Source: a virus
Reading direction: 5' to 3' (one strand)
Virus record (IMG/VR): IMGVR_UViG_3300031539_000007
Location: 32,001-96,000 of that record
Length of the DNA stretch: 64,000 bases
Below are positions 1 through 64,000 of the stretch, piece by piece (position 1 is the first letter of the stretch; each line of letters opens with the position of its first letter). Below the pieces are notes generated by a model. The model was not told the DNA's origin. It made no database searches and saw only the letters and a program-made list of their open reading frames with translations. The position numbers and the translations under genes are program-made.

Positions 1-1
1 G

Positions 2-580
2 ATCCATCAACCTGTCGCGGGTCATATTGCCCAGGACAAGCTTGTTGGCATAGCGCGCAACGTAGTTGAAGACCGTGCGCTTATATTTGCGGATGTCCTC
101 AATGGGGGTGGATGTCCCATAGTCAGACCACTTGGTAACTGTCGTTCCGCCAGTCACGTCAGTAGTCCACTTGGACAGCGCCCAGAAGTTGCTGACGAAG
201 TTGCGCTCTCGCTGAATCCTCAACGCCTGGTCAACCAACAGCGCGCCATCCCTATCAGAGTTGAACGGGTTGTCTTCGTTGACGCGCCGCTCGTCAGAGA
301 TAAAGTGCCTGCCGTGATACAGCTTGCACAGGTATGTCATCGAGGTTGTGACCTTGTATCCGATCTCAGGGGCAACGTCGCCCTCTGCGCCGGGAGTGCT
401 CAGGTCATTGCGGAAAAAGTGCGACTGATCGACCTGGGGGATAATGTCGGTTTGTTTATCGACAAGCACCACCGGGAAGATTTGGTCGGCAATATAGTAT
501 TCATTTGTCGTACCCACCAGAACATTGGTGAGCATTTTGTCAACGTGGACATCACTTGCTAGGGGCATTCTCATAGCCAT
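2..580 (-). CDS. Major capsid protein, N-terminal part (runs off the window edge)
   Basis: Not in the ORF track because it is truncated. Manual translation from ATG at 580 (RBS AAGGAG at 591-596): MAMRMPLASDVHVDKMLTNVLVGTTNEYYIADQIFPVVLVDKQTDIIPQ..., open to the window edge. Resembles HK97-fold capsid N-termini and follows the protease/scaffold and cement genes. Confidence 0.8.
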   Translation of the reverse strand, partial: MAMRMPLASDVHVDKMLTNVLVGTTNEYYIADQIFPVVLVDKQTDIIPQVDQSHFFRNDLSTPGAEGDVAPEIGYKVTTSMTYLCKLYHGRHFISDERRVNEDNPFNSDRDGALLVDQALRIQRERNFVSNFWALSKWTTDVTGGTTVTKWSDYGTSTPIEDIRKYKRTVFNYVARYANKLVLGNMTRDRLMD

Positions 581-594
581 TTATTCATATCTCC

Positions 595-978
595 TTATGC
601 GCCTCGCCCACCGGGAGCCACACTCATCTCTCCGATCTCGTTAGTGTCCCCACCGACAATGCAAACGCCGACGAGATAGGTTGTCGTGTCTGTACCAGGT
701 GTCTGCGTGACGGCGCGCCCGCTGGTATCAGTCGTTAAACTTGCCCCAGCCGCGACGGTATCCCCAAAAATAACCTTGGAATGTCCTGCCACCCGCACGC
801 TAACCGCAGCGCCGGTCGTCCCGCCAACCTGGATAACGCCCAGTAGCTTTTCCGTAACCGCGTCCGCCATATCCACCGTGTTATCTGTTGAGGACGCCGT
901 ACCAAGATACCACTGCTTGGCACTCAGGTCGTCGAGGGCCAACATCGAAATATCGAACCCTTCAAATTGTTTTGCCAT
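595..978 (-). CDS. Capsid cement/decoration protein (DUF2190-like)
   Basis: 127 aa, Gly/Ala/Thr/Val-rich beta protein (LLGVIQ..G..VSV.VAG..KV..G..VAAG..LT.D..GRAV); lies between scaffold and capsid genes. Confidence 0.65.
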   Translation of the reverse strand: MAKQFEGFDISMLALDDLSAKQWYLGTASSTDNTVDMADAVTEKLLGVIQVGGTTGAAVSVRVAGHSKVIFGDTVAAGASLTTDTSGRAVTQTPGTDTTTYLVGVCIVGGDTNEIGEMSVAPGGRGA

Positions 979-981
979 CGT

Positions 982-2310
982 TTATTTCTCCTTAGAAACT
1001 TTCGCGCTGTACTCACGGTACAGATCAGCGTTTTGTTCATTGACCTTCACGAGCGCCTGCGCGTAGGGGATGCTTTTTTCCTGCGCCATCTCGCGCGCCA
1101 GTTGTTCTAGCTTGCTCGCTGGATCAGCCCGGTCTTGCCCGTCGTGACCCTTCTCAGAAAACAGTGCCGCTGTGTCAACCTGGCTCTGCAACGCCTTGAT
1201 AGTTGCAATGAACTTACCGTAGTGATCTTTGTTGTCACTGCCGTCAGCGTCATTGAGCCACATCAGTTCGTCGCCGTAATCTTCAGACAACTTCAATTCC
1301 TGCGCGGTCTCGGCAAACTGTAACTTGCGTTTCTCTAGCCGCTCTTGTGCCACGGCTTCCTCAGCCAACCGCACTTGCTCTGCGTATTGCTTCAGTTCGT
1401 CCGTGGCCTTCACTTGCGCTTCCTGGAGCGCGGCGATCTCGGCATCTTTCTGCGCAATAGCCTCGGCGTATTTTTCTGCGGCTGCGACATCTGCCAGATT
1501 GCCCATATCCTTGATTTCTTTTTCAGGCATAGTTTTTTCCTCCACTTGTTTTGGTTCCATATCAGCGAACAACTTCTCGATTCTGGCCTTTAGTTCTGGC
1601 CTTGTCGTTGCTAGACGCACAAGTTCCTCGGTTAATTGTTGCTGACCGTCTTCCGTATCTTCGTAATTTACAATATTACCGTCTTCAAAAATAGCCGTGC
1701 CGCGTCCCAGTCGCGGGCGTGGCGTGATGGCAATTCCAAGCGCCACATTGTTATAAGTTTTGCCATCGTACACGCCAGTATAATCTTCCCAACATACTTC
1801 TGGCGATGCGTACTTATAACCTTTCTTTGCGAATTCTTCTAGCGCCCCGTCGCGGAAAGACGGCTTCCATTCAACTCGGTCTGCTTCAATTCGCAAATCG
1901 GCAATATGCCCATAAATTCCGAGTTCGTCCTTGTGTAATGTGTCGATTGGCAACTCATAGTCAGGGACGCTATTTTTGAAATTGCTAACCATTTCAATAC
2001 CATCATTGATCGTGAAGTCTTTCTTGTACCCCTGATGGTAAATCTCGCGGAACGGGAAATATAGATACCACTTGTCTTCGGCGAGATCGGCGAACGGCAC
2101 CATGAATCTTCCCTCTTCCATCTTCGCTACCCACTTGCCGTCTTTCTTCTCGTAGTCCCGCTCGACAATCCCCCAGGCAATTTTGAAAGCGGCGCTCTCG
2201 TCTTTGCCTGCTTCGAGTTGTTCGTTCACACGATGCATGAATAGCGTCTGTGCCGCTTTGGGCAGTACCTTAGTTTGTTCTGGTAGTTCAGAAATGTTTT
2301 TGTATGGCAT
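982..2310 (-). CDS. ChaB-like domain + Mu-type prohead protease + coiled-coil scaffold fusion
   Basis: N-terminus MPYKNISELP...LPKAAQ...AFKIAWG.V...Y.K..GKWV is ChaB-like; middle LPID..H...G.I.DL...W...YKYASPE...VAL..AIT.RP is Mu gpI-like protease; C-terminus is an E/A/K-rich coiled coil. Confidence 0.75.
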   Translation of the reverse strand: MPYKNISELPEQTKVLPKAAQTLFMHRVNEQLEAGKDESAAFKIAWGIVERDYEKKDGKWVAKMEEGRFMVPFADLAEDKWYLYFPFREIYHQGYKKDFTINDGIEMVSNFKNSVPDYELPIDTLHKDELGIYGHIADLRIEADRVEWKPSFRDGALEEFAKKGYKYASPEVCWEDYTGVYDGKTYNNVALGIAITPRPRLGRGTAIFEDGNIVNYEDTEDGQQQLTEELVRLATTRPELKARIEKLFADMEPKQVEEKTMPEKEIKDMGNLADVAAAEKYAEAIAQKDAEIAALQEAQVKATDELKQYAEQVRLAEEAVAQERLEKRKLQFAETAQELKLSEDYGDELMWLNDADGSDNKDHYGKFIATIKALQSQVDTAALFSEKGHDGQDRADPASKLEQLAREMAQEKSIPYAQALVKVNEQNADLYREYSAKVSKEK

Positions 2311-2349
2311 TGTTTATATTATCCTGTATAAGAAAGACAAGTAGCAACC

Positions 2350-2553
2350 TTAAACGATTGTGATGATTTCGTTGGCGTCAGCTTCTTGTAGCATCTCTAG
2401 CACCTGCGGGGCAGAGATACGCCACATCTTCACTGGCCGTTTCCCGTGGAACTGCACCATCACAGTCTCATAACCGCTGCCCATTTCAAGATGCTCTAAC
2501 AGCGGCAGGTAACGTACTAACAAAGTGCGCACAGTTTCAGCGTCGAGTTTCAC
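2350..2553 (-). CDS. Hypothetical protein
   Basis: GTG start overlaps the stop of the upstream nucleotidase gene (translational coupling). Confidence 0.5.
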   Translation of the reverse strand: MKLDAETVRTLLVRYLPLLEHLEMGSGYETVMVQFHGKRPVKMWRISAPQVLEMLQEADANEIITIV

Positions 2554-3050
2554 AGTAGCCTCCCTAATAGTTCCGCCCATCCAGTAACCCTAATGGCTTT
2601 TGATGCGCGGAATAGATTGTATGGCTGACTAAAAAGATATGTGGCGCAATCCAGCTTCGCTAATACGTCGGGGTTGTCGTCAACGAATATGTCTATGCCC
2701 AGCCGCCGTACCTCAACTTCTTTCGAGAGCACGGTTCTTAGCGGAGCTTGGATACCATACACCCTAAGCCACTCTGATGATGGCTGGTATAGGTACGCGG
2801 GCCTGGAAGTCACATAGACTATCTTTGTCCCCAACGCCAGCAACTTCGCAATACTCTCTGTCGCCCCTGGGATCGGCCTCATCCGCGCGTAGGTCGCTTG
2901 GTGATGAAAGAATGATGCTAGGATGTCATCGGATACGTGCGGATACATCTCCTCGAACGAGTATGCTTGCGGGCAGGCAGGCTCTCCAAACGCGCGCCTT
3001 GCCGCCCCTAGTAGATCACAGACCACGCCATCAAGGTCTAGCCCGATCAT
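2550..3050 (-). CDS. HAD-family 5'(3')-deoxyribonucleotidase (NT5C-like)
   Basis: Motif I IGLDLDGVV at the likely start (ATG 3050), PIPGA, YVTSRP, IFVDD.P, LF..PYN. Confidence 0.85.
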   Translation of the reverse strand: MIGLDLDGVVCDLLGAARRAFGEPACPQAYSFEEMYPHVSDDILASFFHHQATYARMRPIPGATESIAKLLALGTKIVYVTSRPAYLYQPSSEWLRVYGIQAPLRTVLSKEVEVRRLGIDIFVDDNPDVLAKLDCATYLFSQPYNLFRASKAIRVTGWAELLGRLL

Positions 3051-3135
3051 CTCAAAAACAGGGCCAGTAGGATTGTGAGTGTATATGTCCCGAAGAATAG
3101 TAACACTGCTAATGTTTGTTTCTTGTCGGAGGCCA

Positions 3136-5169
3136 TCAGAACACACGCCCGCGATACTTGTATTGATAGTAGCATCTGTCGTTGTGCTTGCAGTCGCGCT
3201 CGCCAATCGGAATCATATTGCGCGATTCTGTCCACCCTAGCCCCGTTAGCGCCTCGCACGTGGGGCACACGCGGTCGTCGCGCGCGCTCACATTGCGTAC
3301 CAGTAAGTCTTCGCCAGAGAGCATCCCCTGCGCATAATCTACGGACAGCACGTTCTTGGGATACAGAGAGTCAATCATGCGCTTGGCCCTAACCGCCGTG
3401 CCATGATTAGCGAAGAGCTTGTAAATCATATTTGTATAACCAGCAGTGCGGAAACGCAGCGCCCCCACAGCGCCAAATACGGCGAGTGCAAAGAGCTTGT
3501 CTGAGAGCGTGGAGTCATGTGCTTCTCTAGCCGCCGCCAGCGCCGCTTCGCGCACAGATGGCAATAAGCTATTATCAATGTAGCCAGCATGTTCAAGCAG
3601 CATATCGCTGATGACTTTTAGAGATTCGATGTCTGGCTTGTCACCAGTGTGCTTTAGCCACGCGGCGAAGACATCATCGCTCAATTGGCTTTTTAGTGCT
3701 CTGGAGAGGCGTGACATAAACATGTCTACGATGTCTGCGTAGTCGTCCTCGTCGGCTGCATACAGTGATGCGGGCAACTCTTTCAGTTCGCGGTCATATA
3801 CTCGTATAAGTCTAAGCCCCGCTTGGTCTGCAAATTCGTCAGCGGCCTGTGCCGTTTGCGCGTCTGCGTATTCTGACGCAGCGGTTATTTGTTGACCGGC
3901 GGGCATTGTTAGTCCTTCTTCGCCCTCCGGCGTACCGAGATTCTGTGCAGGGAGGTTGGGCTTCAGGAGCATACCTGACTCTTTAGCCTGTTGCAAGCCA
4001 ACGATTTGGCGAACTTGATTCTCAAGGCCGAGTGAGTATGTTAGTCCACCGGCGTTGAGCAGGTTACTGACAAGCTCTGCAAAATCGCCAACGTCGATCT
4101 TGCTGATCTTAGAGAACAATAGCTGCGGGTAGCCAGAGCCTTCTTGGAAAGAGTTCAGATCGAACAGGCGCGGGATGGCGTGGCGGTTGAATATCTCGCC
4201 GATGCGTTTCATATACGTGTTGAGAGCGATGAGATACATGGCAGATTTATCTCTAATCATTGCCAGGCTCCCGCCCTCTGAAATCATAATGAAGTCCATC
4301 AATAGGTTGCGGGCCATATCTACGCGATGGCGGGTGATGACCGCGCTTATATCGAGCGCCGGGCCTTCGCTGGGCATTGCGTATTTGAAGTCCCAGCCGA
4401 ACGGCAACGTGATCCCCATATCGTCGCCGACCTTAATGTTACGCACGATAAGCTTCGCTTGCGTAAGCGCTTCGGAATCCTCGGTTGTGTCCATGTTCTC
4501 TGGCAGAGTAACGACGGGCGTACCGCTCATGCGCTCGCAGATTATGGCCTCAAGGATTTCTAGGTTGTTGGCATAGAACCAGGATTTGTATGCCCCCATA
4601 AAAATGCTAATACCCTCCACATTGTTCTTCCCCATGCCAGTTGTGGAGAAGTGCAGCAGTTTCTCGATAGGTATGAATACTTGTTTGCTATCGAAGTTCT
4701 GCCACATCCCTTTCAGGCCGTAATTGTCGTCCCACTCCCAATGATCGAGTGTCACCGGGTGACGAGGCGGGAGCTTCTTCCAGTGGACGCGCCCGTCCTC
4801 CTTCTTCTCGTAGACGATCTCTAAATCCATCCAGCCATACGCCAGCATGAGGATGATGTCGCTCATAATATCGGTGAACGACTTGCTCATACCGTGTAGA
4901 TTTTGTTCTAGGAAAGCTGCTTTCTCTACATCTACTGGCTCTTTACCAGCAGGGCGCACTGTAACTTCGACGTTCTGCATAAACAGGGAGGTGGTTTGCA
5001 GCATCGCCGAGCCAGTTGGGTCAACCTGGCTCATCTCGTCGTATGTCTTGACTTTGCGGTCGCTGGTGCGTAGCTCGGTAATCCAGCTAGAGACAATCGC
5101 ACCGTTCCACTCGTCTACGCCGGGTACACCCAATTCGCCGAGCGGCACTTTAACTTTAGCGTCAGCCAT
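3136..5169 (-). CDS. Portal protein (Mu gp29/DUF935-like) with C-terminal MuF-like minor head domain
   Basis: 677 aa; AYGW..LEIVY, IP.EKLLHF, N.EG.SIF..AY..W, ER..G.PV, AIPRLFDLN; C-terminal RDDRVCPTC...CKHNDRC. Confidence 0.8.
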   Translation of the reverse strand: MADAKVKVPLGELGVPGVDEWNGAIVSSWITELRTSDRKVKTYDEMSQVDPTGSAMLQTTSLFMQNVEVTVRPAGKEPVDVEKAAFLEQNLHGMSKSFTDIMSDIILMLAYGWMDLEIVYEKKEDGRVHWKKLPPRHPVTLDHWEWDDNYGLKGMWQNFDSKQVFIPIEKLLHFSTTGMGKNNVEGISIFMGAYKSWFYANNLEILEAIICERMSGTPVVTLPENMDTTEDSEALTQAKLIVRNIKVGDDMGITLPFGWDFKYAMPSEGPALDISAVITRHRVDMARNLLMDFIMISEGGSLAMIRDKSAMYLIALNTYMKRIGEIFNRHAIPRLFDLNSFQEGSGYPQLLFSKISKIDVGDFAELVSNLLNAGGLTYSLGLENQVRQIVGLQQAKESGMLLKPNLPAQNLGTPEGEEGLTMPAGQQITAASEYADAQTAQAADEFADQAGLRLIRVYDRELKELPASLYAADEDDYADIVDMFMSRLSRALKSQLSDDVFAAWLKHTGDKPDIESLKVISDMLLEHAGYIDNSLLPSVREAALAAAREAHDSTLSDKLFALAVFGAVGALRFRTAGYTNMIYKLFANHGTAVRAKRMIDSLYPKNVLSVDYAQGMLSGEDLLVRNVSARDDRVCPTCEALTGLGWTESRNMIPIGERDCKHNDRCYYQYKYRGRVF

Positions 5170-5171
5170 TA

Positions 5172-5450
5172 TTAACCTTTATCAAACACGTCGTGGATTA
5201 GCGATGCCCCGCCGCCAACGAACAATGCGGTGACGATTTGCCCAAGCAACCCGTCCATGTAGCCAGTGAAGATATTGATGTTGGCGAACCAGCCCATAGC
5301 AAAACCGGTGGCGAGGGACACATATACCAGCCACCACATATCAAGGGTCGGCCATTTCTTGCGCACAGGTGCAACAAGGGCGTCAATCAGGGACTTGTTC
5401 GCTACCGCCAAGAACAATGCAATACCTAAAGCCAATGCGTTCTGTTCCAC
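5172..5450 (-). CDS. Holin-like small membrane protein
   Basis: 92 aa, about three hydrophobic segments, C-terminal GGGASLIHD; RBS GAGGTG before GTG. Confidence 0.55.
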   Translation of the reverse strand: MEQNALALGIALFLAVANKSLIDALVAPVRKKWPTLDMWWLVYVSLATGFAMGWFANINIFTGYMDGLLGQIVTALFVGGGASLIHDVFDKG

Positions 5451-5470
5451 GTAACACCTCCGGTGATTTT

Positions 5471-5488
5471 CTACTCATAGTTGAGTAG
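5471..5488. repeat. 18-bp palindrome CTACTCA-N4-TGAGTAG, first of 9 copies (others at 7794, 13961, 27688, 33734, 34820, 46899, 52458, 57873)
   Basis: Read directly from the sequence; 6 copies have perfect arms, 3 have one mismatch. Confidence 0.85.
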
Positions 5489-5562
5489 GATGATAGCCTA
5501 AAAAGCATAGTGACTCAACCTTAAACAAGATAAGTGTCACAGAATCGGGTGTCATTTGTCAG

Positions 5563-5590
5563 TTGCGCTTTGGTGATTCTGTAGTAGAAT
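5563..5590 (+). promoter_or_regulatory. Putative sigma70-type promoter for the plus-strand block
   Basis: TTGCGC-N16-TAGAAT upstream of RBS GAGGAGG and ORF 5627. Confidence 0.4.
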
Positions 5591-5626
5591 ATATTCAGGC
5601 TTATGAAAACGAGGAGGCTATGAGAG

Positions 5627-7997
5627 ATGAGTGCTGATAATTGGGCAATATGTCCGCGCTGTAAAACGCGGGCAGAGAAAGAGTACAACGAAAAAGCTGC
5701 CGTGGCTGGCGCGATGTACGGCAATGCGCCACCCAAAGAATACATGACGGCGATAGCGCAACTTAAACCTCCACGCATAGAAGAAACGTTGCGTGAATAC
5801 TACGAATTAGGTATCGAGAATGACGGGGTGTTCTGCGTGTCCTATCGTGCCGTTTGTGCATGTGGCTTCGAGTTCAGTTATGAGCACGAAGAGGAGGCTA
5901 CGTAATGGATTACATACTTGTTGCAGTAATAGCGTTGGGATTTTTGGTGCTGTTGCGCTGTAGTTATCTGGACGCAATGATTTCGTCTTTTGCCAGAGGT
6001 GGCGCGGACGCCGCTGCTATGGATTGGTTTTTTGCATGCAAATATCCGAAGGGATTGCTTGCGCGCTTTGTAAAGTTTTTGCACTATTACGGGGAGATTG
6101 CACGATGACATACAGATTCGATTATATCTTTGAAGTACTAGAGTCGTGGGCGAGAAACCACAACTAGGAGATTCTATGAAATATAATAAGTATCGTCCAT
6201 ACGATTTCTCTGGCTTGGGAAACATTTTGGCGTTCTTCTATAGAAAGGGGTGGTACTCCCACACGCTTGACTTACTCACTATCACGATGCAGGGTGGGTT
6301 CGAGGCGTTTAGCGGGAGAGCATCAGAGACATGGGAAAACAGGTTCGTTGTGAAGAACTGCGCAATCCCAGAGCTTGGCGTGGTGGCTAACAGCGCTACC
6401 GGAGAAACACTTGGGGAAGCGTGTGACACTCTCTTGAGAATTCTCGAAGCACAGAAAACGCCGTGAAAGTAAAAGTCTCGCGAGTACAGTTAAGGGCAGA
6501 TATATACGCGCACACTATCCCTACCAAGAAAGTCGCCGACTCGTATGTTGGCGAGTTACTGGCAATCGTCCCAGTGAACGGGCGTGTGTGCTATGTGATC
6601 GCGGGGAACGGGGGCGTTGTCTCACAAGAGTATGTCTCAGACTGGACAAGGATTGAGGTGGTACAATGAGCTGGGTTTTAATAGCGTTCTTGGTACTTGT
6701 CTTTGTTGCTGCTTGTGTCACATTCGGGTGGAAACATTGATCGGCTTACTGTGGCACGACTCATCCAAGCGCCCGCTGATAGAGATACTGCCAGCAGCGT
6801 TAGAGCATTATGCCAAGCGTGTTGGCGGCGTCCCCGCGTTCGTGGCGGTGCATGCAGATTGCTACGAAGAGAAAGAAGTCCTGGGAATGAGGATTGTTGG
6901 GGAATACAACGTGCTACAGTATCACTACTTTTTAGTGGAAGGAGAGCAATAACTATGCGAGCCTGGCGTTTCAAAGAAGCGCAGCTCTGGTTTAGTGAGG
7001 ATTCCGAGAGCGCGACTGGGAAAGACAGCGAGTTCTATATCGTTCTGTCACTAGAGCAAACTATCGAATTCCTCAAAGGACTGTTGCCGCCCAGAGACGG
7101 GGATGAGGAGGCCGTGTGACGACCGTACAAGAACTCAGAGATGCGCTGCGCGTTGCGGCAAGGGCGCTAGAGCAAGTGTCGGATTGGGATATAACTGATG
7201 TACGGGCACATCCGCCCAAAGAGTGGGGGCTTAAAGCGTATGGTGATGGCGCATCACATGGGTGGTGTTCTATCACCCAGCTTGCTAAAAAGCTCGCTGG
7301 GTTATCCGTAGAAGACGTACCTGACGATGAGGACGAGATGCTGGATAGCGACTATGCTTCATGGGCAGAGTGCCCGTACTAGAAACAGAGAGGGGGTTCG
7401 CTAGTGGCTGTATTTATTGGTAGTAGAGGGCAGGTGTGGTTTTGCGCGAACCCAGAGAGCGACCCACGGGTGTGGGTTTTGATGCCTGCGGATACGGTCG
7501 TAGAAACAGATCGCGAGTATCGCTATGCCTCGATTGCAGAAAACTGGAAAGTGGGAACGTTGATTATAGGAATAACATGGGATAGTGACGCTAATGGCAG
7601 AACTTAAGGAGATTCACTGATGGATTACTGGCGTGGATATATGGACTGGCCGCTGGCCTCTGAATGGGAGTGCATTGTTTGTGGAGCGCGCGTGTTGGTG
7701 TGGGGGTTTATACATGGGATATGCAGATGCGAACACTGTCACGCAGAATATGCGATGCTCGACAGGTCGAAGCGTGTCACAGTCCCAATCTCTCTACTCA
7801 AAGATGAGTACGTTGAGCCAGCCAAGTACCTGTGGGGCAAATATCACAAGCCGCTCGATGAATACGACAATGGCGACTGGGATGAGGCTCTGCGTGTTTG
7901 CCCGAACTGTAACGGCGTTGGCATTACGCAGGGCGGGACTGAGGACTACGAGTTCGCCGATTGCCCCGCCTGTGCCGGTACAGGGAGAGGCGTTTAG
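5627..7997 (+). other. Cluster of about 9 small hypothetical genes, several Cys-rich
   Basis: Tightly coupled ORFs (5627-5905, 5905-6108, 6146-6466, 6463-6669, to 6952, to 7119, 7116-7382, 7404-7607, 7620-7997) with overlapping start/stop codons and RBSs. Confidence 0.6.
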
Positions 7998-8000
7998 CCA

Positions 8001-8786
8001 ATGTTCAGCATAACGAACGAGAAGGAGGTATCAGCCGTAGGGCTGGTTCAGCCTAACACATTAGTTCTAGGGGACTGCTTGGAAGTCATGAAGTACATTC
8101 CAGACGGCTCTGTGGACTTGGTGTTGACCGATATACCCTACGGAACAACCGCGTGCAAGTGGGACTCCGTTATTCCGTTTGAACCGATGTGGGCAGCCGT
8201 CAAGCACGTATTGAAGCCGCGCGGGGTATTCGTAACTACTGCGAGTCAGCCGTTTACAAGCGCGCTGATTATGTCAAATATTAGGAACTATAAACATTCT
8301 TGGGTATGGAATAAGAAGCTAGCTGGCAATGCAATATTTGCGAAAAAGCAACCATTAAAAATACACGAAGATATTGTCGTATTTTCATTCGCCGGTTGTT
8401 TGTATTATCCGCAAATGAGGACTGGAAAATTAAGGAAAAAGAATGGGATAAAGAACAAGCTAGGAACATTTGGTGATTCAGAGATCACAGAAAACGATCA
8501 GTATTATCCTACTTCTATTTTACAGTTCTCTAATGCTGGATTACGGAGAGGAAAAGTGCATCTGTCTCAAAAGCCTGTCGCCCTCTATGAGTACCTTGTC
8601 CACACCTACACCAACGACGGCGACACAGTGCTTGATTTCACGATGGGGTCTGGCACAACTGGCGTCGCCTGTGTGAACACGAATCGTAAATTCATCGGCA
8701 TTGAACTTGATAGAGGATATTTCGACATCGCCGTTGATAGAATCAACGCCGCGTTAGCAACCCCCGCGCAAGGCTCGCTATTCTAA
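8001..8786 (+). CDS. DNA methyltransferase (N6-A/N4-C, beta class)
   Basis: GDCLEVM, VDLVLTDIPYG, H..QKPV.L, VLDFTMGSGTTGVAC, FIGIELD. Confidence 0.92.
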   Translation: MFSITNEKEVSAVGLVQPNTLVLGDCLEVMKYIPDGSVDLVLTDIPYGTTACKWDSVIPFEPMWAAVKHVLKPRGVFVTTASQPFTSALIMSNIRNYKHSWVWNKKLAGNAIFAKKQPLKIHEDIVVFSFAGCLYYPQMRTGKLRKKNGIKNKLGTFGDSEITENDQYYPTSILQFSNAGLRRGKVHLSQKPVALYEYLVHTYTNDGDTVLDFTMGSGTTGVACVNTNRKFIGIELDRGYFDIAVDRINAALATPAQGSLF

Positions 8787-10453
8787 CCCACGCGCCATCT
8801 AGCCCCTCTGGACGCATTGAATTGCCCCATCGCCTGTCCTGATCTGCCGTACTTCCCGCCGCTTATCACTATGGCTTGGGGCAGCACCGTTGATACCCGC
8901 ATAGGCCCACCAACATAAGCATAGCGCAGCGCTGTGGGATAGTCCTCTCCATCCTTGCCCGGTGTGTCGCGGTCGTAGCTACCATCGGGCATTCGCTTGC
9001 ACTTGAACTTCTTGGCTATCGCTGTATGCAATTCAGGGCACCTCTCGGTGTCTATGAACAGACTGCGCGTGTTTGAGTTATCTCTGAAAGCATCGCGCAG
9101 CACCCCAATTCCATAAGCCACGTTCGCCACCTCTTTCGGTATGGTTCTACAGTTCAGATCACGCGGCCAATCGCCGATCAGGTCTTGTGCCGCTTTCTCT
9201 GCCCAGAACACCGAGATGTGCAAGCCGAACTCGTCAATGATGCGTGCCTTCATTTCGTGTGCCGCTTGGATGAGCTTGCTCGGCGTGTTGTTGTTGTCGT
9301 CCCACTCTGCAATTACCCAGCGCAGACGCTTGCCGTTTTCGAGTACCCCAGGAGCCTGAGCTACTACCACGATTCTACCACGACCGCGCTGGTCTACCCC
9401 AGCAAAGCACGTCCAGTTGTTGATGTCTGCGCCCTCTGGTGGGAATGGCTGCTGACAACCCATGTCGTATTGTGGATAGACAAGTCCTTGTTGTTTTCCT
9501 GTAAGCAAGAGGTTCTGTAAGGCGAATGATTCGGCGTCGGTCGTTAAGAACTTGGAGCAGACATCTTGGTAGGGATAGTGCCCCTCAGCTTTCTCGCCCC
9601 TGCCGCCACATAGTTCTTCGTAGTTGCCTGTGTACGGGTTAGTCCAGAACTGTAACGGGCAGCCACCGCAGCCAATGGGGTACGCTCTACCGCACGGCTT
9701 CATCGTGTCGAAGATGTCGAACTCATAAACGGCGATGCCCTTCTCTTCGGCAGTATCGAGGAAGCTCTGCATCGTGCCGGTGCTGTGGTACTGGCTGGAT
9801 GCCATTAGTGTAGTGGCCTGATATTGGTCGCTGCTCATTGGCATCTGCATTGCGGTTGCCAGAATGAGCGTGTCAATATGGTCTAGCTCGTCTACTGTCA
9901 GCGCGTGAGGGTGTGGGCCAGATACAGAACGCTCGCTGCCTCCAGTGCGTATTTCTAGCTTCGAGCCGTTCGTGAGGACGCACTTTGTTACCATTGGCTC
10001 TGCCGCCAGCATATCCGCAAAGAACGGCAGCTTTATCAGTCCTTCGACGCCATCCTTTTCCTTGCTGCCAGCGAAGTAGGCATAGCCGTCGCGCGCCTGT
10101 CCTTCTGAGCCAGCGATGTTGACAATTGAATAGCCTGGCTTAAAGCGCATTGAGGCGAGGTCGAAGATTGAGAACAGGCGCGTCTTGCCAGCACCACGAT
10201 TGCCACGCGCGACAAGCACCCGCTCGCGCTCGAAGAAGGCGTCGGCGATAAACTCGAATGGCGAGCGATGGCCCGCCTTGGTTACGTGGCGCGCAATGTT
10301 AAAGCCGAGTACGTAATTTACCCATTGGTGGAATTCGTCATCAGTCGTCGGGCGCTGTGAGGACATTTTGGAGCGCCGCAACATCAAGGTCGCTTGTGCG
10401 TCCGACAAAATCTGGGCTAACATCTGTTGCGATTGCGTCGATGATTGTTCCAC
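8783..10453 (-). CDS. terL: Terminase large subunit
   Basis: Walker A RGNRGAGKT, Walker B LTVDELD, nuclease-domain AGVD and C-terminal D..ALRYA; same strand as the portal. Confidence 0.8.
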   Translation of the reverse strand: MEQSSTQSQQMLAQILSDAQATLMLRRSKMSSQRPTTDDEFHQWVNYVLGFNIARHVTKAGHRSPFEFIADAFFERERVLVARGNRGAGKTRLFSIFDLASMRFKPGYSIVNIAGSEGQARDGYAYFAGSKEKDGVEGLIKLPFFADMLAAEPMVTKCVLTNGSKLEIRTGGSERSVSGPHPHALTVDELDHIDTLILATAMQMPMSSDQYQATTLMASSQYHSTGTMQSFLDTAEEKGIAVYEFDIFDTMKPCGRAYPIGCGGCPLQFWTNPYTGNYEELCGGRGEKAEGHYPYQDVCSKFLTTDAESFALQNLLLTGKQQGLVYPQYDMGCQQPFPPEGADINNWTCFAGVDQRGRGRIVVVAQAPGVLENGKRLRWVIAEWDDNNNTPSKLIQAAHEMKARIIDEFGLHISVFWAEKAAQDLIGDWPRDLNCRTIPKEVANVAYGIGVLRDAFRDNSNTRSLFIDTERCPELHTAIAKKFKCKRMPDGSYDRDTPGKDGEDYPTALRYAYVGGPMRVSTVLPQAIVISGGKYGRSGQAMGQFNASRGARWRVG

Positions 10454-10928
10454 TATCTATCGCCCCCTGAACTGTTGAGATGAGTTGCTGTAATTGGTCA
10501 AAGCTCATCCCTTCTAAGTTGAATATCTGTGGCTCGTTAAGCACGTTGTTCTGCTGGACGTTCACGTTGACCTGCATTGGGGCAACTGCCTTTCTAGCAA
10601 AGTCGAGGATTTCCAGTGGGTCGTGCATTGTAAGCGGCATCCCAAGCTCTATGTTACGTTGCATCTTGTCTTCAAACAAGACCTGCGCGTAAGCGAGCTG
10701 TCGGCGCGTCGATGCAATCGGGACGTGCGCTACTGCCTTGTCTACGTCGCCGTTTATCTCTATCCCCGCCTCGTTCTGGGCGTTGAGGAGCGCCATCACG
10801 TCCATTGGGTTCATCTGGCATACGTCGGCAATGACACGCGCCTCTGGCGGGTAGACAATTCCACGGCGGATAATCATCTCCTGGCGCACACATTTCTCTT
10901 GTTCTGTCAGCGGTTTTCGCGGTCTCAT
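10341..10928 (-). CDS. Probable terminase small subunit
   Basis: Immediately upstream of and overlapping TerL; helical protein with VNVNVQQNN...LEGMSFDQLQQL tail typical of TerS. Confidence 0.5.
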   Translation of the reverse strand: MRPRKPLTEQEKCVRQEMIIRRGIVYPPEARVIADVCQMNPMDVMALLNAQNEAGIEINGDVDKAVAHVPIASTRRQLAYAQVLFEDKMQRNIELGMPLTMHDPLEILDFARKAVAPMQVNVNVQQNNVLNEPQIFNLEGMSFDQLQQLISTVQGAIDSGTIIDAIATDVSPDFVGRTSDLDVAALQNVLTAPDD

Positions 10929-10966
10929 GGTTAAGAGTATACTCGTCTTGTAAACGTTGTGCCACC

Positions 10967-10994
10967 TTGACACGCCTTGGAATAGTGGTACAAT
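10967..10994 (+). promoter_or_regulatory. Sigma70-type promoter with extended -10
   Basis: TTGACA-N16-TACAAT with TG. Confidence 0.7.
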
Positions 10995-11003
10995 CCGTAG
11001 TAG

Positions 11004-11321
11004 ATGGGAATCCGCAAAACACTAATTGACCAATACGACACCTCCGAAAACCGCCAGCAAGTCTACCAACGAGACGGCGGGCGCTGTGTTGTCTGCGGGG
11101 GGAACTTCCACGACATCCACGAGATTGTGTCCAGGTCACACTGGGCCTCCACCGAGCATGATATGGCACTGTGCTTCGCGTTGAAGAACCGGGTATGTAT
11201 CTGCCGGTATCATCACGGTGAATATCAGGGGATAGCTGAAAAGATTGGCGAGTTGCTACGCCTGCTACAGCGCAGGCACGGGTACGATTACTCAGAGAGA
11301 GAGTTTGCAAATTATCTATGA
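11004..11321 (+). CDS. HNH endonuclease
   Basis: VYQRDGGRCVVCG...HDIHEI..RS...N..C.C..HH; lies next to the terminase genes. Confidence 0.8.
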   Translation: MGIRKTLIDQYDTSENRQQVYQRDGGRCVVCGGNFHDIHEIVSRSHWASTEHDMALCFALKNRVCICRYHHGEYQGIAEKIGELLRLLQRRHGYDYSEREFANYL

Positions 11322-12240
11322 GAACTATCACATATCGCAGAGAACAAAACAAGAAGCGCAAGCGCAGAGCCAGGCGCATAATCTCGCGCTGGTTTCACGG
11401 ACGCGATCTAGCCGACGACGAGCGATTCGTTGGTATCATGGCAGCCACGCCTTGCAGGTGCTCTTGCCCGTACTGTGGCAACGAGCGCAGGCACTTCGGG
11501 AAACGTACACGACAAGAGATTGTGGCAGATATAATTACTAATGAGCAACTAGAGGTTATATGAGTGAAATCGACGAACTTAAAAATAGGGTGTCGCAAAT
11601 CGAGCGATTCCTTGGTAGTAGAAAGGGATACGTGTTCGCAAAGATTGCAGACATTGAAGTGAATGGCGGGAGCAGCGGTAATGTGCGCGTTGTACATAAT
11701 TGCCCCACGATGCCGGCGGGGACAAGGGTGCTTCGCCCAATTCATAAACAGTGGTTGATTGATAATGGCTATAGCGATTATGACGCACCGGCTAGAACAA
11801 TACTTGACATAGCGTATTGTCCGTATTGTGGACAGAAACTATTTTAAGGAAATGAAGATAGAATACAAACTAACACTTATTACCAAACTCAAGGGAGATT
11901 AGAGGTAGAATGAACGATCTTGGCATAATTAAATTACAAGTAGATTACTTCAAAGACCAAGATGGAACGGTGCGCTGCGCATCGCTTGAAACTGGTAAGA
12001 GCATGGTGATCTTTATGCGTAACAAGGAGGGCAAGATTGTCACCGCCACGCTTGGTATGCCAGTGATCCCTGTAGAGACATTGCTGGAAATCGCCAAGGC
12101 GTTCGATGCGCCGAGCAATGGGTTGCATACGTACAAGTGTTCCCGTTGCGGCTATGCTTACACTGGGGACAAGCAACTTGATTGTAGTTGCGGTTGCTAC
12201 ACCGAGAAAATCTAAGAGGTCTGCATGAAAGGAGTGGTAC

Positions 12241-13221
12241 TTGACTAACTATAACTGGGGCGATGTACTTCTGGAAGCGCGTGGGGTTGCCGCTGATGGG
12301 TGCGGGGGCTGGCGGCATCTATCAAGAATGCTAAGTATTCCGAGGACTACACTCCGCAGAGAACTGCAAAAGCTAGGCGTCAAAGAATACGATGATCTGC
12401 TGTACGACACGGAACCCGATGGCATTGAATCTCCAGAGAGCAGTTTTGTTAAGCAACGCATCACCACGTCGGTTGCCCGCAATCTAAAGGTGGTATACTT
12501 CGGCGACATCCACGCTCCGTTCCAAGACGACCGCGCCATCAGCGTGACCGCGCAGATTATAGCTGATTTCAGACCAGACGAAGTTGTCTGCGGGGGCGAC
12601 TCGGTAGACTTCTACGCAGTGTCGTCGTTCGACCGCGATCCTGAGCGCGTGCTCAAGTTGCAAGAGGAGTTAGATATAGCGTTCGGGTGCCATGAAACGC
12701 TAACGTCAGCAGCCAGAAGCGCACAGTGGTATATGCTTGATGCAAACCACGAGGAGCGGTGGGTGCGCTATCTGCATAGCCATCCAGAGATTTCCAGCTT
12801 GCGCGTGCTTGAATTGTATAATTTGTTGAGGTTTAACGAGCTTGGATGGAAGGTCGGCGGGGCCGAAAGACGATATTGTAATGGTTTGTTGGCGCTAATC
12901 CACGGGGCAAGGTACAGCAAACATGCAGGCTGGGCCATTAAAGCGGAAATGCACGACAGGTTCTTTGACCACCATGTTCTGCAATTGCACAACCACAAAG
13001 TTGGCAGCTACATAAGCCACGGGCCTTTGCGCCAAATGTCTGGCTATGAGGTTGGATGCTTGTGCTCGCTAGAACCAGAATGGCACCCTCACCCAAATTG
13101 GAACCAGGGGATAATGCTTGTAGAGATTATTGAGAATGTGCCATCATTTAATAATCTTATATTCCACGCTGACGGCAACACTGTGTGGTCTGTGTTCGGC
13201 GGGAAGGTGTACAAATCATGA
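12241..13221 (+). CDS. Calcineurin-like metallophosphoesterase with N-terminal HTH
   Basis: GDIH, GGD..DF, ANHE.R, HG, H.H motifs; N-terminal SIPRTTLRREL. Confidence 0.85.
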   Translation: MTNYNWGDVLLEARGVAADGCGGWRHLSRMLSIPRTTLRRELQKLGVKEYDDLLYDTEPDGIESPESSFVKQRITTSVARNLKVVYFGDIHAPFQDDRAISVTAQIIADFRPDEVVCGGDSVDFYAVSSFDRDPERVLKLQEELDIAFGCHETLTSAARSAQWYMLDANHEERWVRYLHSHPEISSLRVLELYNLLRFNELGWKVGGAERRYCNGLLALIHGARYSKHAGWAIKAEMHDRFFDHHVLQLHNHKVGSYISHGPLRQMSGYEVGCLCSLEPEWHPHPNWNQGIMLVEIIENVPSFNNLIFHADGNTVWSVFGGKVYKS

Positions 13222-13443
13222 GCATTCTGGTTTGTCATAACTGCAAACAACCCATCTCTGCATTCGCCAAAAGATGCAACTATTGCGATGAGGCGGTGCT
13301 GTATCCAGAGCCGCTGGCAAGCACGAGCGAAGATGTTCTCCCAACGACACACGAAGAGCAGCGCGTCGTATACGTCTATCCAGACGACGAGCGCGTTGTG
13401 CGTTTCGACGAGAACTGGGAGGAAGTAGTTTGAGGTTTTCTCC

Positions 13444-13953
13444 TTGAAAGAGCGTGGCGGGGTTGACGGTGAAGCGTCGGCTTCACTGAGGGCGCGGGGG
13501 TGGATAGTCAAAGTCACCCGCGATTTCCTGAAATGCCATCGTTGCGGGTCACTGATTTACCCAGATGCCGCGCCAGGGTGCTTTGACGCTAGGGTGGCGA
13601 TACCAGTGTGGGATAGAAAAGAAATTGCTTGGTACGCCATCGAAGTCAAAAGCTCCCGCACCGCATTGCCGTTCGCGTGTATCGACGACAAGAAGCGCGA
13701 GTGGTCAGCAGCTCACACAAGCGACTACTCGATGTGGATGTGGGTATGTATGGGGGACAGAATTAACAGCAAGAAATATCCACGAGTTACGTATCTGTTC
13801 CCACTAGCACTGTTTTATCAATTAGAAAATTCTAGTAACAGGAAGTCTATCGCGTATGACGACGCCGCGCTGCTAGATTACAAACTACAATGGGAAGGTT
13901 CTGGATTATGGACGATACCAGAGACACACCAGTTTCTAACGAGTTTGGCATAA
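13444..13953 (+). CDS. PD-(D/E)XK nuclease, Holliday-junction-resolvase-like
   Basis: E...L...GW, PG.FD, AIEVKS; adjacent to recA. Confidence 0.55.
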   Translation: MKERGGVDGEASASLRARGWIVKVTRDFLKCHRCGSLIYPDAAPGCFDARVAIPVWDRKEIAWYAIEVKSSRTALPFACIDDKKREWSAAHTSDYSMWMWVCMGDRINSKKYPRVTYLFPLALFYQLENSSNRKSIAYDDAALLDYKLQWEGSGLWTIPETHQFLTSLA

Positions 13954-14086
13954 TCACACCCTACTCATCTTTGAGTAGCGGCGTAGCTGATGGCGTTTTC
14001 GCTATCGAAATAGGCAGAGAGCAAATCGTATTCTCTTGCGAAGCGGCAAGAGCGTTCGGAGAATGGCTTGTTGAAAAGGGGAAGGA

Positions 14087-15145
14087 ATGGCAGATATACT
14101 TGACGGAATCCTCGCCAAAGTAGAAAAGAAGTATGGAAGCGGGGTGCTTAACGGAAGAGCCAGAGATACGTTCTCAGGCGAAGCCAGACCTACCCCAATT
14201 TCTACGGGGAGTCTAAGGCTTGATTGGGCTATTGGTGGGGGAGAGGAATTTGGGGGTATCTATCGGCGCAGGATTACCACTGTGTATGGGTCAAAGAGCA
14301 CTGGAAAAACAACACTCGCTAATTCGGTAATCGCTAATGCGCAGCGCCAGGGGTGTAAAGCCATCCTTGTCGAACTTGAAGAGAAGTATGACAAGGTTTA
14401 CGCGGAGGCGTGTGGGGTTGACTTAGACGAGTTGATATTCTTGCACACTATATCCGACGATGACAAGATACAGGTTATCACGGGCGAAGAGGTACTGACA
14501 ATACTGCTACAGGTTGTAATGTCTAAGGCCGTAGACCTGGTTGTCATTGACAGCATATCGGGGCTAAGCCCCAAGCTCGAACTTAACGGGGAGATTGGGG
14601 AGTCATTCCCGGCGTTACAGGCACGGCTTGTAACGAAATTCATTCGCAAGATACCTCCGTATCTAGCCCGTAACAACGTAGCCCTGTTAATCAACAATCA
14701 GGTGCGCTCTAACTTTGGCGGGACATCGTTTGAGGCTCACTACACTATGCCAGGGGCATACGGGCTGAAGCACGGCACGGCGGTTTTAATCAAAGCGGCG
14801 CACGCCTACGTGAACAAGCAGTATAGGTTGAAGAGCGGGGATGAGTTTGTGGGAAGCAGGGCGCGGTTCTTCGTTGAAGAAAATCAAATCGCTAACCCTT
14901 ACCAGTCTGCCGACGTACCAATCATTAGCGGGAGCGGGTTCGATACGGCGATGGAAATTCTCTCGTTCGCTGGCGAGGTAGATTTCATCAGCAAGAAAGG
15001 GTCTTGGTATTATTACTTTGACGAGCACGGCGAAGAAGTAATGCTTGCGCAAGGCGAAACGGCGGCGGCGGAAGTGCTGCGTGAGAGCCCGGCGTTGCTA
15101 GAATCATTAAAAGGGCGCGTCGTAGAAAGGATGAGTGCAAAGTGA
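14087..15145 (+). CDS. recA: RecA-like recombinase
   Basis: ISTGSL.LD.AIG, Walker A YGSKSTGKTT, YA..CGVD, LVVIDSI, QARL, NNQVR, KKGSWYY, QG. Confidence 0.92.
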   Translation: MADILDGILAKVEKKYGSGVLNGRARDTFSGEARPTPISTGSLRLDWAIGGGEEFGGIYRRRITTVYGSKSTGKTTLANSVIANAQRQGCKAILVELEEKYDKVYAEACGVDLDELIFLHTISDDDKIQVITGEEVLTILLQVVMSKAVDLVVIDSISGLSPKLELNGEIGESFPALQARLVTKFIRKIPPYLARNNVALLINNQVRSNFGGTSFEAHYTMPGAYGLKHGTAVLIKAAHAYVNKQYRLKSGDEFVGSRARFFVEENQIANPYQSADVPIISGSGFDTAMEILSFAGEVDFISKKGSWYYYFDEHGEEVMLAQGETAAAEVLRESPALLESLKGRVVERMSAK

Positions 15146-15891
15146 ATAGGGTGAAGATAACCACCACAGAAGGGACTGGGAACACAACCAAAGTCGTTCT
15201 TGTTTGCGAGCAGGGCGAGTTCACAATCCCGTGCAGCGAGACACACGCCCGCATTGACGGCCCAGAAGAGCTTTGGTATGCGACTATCACAATTCCATTG
15301 CCATTGCTCGATCTTGATTTAGACGCAGAACAAGTTATTCTTGATGTATTAGAAGGATAAAAATGAATAATAGCTACACCCTAGAAGATATTAAGACCGC
15401 GTTTTGGGAAACGTTTCATAAACAAGGGGAACTGTTTTTTAGTTATTCTGGCATAGAAGAACGTGACAACGCCGACACCGAGTACTACTGGAATGAATTA
15501 CTAGATAGCTTGGCTGGTGTTGATGAACGAAGCCCTGTCCAAGAGAGGGCGCGGTTCTTCGTAAGGCATCCTCAAGAGGGCAAAGGGGTAACGCAATGAC
15601 AGAAAAGAACTTTGATGTATCCGTAATGCTTGACGCACCAATCCCGGCAGAATCACTGATTATGGCAGGGGATAGGCTCGCGCAGGATGAAACCGTGATT
15701 GAGTTTGAGATTGTCGCTACCTATCTCGATGGGGGTAAGCGTAGATTCCGGTGGGAGAGAGCAAAACGAACAGAAGCCCTGTCCAAGAGGACAAAGGAGT
15801 AACACCGTGACGATCATTTTAGAAGAACACTTTGATGTAGCCGAAGACAATCCGGCACTGCGTTTATGTAACACGCCTTATTAGAACGCAA

Positions 15892-16710
15892 ATGGCAAAA
15901 TCTCCGAATTGGTCTCAGGAAGAGATTGACTTTCTAAGAGAGTTCTATCCCAATAACGGCATACGATGGTGCGCCGAAAGATTACCATTAAGGACAGAGG
16001 GGGCTGTGAACTGCGAGGCGTGCATACTTGGGATCAAGAGAAACGACGATAGAGGATTTACTGACTATTTCAAGAACATAGACACTGAAGATAAGGCATA
16101 CTGGCTCGGTTTTTTGTTCGCGGATGGGTGCGTAGGGGACATAAAAGTATCTTTGTCTCAATCAGAAAGATACGTTGTTGACGACTTCCAAAAATCAATA
16201 GGGTGCAATTACAAAGTGCGAACTGTATACGGGAAGGAACACGCATTTAGAGATGGGAAAATATATACTTCAAAAACTCATTACTGTGTTGAAATACCGA
16301 GCGTAGATATGGCTAACGATTTGAGACGCCACGGGTGTGTAAACAAAAAGAGCCTCGTATTAGAATACCCAGATCATCTAAACGAACATCTTAGACACCA
16401 TTTTGCCAGGGGGTATTTCGATGGGGACGGGTGCATTCATGGCGGCATGTTTAACGAACACATAGTCGTAGCTGGTACGCAGAATTTTATTGAGGCGATA
16501 GCGAAGTCTTGCGAAATATTGTCGAAATATTCAATTCACAAACAGGGCAACATACACACATGCCACATTTCGAGCGTGCAAGCGATGAACTTTATGGAGT
16601 GGATGTATAGCGGGGCAACAATATTTCTAAAAAGAAAAAAAGACAAATACGATGCTCTTGTTAGCAGTAGAGAAAACTCGAAGGAGGGGAAATGGTGCAG
16701 GCACTATTAA
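15892..16710 (+). CDS. Free-standing LAGLIDADG homing endonuclease
   Basis: Two motifs AYWLGFLFADGC and HFARGYFDGDGCI, plus KS..L.YP and L.RK; more AT-rich than its flanks. Confidence 0.9.
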   Translation: MAKSPNWSQEEIDFLREFYPNNGIRWCAERLPLRTEGAVNCEACILGIKRNDDRGFTDYFKNIDTEDKAYWLGFLFADGCVGDIKVSLSQSERYVVDDFQKSIGCNYKVRTVYGKEHAFRDGKIYTSKTHYCVEIPSVDMANDLRRHGCVNKKSLVLEYPDHLNEHLRHHFARGYFDGDGCIHGGMFNEHIVVAGTQNFIEAIAKSCEILSKYSIHKQGNIHTCHISSVQAMNFMEWMYSGATIFLKRKKDKYDALVSSRENSKEGKWCRHY

Positions 16711-19700
16711 ATGGCAGCTTTGAAAATGGATGGAATGACATACCAGCCGGTAGCACTATCAATCAGGAGCCGGATAGCTGGGTGCTTACTTGGAAGGGGG
16801 TAGGGCAGCCCCTTGATTCTAGTGGCGCATTCGCCGGTGACGAGCTGCCCGTTTTTGAAATCGCACAAACGATCCCAGAGTGCGTACACAAACACATGGA
16901 TCAGCTTCCACCAGACGAACAGCCTGGCGGGGAACACGCACTTATCTTGGATGGTGTGTACACATATAAAGTGTTCTCGTCGGTCAACCCATTTGGCATT
17001 ACCCTCACGCAACAAGTGCCAGCTAATGGCGTCGCGACACTTACTGTCCCTGTGCAAGTTCATCATCATGGCGATGGTAGTTACGGAGCGTGCGCGGTAA
17101 AAGTAGAGCTTGTCGGAGTTGAATCTGTGAATACCGGATGGCTAACATTTCATGGTGGAATCAATGAATTTGAGTGGGTGTCCCCAACCGTCAGCACAAA
17201 TACAAACGGAAGCGCCGGTGTAGTCGTAACGCTAGAAAGCCGCGCGCTTGGTGGAATAGACTTCTTCATAGACAACCTGGTACTAACTGAAGCTGGCGAG
17301 ACAGAGCCGCCACCAGTCGTTCCGCCAACAGATTATGACGGGCCAGTTATTACTACTGGCTCTAAAATCTTCACCGCACACACTATCGGAGAGGGCGGGA
17401 CAATCGAGATGCTACAAGAAGGCCGGGCCGTGGGCGTTACATCGCCTACGGTAAAGGTGTTCTTGTCAATGGGCGCGTCGGATGACATTCACGACGCAAG
17501 CCCCGACACAATCATTGTCGGGCGTGTTGATAAGGGCTGGAACGGGGATAGTATTGAAGGGGTAAACCTGTCTGGAGACTTACTGGTCGAAGCGCAACGC
17601 ATTATGAATTTGGCGATGCCAGTATGGGCGCAGTTCCCCAACGTGCGGTACTGGGAAATCCTCAACGAAGAAGACCCTGTGGGCGTTGACGGGCATCGGC
17701 GTATGGGTATCTTCCAGTCTCATTGTATCGACATAGCCGACGCCAACGGCTACAAGCTCGCCTTGTTCTCCTACAGTTTAGGTGTGCCAGAGTGGGAAGA
17801 GTGGGAAGCGATTGTGGCGACTGGTGTATTCGCTAAAGCGAAAACGGGCGGGCACGCGCTTGCGTTGCACGAATATTCCTACCCGATGGACACCGGGTTC
17901 GGTGAAGCACTGCCAGGACAACCGGCATATCCGAATCGCGGTATACTAGCGTGTCGTTACCGCTGGTTGTACGAAGACTTCCTCAAGCCGCTGAACCAGG
18001 TTGTACCGCTATTTATCACCGAGGCACAGATAGCCCTGCCGGACTTCCCGACACTTATCACACCAGAAGCATGGCTTGATGAACTCGCGTGGTACGACGA
18101 GCGCTTGGCAGAAGATTATTACGTGGTCGGTGCGCATTTATTTACCCTGTCGTCTGTACCAGGATGGACAAACTTCAACTGGGTAGAGTGGCGCTCACAT
18201 TTAGTTGGGTACGCACTCAGCGTCAAGGATAGACGTAACGCCCTAGCGCCAATCATCGAAGAACCTGTAGACCCGCCGCTCCCACCAGGAGAGTGTACAC
18301 CTAGATTCCCGTATGCTAGGACATACATACTCATCCCGCCTCGCCACGGCAGTGAATGGGTTGGCCCATTACTTGAAAAAATCTGGAACGAGAGGCGCTT
18401 TACTATAGGATGTTCGGCTGACGATGGGGGATGGGGGCCAGGAACGGAAAGCAGGACTGTGCTGGCACTGAATCCAGATGCGTGGGATGGGGACTTGCAA
18501 GCGTTCTTCGATGAGTGGTATCCTGGCGTGCTGTATTTCCCTATCCATGCCGATACGCCAGAAGAATTTGCTCAGGCTGTATACGACTATTACAATCCGC
18601 CCACAGGCTTCCCGCCAGTGTGGGATGACGACATTACCTACGACTTACCACGGCGCACAGATTGCAGCCTATTCCCAGATGGCACGTGGCCGCAGCGCAC
18701 GCTGATACAGATTGACGGGGTGACTGCCCATCATGTCGGGTCTGATGCCACTCCTCTCCAGGTAGCCACGGCATATCTTCAGAAGGATGGATGCAGGCCA
18801 TCTATCCCCTACACTATCTGGATTGAAAAGGATGGCACGATTCTCAAGTGTAACCCGCTCGAAGATGCCGGGCTGCACGACAACACCAGTGGGTACACGA
18901 CCGTCAACACACACCTGAGCGTCGGGCTTGCGGGCGCGTTACACATTGACTATCCTACCGAGGCGCAGTACAACGCGCTGGTAAAGGTTATCTTCTGGTG
19001 TGTAGACAATCCAGAGATGAACGTCATCAGAGAGCGGGTAAAGGGGCACATGGACTACATCAGTACACAGTGCCCTGGGTGGAAGGAGGGCAGCAATACC
19101 GGCGCGGATCGCTGGAAGTGCGAGTTGTACGGCAGGCTAGGATGGGACATTGATGGTTGCGAGGTCGCCCCGCCGCCGTCTGGTGGTAACACTCGCGGGG
19201 TTCACGCGCACGCATCCACATCGCCACGGCTAACAACAAGCCAGATTATCGACCTGGTAGCACCTATGAACCTATCACACTACAAAATTCTCGATGAGGG
19301 TAGCCCCGCGAATGTCGAGCTGGCACTGGCACTGATGGCGAACGACATCGAACCAGTTGTCAGGCTGTATCAGGCCGGGCAGTTCCCTGGAAGAAATACG
19401 CGCATCCCCTACATCGGTAACATGCTTGCTACTGGCGCGACGCTAATAGAGATTGGCAACGAGCCAAACCTGCCAGTCGAGTGGGTGGACGCATACAGGC
19501 CGATGGTGGATTGGCACAACACAGAGATAGTCAATGCCGTAGCGCAGAGTTGGTTGCTTGATGCGCGCCAAGTTATTTCTATGGGCGGCAGGCCAGGACT
19601 GTACGCGCTCGCCCCCACCGACAGAGGCGGGGTTAATCCGCAGTTCTCAGATGTAATGTGGTTCGAGGGGATTACTAACTGGCTACGGGCCAACGCATTG

Positions 19701-20129
19701 TCAGAACTGCGCGGCTGGCTTAATGATTGGATAGTATGGTTGCCGGTACACAGCGGGCGCTTCGACAAACCGCTCGACTTTAATCCGTTCCAAGCCACGT
19801 ACAGGGACAGCATGTGTATGCTAGGGTACAATATTCACCAGCAGATTCTTTCTGATAAGTTTGGTGTGAGTGACGTGCTCACTATTGGCACCGAGGGGGG
19901 CTGCTACTCACCAGAATCACTGGTAAGGATGCAGTTCTCCCCTATCTACAATGAAGCTGGTTGGGGCACGGCGGTAGTAGAGATGCACAACTTCCTGAAT
20001 GCCAGGGGCGACATCGCGGCGGTGTGCTCGTGGATACTTGGAGTGAGTGATGATCCCACATGGGACGAGGATGCCTGGATCAGGCGCGATGGTAGTTGGC
20101 GCAGTCCAATGACAGCAATGAGGAGCTAA
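16692..20129 (+). CDS. Multidomain cell-envelope hydrolase/endolysin: CBM-like domain + GH TIM barrel + Amidase_2 + second GH TIM barrel
   Basis: LLNGSFE.GW N-terminus; WEILNEE/LHEY/FITEA; AHHVG...I..DG.I...H...VKGH...TQCPG zinc amidase; EIGNEPN/VH/TEGG; Pro-rich linkers. Confidence 0.7.
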   Translation: MVQALLNGSFENGWNDIPAGSTINQEPDSWVLTWKGVGQPLDSSGAFAGDELPVFEIAQTIPECVHKHMDQLPPDEQPGGEHALILDGVYTYKVFSSVNPFGITLTQQVPANGVATLTVPVQVHHHGDGSYGACAVKVELVGVESVNTGWLTFHGGINEFEWVSPTVSTNTNGSAGVVVTLESRALGGIDFFIDNLVLTEAGETEPPPVVPPTDYDGPVITTGSKIFTAHTIGEGGTIEMLQEGRAVGVTSPTVKVFLSMGASDDIHDASPDTIIVGRVDKGWNGDSIEGVNLSGDLLVEAQRIMNLAMPVWAQFPNVRYWEILNEEDPVGVDGHRRMGIFQSHCIDIADANGYKLALFSYSLGVPEWEEWEAIVATGVFAKAKTGGHALALHEYSYPMDTGFGEALPGQPAYPNRGILACRYRWLYEDFLKPLNQVVPLFITEAQIALPDFPTLITPEAWLDELAWYDERLAEDYYVVGAHLFTLSSVPGWTNFNWVEWRSHLVGYALSVKDRRNALAPIIEEPVDPPLPPGECTPRFPYARTYILIPPRHGSEWVGPLLEKIWNERRFTIGCSADDGGWGPGTESRTVLALNPDAWDGDLQAFFDEWYPGVLYFPIHADTPEEFAQAVYDYYNPPTGFPPVWDDDITYDLPRRTDCSLFPDGTWPQRTLIQIDGVTAHHVGSDATPLQVATAYLQKDGCRPSIPYTIWIEKDGTILKCNPLEDAGLHDNTSGYTTVNTHLSVGLAGALHIDYPTEAQYNALVKVIFWCVDNPEMNVIRERVKGHMDYISTQCPGWKEGSNTGADRWKCELYGRLGWDIDGCEVAPPPSGGNTRGVHAHASTSPRLTTSQIIDLVAPMNLSHYKILDEGSPANVELALALMANDIEPVVRLYQAGQFPGRNTRIPYIGNMLATGATLIEIGNEPNLPVEWVDAYRPMVDWHNTEIVNAVAQSWLLDARQVISMGGRPGLYALAPTDRGGVNPQFSDVMWFEGITNWLRANALSELRGWLNDWIVWLPVHSGRFDKPLDFNPFQATYRDSMCMLGYNIHQQILSDKFGVSDVLTIGTEGGCYSPESLVRMQFSPIYNEAGWGTAVVEMHNFLNARGDIAAVCSWILGVSDDPTWDEDAWIRRDGSWRSPMTAMRS

Positions 20130-20363
20130 ATAATATGGGTGACGAAAAACCAAAGGGACGGGTAACACAAGAACTGGTAGTGGACAGGCGTATACCGGCG
20201 ATTATAGCCTCTACACTGTATCTCGCGCTATCGGCGTTCAATATGCTGTACGCTTCAGTGTTCGCAGACGGGTGGCTAGATGCCGGTAGAGCCGTCGCGT
20301 TTGCGATAATCGCATTCTTCATTGGGGTTGGGCTTCTTGGGCTGACCAGAAAGGAAAGTACGC

Positions 20364-20840
20364 ATGTTGAGGAGTAGCCTCTGGCGCAAGCGCGTGGTTA
20401 TGGCGCGCGATTCTGGCAAGGAGTCATTTCGCTATGATGATATGGTTGAGTTGTGGGAGATTTCGAGGGCTGGAATCTCGGTTGCTTTGAAGCAACTTAG
20501 CGAGGAGTGCCCTGGCGGAGTTATCACTTCCAAGGACGGGCAGCGCACGGTGGTTGAGTTTGACTACGACTTACTCGTTGGAGATAATGACACGTTCGAC
20601 GACGACCTGCCGCTCAATATCCCTGACTGGATGGCGAGAGAAACGTATGATGCCGTAATGGAACGCGCTGATATTGACCTAGAGCAGTACGACATCTTTT
20701 TCTCTCATCGTGACGATGACTGGATGAGGCAATACCAAAGAGGCGGGGTTGTCATAAGCGTACACGAGAGCGGACAGAAAACGCGGTTGTACGAAGTGAC
20801 GTTTAGAGTTGATAATTGTGTCGTAATAGGGGGATTTTAA
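20364..20840 (+). CDS. Hypothetical protein with possible HTH
   Basis: MVELWEISRAGISVALKQL resembles an HTH. Confidence 0.4.
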   Translation: MLRSSLWRKRVVMARDSGKESFRYDDMVELWEISRAGISVALKQLSEECPGGVITSKDGQRTVVEFDYDLLVGDNDTFDDDLPLNIPDWMARETYDAVMERADIDLEQYDIFFSHRDDDWMRQYQRGGVVISVHESGQKTRLYEVTFRVDNCVVIGGF

Positions 20841-20842
20841 CG

Positions 20843-23053
20843 TTGGAAGTTGTAAAGCGTGACGGTCGGATTGTCCCGTTCGATGATAGCCGTATCTATC
20901 GGGCGATAGATAGATGCTTCGCTGGCCTTGGCTATGATGCCAAGGTAGGCCCACAAGAGCTAACGCGGCGCGCAGTGCTGGTCGTGTCTGGCAAATACGA
21001 GCGGCCTACTGTTGAGCAGATTCAGGACGTGGTAGAGAGTGTGCTGCTTGCCGCTGACGAGATCGAAGCGGCACGCGCCTACATCCGCTACAGATACGAG
21101 CACGAGAAGTCCAGGAGGGCAAGAGACGTGCCCAGTGGCGTCAGAGAGGCGTTTGCAGAGTCGGATGCGTACTTTGCTACCCCTATCCAGAAGTTTCAGT
21201 TCTACGACAAATACAGCCGCTTTGACTACTTCTTAGGTAGACGCGAAACGTGGGTGGAAACAGTGGATCGTGCGGTGGCTTTTCTTAGAAAGCTGTCCGA
21301 GAACAAGCTGCCAGAGAAAGACTACGCGCGCATCCGCGATGGCATCCTGAATATGAAGGTGATGCCGTCAATGAGGCTGCTGGCAATGGCTGGCCCTGCG
21401 GCAGAGAGGTCTGGTCTAACAATCTACAACTGTGCCTATCTACCAGTGGATAGCATTAGTTCATTCTATGAGGCTACCATACTGGCGATGAGTGGCTGTG
21501 GCGTTGGCTACTCTGTAGAGCGCCAGTACGTTGAGCAGTTACCCCGCGTGCAACGGCAAGGCGACGGGACTACATTTACAACGTTTGTAATACCAGACAC
21601 CGCCGAGGGCTGGGCTAACGCTATACAGTACGGATTAGAGACGTGGTTCAATGGGTGGGATGTGCGCTTCGACTACTCAGAGATACGCCCCGCCGGTGCG
21701 CCGCTGATGACTAAGGGCGGGCGTAGCTCTGGCCCAGCACCCCTGCGCAAACTGCTGACATTCGCTAGAGACAAAGTGCTCAGTAGGCAAGGTGGTTTCT
21801 TGCGTCCAATTGACGCTCACGACATTATGTGCGCCATTGGCGGGTCGGTAATTAGCGGAGGCATGCGTCGCACAGCTCTCCTTTCCCTGTTCGACTTCGA
21901 CGATGCTGAGATGAAGCACTGCAAAGATGGCGACTTCTGGCGCGACAACAGCCAGCGCTGGAACGCCAACAACTCGGCGGTCTGGCCCGATAGACCGCTA
22001 ACGCAATCAGAGGTCGCGCACCACCTGCTAGAGATGTTCGATAGCGGTAGAGGGGAACCTGGAATATTTAATCGCAGGGCGGCGCTAAATACTATCCCAG
22101 AACGTAGGAATAAAGAATATGTTTATGGAACAAATCCTTGTGGGGAGGTCTTGCTGCGCCCTAAAATGTTGTGCAACTTATCCTCTATCATTGCTCGTAG
22201 CAACGACAATCTAGTAACGCTGCTTGAAAAGGCAGAGCTGGCTACTATCATTGGCACTATTCAGTCAATGGCGACGAACTTCCCTGGGATGCCTGATGAG
22301 TGGCGCAAGAACTGCGAAGAAGAGCGCTTGCTGGGTGTAGACCTCAACGGCCAGTTGGACTCACCCGTGGCGATGCTGCCCGATGTACAAGCGCTACTCA
22401 AACAGCAAGTGCTCAGAATCAACGGGCGGTACGCGAAGCTGCTTGGTATCAATCGAGCGGCGGCCACAACATGCGTTAAGCCTTCTGGTAACTCGTCACT
22501 GCTGTTGGATTGTTCGTCGGGGTTGCACGCACGCTGGTCTAAATACTACGTGCGCAACATCAGGATTAGTGCGCTCTCGCCGTTGCTTGGAGTTATGCGC
22601 GATGCTGGTGTGCCGATGTCGCCAGAGAACGGGCAAGACCCTGATAGCTGCAATACGTGGGTGATCCACTTCCCGGTCAAATCCCCAGACAGAGCAATGA
22701 CGCGCAACGACAGGACTGCAATCCAGCAATGTAATTACTGGCTACAGAATAAGATACAGTGGACTGAGCAAAACCCGTCGGTCACTATCTCGTACAAGCC
22801 CGACGAAATCTTAGACATCATCAAGTGGGTATGGCAGAATCAAGACAACATCAACGGAATGACTTTCTTGCCTACGTTTGATGCGCTGTACGACCAGATG
22901 CCCTACGAGGAAATCACCGAGGCTGAATACAACGAGTTGGCTGCCGTGTTCCCGGAGATCGACTTCTCGAAAGTGTGGCGTTACGAGGACAAAGATTTAA
23001 CTTCTGCGGCACAAGAGCTTGCGTGTATGGCGGGTTCGTGCGAACTGGCTTGA
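20843..23053 (+). CDS. nrdJ: Class II (B12-dependent) ribonucleotide reductase with ATP cone
   Basis: VVKRDGR ATP cone (TTG start 20843), YNCAY, GTNPCGE..CNL, TTCVKPSGN, C-terminal CMAGSCEL; no NrdB in the window. Confidence 0.9.
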   Translation: MEVVKRDGRIVPFDDSRIYRAIDRCFAGLGYDAKVGPQELTRRAVLVVSGKYERPTVEQIQDVVESVLLAADEIEAARAYIRYRYEHEKSRRARDVPSGVREAFAESDAYFATPIQKFQFYDKYSRFDYFLGRRETWVETVDRAVAFLRKLSENKLPEKDYARIRDGILNMKVMPSMRLLAMAGPAAERSGLTIYNCAYLPVDSISSFYEATILAMSGCGVGYSVERQYVEQLPRVQRQGDGTTFTTFVIPDTAEGWANAIQYGLETWFNGWDVRFDYSEIRPAGAPLMTKGGRSSGPAPLRKLLTFARDKVLSRQGGFLRPIDAHDIMCAIGGSVISGGMRRTALLSLFDFDDAEMKHCKDGDFWRDNSQRWNANNSAVWPDRPLTQSEVAHHLLEMFDSGRGEPGIFNRRAALNTIPERRNKEYVYGTNPCGEVLLRPKMLCNLSSIIARSNDNLVTLLEKAELATIIGTIQSMATNFPGMPDEWRKNCEEERLLGVDLNGQLDSPVAMLPDVQALLKQQVLRINGRYAKLLGINRAAATTCVKPSGNSSLLLDCSSGLHARWSKYYVRNIRISALSPLLGVMRDAGVPMSPENGQDPDSCNTWVIHFPVKSPDRAMTRNDRTAIQQCNYWLQNKIQWTEQNPSVTISYKPDEILDIIKWVWQNQDNINGMTFLPTFDALYDQMPYEEITEAEYNELAAVFPEIDFSKVWRYEDKDLTSAAQELACMAGSCELA

Positions 23054-23054
23054 T

Positions 23055-23082
23055 TTGACTGTTACTGGCAATATGCTATACT
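23055..23082 (+). promoter_or_regulatory. Sigma70-type promoter with extended -10
   Basis: TTGACT-N16-TATACT with TG. Confidence 0.7.
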
Positions 23083-23254
23083 AGGGGCATCAAATCAACT
23101 AAAAGGAGCAGTGTATGTTTGTTTACAAGAACTGGGCGGATGGCCGCTATGCATGCCGTGGATGGTTTTTGTTTGGCTTAATCCCACTTGCTGTATGGAA
23201 AATCAACGCGGACGTGCCCACCAACGGCAATTGATAAATCATAAGGAGAGTGAT

Positions 23255-23728
23255 ATGACAAAGAGCGGTAATACTGTAGCTGCGGTGTGCCCGTCAAGCG
23301 GGGATTTCGTGGCGCGTGAGCCGAAGGTGTTCTTGGAAGTCAGGGACCTGTCCGAGAAGTGGACTCGGTATACGTTTAGCGAGCATGAAGAAATTGATCT
23401 GCTTGACTTTGCGGGGTTGACGGACTGTGTTACCCCGCTGGACGTTTATGCACCGGCGGTGTGCCCAATGACGGGCGAGGCTGTTACTGAAGTCCCGGTG
23501 CTGCGCATCAAGGCGAAGGGCGGAGGTGTGGAGTTTACATTCTACTTTTCAAGTGATGCGGAAACGGCGATTGCCGAAGAGTTCAATGTCAGCATACGCC
23601 AAGGGTATCGGTATCCGTGGAGAGGAACATACGGGTCTGTCGAACCCTGCGGGGTCACACTCACTATTCCAGCAGGCATGTCCATGTCCGTACCGCAATT
23701 CCTTTACCCACAACCCCCGCACACGTAG
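23255..23728 (+). CDS. Hypothetical protein with repeated AVCP motif
   Basis: RBS AAGGAG before ATG 23255; preceded by a 39-aa ORF at 23115-23234. Confidence 0.55.
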   Translation: MTKSGNTVAAVCPSSGDFVAREPKVFLEVRDLSEKWTRYTFSEHEEIDLLDFAGLTDCVTPLDVYAPAVCPMTGEAVTEVPVLRIKAKGGGVEFTFYFSSDAETAIAEEFNVSIRQGYRYPWRGTYGSVEPCGVTLTIPAGMSMSVPQFLYPQPPHT

Positions 23729-23740
23729 ATTGCGGCACAA

Positions 23741-23778
23741 AGCAAAAGCCCTGGTTTAATCGCCAGGGCTTTTTTGTT
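23741..23778. terminator. Bidirectional intrinsic terminator
   Basis: AAAAGCCCTGG-tttaatcg-CCAGGGCTTTTTT between convergent gene blocks. Confidence 0.85.
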
Positions 23779-23786
23779 GCCACGAA

Positions 23787-25481
23787 TCAACTGAACAGCG
23801 AGCCTTGCACTACCTCTTCACCGTCGTCCGTGACAAACACCTCTGGTACAGCCCCTAGTCTCTGTGCTGCGTTCTTGTGCAGGTACTCGAACGAGATGTC
23901 GCATCCAATACCGTGACGACCCAGGGCACGGGCTACCTGGAGAGTAGTGCCGCTGCCTACGAACGGGTCGAAGACGATGGCTGGCACGACACAGAAATCT
24001 GTCAGCGGTTCGTCTTCCCACTGCTCTCCTTCAAAATACCACCGCGCGTCACAACTATTGCAGGGGATAAACGCGCCGCGTACCCCGCCGTGAATCCCGC
24101 TTGGTAGAAATGACATATCCCATTCGTGAGTATGATTGCTGATACAGTTACAAGTAGGACGCCAGCCGAGAGTTGAAAACTGGACGTGTTTAGTCACGCC
24201 GAGAGTAGACTGCTCAGTACCACCGTCAAGAGCGCCGCCACTGGCAAGGATGCGCCCTTGCGCCGCGCCAGGGTTGTGCTTGTTAGCAATGCGTGCCATC
24301 ACCCTCTCGAACGGCGCGCCACATTTTACACATACGCCATATTCGCTGCTCCCAGCCTTAACGCACGGTTCAACAAGCGTGCTAGGGAATACGGCGAAGT
24401 GGCTCCCCTTGTAGCCCTTCGCGTTGACGTGCAACGCCAGTGGCTCACCATTAGTATCCAGTAGCAATCCCATATTGTCGCGTAGCCCGTACAGATAGTC
24501 CAGGTGTTCTTCGGATTGTGCGATTGCGTAATCTACCGAGTCCTTCCATACATCCGACGTGCGCCGGTTGCGCCCAGGTTCAACATCTCTGCTTTTGTCG
24601 TTAGCACGGGCTTGGTTCATTGAGTGTGGGGTTTGGCCTGGAGCACCGTCGATATTCTTGTGCGTGCTGCTGTTACCGCGCTTGGCCCTGGCGATACTCC
24701 CCGCGCTCGTGGGCATCTCTACGGCCTTTGCGTCGTAGTAGTAATGCTCGGACTTGGAAAGCAGGAACAGGTACTCGTGCGCGGTTGTCATGCGGTCGGT
24801 GACACTTTCGGGCATACACGAGTCTTTTATCCACTGCGGATCGTTGCGTAGATACCAGCCATCAGCGCGAAGCGCGAGTGCTATAAGCCAAGGGATACCC
24901 ATAAGGTCTTTGTTTTTTATATCGTATTGCGATGGCGGACGCCCCTGCATATCGCGCGAGAAATTAGCACCCTTCCACCCCATGTCGCCATCTGTTTGCA
25001 TACGGGTGTACCCTTTGTGATTGTTATAACTGTCGCCAAAGTTCAAAAACACAGGCGCGTCCTGGCGCGATACTCGCCACACTTCTCTAAAGATAGCCAC
25101 AATATGCCCGACGAACATCTCTGGTGTTGGCTCTAGTCCTAGCTCGCCACGCCAAGCGCCGCATTTGAGACAGATGTTGCCACTGCTCGCAGTCTGCCCT
25201 TTACCAGCAGCGTCAGCGTCCTTCCACTTCGTTTGCTCTACCTGGCCTGGATGATGCGGTGGCAAGTCGTCGCCAAACACATGCTCGCAATCTGGATCGC
25301 CAGGAATAACGATCTCTGGCAGCCACTCGATTTGCTTGTAAGTCATACCGGGCCACACAGAGCCTTGTTCGCCTTTGTATTTTCTCTTCCCGTAATACGG
25401 CGGAGAGGTCACTACACAGTGTACGCTCTTATCCGCCAGTGGGATATGAATACCGTTAGAATTGATGAGCAGTTCCATCAC
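23787..25481 (-). CDS. DNA methyltransferase (beta class, probably N4-C) with Cys-rich insertions
   Basis: CVVTSPPY, LGLEPTPE, NFGDSY, HEYLFLLSK, HFAVFP, DPFVGSGTT. Confidence 0.9.
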   Translation of the reverse strand: MMELLINSNGIHIPLADKSVHCVVTSPPYYGKRKYKGEQGSVWPGMTYKQIEWLPEIVIPGDPDCEHVFGDDLPPHHPGQVEQTKWKDADAAGKGQTASSGNICLKCGAWRGELGLEPTPEMFVGHIVAIFREVWRVSRQDAPVFLNFGDSYNNHKGYTRMQTDGDMGWKGANFSRDMQGRPPSQYDIKNKDLMGIPWLIALALRADGWYLRNDPQWIKDSCMPESVTDRMTTAHEYLFLLSKSEHYYYDAKAVEMPTSAGSIARAKRGNSSTHKNIDGAPGQTPHSMNQARANDKSRDVEPGRNRRTSDVWKDSVDYAIAQSEEHLDYLYGLRDNMGLLLDTNGEPLALHVNAKGYKGSHFAVFPSTLVEPCVKAGSSEYGVCVKCGAPFERVMARIANKHNPGAAQGRILASGGALDGGTEQSTLGVTKHVQFSTLGWRPTCNCISNHTHEWDMSFLPSGIHGGVRGAFIPCNSCDARWYFEGEQWEDEPLTDFCVVPAIVFDPFVGSGTTLQVARALGRHGIGCDISFEYLHKNAAQRLGAVPEVFVTDDGEEVVQGSLFS

Positions 25482-26554
25482 TTAACGTACCGTGGGGACA
25501 GTGCATGCACGAAGGCGGAGTCGCTGCCCGTAATTATTACCGTGCTGAGAGCGCCCTTGATGTGCATCGTGATGTCACCACTGAAAGCACGTAGCGCCTC
25601 CCTCATATACTCCGCACACATTAGCAAGCATAGCTCGGCATCGCCCTCTGCCTGTACAGCTATATCGCCGCCGCCATCAGTGCCAGCAACGCTGACGACG
25701 ATGCTGCTGTTAGTGATAGCGAAGGTGATGGTGCCATCTCCCATCCCGTCAAACATAGAAGCGCGCCTGACTGCATCCAACAACGCCGACGAATCTACGG
25801 TAACTGTACAGCGACCGTCGGTGTCGAACATCCCAGTCTCTTCTACACTGGACTGAACACCGTCGCCGTTGACAAGCTGGGTAGAGAACAGGATTGCGCC
25901 AGTGTCAAATGTCATTCGCCCGTTGCCGCAGCCAACGGTAACAATATCAGTGCCAAGTATTTTCGACAGCTCGTTCGCAGAGCCAGGCGGAATCAGCGCC
26001 TCACAGACAGCCTCAGTGTCAGTTGTGTTCCTTGAGATGCGGTAGCCATCTAACCCCATGAACGCCAGCTTGCCATCAAGTGTGTACAACGCTACGCTAT
26101 TAAGCGTCGGGCGGCTTGCGTCATGGGACGCGAAAGGGGCGCAGTATTCAAGCGCCGCCTTTAGGACAGTGCCGTCAATCTCAAACGAGAAGTCGGCAGC
26201 CCCGGCAATCAGTGGGAACATATCAGCGGGCAGGCATTTGAATCTCACCTTCGTGTTACCGCTGACGAGCCTCAATACGTCATTGACCATCTCTAGCTGC
26301 ACCGTGTCGGTATTCAGCGAGGCTACCACATCCGCGAATAGCACCGGAACAACGGTAGCGAAGTCTTCGCCGCAATCAGCGTCCACGTACACCTCGACTG
26401 ACTTCTCGAAGTCGGTGGCGCACAGGCACATAATCCCATCAACAACTTTTAGCAGGATGTTCTGTGCGATAGGGATAGTCGTGCGTGCCGGGGCAATACG
26501 CTTGGCGATTGCTGTCCCACGCTTCAGTTCTTGGGTTGCTACCGTGATTTTCAT
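25478..26554 (-). CDS. dnaN: DNA polymerase III beta sliding clamp
   Basis: 358 aa; TIPI..NILL, ATDFE, FP, SRPTLNSV, DGYRIS, Y..EAL, C-terminal L.P. Confidence 0.88.
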   Translation of the reverse strand: MKITVATQELKRGTAIAKRIAPARTTIPIAQNILLKVVDGIMCLCATDFEKSVEVYVDADCGEDFATVVPVLFADVVASLNTDTVQLEMVNDVLRLVSGNTKVRFKCLPADMFPLIAGAADFSFEIDGTVLKAALEYCAPFASHDASRPTLNSVALYTLDGKLAFMGLDGYRISRNTTDTEAVCEALIPPGSANELSKILGTDIVTVGCGNGRMTFDTGAILFSTQLVNGDGVQSSVEETGMFDTDGRCTVTVDSSALLDAVRRASMFDGMGDGTITFAITNSSIVVSVAGTDGGGDIAVQAEGDAELCLLMCAEYMREALRAFSGDITMHIKGALSTVIITGSDSAFVHALSPRYVK

Positions 26555-26764
26555 TCAGTCTCCTTGCTTACCATCCGGGAAAATCTCCGAGATTCTGGAA
26601 TTCAAGCTCAGACATTTCGACAATTGTGAAAGTGATTGATTCTCCAGCGTCAAGCCAATCAAGCCCGGACGGGTCTAACTCCCCTGCGGCGAAGCTTGCT
26701 GCATTTTCCAGACTACAAATGTAGAATCCGCCAGCGCAATCGCTACGGGTAACTTTAATATATT

Positions 26765-27358
26765 TCACCTTAGAACTCCTTTCCGTAACTCCCTTGTGTT
26801 AATCGTAATCATCGCTTGTGCAATTGTTATTGGCGTGAAGTTTGTACAATCCACGCCCACATCTAATATCCGCTGGCCCGCTGGCGGCGCGTATGTGCCG
26901 TGGGAATGCCCGTGGAGGTGATACGCGCCGTGATGTTTCCTGTCCCACTCGGCTTGTGGATAGTGGCTCAATACAAACACGTCATCGTTCGATTCAAGCG
27001 CCACGATTGGCGGGACTGTTTGCACTTCGTATCGCCCGCCAGAAGAGAAGTAGGTGTTATTAAGAATCCAGCGCTTGTCGTGATGCCAGAAGTTATCAAG
27101 TATGTATATTTTGCCGTTAAGCAAACGAAAGAATTTGTCTGCTGCGTTTGTGCCACCAAGCGTGAAGTCGCCCAGATGAATAACTATATCATCCCGCCCG
27201 ACAACACCGTTCCAGTTACTCGCCATCACAGTATCCATTTCATCAGCGTCCGCGAACGGCCTGTTGGTGTACTTGATGATGTTCGCGTGAGAAAAGTGGT
27301 GGTCGGATGTGACAAAAACAGACAGCACCCTATCGCGCGGGATTGTTAATCTATTCAC
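26765..27358 (-). CDS. Metallophosphoesterase
   Basis: TSDHHFSH.NII...RPF...EMD...NWN..V...HLGDF, SHYP, LHGHSHG, DVGVD. Confidence 0.88.
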   Translation of the reverse strand: MNRLTIPRDRVLSVFVTSDHHFSHANIIKYTNRPFADADEMDTVMASNWNGVVGRDDIVIHLGDFTLGGTNAADKFFRLLNGKIYILDNFWHHDKRWILNNTYFSSGGRYEVQTVPPIVALESNDDVFVLSHYPQAEWDRKHHGAYHLHGHSHGTYAPPAGQRILDVGVDCTNFTPITIAQAMITINTRELRKGVLR

Positions 27359-27971
27359 TGCGATAACCCCCTAAAATATGCTCGACTTCTTCGCCGTCTG
27401 ATTCCCACGCGATCTCATCAATCGCGCCAAACTTCATCAACGAAGCCAGAACATCAGCCAGCACTACGGACTCTTCGCAATCTGTAAAGTGTACCAGGAT
27501 GGGATTTCTATTAAAGTGGAGAGTAAGCACGTCTAGTGCCTCTTGTGCGGTTCTACACCACAGCCACTCAGGGGAAGGGGAAGGGGATTCTGTCTCGCTA
27601 ATCCAAACCCTAATCATCCGCATCAAGCACGTCGGCGATGGCATACAGCACGTCACAGAGCCATTCGATGTCGGGGTACTTGTCTTCGTACTCATCTTTG
27701 AGTAGCCGTACAATGCGCCGCAACTTCATAGCGAGCACGTCCGGCTTGCTGTCTGCAACCAATACGTCGTAGATGCCTAGCAAATGCTTGGTCATGTTAC
27801 ACTCCATATCCGAATATGGGCGACAGCGATACGTGGTTGTAATGCCGCTGACACCAATCGTTGATAGCCGACTTCCTGCGCGGCGAGACCGGGTAGCGCC
27901 TGATTGTCTCGCCGCGCTTGACGCTGACGACATAACTGTTGATAGTCACGTCGTAGCTGATGTACACGAGC

Positions 27972-29036
27972 CTAAACAAGCGCCATCTCCAACTGTTCGG
28001 CATTAACCTCTGCGGCCTCTGGATAACGATAGCCAGACTCCTTGCGCAGAATCTCACCAGACATCCTCTCCATAGCTTCCTGGAAGGTCTCGCTGTCCTG
28101 TCGTTGCGCTACATAGGTAACAGCGTTGACGACATCCATCAGACGCGGTTCGCGTGCTCTGCCATACTCGCCAGCATTGCCAGTAGTCGCACCGACGGTT
28201 TCATCAATCACAGATTTAGACACACCATACTTCTTGGCGTAGCGCTCCAGTAATGGGCGCACTGTTTTCTGTTCGATGTGAATACTCTCGCTGGCGACAA
28301 ATAAACGGGCGGCGACCTCTGACATTTGTAGCGCGGTAGCCATTGCCGCCGCAATCATAGCCGCCATCATACTTTGGTCGTAGTAGCGATGGTTGAACAC
28401 CATTGCCTCTTTACATTCCCATCCAAATACCAGCCCGTTGGTACACACAGAGCGATATAGGCCACCGGCAATCTTCGCGCCACCATCACCAATCTCAGAG
28501 TTACGGATATAGACGCCCAAGTGCAGCCCGCCATACTTGTCCGACAGTTCAATCTCAGGGAAGAGCACGTAAGCACGTAGGTGGTCGTCAACACTCGGAC
28601 GGTGAACTACCGCGTGCGCACCGTCGATATGGTTCTCAAATAGCCCAACGAACCGGCTGTTGTCAAACACCGTGTACTCATCACTGAGTACGGCACGCAC
28701 CACATCACCCTTAGAGCGCACAAGATACTCGCGCCCTTTGCCAGCTTCCTGTTGCAGCATGCGATTAAAAACCTCTGGCTCGAAATCTGGCGGGCACTTT
28801 TTTTCAAGCCAGTGAATATCAGGCCCGCCAATGCGCCCGTTAAGTTGGCGGTACGCATAATCTGACAGATAGCCAGTTAGCGTCATCTCGCGCTGGAAGA
28901 GGGTGCTCGGAACGCGGTATCGCAGCGCCTTATCGCCTACGTACACCACATCTTTGGCGTGCGTGGTGTGGTCATAACAATCAACGGCGTACTCATCTAC
29001 GCTTTCTCGTAGTGCTTGCAGCGTGCTTGCGCTCAT
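27972..29036 (-). CDS. DUF932-like phage/plasmid protein
   Basis: VRAVLSD.Y..FDN, G..I.NSEIG.G, YR.VCTNGL, H; RBS GAGGAGG before ATG 29036. Confidence 0.7.
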   Translation of the reverse strand: MSASTLQALRESVDEYAVDCYDHTTHAKDVVYVGDKALRYRVPSTLFQREMTLTGYLSDYAYRQLNGRIGGPDIHWLEKKCPPDFEPEVFNRMLQQEAGKGREYLVRSKGDVVRAVLSDEYTVFDNSRFVGLFENHIDGAHAVVHRPSVDDHLRAYVLFPEIELSDKYGGLHLGVYIRNSEIGDGGAKIAGGLYRSVCTNGLVFGWECKEAMVFNHRYYDQSMMAAMIAAAMATALQMSEVAARLFVASESIHIEQKTVRPLLERYAKKYGVSKSVIDETVGATTGNAGEYGRAREPRLMDVVNAVTYVAQRQDSETFQEAMERMSGEILRKESGYRYPEAAEVNAEQLEMALV

Positions 29037-29521
29037 CGTGTGCCTCCTCTCTGATTTCTGGAATGAATCTCTTCGCAAAGTCATCAACCGGCCCACCGTC
29101 AATGACAAACATCCTCAAAATTGCCATCGCGAACGACTTGAGACCTGTGTGCTCTTTCGCCAATGCAATGGCAATGTCGCGGTCGCCACCTTCAAGGGTC
29201 GCGATCCACTCAGCAATCTCCTTCACGGCGAGCATTTACCAGCCTCCGACAGTGCGAAGATTACTGGCTCTGGTGTGTACGAGACACAGAAGAACTCATT
29301 GTTCACCTTGTACCCATGCTCAAAGCCAGCGGACTCACAAACATTGTCCAATGAATTCCCTGCAAGGGCTGTGCCGACAACCAGGCCAAACACAAAGACC
29401 AACGCCACGAGCGCCATCACAAAAGCAAAAACTCCACCGTTGTCTTCCATCGTTTCCCTCCTATCAAGTGATAAGCCAAGTATAGCACATACGCGCCGCC
29501 AGCATAGTGACAAACATCACG

Positions 29522-29755
29522 TTAGTCTTTGACGTATGTTACTCTGCCAGTGTCGATCCCCACATGCCGTGCTTCTGACAAGGAGCGGGTTTGAATCATA
29601 CACCGCTGCATCTTCGCGCTTACGCCAGCGCGTGTAGCACTATACCGCTTTGCTATCTCTATCTGCGACAAACCCTCTTCGTCGTATAGCCTTTTCAGCG
29701 TCGCGCAATCAGGTAGTTTCAAAGCACATCTCCCTCGCAATCCTTGCAGTACCAA
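29522..29755 (-). CDS. Small HTH protein
   Basis: LYDEEGLSQIEIAKRYSATRAGVS...M.R..I.TR. Confidence 0.6.
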   Translation of the reverse strand: MVLQGLRGRCALKLPDCATLKRLYDEEGLSQIEIAKRYSATRAGVSAKMQRCMIQTRSLSEARHVGIDTGRVTYVKD

Positions 29756-30043
29756 TTACAACCAGAGCCACGGATAGACGACACTGGATGGCCGCATAGC
29801 ATTGTGCCTTCTGTGGCCTTTTCTGTGCCAGCCTCGATAACGGCCAGCATAAGCTCGGCTTGCAATACAGCTCTCGCTATGTCGAATTCCCACTCGGCAA
29901 TACGCTGCACAGACGGGAAGAACAACGGGCGGATGACGCAGGCCCACGCTTTACCAATAAAGCCAATGCCGTACATAGTGTCCCTGGATTGCTCGTAAGC
30001 AGACCAGCTCGGCAGGCCAGACATCTTGACGGTGATTCCTAAA

Positions 30044-31441
30044 TTATTCAACCAGCTCATTGCCATTCTCCTTGTCATACGACGCACATTGTTCCCAAAC
30101 CTTCAGCATCTCTTCTCCGTGAGGCATGAAGCTACCCGAAATACGGGAGCTACCCATTCTACGGCCCGTCACATCAAATAGCGCTCGATTCACTTTGTCA
30201 CGCCCCCATCCATCTTGGACTGCATACAGTGCCACAACGCTTTCGGCATTGTCAAAGGGCAGCGGGGCTGGCCCCGGCTTAGTATCTAATATGTCCGCCC
30301 TGTTGAACGCGGGCCAAGATTTCATGCGTGGCTCGCCGCCCCCCAGCGCTTTGGCCTGGGCTTCTGATGTGTATGCTATCAACATCCGCGTTGTCAGTGT
30401 GTCGGTACACAAGTACGCATCGCCTGAGCCTGAGAGGAAATCTGCTCGCGGGCGCACATCGCCAACAATAGCTTCGCTCTCAAAGCGGTCGGACACATTT
30501 AAGGCCAGACGTACACCAAACTGCGCGCGTGTACCTTGTCCGCTATCGCCGAACATCTTTTGCTTGGGCGACTGCGTAGCGCATAGTAGGAAGATGCTCA
30601 CTTCGCGACCCATCTTCGATAGTAGAAATAGGAGGGAACTCACCGTGTCGTCAGCCATCGTGAACATATCAAAGTCGTCAAAGATGATGTACAGCGGCGA
30701 GAACTTCTCGGCGTCCTCGTCTGTGGCGTGGTTGCGCTCGCACATCAGACGATAGCACCATCCCAGAGCGTTGAGCACGCTTGCGCCATCTGTCGCCATC
30801 GGCCCTACCTGTCGCGGGAGTCCATTGATTACACCCAGCCCGCGGTTCCCTTTCCCGTTCAGGAGCACGAACTCGGCGTCTTCTGCAAGCACAAGCTGCC
30901 GCAGAATTGTCCAAGTGGCTACTGTCTTTCCAGAGCCGGTGCGCCCGCCGACAAGAATGTGGTGTGCTATTTGCTGGTTGAGTGTAACCACAACTGTCCC
31001 GCCACGCCCATCAATGCCGAGCGTGAAGCTGCGCCCCTTACCAGGTCGCTGCGATAGCTCTTCAAGGCCAATGTGCGTTGTTTGTAACTCTATAGGCCAT
31101 TGCGCCTCAATGTGCAGGCGTTTGCCGCTCCAATCAACGAGCGGTTCAATAGATGATACATCGTCTATCCAGGTGTCAGGGAATAGCCCGCGCGCCTTTG
31201 CGTTCTTCTGGGCGCTTAGGGCTTGGTACAAACGGTCGCCAGCGGTTCCTGGCTTAACACTGACAATCCCTGAGCGTGGCCCAGGGATGTACTTCAACTT
31301 CTCAATTGCAATTGGCGTTCCGCTATTAAAGGCGGGGTCTGAATAACACGCCGCCCACAACGCTGCGCCCAGACTGCCGAGCAGCTTCTCGCGCTCTCTG
31401 AGTAAGAACCTACGATCCTGTGGCATTCTCTTCCACAACAA
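30044..31441 (-). CDS. FtsK/SpoIIIE-family ATPase
   Basis: HILVGGRTGSGKT, LYIIFDD, GR...I.LL.ATQ.P, R.AL, G.GD; possible C-terminal HTH. Confidence 0.8.
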   Translation of the reverse strand: MLWKRMPQDRRFLLREREKLLGSLGAALWAACYSDPAFNSGTPIAIEKLKYIPGPRSGIVSVKPGTAGDRLYQALSAQKNAKARGLFPDTWIDDVSSIEPLVDWSGKRLHIEAQWPIELQTTHIGLEELSQRPGKGRSFTLGIDGRGGTVVVTLNQQIAHHILVGGRTGSGKTVATWTILRQLVLAEDAEFVLLNGKGNRGLGVINGLPRQVGPMATDGASVLNALGWCYRLMCERNHATDEDAEKFSPLYIIFDDFDMFTMADDTVSSLLFLLSKMGREVSIFLLCATQSPKQKMFGDSGQGTRAQFGVRLALNVSDRFESEAIVGDVRPRADFLSGSGDAYLCTDTLTTRMLIAYTSEAQAKALGGGEPRMKSWPAFNRADILDTKPGPAPLPFDNAESVVALYAVQDGWGRDKVNRALFDVTGRRMGSSRISGSFMPHGEEMLKVWEQCASYDKENGNELVE

Positions 31442-32501
31442 TATCTGGAACTGGAATCACTTTCGCCGTTTTGTTCTTGTCGTACACAATCACAACGAGT
31501 GCCGTCAACGTAACTACGGCGACAAAAGTTGTAATAGTAGCTACCACAATCAACAAATAGTACGACTGTGTTGCCAGTTGCGTGTCAGTGTACACTGCAT
31601 TCGCACCGGCGTTCATGAGACTCGCCTGGGCATCAAGCACGGCGCGATTCCCCTTGGCAACCTCTAGCGCCGCCTGTTGCTGGGCGCGACTCGCCGCAGC
31701 GTTATCACGAATGACACCCATGCCGCCGCCGAGGACAAGTACCAGCACAGCGACTACGACCAAGGCGATTACAATTGTTACAGGGCTGTCATTCATAGTT
31801 TCTCCTTACTCAACTACCATAACTGGCGTTTCTTGCATTGGAATATCTTCGCGTGGCTCGCGTGGGTACGTTAGCCACCGACTGTTGATAAGCAATCCGG
31901 GCGCGGCGCGCACGCTGTCGGACAGGTTGGGGAAGCCCATCTCGCGCAGGATGCGCCAGAGGATTTCCTTCGCCGTAAACGCTTCCCCGATAGGCACACA
32001 AATCGCGAGTATGAACCGTGCCGCCACCCACTCAATAGCTACATACGTCTTCCAGATTGGCGTGTCAATCCACATAACCTGCTTGACCACATCGTAACTC
32101 ACGCGCTCGCCGAAACTGTAGTTCCACTCAAACGCGCCGAGGGCCGTCAGGATAACGAAGAATACCCCGAAGGCCAGCACAATCAGCTTGGGGTATATTT
32201 TATCGTGCGGGTTCTTGATGGACATCTCGAAGCCCGCAGTAAAAACTTTTACTTTAATCCATAGCACCACGAACACCAGCAAGAGCAAGTGCCCAACATT
32301 CAGCGTCAGCGCGCCGTCGAGCAACTTGAGGTTGCCAATCAACGCGGCGCTAATGTAGGCGCTCGTGGCATACACCAGAGTCATTATCACGTACAAGATA
32401 ACGAAGAGAACGGGTTGCACGAGATTTGTGAACCACGTTTGCTTCTCGAACATATTGCCGCCACGGTTGACGGTTACTTCCCTACTACCACCATAACTCA
32501 T
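31410..32501 (-). other. Two membrane proteins (31410-31796, 31806-32501) co-oriented upstream of the FtsK-like gene
   Basis: About 2 and about 4 hydrophobic segments; the first overlaps the ATPase ORF. Confidence 0.65.
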
Positions 32502-32747
32502 TGTTCACCTCTGACTATATCCACATATTCACATCACAACAATAAAAATCCACACAAACTCACACACGAGCATCGCCGATACTGCCAAAAACGGCCTATC
32601 AATATCTGCCGCGAAGTACAGGAATAGTCCGGCGATTGCCCCCGTTCCAAGAAACAGCAAACTCACAACGACAAAGAATACGGGGATGGACAGGATATAT
32701 AGAATCGCCCTAGCAATATATTTCATAGTATCACCTGCCTTGGTTAA

Positions 32748-32775
32748 AGTATAGCACCACTTGGTGTAATGTCAA
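32748..32775 (-). promoter_or_regulatory. Sigma70-type promoter for the membrane/FtsK operon
   Basis: TTGACA-ttacaccaagtggTGc-TATACT on the minus strand. Confidence 0.75.
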
Positions 32776-33920
32776 GTTGGTTCGCGCCTTTGGTTTTTCG
32801 CTACAACACCGCGATAGCCGCGATGACAGCGAACAAGAAAAACAATAAACCCACGCCCAACATAACGCATCCCAACATTCGCGCACCGTGATTGTTTGTG
32901 TCACCCATGCCACACCCCCACGGTCTTCGCCCAATGATGCTCTGCCTGTTCCAGAGCCGCCTCTTCGGGAATCTCTTTGAAGAAATGCAATACCGTGATG
33001 TACTGGTCGCTAATATTCTTATGCGCCAGCGATGCCCACACCACTGGGTGCATGTCCTTCACAATGATATTCTGCACTGGTGCTTGTTTTGCGCCAAGCA
33101 TTCGCATCTCATAGACAACGAAGTGATACACGTCAGTTACCATCAGTACCCCCAAGAGAATCTTCAATATCCATTACCAACATTTCAGACTCCTTATCTT
33201 GCCCAAGAAACTCTTTCTCGACTTTCTCAATGTAGCGCACTGCATGCTCAAGAACCCCGCGATCTACAATCACTGGATCGCCAAGATTCTTTGAATGGGG
33301 AGTGTTCAATGCGGCTTCGCGGTAGCGTATATAATCATACACTACGTTTACAATTTCGCGCAACTCACTTACGTCTATTGAGAACGATGGCTCAGACCAC
33401 AGAATCTCGAAAGTCATTGTGCCGTCATCGTCAACTGTGATGCGCACGGCGTCGAACTCGATTGTCATCTTGTCACCGCGATGCTCAAGGAATTCGGATT
33501 TAGTTACCATTGGCATCTCCTGTTATTTTACAAATTGCGCACCGTGAAACCAGAGGCCCGGCCTCTGTATATACACACTCTTGATAGTCTGAGCAGTTAT
33601 GCCCTTCAACCGCAACGGCTTTGTCGTATGAGAAAGGGCTGCACACATGAATCTTCTCGCCGCAATACTCAGACGGAGACACAACCTCTCTGCAACTTAG
33701 ACAAACAAACGTTACCACTTGGGAATCTCCTTTCTACTCAACTATGAGTAGGATTGAACAATAGCAGCGATCTCCACCAGTTGCTCTGCCGTGAAATGCA
33801 CCACGCCGTTCGCACCCTTGATGTTCACGAACACCGCGCCATCAGCAGCGACGGCGAAGAACGCTACGCACTCACCGGCGTCGTTCAAGATGTTGATGTA
33901 TGGACTGCTGAATGAGAGTT

Positions 33921-34694
33921 TCATAGCGCAACCCCAGCAGACCGCAATAGTTTCAGTTTGTTCGCCACGGTTGTCCGACTGTAACCAGAGATTTCTGCTA
34001 GTAAAGACTGGGTTGCATCTGGATGCACAGAGATTGCATCGAACACCGCTTTGGTTACACTGTCCAGCAATAAGTTGTCAAGAACTTGCTTTTGTAAATC
34101 TTCAACACTTGGTTGCGCAACCTCTGGTTTCGTTTCTCGCCTGGAAGGTTTCGAGCCATCGGCATCTTCTTTCTTGCGGTTGCGTTCGCGCATCTTGAAT
34201 TCATGCTCACCTTCATTCCACTTTTCCCATCTTTCATCAAAGCTCGCATTGTAAAAGCCGAACTCCATTATGCCAGCATAGAAGTCAACCCCTGAGCACA
34301 ACAGAAGCACGAGCGGCCCGTTTGCGCGCACCCACAGCAACCACCATGCTGGCATATCGGCTAATGACACATAGACGACGAATAGATTTCCGAGTGTGGC
34401 GGCAAGTGAAACAAACAGCCCTACCCAGTCGAAAGCGTTGGTTTCATTGGCCCTAGACTTACGAAAAACCTCTGCCGCCGCCGCAAGCGTACCCGCCTCC
34501 CCGCCGAACACCATCAGCGCACTACCAAGAGCGTGCCCGTTTAGTTGTGCCATCCCTGGCACGAAAGCGTTGTGGGCATAGACAACCACGCCGACGCTAT
34601 AGACGATGGCTGGCAACAGCAATGCCCACCACGCGAATCCGTGGCGTTTGGGTTCTGGCTTCCAGTATTCAAGTTCTATATTCGGCATACTCAC
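33921..34694 (-). CDS. Membrane protein (about 4 TM) with coiled coil and C-terminal HTH
   Basis: Hydrophobic N-terminal half; ATQSLLAEISGYSRTTVANKLKLL at the C-terminus. Confidence 0.65.
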   Translation of the reverse strand: MSMPNIELEYWKPEPKRHGFAWWALLLPAIVYSVGVVVYAHNAFVPGMAQLNGHALGSALMVFGGEAGTLAAAAEVFRKSRANETNAFDWVGLFVSLAATLGNLFVVYVSLADMPAWWLLWVRANGPLVLLLCSGVDFYAGIMEFGFYNASFDERWEKWNEGEHEFKMRERNRKKEDADGSKPSRRETKPEVAQPSVEDLQKQVLDNLLLDSVTKAVFDAISVHPDATQSLLAEISGYSRTTVANKLKLLRSAGVAL

Positions 34695-35915
34695 TCCTGC
34701 TCAAAGACGACTAGAGCACTCCGACAAGTGCGTTCACGAGCGCCCCGCCCAATACACCGATAAGTGTTCCAATAACCGCAATTGCCAATAAAGCTACTGC
34801 CACTTTCATTGTTTTCCTCCTACTCAAAGATGAGTTGAACCCGTCAGTTTCCAATACGCTCTCTAAAAATACCCAACCATCGCCAATGACAGTTTGTGCA
34901 TCAGGGTCATCGTCTTGGCACAGACAACTACAAATAGGCCACCCGCACCCAGGGCAGGGCGTCTCGTCAACCAGTCCTGATTCCGTGACATAAGTAGGCA
35001 TTGTTGTATCTCCTTAGTCAAGTACGCTTATTACATCCGACTGAACCACACCCTCTTCATCAATATTCCCAACTAAAACCAAGTCAATGTACAGATCGTA
35101 CCCCACGCCCTTTGCCGCGTTACGGCAAGCGTCTAGCATCGGTCTGTAAAACTCCTCGATGTCGAACAACGATCCCTTGATTGTGCCATACACGATGCCG
35201 CGCGCTGTCCCCACATAATCGGCGTACACATACATTGCCTCAGCGACGGCGCGGGTGGCGTCATGGTCGTATATGAAGCTAGTTATAAATGTGTTCTCGC
35301 TCACTGTTCCCCACCGGCGAACCTGTCCTTAGCCTCTCTCGCAGACTTCCCGTGCATCTCGGCGTACTCTTCCCATAGCTCGCCGTGGAACGGCCCGAAC
35401 GCCCTGTCTACAGGCTCGTATGGGTCTGGCCCTATCCTCAGCCACCAGTCACGGCAGAGGTTACAACGACACCAGTATTTGTGGTTAGATGCGGCCACAA
35501 ACGATTCGCCAACCATGCCCGCGAAATACTGCTGTACATCTTTCAAGTCTGTCATTTTCTCATCGCCTCCCGAATCTCGTCCTGGCTCATGCCCTGCGAC
35601 TCGCCACTACCGCCGAATAACAGCCACACAACAATCCAGAGCAGCACGGCACACGCGCCGCCACCAAAAATAATAGCCATCAGCATTGTGAGCATGTTTT
35701 CCATTAGTCCCCGCCTTGGCACACTGTCTGTGTACAATAGTTGTTCGGTTCAGCCATCCCCGACTCTCTGAACTCCTTGCGGCAGCGAGACACGCAGCCG
35801 TCACCGCACCCCGAAAGCACAACCACGAATACTAGCAACATCAATAGCCTTCTCACTGACAACCCCCTTTACGCACTTTTAAGACCTAACTACACATACG
35901 GGTAGTTTAGTACAC

Positions 35916-36137
35916 CTACTCGCCACTTCCCTCAATCTCTGCTTCCCTGGCAACAATCTCAGCGCCACGGCCTGTCCTGTACGGGTAGATGGGGCACTTG
36001 TAATCCCAACATTTGCGTACCTCGTATTCCATGAACCCGCTACAATCCACGCACTTCAAGTGGATCGCTTTCGCCCGCGTGAGCATGACTTCTCTCGTCC
36101 CGCCGTCCTTCGTCCTGATGGTGTGCTTAATCGCCAT
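35916..36137 (-). CDS. Small Cys-rich putative zinc-binding phage protein
   Basis: KAI..KC.DCS...EV.KC....CP.YPYR.G. Confidence 0.6.
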   Translation of the reverse strand: MAIKHTIRTKDGGTREVMLTRAKAIHLKCVDCSGFMEYEVRKCWDYKCPIYPYRTGRGAEIVAREAEIEGSGE

Positions 36138-36600
36138 CGTCTAGCCTCACGACTACATCCCACTCAGGATTATCGGTGAGCCATTCGTCGGCCCACTCTT
36201 GTGAATCGAACTGAATGAGCGACATGGTATTGAGCTGGTGCTTGATAACGTATGTTGGCAAGCTGTAGCAGTTTCCCCATGCCTGCACGCAACCCATGTG
36301 TGTTTCGATATTCAGATAAGCGCGACCACCAGTAGTGCTTCTCGCCTGAGCCTTGTTACCACAATCAATCGCCATCCTTATCCTCCTTCACCCAGAACCC
36401 ATCTACTGATTCTATAGACCGACAGTACCTAATGTAATTCTTGGCAAACAATGGAACTAGCAATCTCCAGAACCATCTGCCAGGGAATAGACCCAAGTGT
36501 TGAGCGTATAGCCAAGTCCATACTATTTTCTGCCTTGTGGTAATCCCCCATCCAGCGAGCTTCTTGTTTCTAACATGCCAAATGAAATCTTTCCAGGTTT

Positions 36601-37155
36601 TCACACGCCCCCCAACGCCTCTATGACAATATCTCTTGGTAAGAAGTCGCTACAGAAGTAGCCACTGCTGAATGTGGTCTTCTTACTAACCGCCCCATTT
36701 ACCAAAAAATGCACCCGTTTGTCAAACATCAACAACTGCATCTGCCGTCCGGCCTCTTTGAAGACCCATTTGCTATACTTGTCATTCAACCAGGTCAAGG
36801 CCATTAGCAGGCACACCGGCTTCCCAAAGCCCAGCGCCCGCTCGAATGTTTGTCGCTTTCTACTGAACGGGGGGTTGCTGATAATGCAATCCCATTCGTC
36901 TGGTTCGTGCTCATGGAAGTCTTGCCCGTTATCAATATGGCTATGCACAACCCTGTTTGTCAAACCGATCTGCCGTACATACTCGCTGTCAGCAGTATCA
37001 AATGGACACCACACTATCCAATCACTACGAATGTACTTCAACACCGGCGCTACTGCATACGCTGGCGTGTAGCACTCGTCTTGTACAGTGCGTCTATATA
37101 ACAAATTATGGCTGTCCATCGTCCAACCTCCAATCTCCATGTATTCTACACCCAC
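36601..37155 (-). CDS. Small adenine-specific methyltransferase
   Basis: DECYTP, VWCPFD, SHI..GQDF, IISNPPFS. Confidence 0.75.
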   Translation of the reverse strand: MGVEYMEIGGWTMDSHNLLYRRTVQDECYTPAYAVAPVLKYIRSDWIVWCPFDTADSEYVRQIGLTNRVVHSHIDNGQDFHEHEPDEWDCIISNPPFSRKRQTFERALGFGKPVCLLMALTWLNDKYSKWVFKEAGRQMQLLMFDKRVHFLVNGAVSKKTTFSSGYFCSDFLPRDIVIEALGGV

Positions 37156-37208
37156 AAACCTTTATCGGACAGTGACGAATGTAACGTCAAGTACGAATGG
37201 ATGTCATT

Positions 37209-40010
37209 TTATTCTCTGCGCCTGTGCCACTCGGCAGACCATTCCTTGGTAGGATTCCACTCGCTACACATCCAGCAATAAGAGCCGTCAGGATAATAGC
37301 CCATACGCCAGGCAATCTCGTCCGTGACGCTGCCGTCGCCACACAACGCTTCCCCAAGCGCCAGTTCTATCTCGCAGTCTGGCAGTGCATCAGGGCCAAG
37401 CCGGTGCGCGCCCTTCGTACACCTGTCGCAGTTAGCCCCTACCCAGTCCATGTACTGTGTGCCATTGCTGAACGGTCTCATGTCGTCAATCTCCCTTCCT
37501 TGGATCAAAGCCTAGACAATTCCTTCCACAAGTCAGCATACTCTTGCAGAACTTCTCTGGCGGCATCTTCCCAACTACTGGATGCGCGAGCGTGGATGAC
37601 GGGAGTAGTAGCGTCGGAGGAGCCCAAGTTAAAACTGTCATTCGTGGCTAGGTTTTCTATTTCAACGCTCGTCGTTTGAGACGACGGGCCAGGATAGATA
37701 TTCTCGTACTGGTTAATCTCTGTCTCGTCTGTTTGCATTGCACCGCCTTCCATTATAAGTATCCCCTCCTACGTTAATCTATCTTAGAAGGATTAGCGCA
37801 GTCCAATTCACCTGGTTCCACACGGGCTATCAGCCGTACCAGTTCGCACGGCTCTGGCTCCCACTCGCCGTCAGGGTTCATGAACTCGTAGCCGCCAGGT
37901 ACGCATCGCACTATCCCCATATACTCCCCCGCGTCAATTACAACAACCCGCGCGTCTACTATCCGTTGCAATTCTTCCAAGAGCCTTGTGTCTAGCATGC
38001 GTCTAAACCCGCCTTCCCCTGCTCACAAGATAACCGCCGCCATACAGCGTACTCGTTAGGTACGGCAGCCCATACATAGAACGCCCTCTCTAACAGCCTC
38101 TCCAACTGAGCGGCAGAAGGCTCACTCCTCAGTTGCTCACTCAGCGCTTCTACTAATAGAAACATCCGCCCGTCAATCAGCCGCAGCGCGTAGCCGTCTT
38201 CTTGGAGTTCGCTTCCGTTCATCTATACCCCCAAATCAGAATGGAATTTCGGTATCATCATCGTCTGTGCGTGCCGTCAGGTAGCATCGGGGCTTCCCGT
38301 AATGCGCCAGGTCAATCCCGCAGTTATAACTACATACAGGGTTTGCGGAGTCTCTCCGAACCCAGACTTTTTGACCGCACCAAGCACACCTCTCCAGCGC
38401 CGGGCGGCTTTGCCACCATTTAACCAACGCCCCACATAAATCGCGGATACTCCCAAGCGTCACCTCTGTTCTCATCGCCCCTCCTTTTGTGCTTCCACCA
38501 GTTCGACCGTAATAAGCTCCCAGCCTAACGGATACGCTGTGTAGCGGCGTTTCGCCCTGTCCGCTGCATAGCCAGTCACCAAGCGATCCAGCGCAGCTCT
38601 CGCCAACCCCTCGTCCAATGTCGCGTATACTATCTCGCATGGTTCGTAGTCCATGTCAGTGAAATTGTTCCCGTATACCGTCTCTTGTATCAAGTACACC
38701 ACCGCCATTGTCTACCCCTTGTCTTGTTCGTCGTTTGCCACGATCAACTTGAAAAGCGCAAACTGATATTCGTATATGTTGACTTGCAATTGCGCGATAG
38801 CCAACCGCAAGGTGTCTTCTGTAAACCAGCACGGCGCGCCGTCCAGCTCAACTAGGATTCTGCCGTCTGTAATGGTTAATATTCTGATGTCCATTCTACC
38901 CCCCTTGTCTTTAGCATACGTGAAAACCTGTCTTAAAACCCACCTACCCACCAACTAACCACGATTTTCCCGCTCATTTCGGCTTCGATTTCTACGTATG
39001 CCTGGGCCGGTAGCTCGTCGTCTACATCTATCTGTGCCCAAGTGCAATCGTCAAATAGGATCACTATCGTTCTCATCGCCCGTCCTCCTCGGTTGTCAAG
39101 TCTGCGGCGCTCGTTGTCGGGCGTGCCCACCACTGCCTCCCGATCAATGCCTCAACCGCATCAAGCGCCTCAATCATTGCTGTTGCCGCGTCGCTGATCG
39201 CGCCCACTTTCGCGTTATGCTCATCGAGGCCACAATTGCACTCAGTATCGTGGCCGCAATAATCCGGGCTTTTCGGGCACGAGTACCAGCAGTCCTCATC
39301 TAATGAAGAATGCACACGTCGCCGCAGCGACTCGATTGTTGCAAGTAGATCGTAGGTCATCGCCCCTCCTTCGTGTCTGTCAAATCTGGAAGTAGCGCTC
39401 CGCACATTTCGCAGTATGGACAGTGCTCTTCGCCACCTGGCAACTCGTCTGGTTCAAAGTAATGTTGGTAGCCGCACCCACGGCACTCTATCGATATCAG
39501 TACGTTGTTCATCGCCCCTCCTCCTGTCTGTTACGTCCATTCTATCACACTCGCCGTTTCTACCAAGTGTCATTTGTCACCCCTCCCTACGCTGAATGTT
39601 ATCCCAGGTCACGTGAAAACCGCACTCGCCCTTCCCTCAACCGTGTACGCATTGCTGTTCTTCGCCCTCGCCCGTGCCCCAAATTCGTACACGTAGCTAC
39701 CATGATATACCCTGGTGTTGAATGTGCGAAACCCTGTGAATGCTTTGTTACCAACAATTCTTAGAACTGGAAACAGTGCATTCTCTGGACTCATCAAAGG
39801 ATTGTGTACCCTGATAATATCCCCTACTTGCAATCTGTCCGCCCCCCCCCTTGTCTTTAGTATAAGCAACCTAAGCACCTCGTAATCAGCATAGTCCCCC
39901 GCCGTCCCATACGCATCAAGCCACTGTAGCTCTTCGTCGTCCCTGTCGTATGGCGTTCCGTCACCACCCTCTTCGGCTATCGCTATCATCGGGTCGTCGT
40001 AGTACATCAT
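37209..40010 (-). other. Cluster of small hypothetical genes
   Basis: Consecutive coupled minus-strand ORFs with GGAGG RBSs. Confidence 0.55.
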
Positions 40011-40144
40011 CCGTTACCCCCCTTTGTCTTTAGTATACGTCTAAACCGCACCCGCCCGCCCGCCTGAGTTCTCCGTGTGTACCCGTTAGGCGTAAAACCG
40101 CCGCTTTCCGCGCGCCTGTGCGCCCAGGCAGGCAGTCTCCCACC

Positions 40145-40172
40145 AGTATAGCACGTACAAGTGTAATGTCAA
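40145..40172 (-). promoter_or_regulatory. Leftward sigma70-type promoter
   Basis: TTGACA-ttacacttgtacgTGc-TATACT; nearly the same sequence as the 32748-32775 promoter. Confidence 0.75.
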
Positions 40173-40493
40173 ATGAGATTCGTGGATTTGTTGGTGGCGA
40201 GATGACCGTATTACGCAGGGCAAGTTTTCGCTCAATGATTCGACGTGGGGGAGGTGGCCCGTACAATTGTACATCTTCAGACTATATGCATTATGACAAG
40301 TAATCGGACATATTCGGACATTCTACGTATTGTGGCACATCATAGCATAGCATATCATACTATATTCTAACCACAACCGCATGGTCAAGCACTGCAAAGT
40401 TGGATTGTTAGAATTAAAGCACGCTCATAAGTTATTGCACAGTTAGAATCTCATCCGCCAGGTGCATCTCACGCCCGCAGAGCCACCCTTACG

Positions 40494-40593
40494 CGTAAGT
40501 GACTTACGGCGTGGGTTGTAATTGACTTACGCAGGTGTGTGTAATTGACTTACGTATGCTGGCGCTTACGGCGCTGGTTGTAATTGGCTTACG
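40494..40593. repeat. Iteron-like repeats (C/T)GTAA(G/T)TG(A/G)CTTACG, mostly 23-bp period
   Basis: Copies at 40494, 40517, 40540 and 40579, plus a partial GCTTACG ending at 40570. Confidence 0.75.
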
Positions 40594-40808
40594 TGTGGTG
40601 GTTGTGGGTACAATTGCAGCATAGGCAACGCGCCACAAGGCCCTACAATGCCACTGTGGTGCATTCTAAGGCGCTGGCGTGGCATACAGGCATGTTGCTA
40701 TGCTATCGCTCCACAAGCAGTGTGGGCTCGATTTGCAATTTAGTTTGAGCGTGCTTATCGGTGGTGCTCAAAACAGATTGCGTTTCATTATAATGGAAAC
40801 GAGGAGTC

Positions 40809-40914
40809 AAACCACTACCGGTAGTGGTTTTGCAATATAGGCTCCCGTGGTCATAACTTTCGGCATGCTTTTAAGGTCGAGTTTCAAAAGTCGCTTACCC
40901 ACTACCGGTAGTGG
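40809..40914. repeat. Two copies of palindrome CCACTACCGGTAGTGG
   Basis: 22-bp perfect palindrome at 40809-40830 and 16-bp copy at 40899-40914. Confidence 0.85.
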
Positions 40915-40994
40915 TTCGGCGATTCACAAACCCTAGATGTGGTGGCCCTGCAATACAATGTCGCAAGGCAACTGCCATAGCAATACTAGCGTGT

Positions 40995-41022
40995 TTGACA
41001 TCTTCGCAGCGTCGCTTATAGT
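40995..41022 (+). promoter_or_regulatory. Rightward sigma70-type promoter heading the early-like region
   Basis: TTGACA-N16-TATAGT. Confidence 0.65.
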
Positions 41023-41906
41023 TAGAGTAGAAATTTTGATGAGTCGAGAGAGGCAAGGGGAGCAAGCAATGGCAACGATAGATAGAACCAGAGGCAAGGC
41101 AGCGGGTAAGGGCAAGGCAAGCAAAGCAAACCCGGTGGTTACCATAAGTAATGAGACTGTAGCATACTGGCAAGGGCGTTTAGATGATACACTGCGCACA
41201 ACTGGCAAGCACACCTTCTCACGTGGCGAGAAGCAAGGGATAAAAGAAGATCGCTTCTTTACCCGGTCTGGTGAAGATAACTATCGTAGGCCATTCGGTA
41301 CATTCGCACAGGAGTGAACTATGATAACTATAACGGCAGAAAAGGTAAGCGGAGATCTAGAAACTGCCATACTATATTGTACATACGCTGCACAATACTA
41401 CTCACATTGTCCATTCTGTATAAATGGACAGATACAGGAATATAGATATTTTAACAGCGACTTCCCGCAACACTTGCGGGAGAAGCTTATGCGAATTTTA
41501 CGCAAACTGTAACAATCTGGAACTAGTCCAGATTGCAATTCCCTCACATATAGGAGCTATTGAAATGAAACAGGTAATTTTGGCAATCGCGGTTGTAGTT
41601 ATTATGTTGACGTTAGCTTCACCAGTGCTTGCGTTTGACAACGCTTCGGATAATACAGTGTGCTCCTGCCCGAAGGGGAAGTGGTTCTGCTGGTGTCCAG
41701 TAAGCACATGGACGCCCGGAGCTATTAAACTGGGTGGCGCAACATGGTTTAAGAAAGTCTCCAAGTGGGCTTGGAACCTGGGGAAATAACTTACCACGTG
41801 GTACTCTAACATAGAGTATCACCCTATACCATACAGCATAACGTTGTATGGTATAGGGTGGTATTTTACGATCAAATTAACTTCCATAACACTATAGGAG
41901 ATTGCA

Positions 41907-42404
41907 ATGTTTCAAAATCAGGTGCGTCAACTAAAATCCGTAACAAAAAACGTCAACAAAGGCCAGGCGAAAGCCGCTGTTATCTTTGCGCAAGTCAAAA
42001 CGCAGTTTCATGACGTGAAAAAGGCCAACCGGGTCAAGTGGGAGTTCTCCAATTTCTCCGAGTTTGTCACGGCAACCGGTTGGGCTCCCTCCACTGCTTA
42101 CCAGTTGGCCCGTTGGGGGGCTAACGGTGGTGAACTCGCAGCATTAGCAGTGTACGGAATCCAACACATGCAGGCGTTTGATACTGTTCGCGAGTGTACC
42201 ACGCTTGACGCTTTCCTGGAAAAGTGTGAAGAGTTCCCGAACCCTTCGGATATTGGTGAACTGAAGTCATGGGCAGAAAGTGTGCAAGGCAAGGTTACAG
42301 ATAGGGAAAGCTTGGAGCGCGACATCGCCAATCTGGAGAAGTCTATCGTGAATTTTACCGCGAAGCTTGCCGAAAAGAAAGCCCTACTAGCGGCCCTCCA
42401 GTAA
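41907..42404 (+). CDS. Putative HTH DNA-binding protein with C-terminal coiled coil (DUF3102-like pattern)
   Basis: W.F.NFSEFV..TGW.PSTAYQL.R helix-turn-helix-like segment; heptad tail LERDIANLEKSIVNFTAKLAEKKALL; RBS AGGAG. Confidence 0.55.
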   Translation: MFQNQVRQLKSVTKNVNKGQAKAAVIFAQVKTQFHDVKKANRVKWEFSNFSEFVTATGWAPSTAYQLARWGANGGELAALAVYGIQHMQAFDTVRECTTLDAFLEKCEEFPNPSDIGELKSWAESVQGKVTDRESLERDIANLEKSIVNFTAKLAEKKALLAALQ

Positions 42405-42587
42405 AAAAACAAATAGCGCGCCTTCCCTATGGGAGGCTATGCGGCCCAGCGTGAAAATACTGGACAAACGACACGGGCACATGATCATGTGCCCGTGGTC
42501 ATTCTATGCTATGGACTACGAAAGTGTTCTATGGTATAGAATGGCGCATGGTATTGTACCATGACGCGCGCCTGCAAGGGGAAAAAA

Positions 42588-45500
42588 TTCTAGTCACTAT
42601 AAAACCCTTGTGCAAATTGGAGTGCATGACTTGTATATGGTCGGGCATGCAAGCGATTGCATGCCTAGATACTAGGGGGAGCGATGTCCGCCGATTAAGT
42701 CATGACAGTTGACCGGCAAATTTGACGGTCATGCATTGCAATTTGCACAAGGGGATTTTCTGGTAAAAGGGGAATGCCATGAGTATGCTGCTCGATCAGT
42801 ACTTTCCAAGGGATAACGGCGAAGCTTCTGTGATTATTGCCGAAGCATGCCACGGGCAATTTTCTACGCTCGGAAGGTTCAAGGAAGCGAAAAGGCAAGG
42901 GCTGGGCATGCCAAAAACCGTAAAAATTCAGGGGAGTCTGCCCATGCCTGTGAAAAAGTACCGGGCAATCCGGTACAATTGACTGAAAATTCTAGTCACT
43001 AGAAAGTCACGTCAAAAAAGGAGCTATTAAAATGAATACGTCGTACAACATTTCCAGCATGGAAGCACTCCGCGAAAAGAAAAAGAATGGATACGCGAAA
43101 GCCATGACTGCTTGGGGAGTCCCCGAATGGCTGCGCTTGCAGTTCTGCCAGCAAATCCGCGACACACACGATTATGGCGATGTGTGCGTCATCATGGGGA
43201 AAATTGACGCCTACTCGAACGCCGCAGGGCTGAGAGCATTTTACGAATATTCTAGTGACTAGAAAGGGGGAAAAATGTGTCACGTAACAAACCATGTGAT
43301 GGAGGCGCACGAGCGTCATCCTTTACTCAGGAAGATCATGAGCAAGGAAAAGTTCGCCTTGCTTATCAGTATAGTGTCACAGGAAAATTTTACGTGCGAT
43401 ATTGCCCTTGCCGTGTACGATTGCGGCGAAATTCTTTTGAATCCCACGCAGGATGAGCGTGGGAGATTTGTTGTTCTTATCGTGCGCAACAACAAAATTG
43501 TGTGCGCATGCCTATCTCAGCGTCTCGACGCGCGCCACTTGCGCGTCGAAAAAGTTGTGAAAATATTCTAGTCACTAGAAAAAGGAGAGCTTGTAATGAC
43601 TATGTTTATGAAGTTTTCGCGGGGTGGAGTGTTTGAAGCGGCGGAGTTTGGCGCATACAACATGATTCCGACCGGTGAACAGGTAGCTCCACCTGTCGCG
43701 GGTGACGTTGTTTTTGTGTCCAACTATGTACCCTCCTGCGACTTTAGCGGGCAGGTAGGGAAGATGGCCGCCGCAGAATCAAGAGGTGCGGCGGAGTGGG
43801 CCGCAAGTCACGGGCTGCGGCTTGTATTCCGGGGGTTCCCCGGAGCGAACATACGTAACGCTGAGGGGTGTATGCCAGCGTTGCTTTCCGTCTAAAAACT
43901 TTCTAGTCACTAGAAAAAGTCTAGTGGCATCAAAACCCTTAAGGAGTATTAAAATGACTATCCAACGCACCAAGACCGAAAAGAAGTCCGGCACATCGTT
44001 TTCCGTCGGGGTGAATATCATCCTGGCAGGCAGTAAGGCCATGACGCCTGAGCAACAGGAAAAAGCCTTGACCGTGGCGAAAGTCCGCGTCCTTATTGTC
44101 GATGCTGACAACCCTAAGAACGTCCTGGTCGATGAGACCGCACCGGCACGCGAATTTTCCACGGGAAGCGTGGGCTATGGGCTGAATATCCGTAGCGCAG
44201 AATTCAAGCAGTAGTGGTGTGCCCTCGTGCCACAGCGAGGGCGATCAATTATTCTAGTGACTAGAAAATTTTAGGAGGATCGGGATGGAATACACTATCG
44301 AGTTCAAGGAACACCTGGCGAAGAGTCTGGCGGGGCATATCGCCAGCAGCGCGGCCACTGGGCCGTACTCCGAGGTGCATTGTGTTGTCTGCGGGCGTGT
44401 GGGCGTAGTCGCCTACAACTACGCGGTCGAGAATCCCGGCGTGTGGGCCTGCGCCTACTGTAACACGGGCTAGAACTCTTCTCCTGCCCATCATCCTCGT
44501 GATGGGCAGGCACGGAGAGAAAAAGGCGAAAATTATTCTAGTGACTAGAAAGGAGAGGAGAGCTATGAAAATTCAAACACTGTACGACCTGCGGGAACTG
44601 ACAGGTTTTGTTAGCGGGACGGACTTGCAAGATATGTTCCACGAAATCTTGGGGGAGATGTCCCCAAGTGGCAATTGTGAAATAGGCGCCGCCGCACTTG
44701 CCAGTAACGATGTGGGCAAAGAGGCTTTGCGATTGCTAGCGGCCCCACTGGTCGACGTCATTGAGTCAATTATGACATACGGAATGTCTTGAAAGCTAAT
44801 ATTCTAGTGACTAGAAAAGGAGTGTTTGTTATGGATAAAATTTATCTCGCCTACTACATCAGTAGGCGTGGGCATCACAAAGAAATCTTATACGTTGGGA
44901 CAGACAAAAACGCCGCAATATCTCGCGTTGAAAGCTTCTGCGGCAGTAACATGTATGCCCAGGAATTCCTGGGCTGTGTGGAGACATGGACGGCGGGGCG
45001 ACGCATCCTGCTGGAAAGGGTTGTCTGAATATTCTAGTGACTAGAATTCCCTGGCCGCCACGAGCATAGCGCCGTGGATCACGCTTGTAGTCATCGGCGC
45101 GAAAAGTGCCGGGGATTCTAGTCACTAGGAATCTTTTGAAAGGAGAATCATGATTACAATCAAAGTGGATGGGATTATCACGGTCGATACGTTTTCGTTC
45201 GAGGATGCGGTCGATATGATCGTAGAGGCGCTGGAAAAGTACGGCGTCGAGATTATGGCCGTGTATGAAAAAGTTGAAAATTCTAGTGACTAGAAAAAGT
45301 CACGAAGGAGTATTATGAACAAATGTTATACACAGAAGCGGTATTCGACATGGTATGGGGCGGCGAGGTCATTGCCGAAGAACCTGAACTCGTCGCTAGG
45401 CCCGCCCCACTTTTCAGTGGGCGATAGGGTTATACAAAAGCGCCCGGTGTGTGGCGAACGGCTAACCGGCACGATTATATCAGTCGTTTATCCGCCACTT

Positions 45501-48500
45501 GTACTTGACGGCGCGCAACTATTAGTGGCGGGCTACGAGGTGCAATGGGATAATGGCGACCACTGCGCAAGCGTGCGCGAGCCGTATTTGACCAAGATAA
45601 ATTCTAGTGACTAGAAAAAGTCACGAAGGAGTAACATGTACAAAACCGTTGGGGACATCCCCGAAGATTATGTCCTGGTGCAGACAGACCATGAGGTTCA
45701 ATCTGTACTTGAGTACATCGGCGTAACCGAAAATTATCCTTATGTGTTTGTCAAACTTGACGAAAGTGGCGCTGATTATCTGCACGTTTATGGGTGCTAC
45801 AGACTGTACCTTGGCGCTCCTGTTTACCAGGAACTATAAGGAGTATTATAATGTGGCATTTTACAGAATCACTTGTTGGACAAAGAATGCTGGTAAAAGA
45901 AACACGCGCCGAAGTCTTTTTGACGGGCCGCCGCGTCTATGACGGCAGTGTGTATATTTACGAGACCGACGCGGGCAACTTCCTGGGGGAAGAACTGTGC
46001 CGCGTTGGGTCAATTTAATTCTAGTGACTAGAAAAAAGTCACGAAGGAGCAACATGAAAAACATTGCTACGGTTAAGGACGCGCTGCATAACGCAGTGCT
46101 TGAAAAGTCTGACTACGCTCGCGGTATTGTCGTGGGCGTGGTGGCTGCCATTATGGGGCAAAAGGGCTGCTTGTTTAAGACCGCCCTCAGAGAAGTCAAG
46201 CAGATGAAACCCGCAATCCATATCGAGAATCTGCCAGAATGCTGGCGTGAAGACTGGATGAAACTCTAGTCACTAGAAAAAAATCTCAAAAGGAGAATAC
46301 AATGGCTGCACATATTTTGACTGGTATCAAACAAACGATTAAGATGCTGCGCGAAAACCCCGAAGCGGCGAAACCGCACATCGTCTGCGCCTGTGATTTG
46401 TCCTGCTGGACTGAAGACGACACTCATGTGTGGGGAAATCTCTACGACTGGACACAAGGGAGGCTCGCCACAAGCGCGCTCATCGAGTATCTTGAATTCC
46501 AGGTGTGGCACTTCTGGGATTTGTACTACAAACTTGGCGAACCGTATACTCGCGAAGAGTGGAATCTGTCACGCTTCCACGGGCTTGAGGCACTCGCAAA
46601 ATATCGCGACGAAGAAGACTCCAGGACACTGGCTATGCTTTCCGCAGAGAAAACATACATCCGACCAGGCGAAAAAGTCCTGATGGAATGTGCTTACTCT
46701 GAGGCTGCAATGCACCTTGGCGTGGCTGGCAAAGTGATGACTGTCAAGCTGCTTGAAACCGAATACCCAACGGCGCAACTATACCGCCGCAACGGGGAAG
46801 AGAAAAGCTTCCCTATCACTTACTCTGAGGCCGGGTTCTACCAGGACGAGGGTGGATTCTACTACTACCCGAAACGTTCTAGTCACTAGAATAAATGTCT
46901 ACTCATCTCTGAGTAGACAAAGGAGCAATATGACTACTGTTAAAGTTATCAACACTCGCTACAATCCACGCGGCGCGAGCGTCGTCGTGGAAGCAAAGTT
47001 TGACCGCTGGACTTCGTATCTGGAAGTAAGCCACGACCAGCCATGCGGGTATAACTATCGGCGGATGCGTCACGAAACTGACCCGCTTGCCGATTGGGTA
47101 CGCCTTGAAACCGCCGAGCGCGACATCACAGCGGAAGGTGTGCGCCTGGCGAAAGACGCCATTATCGTGGCCGACAACTCTATGGAAGAGGCGTGCCGCT
47201 GGTTCAAGTACTCGCAGCTATACGAAACAATGCAGGCAGTCGTCACGGAGACCGTTAAAAACTACCAGGATGATTTCTACCTGCACGATTGTACACGTCT
47301 CGGAATGGCGCACCCATTCCCCGAAGTGCTCCGCTGGTACGTTCGTGAGAGCGGAACGTTTTTGTTCTTCGGAGAAGAGGTCGGCGAATGGGAATGTGCT
47401 GTGCGCAAACAGTGGCCCGACGCCCGCATATTCCGCTATACCTCAGAGGACGGACTGGCGGAAATTTCTAGTCACTAGAAAGGAGATTGCGATGACCGAC
47501 AAAGAGATACTTGAAAGGTTATGTGCCATGCTCAACGGTATTACTAAAAAGTTCGGGGTAACACTAGCGGTTGTGGAGATAAAAGGCACGATTTACTTTT
47601 TCCCTCAACTATCTTCTAGTGACTAGAAAGTTTTAACAGTGTGGTGCGTCACTGTTAAATACGCACCGATTTCATTCATTCAAATAAAGGAGACTTACGA
47701 TGACCTGCATAGGAACAACCGCGACAACCATAGCGAAAAACTCTGTGACGTATCACGAAACGACAGTCGTTGCATTTAGCAGCGGCACAATCACCCTCGA
47801 CAGCGGGGGATGGAGAACTGTGACGACCAAGAAGCGAATGAACCAGGCCAGCACTGAATTCGGCCTTGGATACAGCGTCTTTCAGAAAGACTTCGGCTGG
47901 TTTGTTGACCTTCCGAATGGCGAGACCGTTGACTTCAAAGACGGGATGACTTTTAGTCGGTAAAAGATTCTAGTCACTAGAAAAAGGAGCATTACGATGG
48001 CTAAGGAAAAAGTTGTCAGAATTGGTACTGTTGATTATTACGGGAAAAGGGTTAGCGTGTTCTGCGAAATCGGCGTCAAGAATGGCGAGCTATCAATCAC
48101 CGGCGTCGTCGGGCCAAAGCGAAACGGTGACGCGGAGGGCGGGTGCGGGCAAATAGACCTGAGCGAATATTCAGGGTGGGAATTCGCTGCTGGATGGGAC
48201 AAAGAAACACTTGACAAATTCACGGACGTGTGGGCAAGATGGCACTTGAACGACATGCGCCCTGGCTGTGAGCATCAGCGTGATTGGGATACTTCAGAGA
48301 AGATTGGAGTCATCCAATACACATATACCGACCTATACACAACGCTCTCCAAGATGGAGAAAACTATGCCGGAACGTCTAACATCACTAGACAAAGAAAA
48401 TCTTGCACTTGGCAAGAAAGCGTTTCGCGCCTTCCTAGGATACGGTAACGGCACACGGGGAGACGTGCTTGAAGCATGCGAAGCAGGACTACTCAGGACG

Positions 48501-51500
48501 TGTGGCATCGAGGAAAAGCTTGCTGGATGGGTATACCCAACACAGCACGAGAAAGGCTTACTCACAAAGCCATGCCCCGTATGCGGTTACAAGTACGGTT
48601 CTGCTTGGCTCAAAGAAGAGTTACCACAGGACGTGTTTGACTTCATTGACAATTTACCGCACACTGACATCGCATATCCGTGGCGATAATTCTAGTCACT
48701 AGAAAATAAAGGAGCGATATGAACGGGTGGACTTACAATTACGGGGAAGAGTACGACGAACGTGCGCAGACTTCCATACTCGGTGAACCAAGCCGATTGA
48801 TGATGTGCCTAACACACGACGAGCTGTGCAATATGCAGACGGCAATCGTCGTCGAAACGTGGGAACACTTCGTTGGGCGAGACGCGGCTGGTAGCAAGCG
48901 CCGAAAATATCACGCCGAGTTCGACGAGAAGGAGCGCAAGCTGGCGGGTAAACTGCACACCAGGTTCTACCGCTGGCATCTTGTAACTGGCGTGCCGCAG
49001 AAAGTCGTTATGTCTGCACGCACCATCAGCTTCGTCGAGAGGCTGGTAGCGTTCGCGGCGACAGTGTAAACAATCTAGTCACTAGAAAAAAGGAGCTATT
49101 AAAATGACCGAGTTACAGGATTTGACCAAGAAGGCTTTGGTTCGTATGGTAGAAGTGCTAGAAGCGTCCCTGAAAAGCGCGCTGGATAACTCTGCTTTCG
49201 CGTGGCGTCAACATAACGCACTGCGCGTCGATTTGCAGCAAGAACAAAGCAAGACGCACAGCCTTGACATTGAGTGCAAGCTGGCATTCGCGCTCTCTGA
49301 AAACCGCAGGTGGGAAGATGTTGCCGCCGACATCGTGGAACAGGAACGCGAGATGTGGCACAATGCCTCACTGCTCCACACGAGCATCGACGACGACGAA
49401 TTAGGGGACAAGTTCGAGACGGCGCTAGAGCTATACGTCCGTGAATGGGTTGGCGAGAAAGAGCGAGAGATTCTTGAAAAGTTTGGGCGCAGCGTCTCTG
49501 TCTATCAATACGGACGGGGCGGGGCAACCATTTCTATAGATGGCTTCTACAGCGAAACATACCGGCGTGGTGCAAGCGATGCGAATATCCGCTACTTCGA
49601 TAACGACGACCTGGACGAAGAAGAATTGATCGCCTATTACAACGAGGACGTTCAAACCCTTGCTATCCTGGAATGGCTTGACGAGAAGGTGCGCGAAACA
49701 GTACGCGGCTTGCCCGAATGGTGGGTAGGAGAACGCGAGTATTGGACTGACGGCCTCTACACACTGTACCCGCAGTGCTGAGGGAACGTGCTTGGCGCAC
49801 TTGAAATGATGGCGTTGTAATTTTCTAGTGACTAGAACAAAGGAGAACAAGTAATGTTATCAGAAAGCAAGTACAAAGAACTCCGCGAACGGATAGACAA
49901 GCATTACGCTTGGCTACAAGCGCGCGATTTCAAACCATACAAAACAGAAGAATGCCCACAGGTATTGCGTGTGACGAACGAGGAGTATGGTGCTGTAGAA
50001 GTCTATGAATGGCACAATGACCCGCCAGACAAATACTTCGCTTACGTGAAGGTCGGGTGCGTGTATGTTGATGGTGTCGGGACATACGAGGCCACGGTTA
50101 CAACATGGATGGGAGATACCATCGGACACGCTGGGCTTGGATGTAAATATCGCTCCAACTTCGGTGACATCCGCGTCCCCATTTCTGTAACTGGGACTAA
50201 CGACAAGCACTATTACGGAACGTACTACAAGTCAGCGGGTGATTATTGCCGCCTGACTGCATACAAGGAGGCCCGCAATGGGTAGGGGTGTGGCGTTTCC
50301 GCACAGCGACGGCGCAGAGCAAATCATTGTAGACGTGCCATTCTTTGATGATGACGAATATGGCGAAGAGAAATCGTTGTGGTTTGACGACCTGAGATAC
50401 CGTGTTAAACACACGCTGCCAGATTCATTCTACTTCGATGATGGCGTGGGGTGCTTCTGCTGGGAATGGAGTAGCTGCTTGCTCAAAGTGTCCCTACACG
50501 GCGAAGACACACTGGCACACATTTACATCGAAGCGCAAGAACAAGACGAGTTCCAGCATCACAAGAATCTCGCTTGGAATCACCTTGATAACCTTTACAA
50601 GAAAATCGGGAAAAAGTTGCAAGACTACGGGTATGAGTTGCGCCAGCGCACAAGCTCGTGGACAACTGGGCATCTGGATTTCTAGTCACTAGAAAGTGTG
50701 GGGCGTGCGACTCCACACTGTCATTCACAGAAAGGAGACACATGGTGTATGTATGTTTGTCCGGTACGCTCTACGAGAACAACGTGTGCGGTGATGTGTT
50801 TGTGCATACCGTATACACAAGAGAGGAAGACGCGATAGAATGGAAGGAATACTGCGACCGTACATCACAGAGGTTGGAACGTGTGTACTGGGTTGCGGCA
50901 GTTTCTAGTCACTAGAATAAAAGGAGACTCGTAATGGATACGCAAATTAAACGTGTTGTGTCTAGCAGTAGTTGTGCCACGGTATACGAACTCGAATGTG
51001 GATTACGCCTACGCTATTTTATTATTGTCACAGGGATACCTGCCCTTGAGTACGACGACCATACATTCCCGAAAAGATTCGATGTCATCGACAAATATAA
51101 TGTAGCGTGGGACAGAGCGCTCAAGCGGTATCCGTTCCAGAAGGACGGAGAACACCCAAACGTCGAAGAGATTGGCGGGCAAGCGACAATCGACGAATAC
51201 ATTGCAGAAACCTATTCAGAGAAATTGCTCAGCGATATTCCGTTACCAGAAAGCACACCGCCCAAAAAAGAAGCACTGCCAATGTTTAGCAATCCGACCC
51301 TAGCCAACCGATTCAGAAAAGATTTTGATATGCCACTGCTAACATTCACCGACCGCTTAATGACACGTATCCGTGGTTCATTCTCGTTTGATGTCATAGC
51401 GTTCGATGGATACTGCCACGAAGCCCTGGGGTATAGCGAGGACGAGCACGGCAGCCTCAACGATTTCATCACGGCGAAGTCAGGGAAGGATATGGCAGAT

Positions 51501-54500
51501 TTCTTACGAGGTCTGCTGTAGCAAAGGAGTACCGCTATGGAAATTATTAGGGTGTGCAAGCAAGGATACAACCCCATCGAATTGCGCAACAACGATGGGG
51601 TGTGGGAGTACGCCGTCGGAACGTATCTGGATGGGAGCAAGCACTGGGTGGCGATACCCCTATTAGAAGAGATTATCTTGCAGACCATCGAAGAATACAA
51701 ATGTGTCTAGTCACTAGAAAGGAGACTAACAATGTTTAGCGAAACACAGAAGAACCAGAGAAACTTAACGCCCGAAGAGAAGGCTGTAGTTGATGAGCAA
51801 TCGCGTATCGCCACCGCCAAGTACAAGGCAGTATGGTACGGCGATGACGGTGGGTACACGACGAGCGATGCGTACAGGAAAGCCAGGGGCGGAAAGAGCG
51901 TGCGCTATGGCAATGAACTGCTTGACTGCGCGCTGGCTTTGTGCGGAGACCCGTGGTACGTGATGACGGGCCGCCACTACTGCCAAGAGGCACGAGACTT
52001 CTTGGCGCTGTTCGAGCAAAAGGAGACTGACAATGTGGGCTAAATGGGTAGCGATAGAGTTTGACGAAACCGGATACTGGAATGAGGACTTCTTGGAAAA
52101 GTACGGCATCGAGAAGGTGCGCGCCGTGTACGTCTACAACGAAAATCTGTACGTGCATTGCTGCGAAATCACTCCGAGCTATGAGCTATGGTTTATCAAT
52201 GATTATCCCGTGATGAAGAGTGAGGCAGATACAGGGCGGGAGGAAGCATGGGAAGCAGTGATGGAAGCTTCCACTGAACCAGTAGAATACCACCACGTTC
52301 AACACCTTGACCGCATTCCATTCGGGGAACACAAGAAGAGAATGTGGAGCGAGAATATTAAGCGCGACGAGTACGATGAGCACAGAGACGATGCGATTGA
52401 GAGCGAACGCTGCAATGGCTCTTTCTGTTAAACATTCTAGTCACTAGAAAACAATCCCTACTCAAAGATGAGTAGGCAAAGGAGATACACGATGAAGAGC
52501 ATATATATAAAACTTACTATCTGCATGTACTGGAAGAGGGCAGACGGGGGAGAAATTAGCGACGGCGTTCGCGAAATTCTCGATGAATCCGGCACTGATA
52601 GGGCTATCGCCATGATTGGCGAGGGATACACGTCAGGCGAACTCAATGATAACATCCGTATGCACGACGACGACCCAGAAGACGGGATTGAGTACACCGG
52701 CTCGTGGAAAACAGCATACGAATCTGGAGGCACACGATGAACATCAAAGAACGACTCGAATATCTGCGCGGAGAAATCCTAGCAGAACGGATGAGTTATG
52801 GCGACATCGTAGAGCTTGAATCACTCGCAGAACATATCGGCGATGATGTCCTGCTCTTAGAATGGGCTGGCGTACCTGAATTCCCTGACGACGAATCCTA
52901 GTCACTAGAAAGGAGAATAGCAATGGAAATCAAGAAATTTGTTGAGCTAAACAAAATCACGATGCAATCAGAAAATGTTTTGGCGAACAAGAACATGCCC
53001 GACTGGGCAAGCGCCAGACACTACAAGGCCGTATTTAAGTACGGCAAGCGACAGATGACCACATACTTTTCTATGGGCCTCGGTCTTATTGATGCCCCGA
53101 CAGTAGAAGATGTGCTGGATTGCTTGGCGTCCGATTCTGCGGGTGTCGAAAACGCCCGCGACTTCGCCGATTGGTGCAACGATTATGCCTACAACCAGTA
53201 CGACAAGAAAGCCGAGAAAACATACAAGGTTTGTGTGCGTCTAGCCGAAAAGCTGGAAACGTTGCTTGGCGAAGGGTTGTACAACGAACTGCTTTGGGAA
53301 ACCGAGCGGCTGTAAATCACAATTAACCTATCCAAAGGAGATACACGATGAAACAACAGGTTATGTTACTGGTAAACGACGACAAGAAAATATACAAACT
53401 GCCGCTGTTAGCGAGCGTGTACAACGGGCTGGCCGTTCACAAATCATTCACCATTGAGGATGGCACGCTTGTCGAAAGAGATAAGTACTTTACTTGGGAT
53501 GTCAGCCACGTAGGTACAGGGCTGCATATTGACGGGTGCGATTTCAGCAGGAAGCGCGATGCGGTTGCGTTTGCGAAAGCGTTGTCCAAAGGTGTAGACC
53601 TTGACACAGATTCGCAAGCTGAGGCTATCAAGCGCATCCTTGAGAAGTACACCCGCGAACAATGTCTTGAGATGCGGAGCGCCGCAAGGGTAGGGAAGCT
53701 ATGAGAGAGAGCTTTGAAACATTCGCAGAGTACATCGTCGAAGAAGTGAACGAGCTAAACGAATCAGGGAAGATGACTGATGCGCAACTGCAAACACTTA
53801 CAGGAAATCTGGTGAGCACTATGGTTGAGAGCTTCGTCGAGAAGCCCACCGAGTACGACTACGACGAGCTATCGACTGGCACAATCCGCGAAGGGTTGCG
53901 CTTTCTTGAAGATGGCATCACCACCCACTTCCTATCACGCATTTTACCAGAGGCTATGGTCGATGCGGTCGTTGAAACCCTTGAAACAGTCTTGAAAGAA
54001 CGCGAGAAGAGTCTCGCCAAAGGAGCACAATGAGAACCATACAGCAAATCGAACGCAAGGCCAAGGCACTAATCGCCGCGTATCGTGAAGAGGCCAGGAC
54101 AAAAGGCTACAGCGAGAACATGGGCGAGAAGTACATGCGCCAACTCGACAAGCACGTTGGTAACTTTTATGATTACGACTGGGACAACAGGCGACAGATT
54201 CTATCTATTACAGAAGACTTGGAAAGAGTCGTCACAAATCCATAAGGGAGAATGAATAGCAATGAAACGCGAAGGGAATACCTATTGGAATATGAAAGGA
54301 AAGTATCAGGAGTACGCTTTCGCAGTCAGTGCGCTTATCCCATACAAGGGCAAGGCCAGTAATCTGCACCTCGACCTGTTCAGAAACACGGTACGCCTAT
54401 ATCACGACTACTACACCAATGGTGGCGATAACTTCGGGGATTGCTTTTACCTAGACCTCTACCATCTGATGTATCACGCCGACGAACTAGAGAGCGTGGC

Positions 54501-55408
54501 GGTTGACGAAGGCGAGCCGCTTATCAGCAGACTTCTTGAGCGCATCTTCGGGGGGTTCGGCGGCAAGGTAGTTTTCAACGAGAGCCTTACCCATAACCTT
54601 GAGAAACTAGCTGACATTGTAGCACGCTATGCTTGGGAAAAGGAGCACAGCAATGACTGAAACATACACCATCAAAATATTAGCGGGTGGCAAGCGGTTT
54701 GACATCTACGTGTCGGACAACGAGCTTATGGAAACCGAAATCCTGTTCGAGTCCATTGACGGCGAGACCGTCGAGTTTGAATTGTGGGTCTTGCTAAACG
54801 ACGAAGACGAAGTGATGCTTGTAATGCAAAGCGGTGATAAGTGTCACTTCACAGCCGAAGCTTTTCGAGATAGTATCACAGGTGAGGTCAAAGCAATGGC
54901 CTCACAACTCACGGCAAAGGAGCACGATGAGGAACACGACGAGCGAAAGAGAGACGGCAACAATTAAAGCTCTTTATGCGGCAGCGTATGATGCCGCAAT
55001 CTTTCTGAGAGCACAAGAAATAAGGGACATCGTAGAAAGCGCGATTTATGATAACTACGATGACTACGACGCTATGTTTGAAGATTGGTGAAAAGGAGAA
55101 CTAACAATGACTGCACACGGGGAACAACTTAAAGCACTGGTACAGCAAGCACTCGACACTCCGCCCTCGGAACTCGAAGAGTTCTACAACACGCTGTCGA
55201 ATGCGGCATACAGCGAGGCCGCGCAGGAGCTTAACGCACTCGCCCAAGCCGCCGCGTTGCGTGCGGAATACCTAGAGAATATGCGCGACGGTGCGGGGCA
55301 CACGCAATCGGCGAAGCTTGCCGTGTGCGTGCTCAATAAAGTACGCAAGGCAATGGGCTATACGTACAAGAAAAACTTTAGTTTCTGATAAGTTTCTAGT
55401 CACTAGAA
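42588..55408. repeat. Array of 27 15-bp palindromes TTCTAGT(C/G)ACTAGAA delimiting small genes
   Basis: Starts at 42588, 42990, 43250, 43566, 43901, 44252, 44536, 44802, 45032, 45116, 45281, 45602, 46019, 46264, 46877, 47466, 47614, 47968, 48690, 49073, 49823, 50680, 50903, 51705, 52435, 52896, 55394; 21 perfect, 6 with one mismatch. Confidence 0.95.
43032..55388 (+). other. About 35 small hypothetical genes in the palindrome-delimited units
   Basis: Examples: 43032-43262, 43275-43571, 43596-43895, 43954-44214, 44285-44473, 44565-44792, 44831-45028, 45150-45293, 45315-45614, 45636-45839, 46054-46269, 46302-46889, 46930-47478, 47492-47626, 47700-47963, 47997-48689, 48719-49069, 49104-49781, 49854-50285, 50278-50685, 50742-50915, 50934-51521, 51537-51710, 51732-52043, 52033-52431, 52492-52740, 52737-52901, 52923-53315; most have an AGGAG-type RBS. 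Confidence 0.8.
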
Positions 55409-55716
55409 AAGGAGATTGCGATGGACGAGAAACAACTTCTAAATAATATCTTGTTGGCTCAGAAGAGAGCCGCTGAATTTATCGGAAAGCAAACGAAGCT
55501 TATCGCTCTGTTGGTAGGATTCGCGCCGACTCAAGTTGTAGAGTTCCCGGAACTCGATGTAATGCACGTGTACTCCACGCCGTTCGGTGCGAAGGTAGGT
55601 ACTCCGAACGAATACACACTGAGAATCGGAGAGACATCAGCCACGTGGGTCGGTGGGCAGCACCCGTGGGGGGGCAAGCTCAGAGACATCACCGTTGACT
55701 TACAAGGAGATACAAA

Positions 55717-56034
55717 ATGATTCACGAGCAATACACAAAACTCAAAGACGAGAATCCCAACGCCTTGTTGCTTATGAAGCTTGGCGACTTCTACGAGGCG
55801 TTCGACAAAGACGCCGACCAACTCGCGGAGGCGTGTGACCTGACAGTCACAACAAGACGCAATAGCCCTAACAAGGAGTGGCGGATGGCAGGCTTCCCGT
55901 ACCACTGGCTTGAGGGAAACATCAGGAAACTCTTGGATGCAGGGTACACGGTGGCAATTGCCGAGCAGCGGCCCAGCGACGGCGGGCGTATCGAAAGATA
56001 CGTTGAACGGGTTATCAGAAAGAAAGGAGACTAA
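55717..56034 (+). CDS. Stand-alone MutS domain I (mismatch-recognition domain) protein
   Basis: QY..LK...P.ALLL..LGDFYE.F..DA...A....L..T.R...MAGFPYH.L...I.KL...GY.VAIAEQ...IER.V.RVI. Confidence 0.88.
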   Translation: MIHEQYTKLKDENPNALLLMKLGDFYEAFDKDADQLAEACDLTVTTRRNSPNKEWRMAGFPYHWLEGNIRKLLDAGYTVAIAEQRPSDGGRIERYVERVIRKKGD

Positions 56035-57902
56035 CAATGGCAAATTGGATCGTATTGATATTTGTAGTGGCTTGCGTGATCGTCATCGCGCTATGCCTTG
56101 AGTAACAGCGTGACTAACCATATAGGAGAAAACGAAATGAAACAGCTAGACTACGCATTGAACGCAACGTACTTGGACGCCGTTGAAGGGGAGCGCGAGC
56201 AACAGCTCGATTGGATTGAAGAGGCCATCCAGATTCAACGCAACCGCATTATGGTTAAGCGGCTGCGCGCCGCCGGGGTTGAGTGCTATAGCGAGACACA
56301 CCACGGCGATATTCACCTCTGCTGGAACTACATCTACGTTACTATCCCTGGGCAGCGCATACCGGCGACCATCGCCGAATGCAAGCGCTTGCTTGACACC
56401 ATCCGCAATCTTCCGGTAGACATCGCGCTCGAACGGTGGGCTACAAAAGTAGAGCCTGTCGAAGCCGAGGAGTACACCGAAGATATGGCTCGCCGTGATA
56501 CCCGCGAAGCAAGGGCACAGTTGCGGCGCGATGTGGCCGCTGGCGATATTTCAGCAGATGCGTATGCGGATTTGTACCGCACGACATCGTTCATGGATTT
56601 GGCGCAGGTATGACATTCGACATCCACTACCAGGATGAATGTAACTATCTTGGCAGTGGATGTGTGCTAGAGTAAGAATTGTGGGGCTGGACAAGCCAGG
56701 CCCACCACAATCAGGAGGATGCTATGAGAAACATTGACGTTTGGGGAAAAATGACACGGCAAGAGCGAGTGGCTTACGCGGAAAATCAGGCAACGCAGTT
56801 CGGTGGCAATGCACGCTCAGACCGCCACGTAAAAGCGTGGTTGGCTGAGGTCAGAGACAATCCCCACAATATGAATATGGATCGATTCGAGGCTGCGGTT
56901 GCCCAGGGCCTCGAAATTCGCGCAGAGATTGCAGACCAGATTTAACAAACTCATAGGGGGGCTGGACAAGCCAGCCCCCATCACCACAAAACGGAGGATA
57001 TAATGGCAACGTGGGATATTTACGAGGTTACGCTTCTGCGCGTACAAGATGGAGACGTGATTGTCGGTGAGGCCGACAGTCCTACAGGGTGGGTGGCCCG
57101 CGTCAGCCAAGACGACCTTGTGTTGACCGAGGATGAACGCGCGTGGCTTGAACGCGAAACGCTATAACCCTTCCCCTGCTCATCACCCGTTCCGGTGGTG
57201 GGCAGCGTAGGGGCGCAAGCCACAAACTAACAGTATAGGGAGGATTGACGATGAACGAACAGGAGAAAAACGCATCGCGGGAGCGGTATCTGAAAGTTTT
57301 GAGAGATATGAACGAGGCTGTTGAGGCTGTGAAGAGTGGGAAGATGACACTGGAACAGGCTCTTGAACAGGAGAAGGCGACCCGCAATAACGGAAAGGCA
57401 TAACTCTTCCCCTGCTCATCACGACAGGGGATAATCTAAAACGAAAGGAGAAAACAATGGACGCGAAAAATATGCGCAAGGCAGCTAACGACGAACGATA
57501 CCGCTCGCTCATCGACCTAATCTTCGACCGAGCACTGGATGGGTTTGATAACGTTTCAGTGGCCCCGATGTGGGTTGCGGGCATCAAGACGCGGCTGCGC
57601 AAGGCAGGGTACACGCTATTGAAGTGGAGCGGCAGGCTCGACGATTGGGAAGGCAACTGGGTAATGATTTCCTGGGAAGGGAAGGAGAACTCGAAATGAG
57701 GGGGAAGAAGTGTAGGTTCTGTGAATCAACCGATGGCCTTTATGAGATTCCAGAGGAGGGATATGTCTTAGGGCATGTCTGCGCAAGGTGCTGGCACGCA
57801 ATCACACACATCATACAGATGTTCCTAGACGCAAAAGACCGCCTTGCGGCAGACGACTACGACTATTAAACCCTACTCATCTTTGAGTAGGAAAGGAACA
57901 CA

Positions 57903-59207
57903 ATGAAACCAGACAAAACAGACAAGATTGTTGTCGGGATTGAAACCGCACTAAAAGAACAGAAGATTCCATGCGCGGTCGTTGACGTGAAAGACGCACC
58001 ACAACTTACACGTTACGAGATTGTCCCTGGATACAAAATGCTGTCACCGAACAGCAGGACGCCGCGCCAGCGCGTGCCGATTCGCGCAATTGCCAGCGCG
58101 ATTCCTAACATCATGGCACAGCTACGTAGGGAAAAGATGTCGTTGTACCAAAACGGCTCAGTATACATCATCGTCCCGAAAGAGAAACGAGACCTGGTAA
58201 CACTGAGGGACGTGCGCACGCTGCCTGGGTCGCTGGTGGCAAAGTTCGGCATCGACATCGACGGGAACAGTTTGGCGGGCGACATAGCAGCGATGCCACA
58301 CCTGATGATTTCCGGTTCGACCGGCTCTGGTAAAAGCGTGTTTATCTCCAGCTTGGTGACATCGCTGATCGAGCGCTACAGCGAGAGGCAATTGGGGTTT
58401 GTGATGATTGACCCCAAGAGAGTTGAGTTGCAGGCGTACAAGCGAATCAAGCATCTTCTGCTACCTGTAGTGACAGATATTGAAAACGAGGCGGGTGTGG
58501 CTATCGACTTTGTGATAGCGGAGATGATGAGCCGTTATCGGAAGATGGAAAAGGCAGAGGTAAATCTGGCGAGCCAAATCGGAATCCCGTATCTCATCTT
58601 ACTCATAGACGAGTTCGCCGATATGGTAATGCGGGACGAAACGCTCCCCGCGAAGATTGCCAGCATAGCGCAAATGGGCAGGGCCGCTGGTATTCACATG
58701 ATATTTGCTACACAGCGCCCCGACGCCAGGGTGGTTGACGGGATTATCAAGGTCAACTTTCCTGCACGAGTGGCGTTTGCACTTCCAGATGGCGTGAATA
58801 GCCGTATCGCCATTGGGAAACTTGGTGCAGAGAACCTGCTAATGCGAGGGGACGGGTTGTACGTATCTGGCGGCGGTGACACAATCCGCTTTCAAGGATG
58901 CTTTGTATCAAAGGATGAAATCAAGGCTATTGTACAGGCCAACCTACGAGAAGGCCCGCTTCCAGGATTGTCGCCAGCGTCATCCACGCAATCACATGCA
59001 TCCTCGCGGCCACGCCGAGACTACAGCCAGCATCATTGGACTGTGCAAATTGCCCTATTTGTGCTCAGGGCAATTTGGTTTATAATTAAGAATGTAGCGA
59101 TAGGCATTGCGTTTGCCCTGGGCATAGTGATAGGCATAGTGGCCGGGGTGATAATGTGGGTTTTCGGTATCGACCCGCAACCCAAGAAACGGAAAAGGAG
59201 AAAGTAG
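57903..59207 (+). CDS. FtsK/SpoIIIE-family DNA translocase with C-terminal hydrophobic anchor
   Basis: MPHLMISGSTGSGKS, MIDPK.VEL, EM..RY, LIDEFAD, GRAAGIH.I.ATQRP, IK.NFP.R.AF, GAE.LL..GD.L. Confidence 0.9.
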   Translation: MKPDKTDKIVVGIETALKEQKIPCAVVDVKDAPQLTRYEIVPGYKMLSPNSRTPRQRVPIRAIASAIPNIMAQLRREKMSLYQNGSVYIIVPKEKRDLVTLRDVRTLPGSLVAKFGIDIDGNSLAGDIAAMPHLMISGSTGSGKSVFISSLVTSLIERYSERQLGFVMIDPKRVELQAYKRIKHLLLPVVTDIENEAGVAIDFVIAEMMSRYRKMEKAEVNLASQIGIPYLILLIDEFADMVMRDETLPAKIASIAQMGRAAGIHMIFATQRPDARVVDGIIKVNFPARVAFALPDGVNSRIAIGKLGAENLLMRGDGLYVSGGGDTIRFQGCFVSKDEIKAIVQANLREGPLPGLSPASSTQSHASSRPRRDYSQHHWTVQIALFVLRAIWFIIKNVAIGIAFALGIVIGIVAGVIMWVFGIDPQPKKRKRRK

Positions 59208-59208
59208 A

Positions 59209-61790
59209 ATGCTAACCATTTACCTGAATGAAAGAATCACAATCTGTGCAATTCTGTGGGAGTTGTGCGAGGCGCTTGGGTACGACGAAAATGTCCGCAA
59301 CCTTGCCGAGAAAGCGATTGCGAAGTACGGCAAGACCAACCGCCTGGCGGTGATGGCAAACGGCAACACAGAATTACCAGATGAAGTTCTGTGGCTGCTT
59401 GAGCACACGGAGGATGACAAATGACCACTATGCAACTCCAATCAAGCAACAGTGGTTTGGGCGTCCTGGCAATAACGGCGCTAATTGTGTTGGCGATAGT
59501 AGCTATGTTTGTATCACGCGCAGGGGAGGTTGAGCAGAGCGATGGCATTGCCGTAGAGTATGGTGCCCACGCCGAGAGTCATGGTGTGGAAGCTAACTTG
59601 GCGCGCCGCTGCTTCGGCGAGAACGGCACAGTGGCTAAGTTCAAACAAGAAGGGCGATTCGCACGGCTATGCCAGTTCGGTGACGGCTGGGTTGCACTGC
59701 AAATCCTAGTCGAAGCCGGTGGGGTTATGCAGGAAGTCAGTTCGTACATTCCGCACCTTACAGACAGCACCTTACAAGGAGTCAAGGACTGGATGCTCAG
59801 GTGCGGATGGGTCGCCTATAACGGGGTGATCCCGTGAAACTCTGTGATTGCACCGAGCCTGGCAAGTACTGGATGCAGCGACCGCACTGGGACGGCAAGC
59901 TGCCAGTAAGCATCGAAGACCGTGACGGAATCTTGTACATTGTAATGAGCGGCGCGAAACCACAGCCGCTAGACCTAGTAAAATACGCCCTGACGGGGGC
60001 GGCCCTAGAAGAAAGGATGGTGTTGTAATGATTATGTGGCTTGACAGAGACTCAGGAACAGGATATGGTGTGTGCAGTGTTGGCAATATGCTCGCGCAGA
60101 GCATGATGACGCCGCGCGAGTACAACAAGGACACTGGGCGGTACGACGACGACTGGCCCTCAACCGTCGCGGTTAAGGGGCCGCAGGATAAATACACCCA
60201 AGAGGAGCTGGATGCTCTTAATGCGTTCGGAGCAGAGATGACGGCACGCTATGACGAGGTGTTCCGCTATCGTATGGGGTGTAACCTAATCATCATCGAC
60301 AAGTACGGTGAAGATAGTTGGATGCGCAAGCGGCAATCGTGGGATTATGGCTCGATGTTCTCGCCTACGCTGCGAGAAGCACTCGACACATTCAGAAAAG
60401 GAGTATAATGGACACCTTCACTTTCAGTACGCTATTTGCAGCGCTCTTGTACCTTGCGGGAGTGGTGATTCTGTCAGATGCGGAAACCACAGCCGCAGAA
60501 ATCCTCTTCGGGGTTATCCCGCTCTTCATTGCACTCGCGTGTTTCTTCGCAATGTTGCTGGTGAGCGGCGTCGTAGGAGGAGTATAGGAAATGAAATATA
60601 GGGTTATCACTGAGGCAGACTTACTTGCGGGCCGTCCACCAGACCCGCCATACACACAAGAGATGCGCGATGCAGTAGAGCTGTTCAAGACCGCGCTGCA
60701 ACCACGAGCAATCGGGGCGCCCGTCGAAGAGTCAAGATGCAACTGTGGCGCAATTCATCTCCGCGCCGGGCACGTAACGGAAGTGCTCCCGCCTACAGGG
60801 AAGTACGGCGCTTACCAGCTCGCAGAATGGTATTTGTGGGCATTCAAAGTAGAGACCGAGTGTGGACAAGTGTACTCTGTGTGCTCGTCAATCATCTTCG
60901 ACACAGACGAATTCATTGCCTGGCACGCACAATACTTCAAGCCAGAATGGAGCGAGTGATGCTATGAACTACTTGCATAGCATCGACATAGCCGAGATTG
61001 TGGAGGCGTACCTTGACAGCGAGGGGGCGGGGGAACGCTTCGTAACGTTCGCAGACCTACTCACACATGAGTTGAACGGGTTGCTTGTGTCTGTCTCTAC
61101 TCGTCAAGTGAACAAGCGCGACATCGCAGACGACTGCGAGGAACTGAAGGGAATCCTCGCAGAGCTAAGGATGTTCTCGCCGAAGATGACCGATAACGAC
61201 GTGCTAGACATCCTGGCGATGTTGCGGGACTGGGGCAATACGTATATGGGTAACAACACAAGGCTATGCAATGTCTTGGGCGCTAATCTAAAAGGAGAGA
61301 CAAAATGAATAGGCGTGAATTGAAGAAAGCATTGATGGAAGGCCAGTACACTGGTAAAGTGAATGTCACGGTGCTGCAACAGGCTCCGTACACCTGTGCC
61401 ACCGTCTCGTTTGTAGGAGAAGACGGCAATGAGTACGACGGTATCGGATTCTCGAAGTGCAAACCAGGCGATGTCTTCAGCGAATCCGCAGGCATTGGCC
61501 GCGCAAAGTCGCATGCGTTTAATATGGCGATGGCGAAGATGCCACAGCCCGCCAATAGCGAAGCCGACATAAATATGTGGCACAGCACACCCCCGCCCGC
61601 CGAGAGCGAAGAGCCGAGGATTGGCAAGGAGACGCGGCTGGTTGATAAAAAGTCTGGTGAGTTCACAGCCGTGTGGGAAGTATACGAACTGTACGGGGTG
61701 TCTGGGCCGGTGTACTTCAGAATGAAAAACGGGATGTGCCTCACGAGAAGCGGGCTGCTTGAGAAATACGACGTAGTTGTGCCCGCTTGA
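59209..61790 (+). other. Cluster of small hypothetical genes, some with TM segments
   Basis: Coupled ORFs 59209-59424, 59421-59837, 59834-60028, 60028-60408, 60591-60959, to 61308, 61305-61790. Confidence 0.55.
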
Positions 61791-61814
61791 CACCCGGCGT
61801 AATCGTGGTAATAT
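61787..61814 (+). promoter_or_regulatory. Sigma70-type promoter with extended -10
   Basis: TTGACA-N16-TAATAT with TG. Confidence 0.65.
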
Positions 61815-61820
61815 TGGTTT

Positions 61821-61901
61821 GCCAGTAGACGCTGGCAACCTCCTTTCTGAGTGCGGTGGTGGCTAGGAATGTGTCTGTCAGGGCACTAGCCACCACCGCA
61901 C
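61821..61901 (+). ncRNA. Candidate small RNA or leader: hairpin - ACCTCCTTTCT - 16-bp stem
   Basis: GCCAG/CTGGC hairpin, unpaired anti-SD, GTGCGGTGGTGGCTAG/CTAGCCACCACCGCAC stem, directly after a promoter. Confidence 0.45.
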
Positions 61902-62115
61902 AAAACATTATGGTATAACCAAAGGAGAACAATGAGAAACTTCGAGAATTTCGACACTAAGTTTGAGAAAGCGCAAACTCGTATTGAGAAAGCGCGGGTG
62001 TTAGCTGGTATTGTTTCGCTCATAGTCACTGTGTTGAGCGTCGTCACAGTCGCCTTCTTCTGTTGGGTAATCGTCATGGTGATGCGCCACTTCGGGATAA
62101 TTATCTAGGGTTATC

Positions 62116-62189
62116 GCTGGCGATGCTCAACAGGCAGAGCGCCCGTTTTGTAAGCGGGGATAGAGGGGGTTCGAGTCCTCCCGCCAGCT
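62116..62189 (+). tRNA. tRNA-Thr(UGU)
   Basis: Acceptor GCTGGCG/CGCCAGC, D stem GCTC/GAGC, anticodon arm CCCGT-TTTGTAA-GCGGG, T arm GGGGG-TTCGAGT-CCTCC; no encoded CCA. Confidence 0.8.
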
Positions 62190-62199
62190 TGCGAGGTTT

Positions 62200-63782
62200 T
62201 TGTTTAACAGAAAGGAGATACCGATGGAAGACCGAGTACATAAGCTAGAGTTATACCCCGATGAGACCGAAGAGCGCTGCGACCAATACGATGACGACGA
62301 GCAAGAGTGGTACGATAGCCTAGAACCACTCGACCCATTCGGCGATGACGACGACGACTACTACTACGTGTACTACGACTACACGCCAGCGCGCTTCTGG
62401 GAATGCGAGCTGTGCGATGGCGGGCGCTTCGCCTGCGAGATTCCCTGTGAGTTGTGCGAAGATACAGGGCTGCGCTGGCGGTGGGCGCGCCAGTTCGCGG
62501 CTGTGTACTACTGGCTGCGGGCATACTGGCAGCGCATCTTCGCGCACTGTCCGTCGTGTATGAAACTAGAGTTCGTGGCTGGCAAGAGGGTAGGCAAACA
62601 CGACGATTGCTGCCCATTCTAGGGAACTGTGACGCTTGGCGCGAATTTGTGTGTCAAGTGTCACTCGCTTTCTGGGATGGATGTGTTAGACTAAATAGAA
62701 AAGAAAGGAGCTTGGAATGAAGACTGCAAAAGAACTATTTAGGTATATCGTTCCTCTCATGTGTGTCATCGGCGCTGTGCTAATGGCGTTCAACGGCATC
62801 GAGAATTGGGGCTTATTGTTGCTCATTGCGCTGCTGCTGCTAACGCATCAGTTCATGTAGAAAGGAGCTTGGAATGAGTACAGATATTCATATCCGCTTG
62901 GCTGCAATTACCGCAATCTCGCTTGAATCAATGAGCGACATCGTGTTGGCCGTTGCGAGTAACGCCGTGCAAGGGTTCGGCAAACTTAGTACAGAAAACA
63001 TGGCCTTCTCTCATCTGCGCGAGCTTGGCTTAATCAGAGAGGACGGTGTTCCGATGGATAAAGAGTCACTGATTGCAGCCCTGTCAGCGGTGATTAACGG
63101 CAGAGTGGAAGCCGGTACTTGGGGCAAGGAGTAGTATGACTAGGAATCAAAAGGCTGGCACCGCGCTTGGTATTATCACAGTATGGTTTATGGCGAGAGT
63201 CGCACTCCAGCTAGTCATAGAGCACACTGGTGGAGCGTATGCGCTAGTCCCGAAGATAGTGTTCCTCTGCTGTCTTGTGCTATCTCTCGTCTTAATCGCC
63301 GACTAATACAGAAAGGAGAACAATGTACACTAACGCTATGCAACCCGATGAAGACTGCTGTGGCGTCTGGCCGCTCATCGCGTCATCTTTTGAGTGGACG
63401 ACCCCGCGACTATACCCGCATCTTCTCACGACACCACATATCGTAGGGGATGATGATATTAAATACTTCGTCAACTTCTGCCCCGCTTGTGGGAAACCAG
63501 CACGCAATCGCATAATGCGCAGTGCAGTCTGGTAGGGATGCCAGTAAGGAGCTAGTAATGCACTGGGAACCGGTGTCGAGGCTGGACGAGATTCTTGAAG
63601 AGGGACAGGAAGCACTGTTCCGACTCGCCGACGGAGACTTCTGTAGATTCTACTGTAAGTGCTATCGTAGTCACGGTGTTCTGTACGACGAGCGCGGCGA
63701 GTACGAACTGGAGCACGAAGGTGGGTGGAAGGCAACGCACTTTATGGTTATCGACGAGCCAGAAGGAGATACTAATGGATAG
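62200..63782 (+). other. Small hypothetical genes, including an acidic Cys-rich protein (62200-62622)
   Basis: RBS-preceded ORFs; CELCDGG...CELCEDTG motif. Confidence 0.5.
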
Positions 63783-64000
63783 CGAATCGTATAGCGATAT
63801 GAAGAAATTCACCAGGGTAGAATACTTCGCTATTGAATCGGATGACCTTGACGAAATCATTAAAGAGAACTTCGATGTGCGTAGAGATTGGACTATCATT
63901 GCCATAGAAGAACTTAGTAATGACTCAACGAAAGAGTTCTATGTTACACCAGAAAAGCTGAACCTTAAATGGCACAACCTTGACGATATGTACATAACCG

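Follow-up and report, generated by a model that had tools for sequence, protein, structure and literature searches.

Repeated elements lying between small early or accessory genes are familiar from the promoter-early stem-loop (PeSL) cassettes of T4-type phages and from integron attC arrays. In Cluster A mycobacteriophages, repressor bound at the stoperators halts polymerase during elongation, as part of prophage silencing. The start-associated sequence (SAS) of Cluster K mycobacteriophages, an asymmetric motif with the Shine–Dalgarno sequence (SD) as part of it, is not palindromic, unlike the site described here. In the Cluster O mycobacteriophages (Corndog and relatives), which are lytic-type phages without an integrase, a 17-bp repeat is found in more than 30 copies per genome, many of them intergenic, and has been read as the site of a dimeric DNA-binding protein (PMC4351075). 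The KorB operators (OB) of plasmid RK2 are 13-bp palindromes built around one central base pair; a single replicon carries many of them, and they are bound by a dimer that acts as a global silencer (PMC11790492).

The locus described here was found in G000, an uncultured phage with a genome of 113,043 bp and a 138-bp overlap of its ends. All coordinates refer to the window, a stretch of 64,000 nucleotides corresponding to positions 32,001 to 96,000 of IMG/VR record IMGVR_UViG_3300031539_000007. At 42588–55408 (+ strand), 27 palindromes punctuate about 45 small rightward ORFan genes.

Sequence and distribution of the palindromes

The motif TTCTAGT(C/G)ACTAGAA was recounted at a tolerance of one mismatch, and the 27 copies in about 13 kb reported in the initial annotation were obtained again, 21 of them exact and 6 with one mismatch, all within 42588–55408. 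About 0.01 copies were expected by chance (100 shuffles). The earlier statement that no copy with 0–1 mismatch lies elsewhere in the window is true, and it holds for the full genome even at up to 2 mismatches: the scan of the whole 113,043-bp record returned the same 27 copies and none outside this region, so the motif is region-specific. Distances from site to site range from 84 to 2498 bp.

The central base is C in 17 sites, G in 10 and A or T in none; no strand is assigned to individual sites. The copies with one mismatch, all with centre C, are site 1 (42588–42602, mismatch at position 13), site 10 (45116–45130, position 14), sites 14, 20 and 24 (46264–46278, 49073–49087 and 51705–51719, each at position 1) and site 26 (52896–52910, position 2). 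Exact copies with centre C include sites 2 (42990–43004), 4 (43566–43580), 5 (43901–43915), 18 (47968–47982), 19 (48690–48704), 23 (50903–50917) and 27 (55394–55408), the last copy of the array; sites 3 (43250–43264), 6 (44252–44266), 8 (44802–44816) and 21 (49823–49837) are exact copies with centre G. The remaining ten are given below with their surroundings.

In a position matrix of the 27 sites, conservation beyond the palindrome was limited to A-rich flanks, with A at −4, −3, −1 and +16. There was no information at −25 to −5, hence no fixed −35/−10 element at the sites of this phage, and no T-run. A perfect 15-bp palindrome with these flanks agrees with the initial description of a site lacking attC boxes, promoter boxes and a neighbouring TTGACA-type promoter. 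The spacer between the arms is strictly 3 bp, CTAG pairs at other spacings being almost absent both in G000 and in G001, a phage with a T7-like polymerase (see below). As RNA, the isolated palindrome would form a weak hairpin (−3.0 kcal/mol), to which the flanks add no extended structure over shuffled controls.

Gene context of the array

At 25 of the 27 sites, an AGGAG-type SD and a start codon follow, the start lying 10–47 nt past the site. Each cistron has one such site, 0–35 nt upstream of its SD, and the SD directly abuts sites 7 (44536–44550, centre G) and 16 (47466–47480, centre C). The two exceptions are site 17 (47614–47628, centre G), where the next start codon is 71 nt away, and the gene-less site 9 (45032–45046, centre G), which precedes only the next site, 84 bp on. 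A leader is common to sites 11, 12 and 13 (45281–45295, 45602–45616 and 46019–46033, all with centre G), and a hairpin is located between site and SD at sites 15, 22 and 25 (46877–46891, 50680–50694 and 52435–52449, all with centre C). For about 14 upstream ORFs, the stop codon (TAG or TGA) falls within or at the palindrome. The unit originally described, of site, AGGAG ribosome-binding site, one or two ORFs and the following site, stands in its first elements, but not in its gene number: inter-site units contain 1 to 8 genes, and 52923–55388 is a run of 8 genes without a site. No paralogues were found within the array, and none of 13 tested genes matched in Pfam and PHROG scans.

A strong sigma70-type promoter (40995–41022, + strand, 11 of 12 consensus positions) probably opens the rightward early operon in which the array lies. 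Two divergent sigma70-type promoters, matching 11/12 and 10/12 positions, point leftward at 40145–40388 (− strand). Inside the array, promoter-like matches are few.

Occurrence of the core in other phages

The core, TCTAG and CTAGA separated by 3 bp, also forms arrays in other uncultured phages that have no protein detectably in common with G000. One group is a clade of T7-like podoviruses, two of whose genomes are complete; the other consists of two fragments from larger phages with a YonO/RdRP-like RNA polymerase. A metagenome scan for two-site occurrences added one real array (L168); a second candidate (L167) proved to be an unrelated 29-bp minisatellite. In bacterial genomes, only single, chance-compatible copies and no arrays were found. 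Proteins common to G000 and the other array-bearing phages were sought by BLAST, phmmer and 89 clade HMMs and none was found, the sole exception being weak DUF932 matches in G000, G001 and G007, for which pairwise comparison was not significant.

In the two complete T7-like genomes, sites are confined to the interval between the left end and the end of the RNA polymerase gene, except for one that precedes the DNA polymerase gene; this site-bearing stretch is the host-transcribed part. Across the lineages, the 5-bp arms are invariant and the centre triplet is variable: TSA in G000, YNR in G005–G009 and ACC, GGT, ACT or GCC in G022. In G022, an asymmetric centre occurs in both orientations among genes running the same way; the element is therefore without polarity. 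The outer pairs vary by lineage and yet stay symmetric (TT..AA, GG..CC, TG..CA). Taken together, invariant arms, an unoriented variable centre and symmetric outer pairs fit duplex DNA read by a dimeric protein.

Some sites of these related arrays overlap sigma70-type promoters or flank them. The first site of G022 is found about 42 bp upstream of the first such promoter, and five strong promoters of this phage lie upstream of a site, four by 33–75 bp and one by about 200 bp. The order in G005 is terminator, site, promoter-like stretch, site, site and SD. In the T7-like clade, the stretch leading into the RNA polymerase gene has a terminator and, after it, a −10-like hexamer directly next to the site or overlapping it.

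Polymerases of array-bearing phages are T7-like in G001, G007, G014 and G022 and YonO-like in G005 and G006. That most of these phages have their own polymerase invites the view that the palindrome is a promoter for a phage single-subunit RNA polymerase, either T7-type or of the N4 hairpin type. Over positions 1–15, the palindrome agrees with the T7 promoter (−14 to +1) at 10 of 15 bases, the TCACTA core among them, although with four promoters and all offsets taken into account a match of this size has a probability of about 0.025 by chance. Immediately after the polymerase gene there is a site, like the phi1.1 promoters of T7, and neither G001 nor G022 contains another repeated motif. Against this, G000 has no T7-like, N4-like or RdRP/YonO-like polymerase by Pfam or PHROG models (PF00940, phrog_414, phrog_2166, PF05183, phrog_8308 and sigma70_r2 were searched, and the RdRP model of Pfam failed on the enzyme of G005 and G006 as well). 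A 1145-aa protein of G000 considered as a polymerase was rejected, as it resembles an amidase or glycoside hydrolase (Pfam amidase match, weak atlas matches). A T7-type promoter is directional and conserved from about −17 to +6, whereas the present element is symmetric, lacks polarity and has A-rich flanks only; its would-be −8 to −6 positions vary freely, and two unrelated polymerase families would need to read one word. N4-type hairpin promoters go with a virion RNA polymerase and have a specific loop base at a set distance from the start; the loop of the array sites is variable and G000 has no N4-like polymerase. At sites directly abutted by the SD, transcripts would be nearly leaderless, and an N4-type start, 11 nt from the centre of the loop, would come to lie within the SD. 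For G000 the promoter reading is largely refuted, and we consider it highly improbable overall.

According to the initial annotation, the locus might instead be a platform for gene capture or shuffling, with the palindrome as recombination point. Gain, loss or exchange of small early genes at the palindrome could then be the work of a site-specific enzyme or of recombination over short homology, the route proposed for T4 PeSLs. The sites do flank genes, and also promoter and terminator modules, and G000 encodes a UvsX/RecA-like recombinase. The earlier remark that the window holds no recombinase beyond RecA can be extended to the full genome: no tyrosine or serine recombinase was found in the end-overlapping sequence, and PF00589, the model for an integron IntI-type tyrosine recombinase, gave no match there. 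To our knowledge, the 7-1-7 palindrome is also shorter than known recombinase core sites. The array is without paralogues and shows no sign of cassette duplication or exchange, and no cassettes common to the lineages using the same site, or to G000 and the other array-bearing phages, were found.

Gene order was compared in the T7-like clade in place of G000, for which no relatives were found by megablast against INPHARED or by a related-locus search with its FtsK-like protein; tblastn with the portal and FtsK-like proteins of G000 returned distant phages only. Some replacements in the clade start within 10 nt after a site (L027 versus G001; G007 versus G009), and homology breakpoints are mildly enriched near sites, with 25 of 185 within 25 bp against 14.8 expected. 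The other 160 lie away from sites, and replacements have their far ends at gene boundaries that carry no site. Recombination of cassettes at the palindrome appears very unlikely. Neither the cassette nor the phage-polymerase promoter reading is supported.

Proposed operator model and candidate binders

The initial annotation had offered, as its other option, a dense operator or roadblock array read by one phage protein. An operator or roadblock fits best with the exact symmetry, the strict 3-bp spacer, the unoriented centre and the presence of sites at promoters in related arrays; the part that names one phage protein is not borne out, since no protein is detectably common to the lineages. We tentatively put forward, with somewhat less than even confidence, an operator or roadblock array on a host-transcribed early operon, with a putative dimeric binder. 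The analysis establishes the sites with their symmetry, their confinement to the early region and their recurrence in unrelated phages; that the sites are bound by a protein, which protein this may be and whether it would repress or activate, we infer. The palindromes would be copies of one dyad-symmetric protein-binding site on double-stranded DNA, of the form N-TCTAG, any 3 bp, CTAGA-N, and would tag the part of the genome first read by host RNA polymerase. A dimeric protein, either an early product of the phage or a protein of the host, could occupy all copies at once and so control the early operon together. Most likely it would act as an obstacle to polymerase at promoters and at every gene boundary, turning the early genes off as a block. 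As no internal promoters are seen in the array of G000, only a roadblock or coating role would be left for the sites in this phage.

As a candidate binder, the orphan gene just upstream of site 1 (41907–42404, + strand) is a lead only. It encodes a protein of 165 aa with an HTH-like stretch and a long C-terminal helix and has no significant match; two large protein searches returned no homologues, and its AlphaFold model (pLDDT 42) was unusable. The first early gene of the T7-like clade is likewise a lead only, with a model of pLDDT 74 for which Foldseek and VIA-align returned sub-threshold helical matches only (best Z 5.9). For these candidate binders, hhalign gave no significant result (E 0.44). 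The N-terminal ParB domain (PF02195) had no match in G000 and seven other array-bearing records, with positive controls.

Several points speak against an operator. An invariant core without a common protein would be odd for phage-encoded binders; one site per cistron hard by the SD exceeds the needs of initiation control and suits an RNA-level signal too; and the covariation of the inverted repeat is unable to separate a protein operator from a hairpin. The palindrome may alternatively be considered as RNA punctuation, where the long early transcript would form a short hairpin (5–7 bp stem, 3-nt loop) before each ribosome-binding site and a nuclease or RNA-binding protein would cut the mRNA into stable single-gene messages or stop early translation. 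Counterparts would be the RNase III sites in the early mRNA of T7, or RegB/RegA of T4. T7 has RNase III sites ahead of every early gene and on both sides of the polymerase gene, a distribution mirrored by the sites in the T7-like genomes. The placement of one site per cistron 0–35 nt upstream of the SD would suit such a signal, and some sites lie between stop codon and terminator and thus inside transcripts. Covariation of outer pairs around a variable loop is what a hairpin usually shows, some variants are wobble-compatible, and G006 has a gene for a beta-CASP/RMMBL ribonuclease. That enzyme was not found in G000, G001, G005, G007 or G022, however, and the hairpin of G000 is weak and without extended structure. 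Other sites are located upstream of the first promoter or just past terminators, where little RNA is expected, and an invariant stem needs a sequence-specific reader, of which none is common to the lineages. We regard RNA punctuation as unlikely.

More doubtful than the operator array itself is a wider proposition, in which N-TCTAG, 3 bp, CTAGA-N would be an early-region address tag of unrelated phages, read by one conserved host factor or by convergent phage proteins, through which host-transcribed early genes are handled as a block. Such a regulatory system would be undescribed so far; a literature search for the palindrome as a string found no phage paper containing it. The SrpA palindrome of phage K5 was considered and is a different motif.

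Early regions hold most host-takeover and anti-defence genes of phages, and their switch-off as a block is known for few model phages. An exact short tag common to unrelated uncultured phages offers a handle for finding the reader protein and an easy means of recognising early regions in phage contigs from metagenomes. Should the reader come from the host, the tag would give a pointer to the hosts of these phages as well.

Comparison with known systems

Each PeSL repeat combines an early sigma70 promoter with a terminator-like stem-loop, and the palindrome of G000 has neither. Integron attC sites are imperfect inverted repeats of about 57–141 bp with R and L boxes, whereas the present site is a perfect 15-bp palindrome with unconserved flanks. 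Nine of 13 positions of the KorB operator match the G000 core by eye; KorB is a CTPase clamp of the ParB family, for which PF02195 gave no match in the array-bearing records named above. The stoperators of Cluster A mycobacteriophages (L5 gp71) are alike in being dozens of short gene-boundary sites within operons (PMC4351075), but they belong to temperate phages with a repressor and are asymmetric and oriented with transcription, while the G000 site is symmetric; in G000 neither an integrase nor a recognised repressor was found. The SAS of Cluster K shares with the array a repeated short motif directly upstream of the translation starts of some genes (mentioned in PMC4351075). In architecture only, and not by homology, the Cluster O repeat resembles the sites described here in its invariant inverted arms, its variable and unoriented 3-bp centre and its tens of copies (PMC4351075). 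Its 7-bp arms are of another sequence, and it is spread genome-wide in one phage cluster, with a third of the copies inside genes and no tie to starts (PMC4351075), whereas sites of the G000 type are restricted to the early region, stand hard by the SD and recur in unrelated phages.

The palindrome array and its genome

A pattern search of the window for the 15-bp palindrome TTCTAGT(C/G)ACTAGAA, allowing at most one mismatch, returned 27 copies (21 exact), all located within 42588-55408 and against an expectation of 0.01, which confirms the number given by the initial annotation. The whole 113,043-bp IMG/VR virus record (G000), of which the window covers bases 32001-96000, was also scanned at up to two mismatches, as had been suggested, and contained no palindrome besides these 27. 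The centre base was C in 17/27 copies and G in 10/27, A and T being absent (0/27). In 25/27 cases the site preceded an AGGAG-type SD, with the start codon 10-47 nt after the site, and TAG or TGA of the palindrome served as the stop codon of approximately 14 upstream ORFs. Site-delimited units contained 1-8 genes, not the 1 or 2 ORFs described at first. A-richness was the sole signal in the flanks; -35/-10 information at a fixed distance from the site was not detected in G000, in agreement with the annotated lack of TTGACA-type promoters beside the sites.

Thirteen array proteins were compared with Pfam and PHROG, with no family match for any, and no paralogous pairs were found among the array proteins. 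The same post-site leader was present in three consecutive units (45296-45310, 45617-45631 and 46034-46049), and this leader, which includes part of a second site centre, could pair with the site centre. Directly after the last site, 55717-56034 encodes a 105-aa protein resembling, by eye, an isolated MutS mismatch-binding domain I.

G000 encodes a long tape-measure protein, a portal, ribonucleotide reductase, a UvsX/RecA-like protein, two FtsK-like ATPases, DNA methyltransferases and a DnaB-type helicase; a close cultured relative was not found. Because record positions 1-138 recur at 112906-113043 with 99.3% identity, both outside the window, the genome is closed or terminally redundant with a short terminal repeat, despite its linear label, and the label '82% complete' is probably an underestimate. 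Strong divergent sigma70-type promoters are located at about 40.1-41.0 kb, and transcription of the array-bearing operon probably begins at the rightward one (40995-41022); promoter-like matches within the array were few and weak. About 20 near-identical IMG/VR contigs (L004-L046) carry a single palindrome and, approximately 230 bp away, a homologue (26% identity) of the protein that G000 encodes at record 29490-30245; the proximity may be due to chance.

Occurrence and general form of the site

Exact matching across IMG/VR revealed arrays in contigs without nucleotide or protein similarity to G000. G001 is a T7-like podovirus (39.6 kb, 99% complete) with a single-subunit RNA polymerase. Its sites (n = 11) occupy the stretch between the left end and a point shortly beyond the polymerase gene, plus one position ahead of the DNA polymerase gene, with zero in the structural genes. 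Further scans yielded a 2-kb high-GC contig with an array (L168), two larger-phage fragments, G005 (GC 40%) and G006 (GC 32%), and many additional members of the T7-like clade, among them the complete genome G022 (14 sites, restricted to 27.1-35.9 kb). In G005 and G006 the array is adjoined by the gene for an 870-aa protein (L195:10541-13147 and L196:10205-12829, respectively) that belongs to phrog_8308 ('unknown function'). Pfam PF05183 fails to detect this protein, but it has an ESM Atlas match to 'putative RNA-dependent RNA polymerase' clusters (YonO/RdRP-like two-barrel, TM 0.93) and a DQDSD motif; a single-subunit RNA polymerase of the YonO-like two-barrel type is its probable identity. 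Near the G006 array, L196:14820-16256 encodes a beta-CASP/metallo-beta-lactamase protein with an RMMBL RNA-specificity domain (RNase J/CPSF-like).

Across lineages the consensus was N-TCTAG, any three bases, CTAGA-N, with invariant arms, a spacer of strictly 3 bp, and outer pairs that vary by lineage yet stay symmetric. The centre triplet varies with the lineage, and G022 has both orientations within one gene direction. Rare variants with a 4- or 5-bp centre were seen at G001 6458-6473 and, in front of the RNA polymerase gene, in L179 and L191; the one in G001 is located just past the capsid terminator, immediately before the next start codon. In a phage of GC 31% the core forms the tip of an approximately 35-bp inverted repeat (L211 1395 and 1634, also L214), perhaps a separate kind of element that merely has the word in common with the arrays. 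The 428-kb metagenome contig L167 (WLWD01006159.1) has a 2-kb minisatellite with a near-copy of the palindrome in its 29-bp unit; this minisatellite has no relationship to the phage arrays.

Proposed gene capture and possible promoter function

The initial annotation had proposed a gene capture or shuffling platform with the palindrome as recombination point and called for a recombinase search; no tyrosine or serine recombinase was present in G000, so the model is left without an enzyme, and it likewise lacks array paralogues and cassettes common to different lineages. Gene order was compared in 16 related T7-like arrays, a crude test that drew on G001 relatives rather than G000 relatives, in which 25/185 homology breakpoints were located ≤25 bp from a site versus about 15 expected. 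This mild excess speaks for the proposal, and the position of most breakpoints away from sites against it; replacements beginning right after a site had their other end at a site-free gene boundary. Breakpoints unrelated to the site, together with conserved gene order in relatives and an absence of site-joined reads, had been named in the annotation itself as leaving a regulatory role; on that criterion, a regulatory role remains.

As the site matches the T7 promoter at 10/15 positions (chance probability about 0.025), a promoter for a phage polymerase is a tempting reading. It was rejected: no T7-like, N4-like or RdRP-like polymerase was found in G000 with the models used, the element is without polarity, and two unrelated polymerase families would need to read one word.

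Possible DNA operator or RNA signal, and candidate binders

An operator or roadblock acting at the DNA level is the leading, still tentative reading of the sites. It is favoured by their placement in G022, where the first site precedes the first early promoter by approximately 42 bp and five strong sigma70-type promoters stand upstream of a site (four at 33-75 bp, one at about 200 bp); by the order terminator, site, promoter-like stretch, site, site, SD in G005; and by the T7-like clade, in which the polymerase gene is preceded by a terminator and then by a -10-like hexamer abutting or overlapping the site. The weakness of the RNA hairpin in G000 (-3.0 kcal/mol), with no structure added by the flanks, also counts for DNA. 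A rather improbable alternative is that the sites act in the transcript, given that each cistron has one site, tight against the SD, that certain sites stand between stop codon and terminator, and that RNase III sites in the early mRNA of T7 are similarly distributed. Covariation of the inverted repeat does not discriminate between the two.

No protein common to G000 and the other array-bearers was detectable, except for weak matches to DUF932 (PF06067) at window 27972-29108 (minus strand), G001 29777-30490 and, in the further T7-like array-bearer G007, 5729-6169 (minus strand). These share a C-x-N-G-L motif, and no other family was seen to link G000 with the T7-like clade, where the gene immediately precedes that of the RNA polymerase. 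Two candidate binders, a 165-aa orphan immediately before the G000 array and the conserved first early gene of the T7-like clade, contain a similar helix-turn-helix-like stretch; their comparison was not significant, and structure work on both gave nothing usable. Since the core is invariant without a shared phage protein, a host factor remains a candidate reader of the site; the bacterial genomes searched gave no clue to it.

Comparison with known systems

A string search of the literature did not retrieve the palindrome word. Stoperators are asymmetric, unlike the palindrome. KorB operators share its single-centre design at 13 bp (PMC11790492), but no ParB-family protein was found in the eight array-bearing records searched, G000 among them. 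The closest described system is the 17-bp repeat of Cluster O mycobacteriophages (>30 copies, function unknown, read as a dimer site), which likewise has arms and a 3-bp centre but, in contrast to the site described here, has no tie to start codons, is not confined to a single region and is known from one cluster only (PMC4351075). The motif is real, sharply defined and apparently undescribed, and its surprising aspect is its occurrence across unrelated phages.

Follow-up and report, generated by a model that had tools for sequence, protein, structure and literature searches.

The window, the whole 64,000-nucleotide stretch of DNA analysed here, belongs to an uncultured soil phage (G000) whose record is 113 kb long and 82% complete. 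Its gene model has a block of about 45 small early-type genes at 40937..57167 on the plus strand, mostly ORFans with AGGAG-type RBSs. At the block head, a consensus scan alone places a candidate sigma-70-like promoter, TTGACA-16-TATAGT (11/12), at 40995..41022 on the plus strand, and a divergent partner at 40172-40145 on the minus strand. Pfam named 3 of 46 proteins above cut-off and PHROGs gave 5 matches among 41 block ORFs (46 proteins scanned), function being unknown for all five; neither scan of the block returned a repressor family. The 45 block proteins include no paralogues, the word-index searches with block ORFs found the query alone (3/3), and no relative of G000 was found in the searches. 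The phage's own codon usage scores positive in 44 of the 45 block ORFs vs 47 of 121 antisense frames, which speaks against DNA newly arisen de novo or imported not long ago.

Most of these small genes are separated by a palindromic site of 15 letters. TTCTAGTSACTAGAA has 26 exact copies in the window vs 0.07 expected, and the 13-mer TCTAGTSACTAGA occurs 27 times with at most one mismatch vs 0.07 on average, and never more than 1, in 100 shuffles. The exact cores CTAGTSACTAG (n=26) span 42992-55396, and the sites occupy 42.6-55.4 kb of the block, all 26 being confined to one 12.5-kb part of it. The whole 113,043-base record contains no further copies beyond the same 26 and no match to a reversed control pattern. 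The 11-bp core is unchanged in 26/26 copies and variation is restricted to the centre (C in 16, G in 10) and the outer positions, with no compensated changes. The centre reads T-S-A in every copy, and 10/26 carry the opposite centre to the C form. The general form of the element is TCTAG-NNN-CTAGA, extended in G000 to TTCTAGT-S-ACTAGAA.

Reading of the 15-mer places TAGs at its positions 4-6 and 11-13, which stop two of three frames on either strand as the preliminary description stated, and the TGA of the G variant shares its frame with the first TAG. That description also listed 12 ORFs ending on a TAG inside the site, and all 12 ends are real in an RBS-based gene model. Seven genes end at the second TAG: 43032-43262 (site 43250..43264, centre G) and 47492-47626 (47614..47628, G, with a hairpin 3') in SSD, 45150-45293 (45281..45295, G) and 45315-45614 (45602..45616, G) in NSSD, and 46302-46889 (46877..46891, C, then a hairpin and the RBS), 46930-47478 (47466..47480, C) and 50742-50915 (50903..50917, C) in SSH. 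The other five end at the first TAG, all at sites with centre C: 43275-43571 (43566..43580), 46054-46269 (46264..46278), 50278-50685 (50680..50694, hairpin 3'), 51537-51710 (51705..51719, outer mismatch) and 52737-52901 (52896..52910, outer mismatch). Unrelated proteins do share SSD or SSH ends as site-encoded tails in the gene model, the block being without paralogues.

Ten more stops had been placed just upstream of a site, and the model agrees, with ten genes ending 0-9 nt 5' of one; eight are within 43250..52910, and the stops at 42982 and 55388 are outside that range. Sites with centre C follow the stop by 7 nt (42990..43004), 5 nt (43901..43915 and the last site, 55394..55408), 4 nt (47968..47982) and 3 nt (49073..49087, outer mismatch, and 52435..52449, hairpin 3'), and directly adjoin a TAA at 48690..48704 (gap 0). 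Those with centre G follow by 9 nt (44802..44816) and 3 nt (45032..45046, with the next site 84 nt on and no called gene between), and adjoin a TAA at 46019..46033 (gap 0). The remaining four sites are 37-87 nt downstream of a stop: 44252..44266 (G, 37 nt, hairpin between, next ATG 18 nt on), 44536..44550 (G, 62 nt, RBS directly adjoining), 45116..45130 (C, one outer mismatch, AGG) and 49823..49837 (G, 41 nt). A degenerate first copy with one arm mismatch precedes them all at 42588..42602. The sites were given no strand.

On the 3' side, AAGGA or AGGAG starts at most 3 nt from the site end at 12/26 sites, which bears out the earlier remark that the site often meets the next RBS; an SD-like AAGGA/AGGAG lies 4-12 nt away at 7/26 and is farther or absent at 7/26. 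The next start codon is 10-27 nt from the site end at 20/26 sites. Of the 36 gene junctions from 42.9 to 55.5 kb, 25 have a site, and the 11 without one have an RBS as well; the RBS is a module separate from the site. The window repeat search found identical 35-nt junction copies on both sides of gene 45315-45614 (45278-45312 and 45599-45633, containing sites 45281..45295 and 45602..45616), of which the junction at 46019..46033 is a third near-copy. Unrelated genes likewise share RBS-to-ATG strings (repeat families D10, D12 and D13).

No site is wholly within a called gene, and 12 overlap only the last codons of one. Where sites are far from one neighbouring gene, four stay near the RBS and six near the stop, therefore the constraint is to be intergenic and not to be at a stop. 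The upstream ORF is in the site's single open frame at 3/25 G000 junctions (one-sided binomial p=0.015), the closed frames taking 22/25. This bias is absent in a second phage, G001 (4/11). A pure by-product model of stop supply does not predict the G000 frame bias.

G001 belongs to an unrelated T7-like clade, in which the same element fills the early region, with 11 copies in G001 and others in the fragments G002-G004. Over 11 loci of this clade, CTAG-NNN-CTAG makes 51 sites vs 1.75 expected from base composition, with 14 different centres. In 10 orthologous site comparisons among G001-G004, differences affect 2/150 site bases, both of them central, vs 99/600 in the 30-nt flanks (Fisher p=1.6e-8, the pairs not being independent). 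The site arms are under purifying selection in the clade. Aligned orthologous sites all hold their positions, and the element is kept at GC contents from 0.49 to 0.60 and across an RNAP divergence of 77-83%.

The centre triplet varies inside one genome and takes both orientations on the coding strand (TCG and CGA in L214). The outer-arm consensus is symmetric and lineage-specific, TT..AA in G000 and G001 and GGT..ACC in the higher-GC relatives, and the two arms depart from it independently, with G:C at +-7 in 16/29 sites as independence predicts. Between G000 and the clade, blastp at 1e-4 found no common protein, phmmer --max reached a best E of 0.06, 33 clade family profiles had no credible match among the G000 ORFs, and a comparison of every G000 protein (193 queries) with 550 clade ORFs came no lower than E=0.0027. 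With no detectable common protein, a phage-encoded reader of the site would therefore be undetectably diverged; purely by inference, the reader may be encoded by the host.

The protein of gene 46302-46889, the sole block protein with many homologues (347 matches at E<=1e-3), is conserved to YYYP and continues with KR and the site-encoded SSH, and the tails of the 21 aligned homologues all differ, as the preliminary description anticipated for a site joined on after acquisition. A homologue in phage L174 stands behind that phage's own, different palindrome, therefore the junction belongs to the resident genome and not to the gene. Between the T7-like L208 and L209, two adjacent genes are swapped for unrelated ones with the site and RBS junctions retained, one boundary being a 30-nt island of 96.7% identity with unrelated genes on either side. 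Between G001 and G003, homology ends directly past site 26923 and its RBS.

Junction repeats of this kind are already known from other phages in other forms (PeSL, Cluster O and SAS). The PeSL (promoter-early stem-loop) cassettes of T4-type phages were reportedly treated also by Comeau and colleagues in 2014. In the parts of Arbiol et al. (2010, PMC2839356) that deal with them, they measure about 100 bp and comprise both a sigma-70 promoter and a terminator hairpin. As in that account, a short conserved regulatory junction is repeated here between small ORFan genes in a hyperplastic early region and brackets unrelated genes with the same motif (PMC2839356). PeSLs also bound gene replacements between close relatives (PMC2839356); among the T7-like relatives the site bounds the two genes replaced between L208 and L209 and one G001/G003 break, but not three other indels. 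Unlike PeSL, the site is 15-17 bp long and has no promoter hexamers, no U-tract and a weak hairpin. The promoter scan found no -35/-10 pair at the sites whose transcript would include the RBS, and the few matches that use the site's TAGAAA put the -10 over the start codon. A PeSL-type terminator is absent as well, the site hairpin of -3.0 to -3.7 kcal/mol being followed by A's with no T-run.

The Cluster O mycobacteriophages (Corndog and relatives) have 17-bp dyad-symmetric repeats, 5'-TGTTCGGNNNCCGAACA, in dozens of copies, and a dimeric DNA-binding protein was predicted for them by Cresawn et al. (2015, PMC4351075). Both elements share invariant inverted arms, a variable 3-bp centre, many copies and no meaningful orientation, and both are in lytic-looking phages without an integrase (PMC4351075). 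That paper describes Cluster O sites as genome-wide, with about a third inside genes, and a gene between 17-bp direct repeats (not the dyad sequence) that are single-copy in relatives. Here, the sequence is another one and all 26 sites are in one early block, intergenic and adjoining stops and RBSs.

Start-associated sequences (SAS) and their extended form, described in Cluster K mycobacteriophages by Pope et al. (2011, PMC3203893), are found only in the non-structural half of the genome and just 5' of start codons. SAS is an asymmetric, oriented 13-bp repeat, 5'-GGGATAGGAGCCC, which includes the SD and lies 3-7 bp from the start. The figure 14 legend of that paper marks upstream termination codons within the repeat, which is therefore a precedent for stop-supplying repeats next to a start (PMC3203893). 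SAS and our site are both restricted to one part of the genome and near starts, whereas ours is palindromic and has the SD 0-37 nt downstream of it.

The stoperators found in Cluster A mycobacteriophages, as described in both papers, are asymmetric, transcription-oriented and bound by the immunity repressor of temperate phages (PMC4351075, PMC3203893). They too are many copies of a short site in small intergenic operon gaps, and they are thought there to stop transcription via one bound protein (PMC4351075, PMC3203893). Our site is symmetric instead, no repressor or integrase was found, and G000 and the T7-like phages look lytic. Integron attC cassettes likewise form a one-orientation array of promoterless unrelated small ORFs with an imperfect palindrome after each. 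Unlike in integrons, no integrase was found, the site is far shorter than attC and sequence-invariant, and no attI/common-promoter arrangement was identified.

The idea that foreign or de novo ORFs are captured at the site, each insert gaining a stop and landing beside a translation start, is partly supported. The replacements at retained site and RBS junctions in the T7-like relatives speak for it, including the L208/L209 island and the G001/G003 homology break, as do gene 45315-45614 between identical junctions encoding common NSSD tails, a block without paralogues whose ORFs mostly lack homologues, the excess of site-closed frames and the homologue tails that diverge past the conserved domain. 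In its strong form, with the site mainly an integron- or PeSL-like recombination joint, it is unlikely. Tyrosine recombinase PF00589 is absent from G000 (82% complete) and G001, with the control positive in 14/14 genomes, 15 bp is short for homologous exchange, three other gene indels in G001-G003 are at overlapping junctions without sites, and the L208/L209 replacement is bounded on its right by a promoter instead of a site. Orthologous sites that hold their positions, an RBS not supplied by the site and the native codon usage also count against it. That the arms stay under strong purifying selection over the RNAP divergence implies that the site does something in each infection and not just during occasional exchanges. 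A selfish or neutral mini-palindrome, multiplied by copying or gene conversion with no benefit to the phage, would explain the exactly identical copies, the three consecutive near-identical extended junctions and the recurrent RBS-to-ATG strings. It would hardly keep its arms at orthologous positions amid diverging flanks, persist over the clade's GC range, appear in two unrelated lineages and be strictly confined to early-block intergenic gaps, so we regard it as very unlikely.

If the site acted as RNA, a small stem-loop with a 6-7-bp stem and a 3-nt loop would precede each RBS as a processing or stabilising signal or as the target of a translational regulator. The free 3-nt centre is loop-like, the element is always in a transcribed intercistronic or 5' leader position beside the RBS, and the higher-GC relatives have a stronger stem (GGUCUAG). 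Around the RNAP gene in the T7-like clade, the placement of the element may resemble that of RNase III sites in the early RNA of T7. This reading looks improbable, since the stem is conserved and not covarying over 66 distinct sites, the mismatched variants are mostly not wobble-compatible, the arms depart independently and the ribosome terminates within the stem at 12/26 sites. Moreover, competing folds win over the weak isolated G000 hairpin at many sites, the key pair in context is predicted with a probability of 0.9 or more at just 9/26, and Rfam has no family at or near any site, its four weak matches (E<=1) being elsewhere and far under gathering scores. Still less probable, and in our view extremely so, is a promoter of a phage single-subunit RNA polymerase. 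G001 does encode such an enzyme and its centre is identical on the coding strand at 11/11 sites (two-sided p about 0.001), and the C variant contains TCACTA, a hexamer that T7-group promoters have too. However, PF00940 is absent from the 113-kb, 82% complete G000 record with G001 as the positive control, 9/11 G001 sites are upstream of the polymerase gene, and the 25-kb late region of G001 has no site even at 4 mismatches. In relatives, the positions that would set specificity vary inside one genome and take both orientations, 10/26 G000 sites have the opposite centre, and the T7-promoter-reading loop residues are not conserved in a HMMER alignment to T7 RNAP that is uncertain in the loop. The T7-group RNAP promoter class was rejected for the missing PF00940, the site-free G001 late region and the centre that varies and flips within genomes.

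Invariant arms, a free centre, no pairing covariation, no fixed orientation and a weak hairpin point to a symmetric DNA-binding protein and not to a promoter or an RNA structure, although such a protein and a conserved stem make much the same predictions for the data. To this reading, a dyad-symmetric cis element read on double-stranded DNA by a putative symmetric protein for control of the early block, and also a gene-swap seam, we give about an even chance. The reader would be dimeric or tetrameric and sequence-specific, encoded by the host or the phage. Classical operators overlap promoters but the sites here do not; they are inside operons or downstream of sigma-70-like promoters and none is over one (by scan, the G001 promoters being judged by eye).

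In summary, we show the anatomy of the site, the purifying selection on its arms, its presence in two unrelated lineages and the gene replacements bounded by its junctions. From these we infer recognition at the DNA level and a regulatory role. The element would be kept in the narrow stop-to-RBS gaps throughout early operons transcribed by the host polymerase. Upstream ORFs would run into it and stop there, the stop supply being a by-product of compaction because the site brings TAG in two frames into gaps of just some 25-35 nt. As the only sequence common to otherwise unrelated neighbouring genes, the site may also be the crossover point during early gene replacement. One protein probably acts on the whole block together, for example in a shut-off of early transcription by stoperator-like roadblocks.

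The site is a 15-bp palindrome, TTCTAGT-S-ACTAGAA, whose exact 11-bp core CTAGTSACTAG occurs 26 times in the window, always within 42992-55396. The whole source record of 113,043 bases, 82% complete and containing the window as its bases 32001-96000, has the same 26 cores with no extra copy, and a reversed control pattern has no match in it. The 13-mer version with up to one mismatch counts 27 copies in the window versus 0.07 expected from shuffles. The core is invariant across the window copies, its centre base being C at 16 sites and G at 10, and the positions ±6 and ±7 vary at a few sites without compensation. Outside ±8 there is just a general A richness of the coding strand. The C and G centres are not clustered along the array (11 runs versus ~13.3 expected, not significant by a hand calculation), and Rfam has no match at the sites.

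Gene calls based on RBS and start codon make the region a tight plus-strand run of ~45 small genes with AGGAG-type ribosome sites. A divergent regulatory gap precedes it, with near-consensus sigma-70-like promoters at 40995 (+) and 40172 (-). All 12 ORF ends that the preliminary description placed inside the site are correct by these calls. Five genes stop at the first TAG and seven at the second, the latter giving unrelated proteins site-encoded SSD or SSH tails. Another 10 genes do stop 0–9 nt upstream of a site, and the remaining four sites lie 37–87 nt downstream of a stop.

TAG stands in two frames of the site, as described, and the length of the gaps roughly equals that of a site with an RBS, so ending on a site TAG is expected from compaction. 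TAG is also an ordinary stop in this phage: outside the block, it ends 46 of 148 rough gene calls. Only 3 of 25 window junctions have the upstream ORF in the one frame that the site leaves open (one-sided binomial p=0.015), a deficit that does not fit a pure by-product model. The second lineage lacks this bias, with 4 of 11 in the T7-like contig G001.

The next start codon is 10–27 nt from the site end at 20 of 26 sites, and at 12 of the 26 an SD-like string starts no more than 3 nt away from the site. The site is present at 25 of the 36 gene junctions in the span, but the 11 site-less junctions, six of them overlapping gene pairs, each keep their own RBS. Hence the RBS forms a module of its own, which the site just adjoins. 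Where sites are distant from one neighbouring gene, four are near the RBS and six near the stop. The common rule for placement is to lie in the intergenic gap.

Several other repeats and structures accompany the array. The divergent gap between the minus- and plus-strand gene blocks holds three direct repeats of ~29 nt at 40503-40593 (CTTACG...GTAATTGACTTACG type), adjoining the strongest sigma-70-like promoters; these may be iterons or regulator sites. The degenerate first site is followed at once by a long inverted repeat at 42602-42755, which has 26-nt arms, 92% complementary, and folds into a stem-loop of ~150 nt (-78.3 kcal/mol, z=-7.3 versus shuffles). The loop contains a copy of the general type, CTAG-ATA-CTAG, at 42665, and the stem-loop may represent a small RNA or a structured regulatory element at the array entry.

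Two similar hairpins (CTACTCA...TGAGTAG) at 46896-46919 and 52457-52476 stand between a site and the next RBS, and other GC-rich hairpins are upstream of sites 44254 and 44538. At 45046-45116, two sites spaced by 84 nt enclose no called gene. All that lies there is a 15-codon GTG frame stopping at the second site's first TAG, and the place may be a decayed or emptied slot. RBS-to-start strings of 15–18 nt recur almost exactly before unrelated genes (41552, 43019 and 49091; 52479 and 53335; 51718 and 52019). They recur also at palindrome-free junctions, so the translation-initiation regions are homogenised independently of the site.

The block ORFs are more than raw DNA: 44 of the 45 score positive in a codon-usage measure trained on 35 long genes from this phage, versus 47 of 121 antisense open frames of the block. 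No paralogues are found among the 45 proteins. Three of them pass the Pfam cut-offs (DUF6839, Kyanoviridae Gp96-like protein and MutS domain I protein), and PHROGs assign five families, all of unknown function, among 41 ORFs scanned. Three word-index searches with block sequences gave the query itself as the sole match.

The window's own phage has no relative in the collections searched. Megablast of 10 kb of the block found no phage-collection match, and the viral contigs contained no close relatives of two block-side proteins. Among the matches listed in a metagenome scan with a 16-mer, only one locus had two cores, one of them poor. A genome scan with a 19-mer of site plus RBS gave one single-copy match, in a cyanobacterial MAG, which is below the roughly nine estimated to arise by chance. 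Contigs from four DNA sequencing runs carry the same sequence without structural variants at the sites, and their assembly breaks at the repeated junctions.

The 15-mer was found in 50 stretches of IMG/VR but in multiple copies in four contigs only. One is G001 (39.6 kb, 99% complete) with 11 cores, and the other three are fragments 78–97% identical to it. G001 is a T7-like podovirus with a single-subunit RNA polymerase, a gp2.5-like SSB, a primase-helicase, a DNA polymerase and T7-type structural genes. It has no common protein with the window's phage by blastp at 1e-4, and phmmer --max gives a best E of 0.06. Likewise, 33 clade family profiles have no credible match among all ORFs of the window's phage, and its 193 proteins reach a best E of 0.0027 against 550 clade ORFs. 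The most unusual feature of the element is its presence in two lineages without common proteins.

In G001, nine of the 11 sites precede the RNA polymerase gene, in the early region; of the other two, one follows this gene directly and one precedes the DNA polymerase gene. The 25-kb late region has no site even with four mismatches allowed. As in the window, the sites are between a stop and the next RBS, TAA directly abutting the site four times, and several are downstream of sigma-70-like promoters read by eye. Apart from the sites, weak DUF932 matches, both below the Pfam cut-off, occur at 27972-29108 (-) in the window and 29777-30490 in G001 (E 1.4e-4 and 4.6e-4), with no direct similarity detected between the two. 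The DUF932-type family in the T7-like clade is directly upstream of the polymerase gene, behind a site.

Further relatives of this clade, found via the polymerase, have 77–83% identity and a GC of 0.53–0.60. In 11 clade loci, CTAG-NNN-CTAG occurs 51 times versus 1.75 expected from base composition. There are 14 centre triplets, and asymmetric centres appear in both orientations inside one genome. The arms extend symmetrically by lineage, as GGTCTAG...CTAGACC in the GC-richer phages and TTCTAG...CTAGAA in G001 and the window. Ten orthologous comparisons among G001 and its three fragments show differences at 2 of 150 site bases, each in the centre, versus 99 of 600 flank bases (Fisher p=1.6e-8, the pairs not being independent). 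Purifying selection hence acts on the element. A site can also decay, as two copies in the clade relative L208 have one arm mismatch each.

The preliminary description proposed that foreign or de novo ORFs are captured at the site, so gaining a stop and lying next to a translation start. Only one block protein, 46302-46889, has many homologues (347 matches at E<=1e-3), and its alignment agrees with joined-on tails: the protein is conserved to YYYP, after which come KR and the SSH encoded by the site, while each of the 21 aligned homologues either ends at once or continues into an unrelated tail. Its homologue in another phage contig, L174, sits behind a different palindrome, GTAATWATTAC, of which the 12.2-kb locus has 12 copies, several arranged as stop, palindrome, RBS and start. 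Phage-specific junction palindromes appear common around this small-gene family. A further contig, L196, has four copies of a 14–16-bp palindrome, GATAAACGTTTATC. The 195-aa protein is itself a fusion, the two domains being separate small proteins in many other phages: its residues 1–94 resemble proteins of 95–100 aa and its residues 113–193 proteins of 80–110 aa.

Exchange is directly visible in the T7-like relatives. Between L208 and L209, whose flanks are 82–96% identical, two adjacent genes are replaced by genes without similarity (133 versus 132 aa, and 97 versus 68 aa). The homology spans the first site and RBS and stops at the start codon, and a 30-nt homologous island of site, RBS and ATG separates the two replaced genes. 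Past these genes, the homology sets in again at a sigma-70-like promoter, which encodes the common C-terminal tail of the second pair. This tail, PP[IV]D[NK]S before the stop (L208 5075-5095, L209 5299-5319), is common to two unrelated proteins because the conserved sigma-70-like -35 region overlaps both 3′ ends, the same effect as at the palindrome but caused by a promoter. Between G001 and the fragment G003, homology is lost immediately past site 26923 and its RBS. In the window, identical 35-nt junction copies on both sides of 45315-45614 encode the NSSD tails of two unrelated proteins, and a third near-copy is at 46019.

There is counter-evidence, however. The T7-like relatives also differ at overlapping site-less junctions, by the presence of one gene and the insertion of another; every aligned orthologous site holds its position, and no integrase was found. 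Unique early genes of the clade adjoin a site in 8 of 10 cases, compared with 11 of 13 for all G001 early genes; at such a site density, being next to a site is uninformative. The capture proposal is partly supported, by junction-bounded exchanges and shared tails, is at odds with the site-less indels, fixed site positions and missing integrase, and finds no support in its de novo part. Exchange at junctions is real in this family of elements, but is more fittingly read as an effect of a conserved functional site than as what the site is for.

As to what reads the site, a promoter for a phage RNA polymerase is unlikely. The hexamer TCACTA, which the C variant of the site has in common with T7-group promoters, is missing from most relatives' sites, and the would-be specificity positions vary and flip inside genomes. 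The G001 late genes have no site. No single-subunit polymerase is present in the 113 kb of the window's phage, a record 82% complete, while that of G001 was detected as the positive control. The promoter-reading loop residues of T7 RNA polymerase are not conserved in a HMMER alignment, the loop itself being uncertainly aligned. An RNA stem-loop formed by the two arms is possible but not favoured. Over 66 distinct sites the sequence is kept without covariation, the two arms departing independently. In the window's phage the hairpin is weak (-3.0 to -3.7 kcal/mol) and frequently out-competed in context, and ribosomes terminate inside the putative stem at 12 sites.

In the sequences, the arms are symmetric and invariant, the centre is free and degeneracy is independent, a pattern that fits a symmetric DNA-binding protein and is the classical footprint of one. 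A dimeric DNA-binding protein is likewise predicted for the Cluster O 7-3-7 repeat (PMC4351075). A host factor is an attractive candidate for this reader because the two lineages have no common protein. The arm extensions specific to each lineage would suit phage proteins that co-evolve with them as well as orthologous factors from different hosts. It is a rather improbable proposal that two unrelated soil lineages, a phage of >113 kb and the T7-like clade, converged on the palindrome as one host-encoded symmetric DNA-binding protein reads it, the element being a host-specific standard junction for early genes. If true, the element would wire every early cistron to a host factor. With its stops in two frames and the adjoining RBS, it would also let early genes be safely swapped or inserted at a common seam among the phages of that host.

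A phage-encoded candidate, 41907-42404 (165 aa) at the head of the array, was read by eye as a helix-turn-helix followed by a coiled coil, an unsupported guess. It has no Pfam or PHROG family and no PDB relative, its AlphaFold model (pLDDT 41.7) is too poor for a fold search, and the Atlas gives a weak lead, DUF3102 on 24% of one cluster.

The 15-mer is not found in the literature searched, and the 11-bp core is found in 8 papers, with titles unrelated to phages. Searched for phage intergenic palindromes and stop codons, that literature lists nothing closer than the works compared below. The PeSLs likewise join shuffled early ORFans but, at ~100 bp, combine a promoter with a terminator (PMC2839356). 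The Cluster O repeats, also of unknown function, are alike in architecture but scattered and often inside genes (PMC4351075). The SAS repeats are alike in lying just before starts and even hold upstream stop codons, but are asymmetric and include the SD (PMC3203893). Stoperators resemble the element in the mode of action proposed for it but are asymmetric and come from temperate phages. The likeness to integron cassettes is limited to the look of the array. Phage early regions are known to carry conserved junction repeats, and the element belongs to this class as a new variant.

The early regions of phages show the fastest turnover of host-takeover and anti-defence genes, and how this turnover stays viable is poorly understood. 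The element is a very clean case of a short conserved junction that is selected in its own right, is also the boundary of gene replacements and, by its sequence, stops translation from upstream. Its presence in two protein-unrelated lineages offers a handle on the reader protein. If that reader is a host factor, the element would also serve to connect uncultured phages that share a host.
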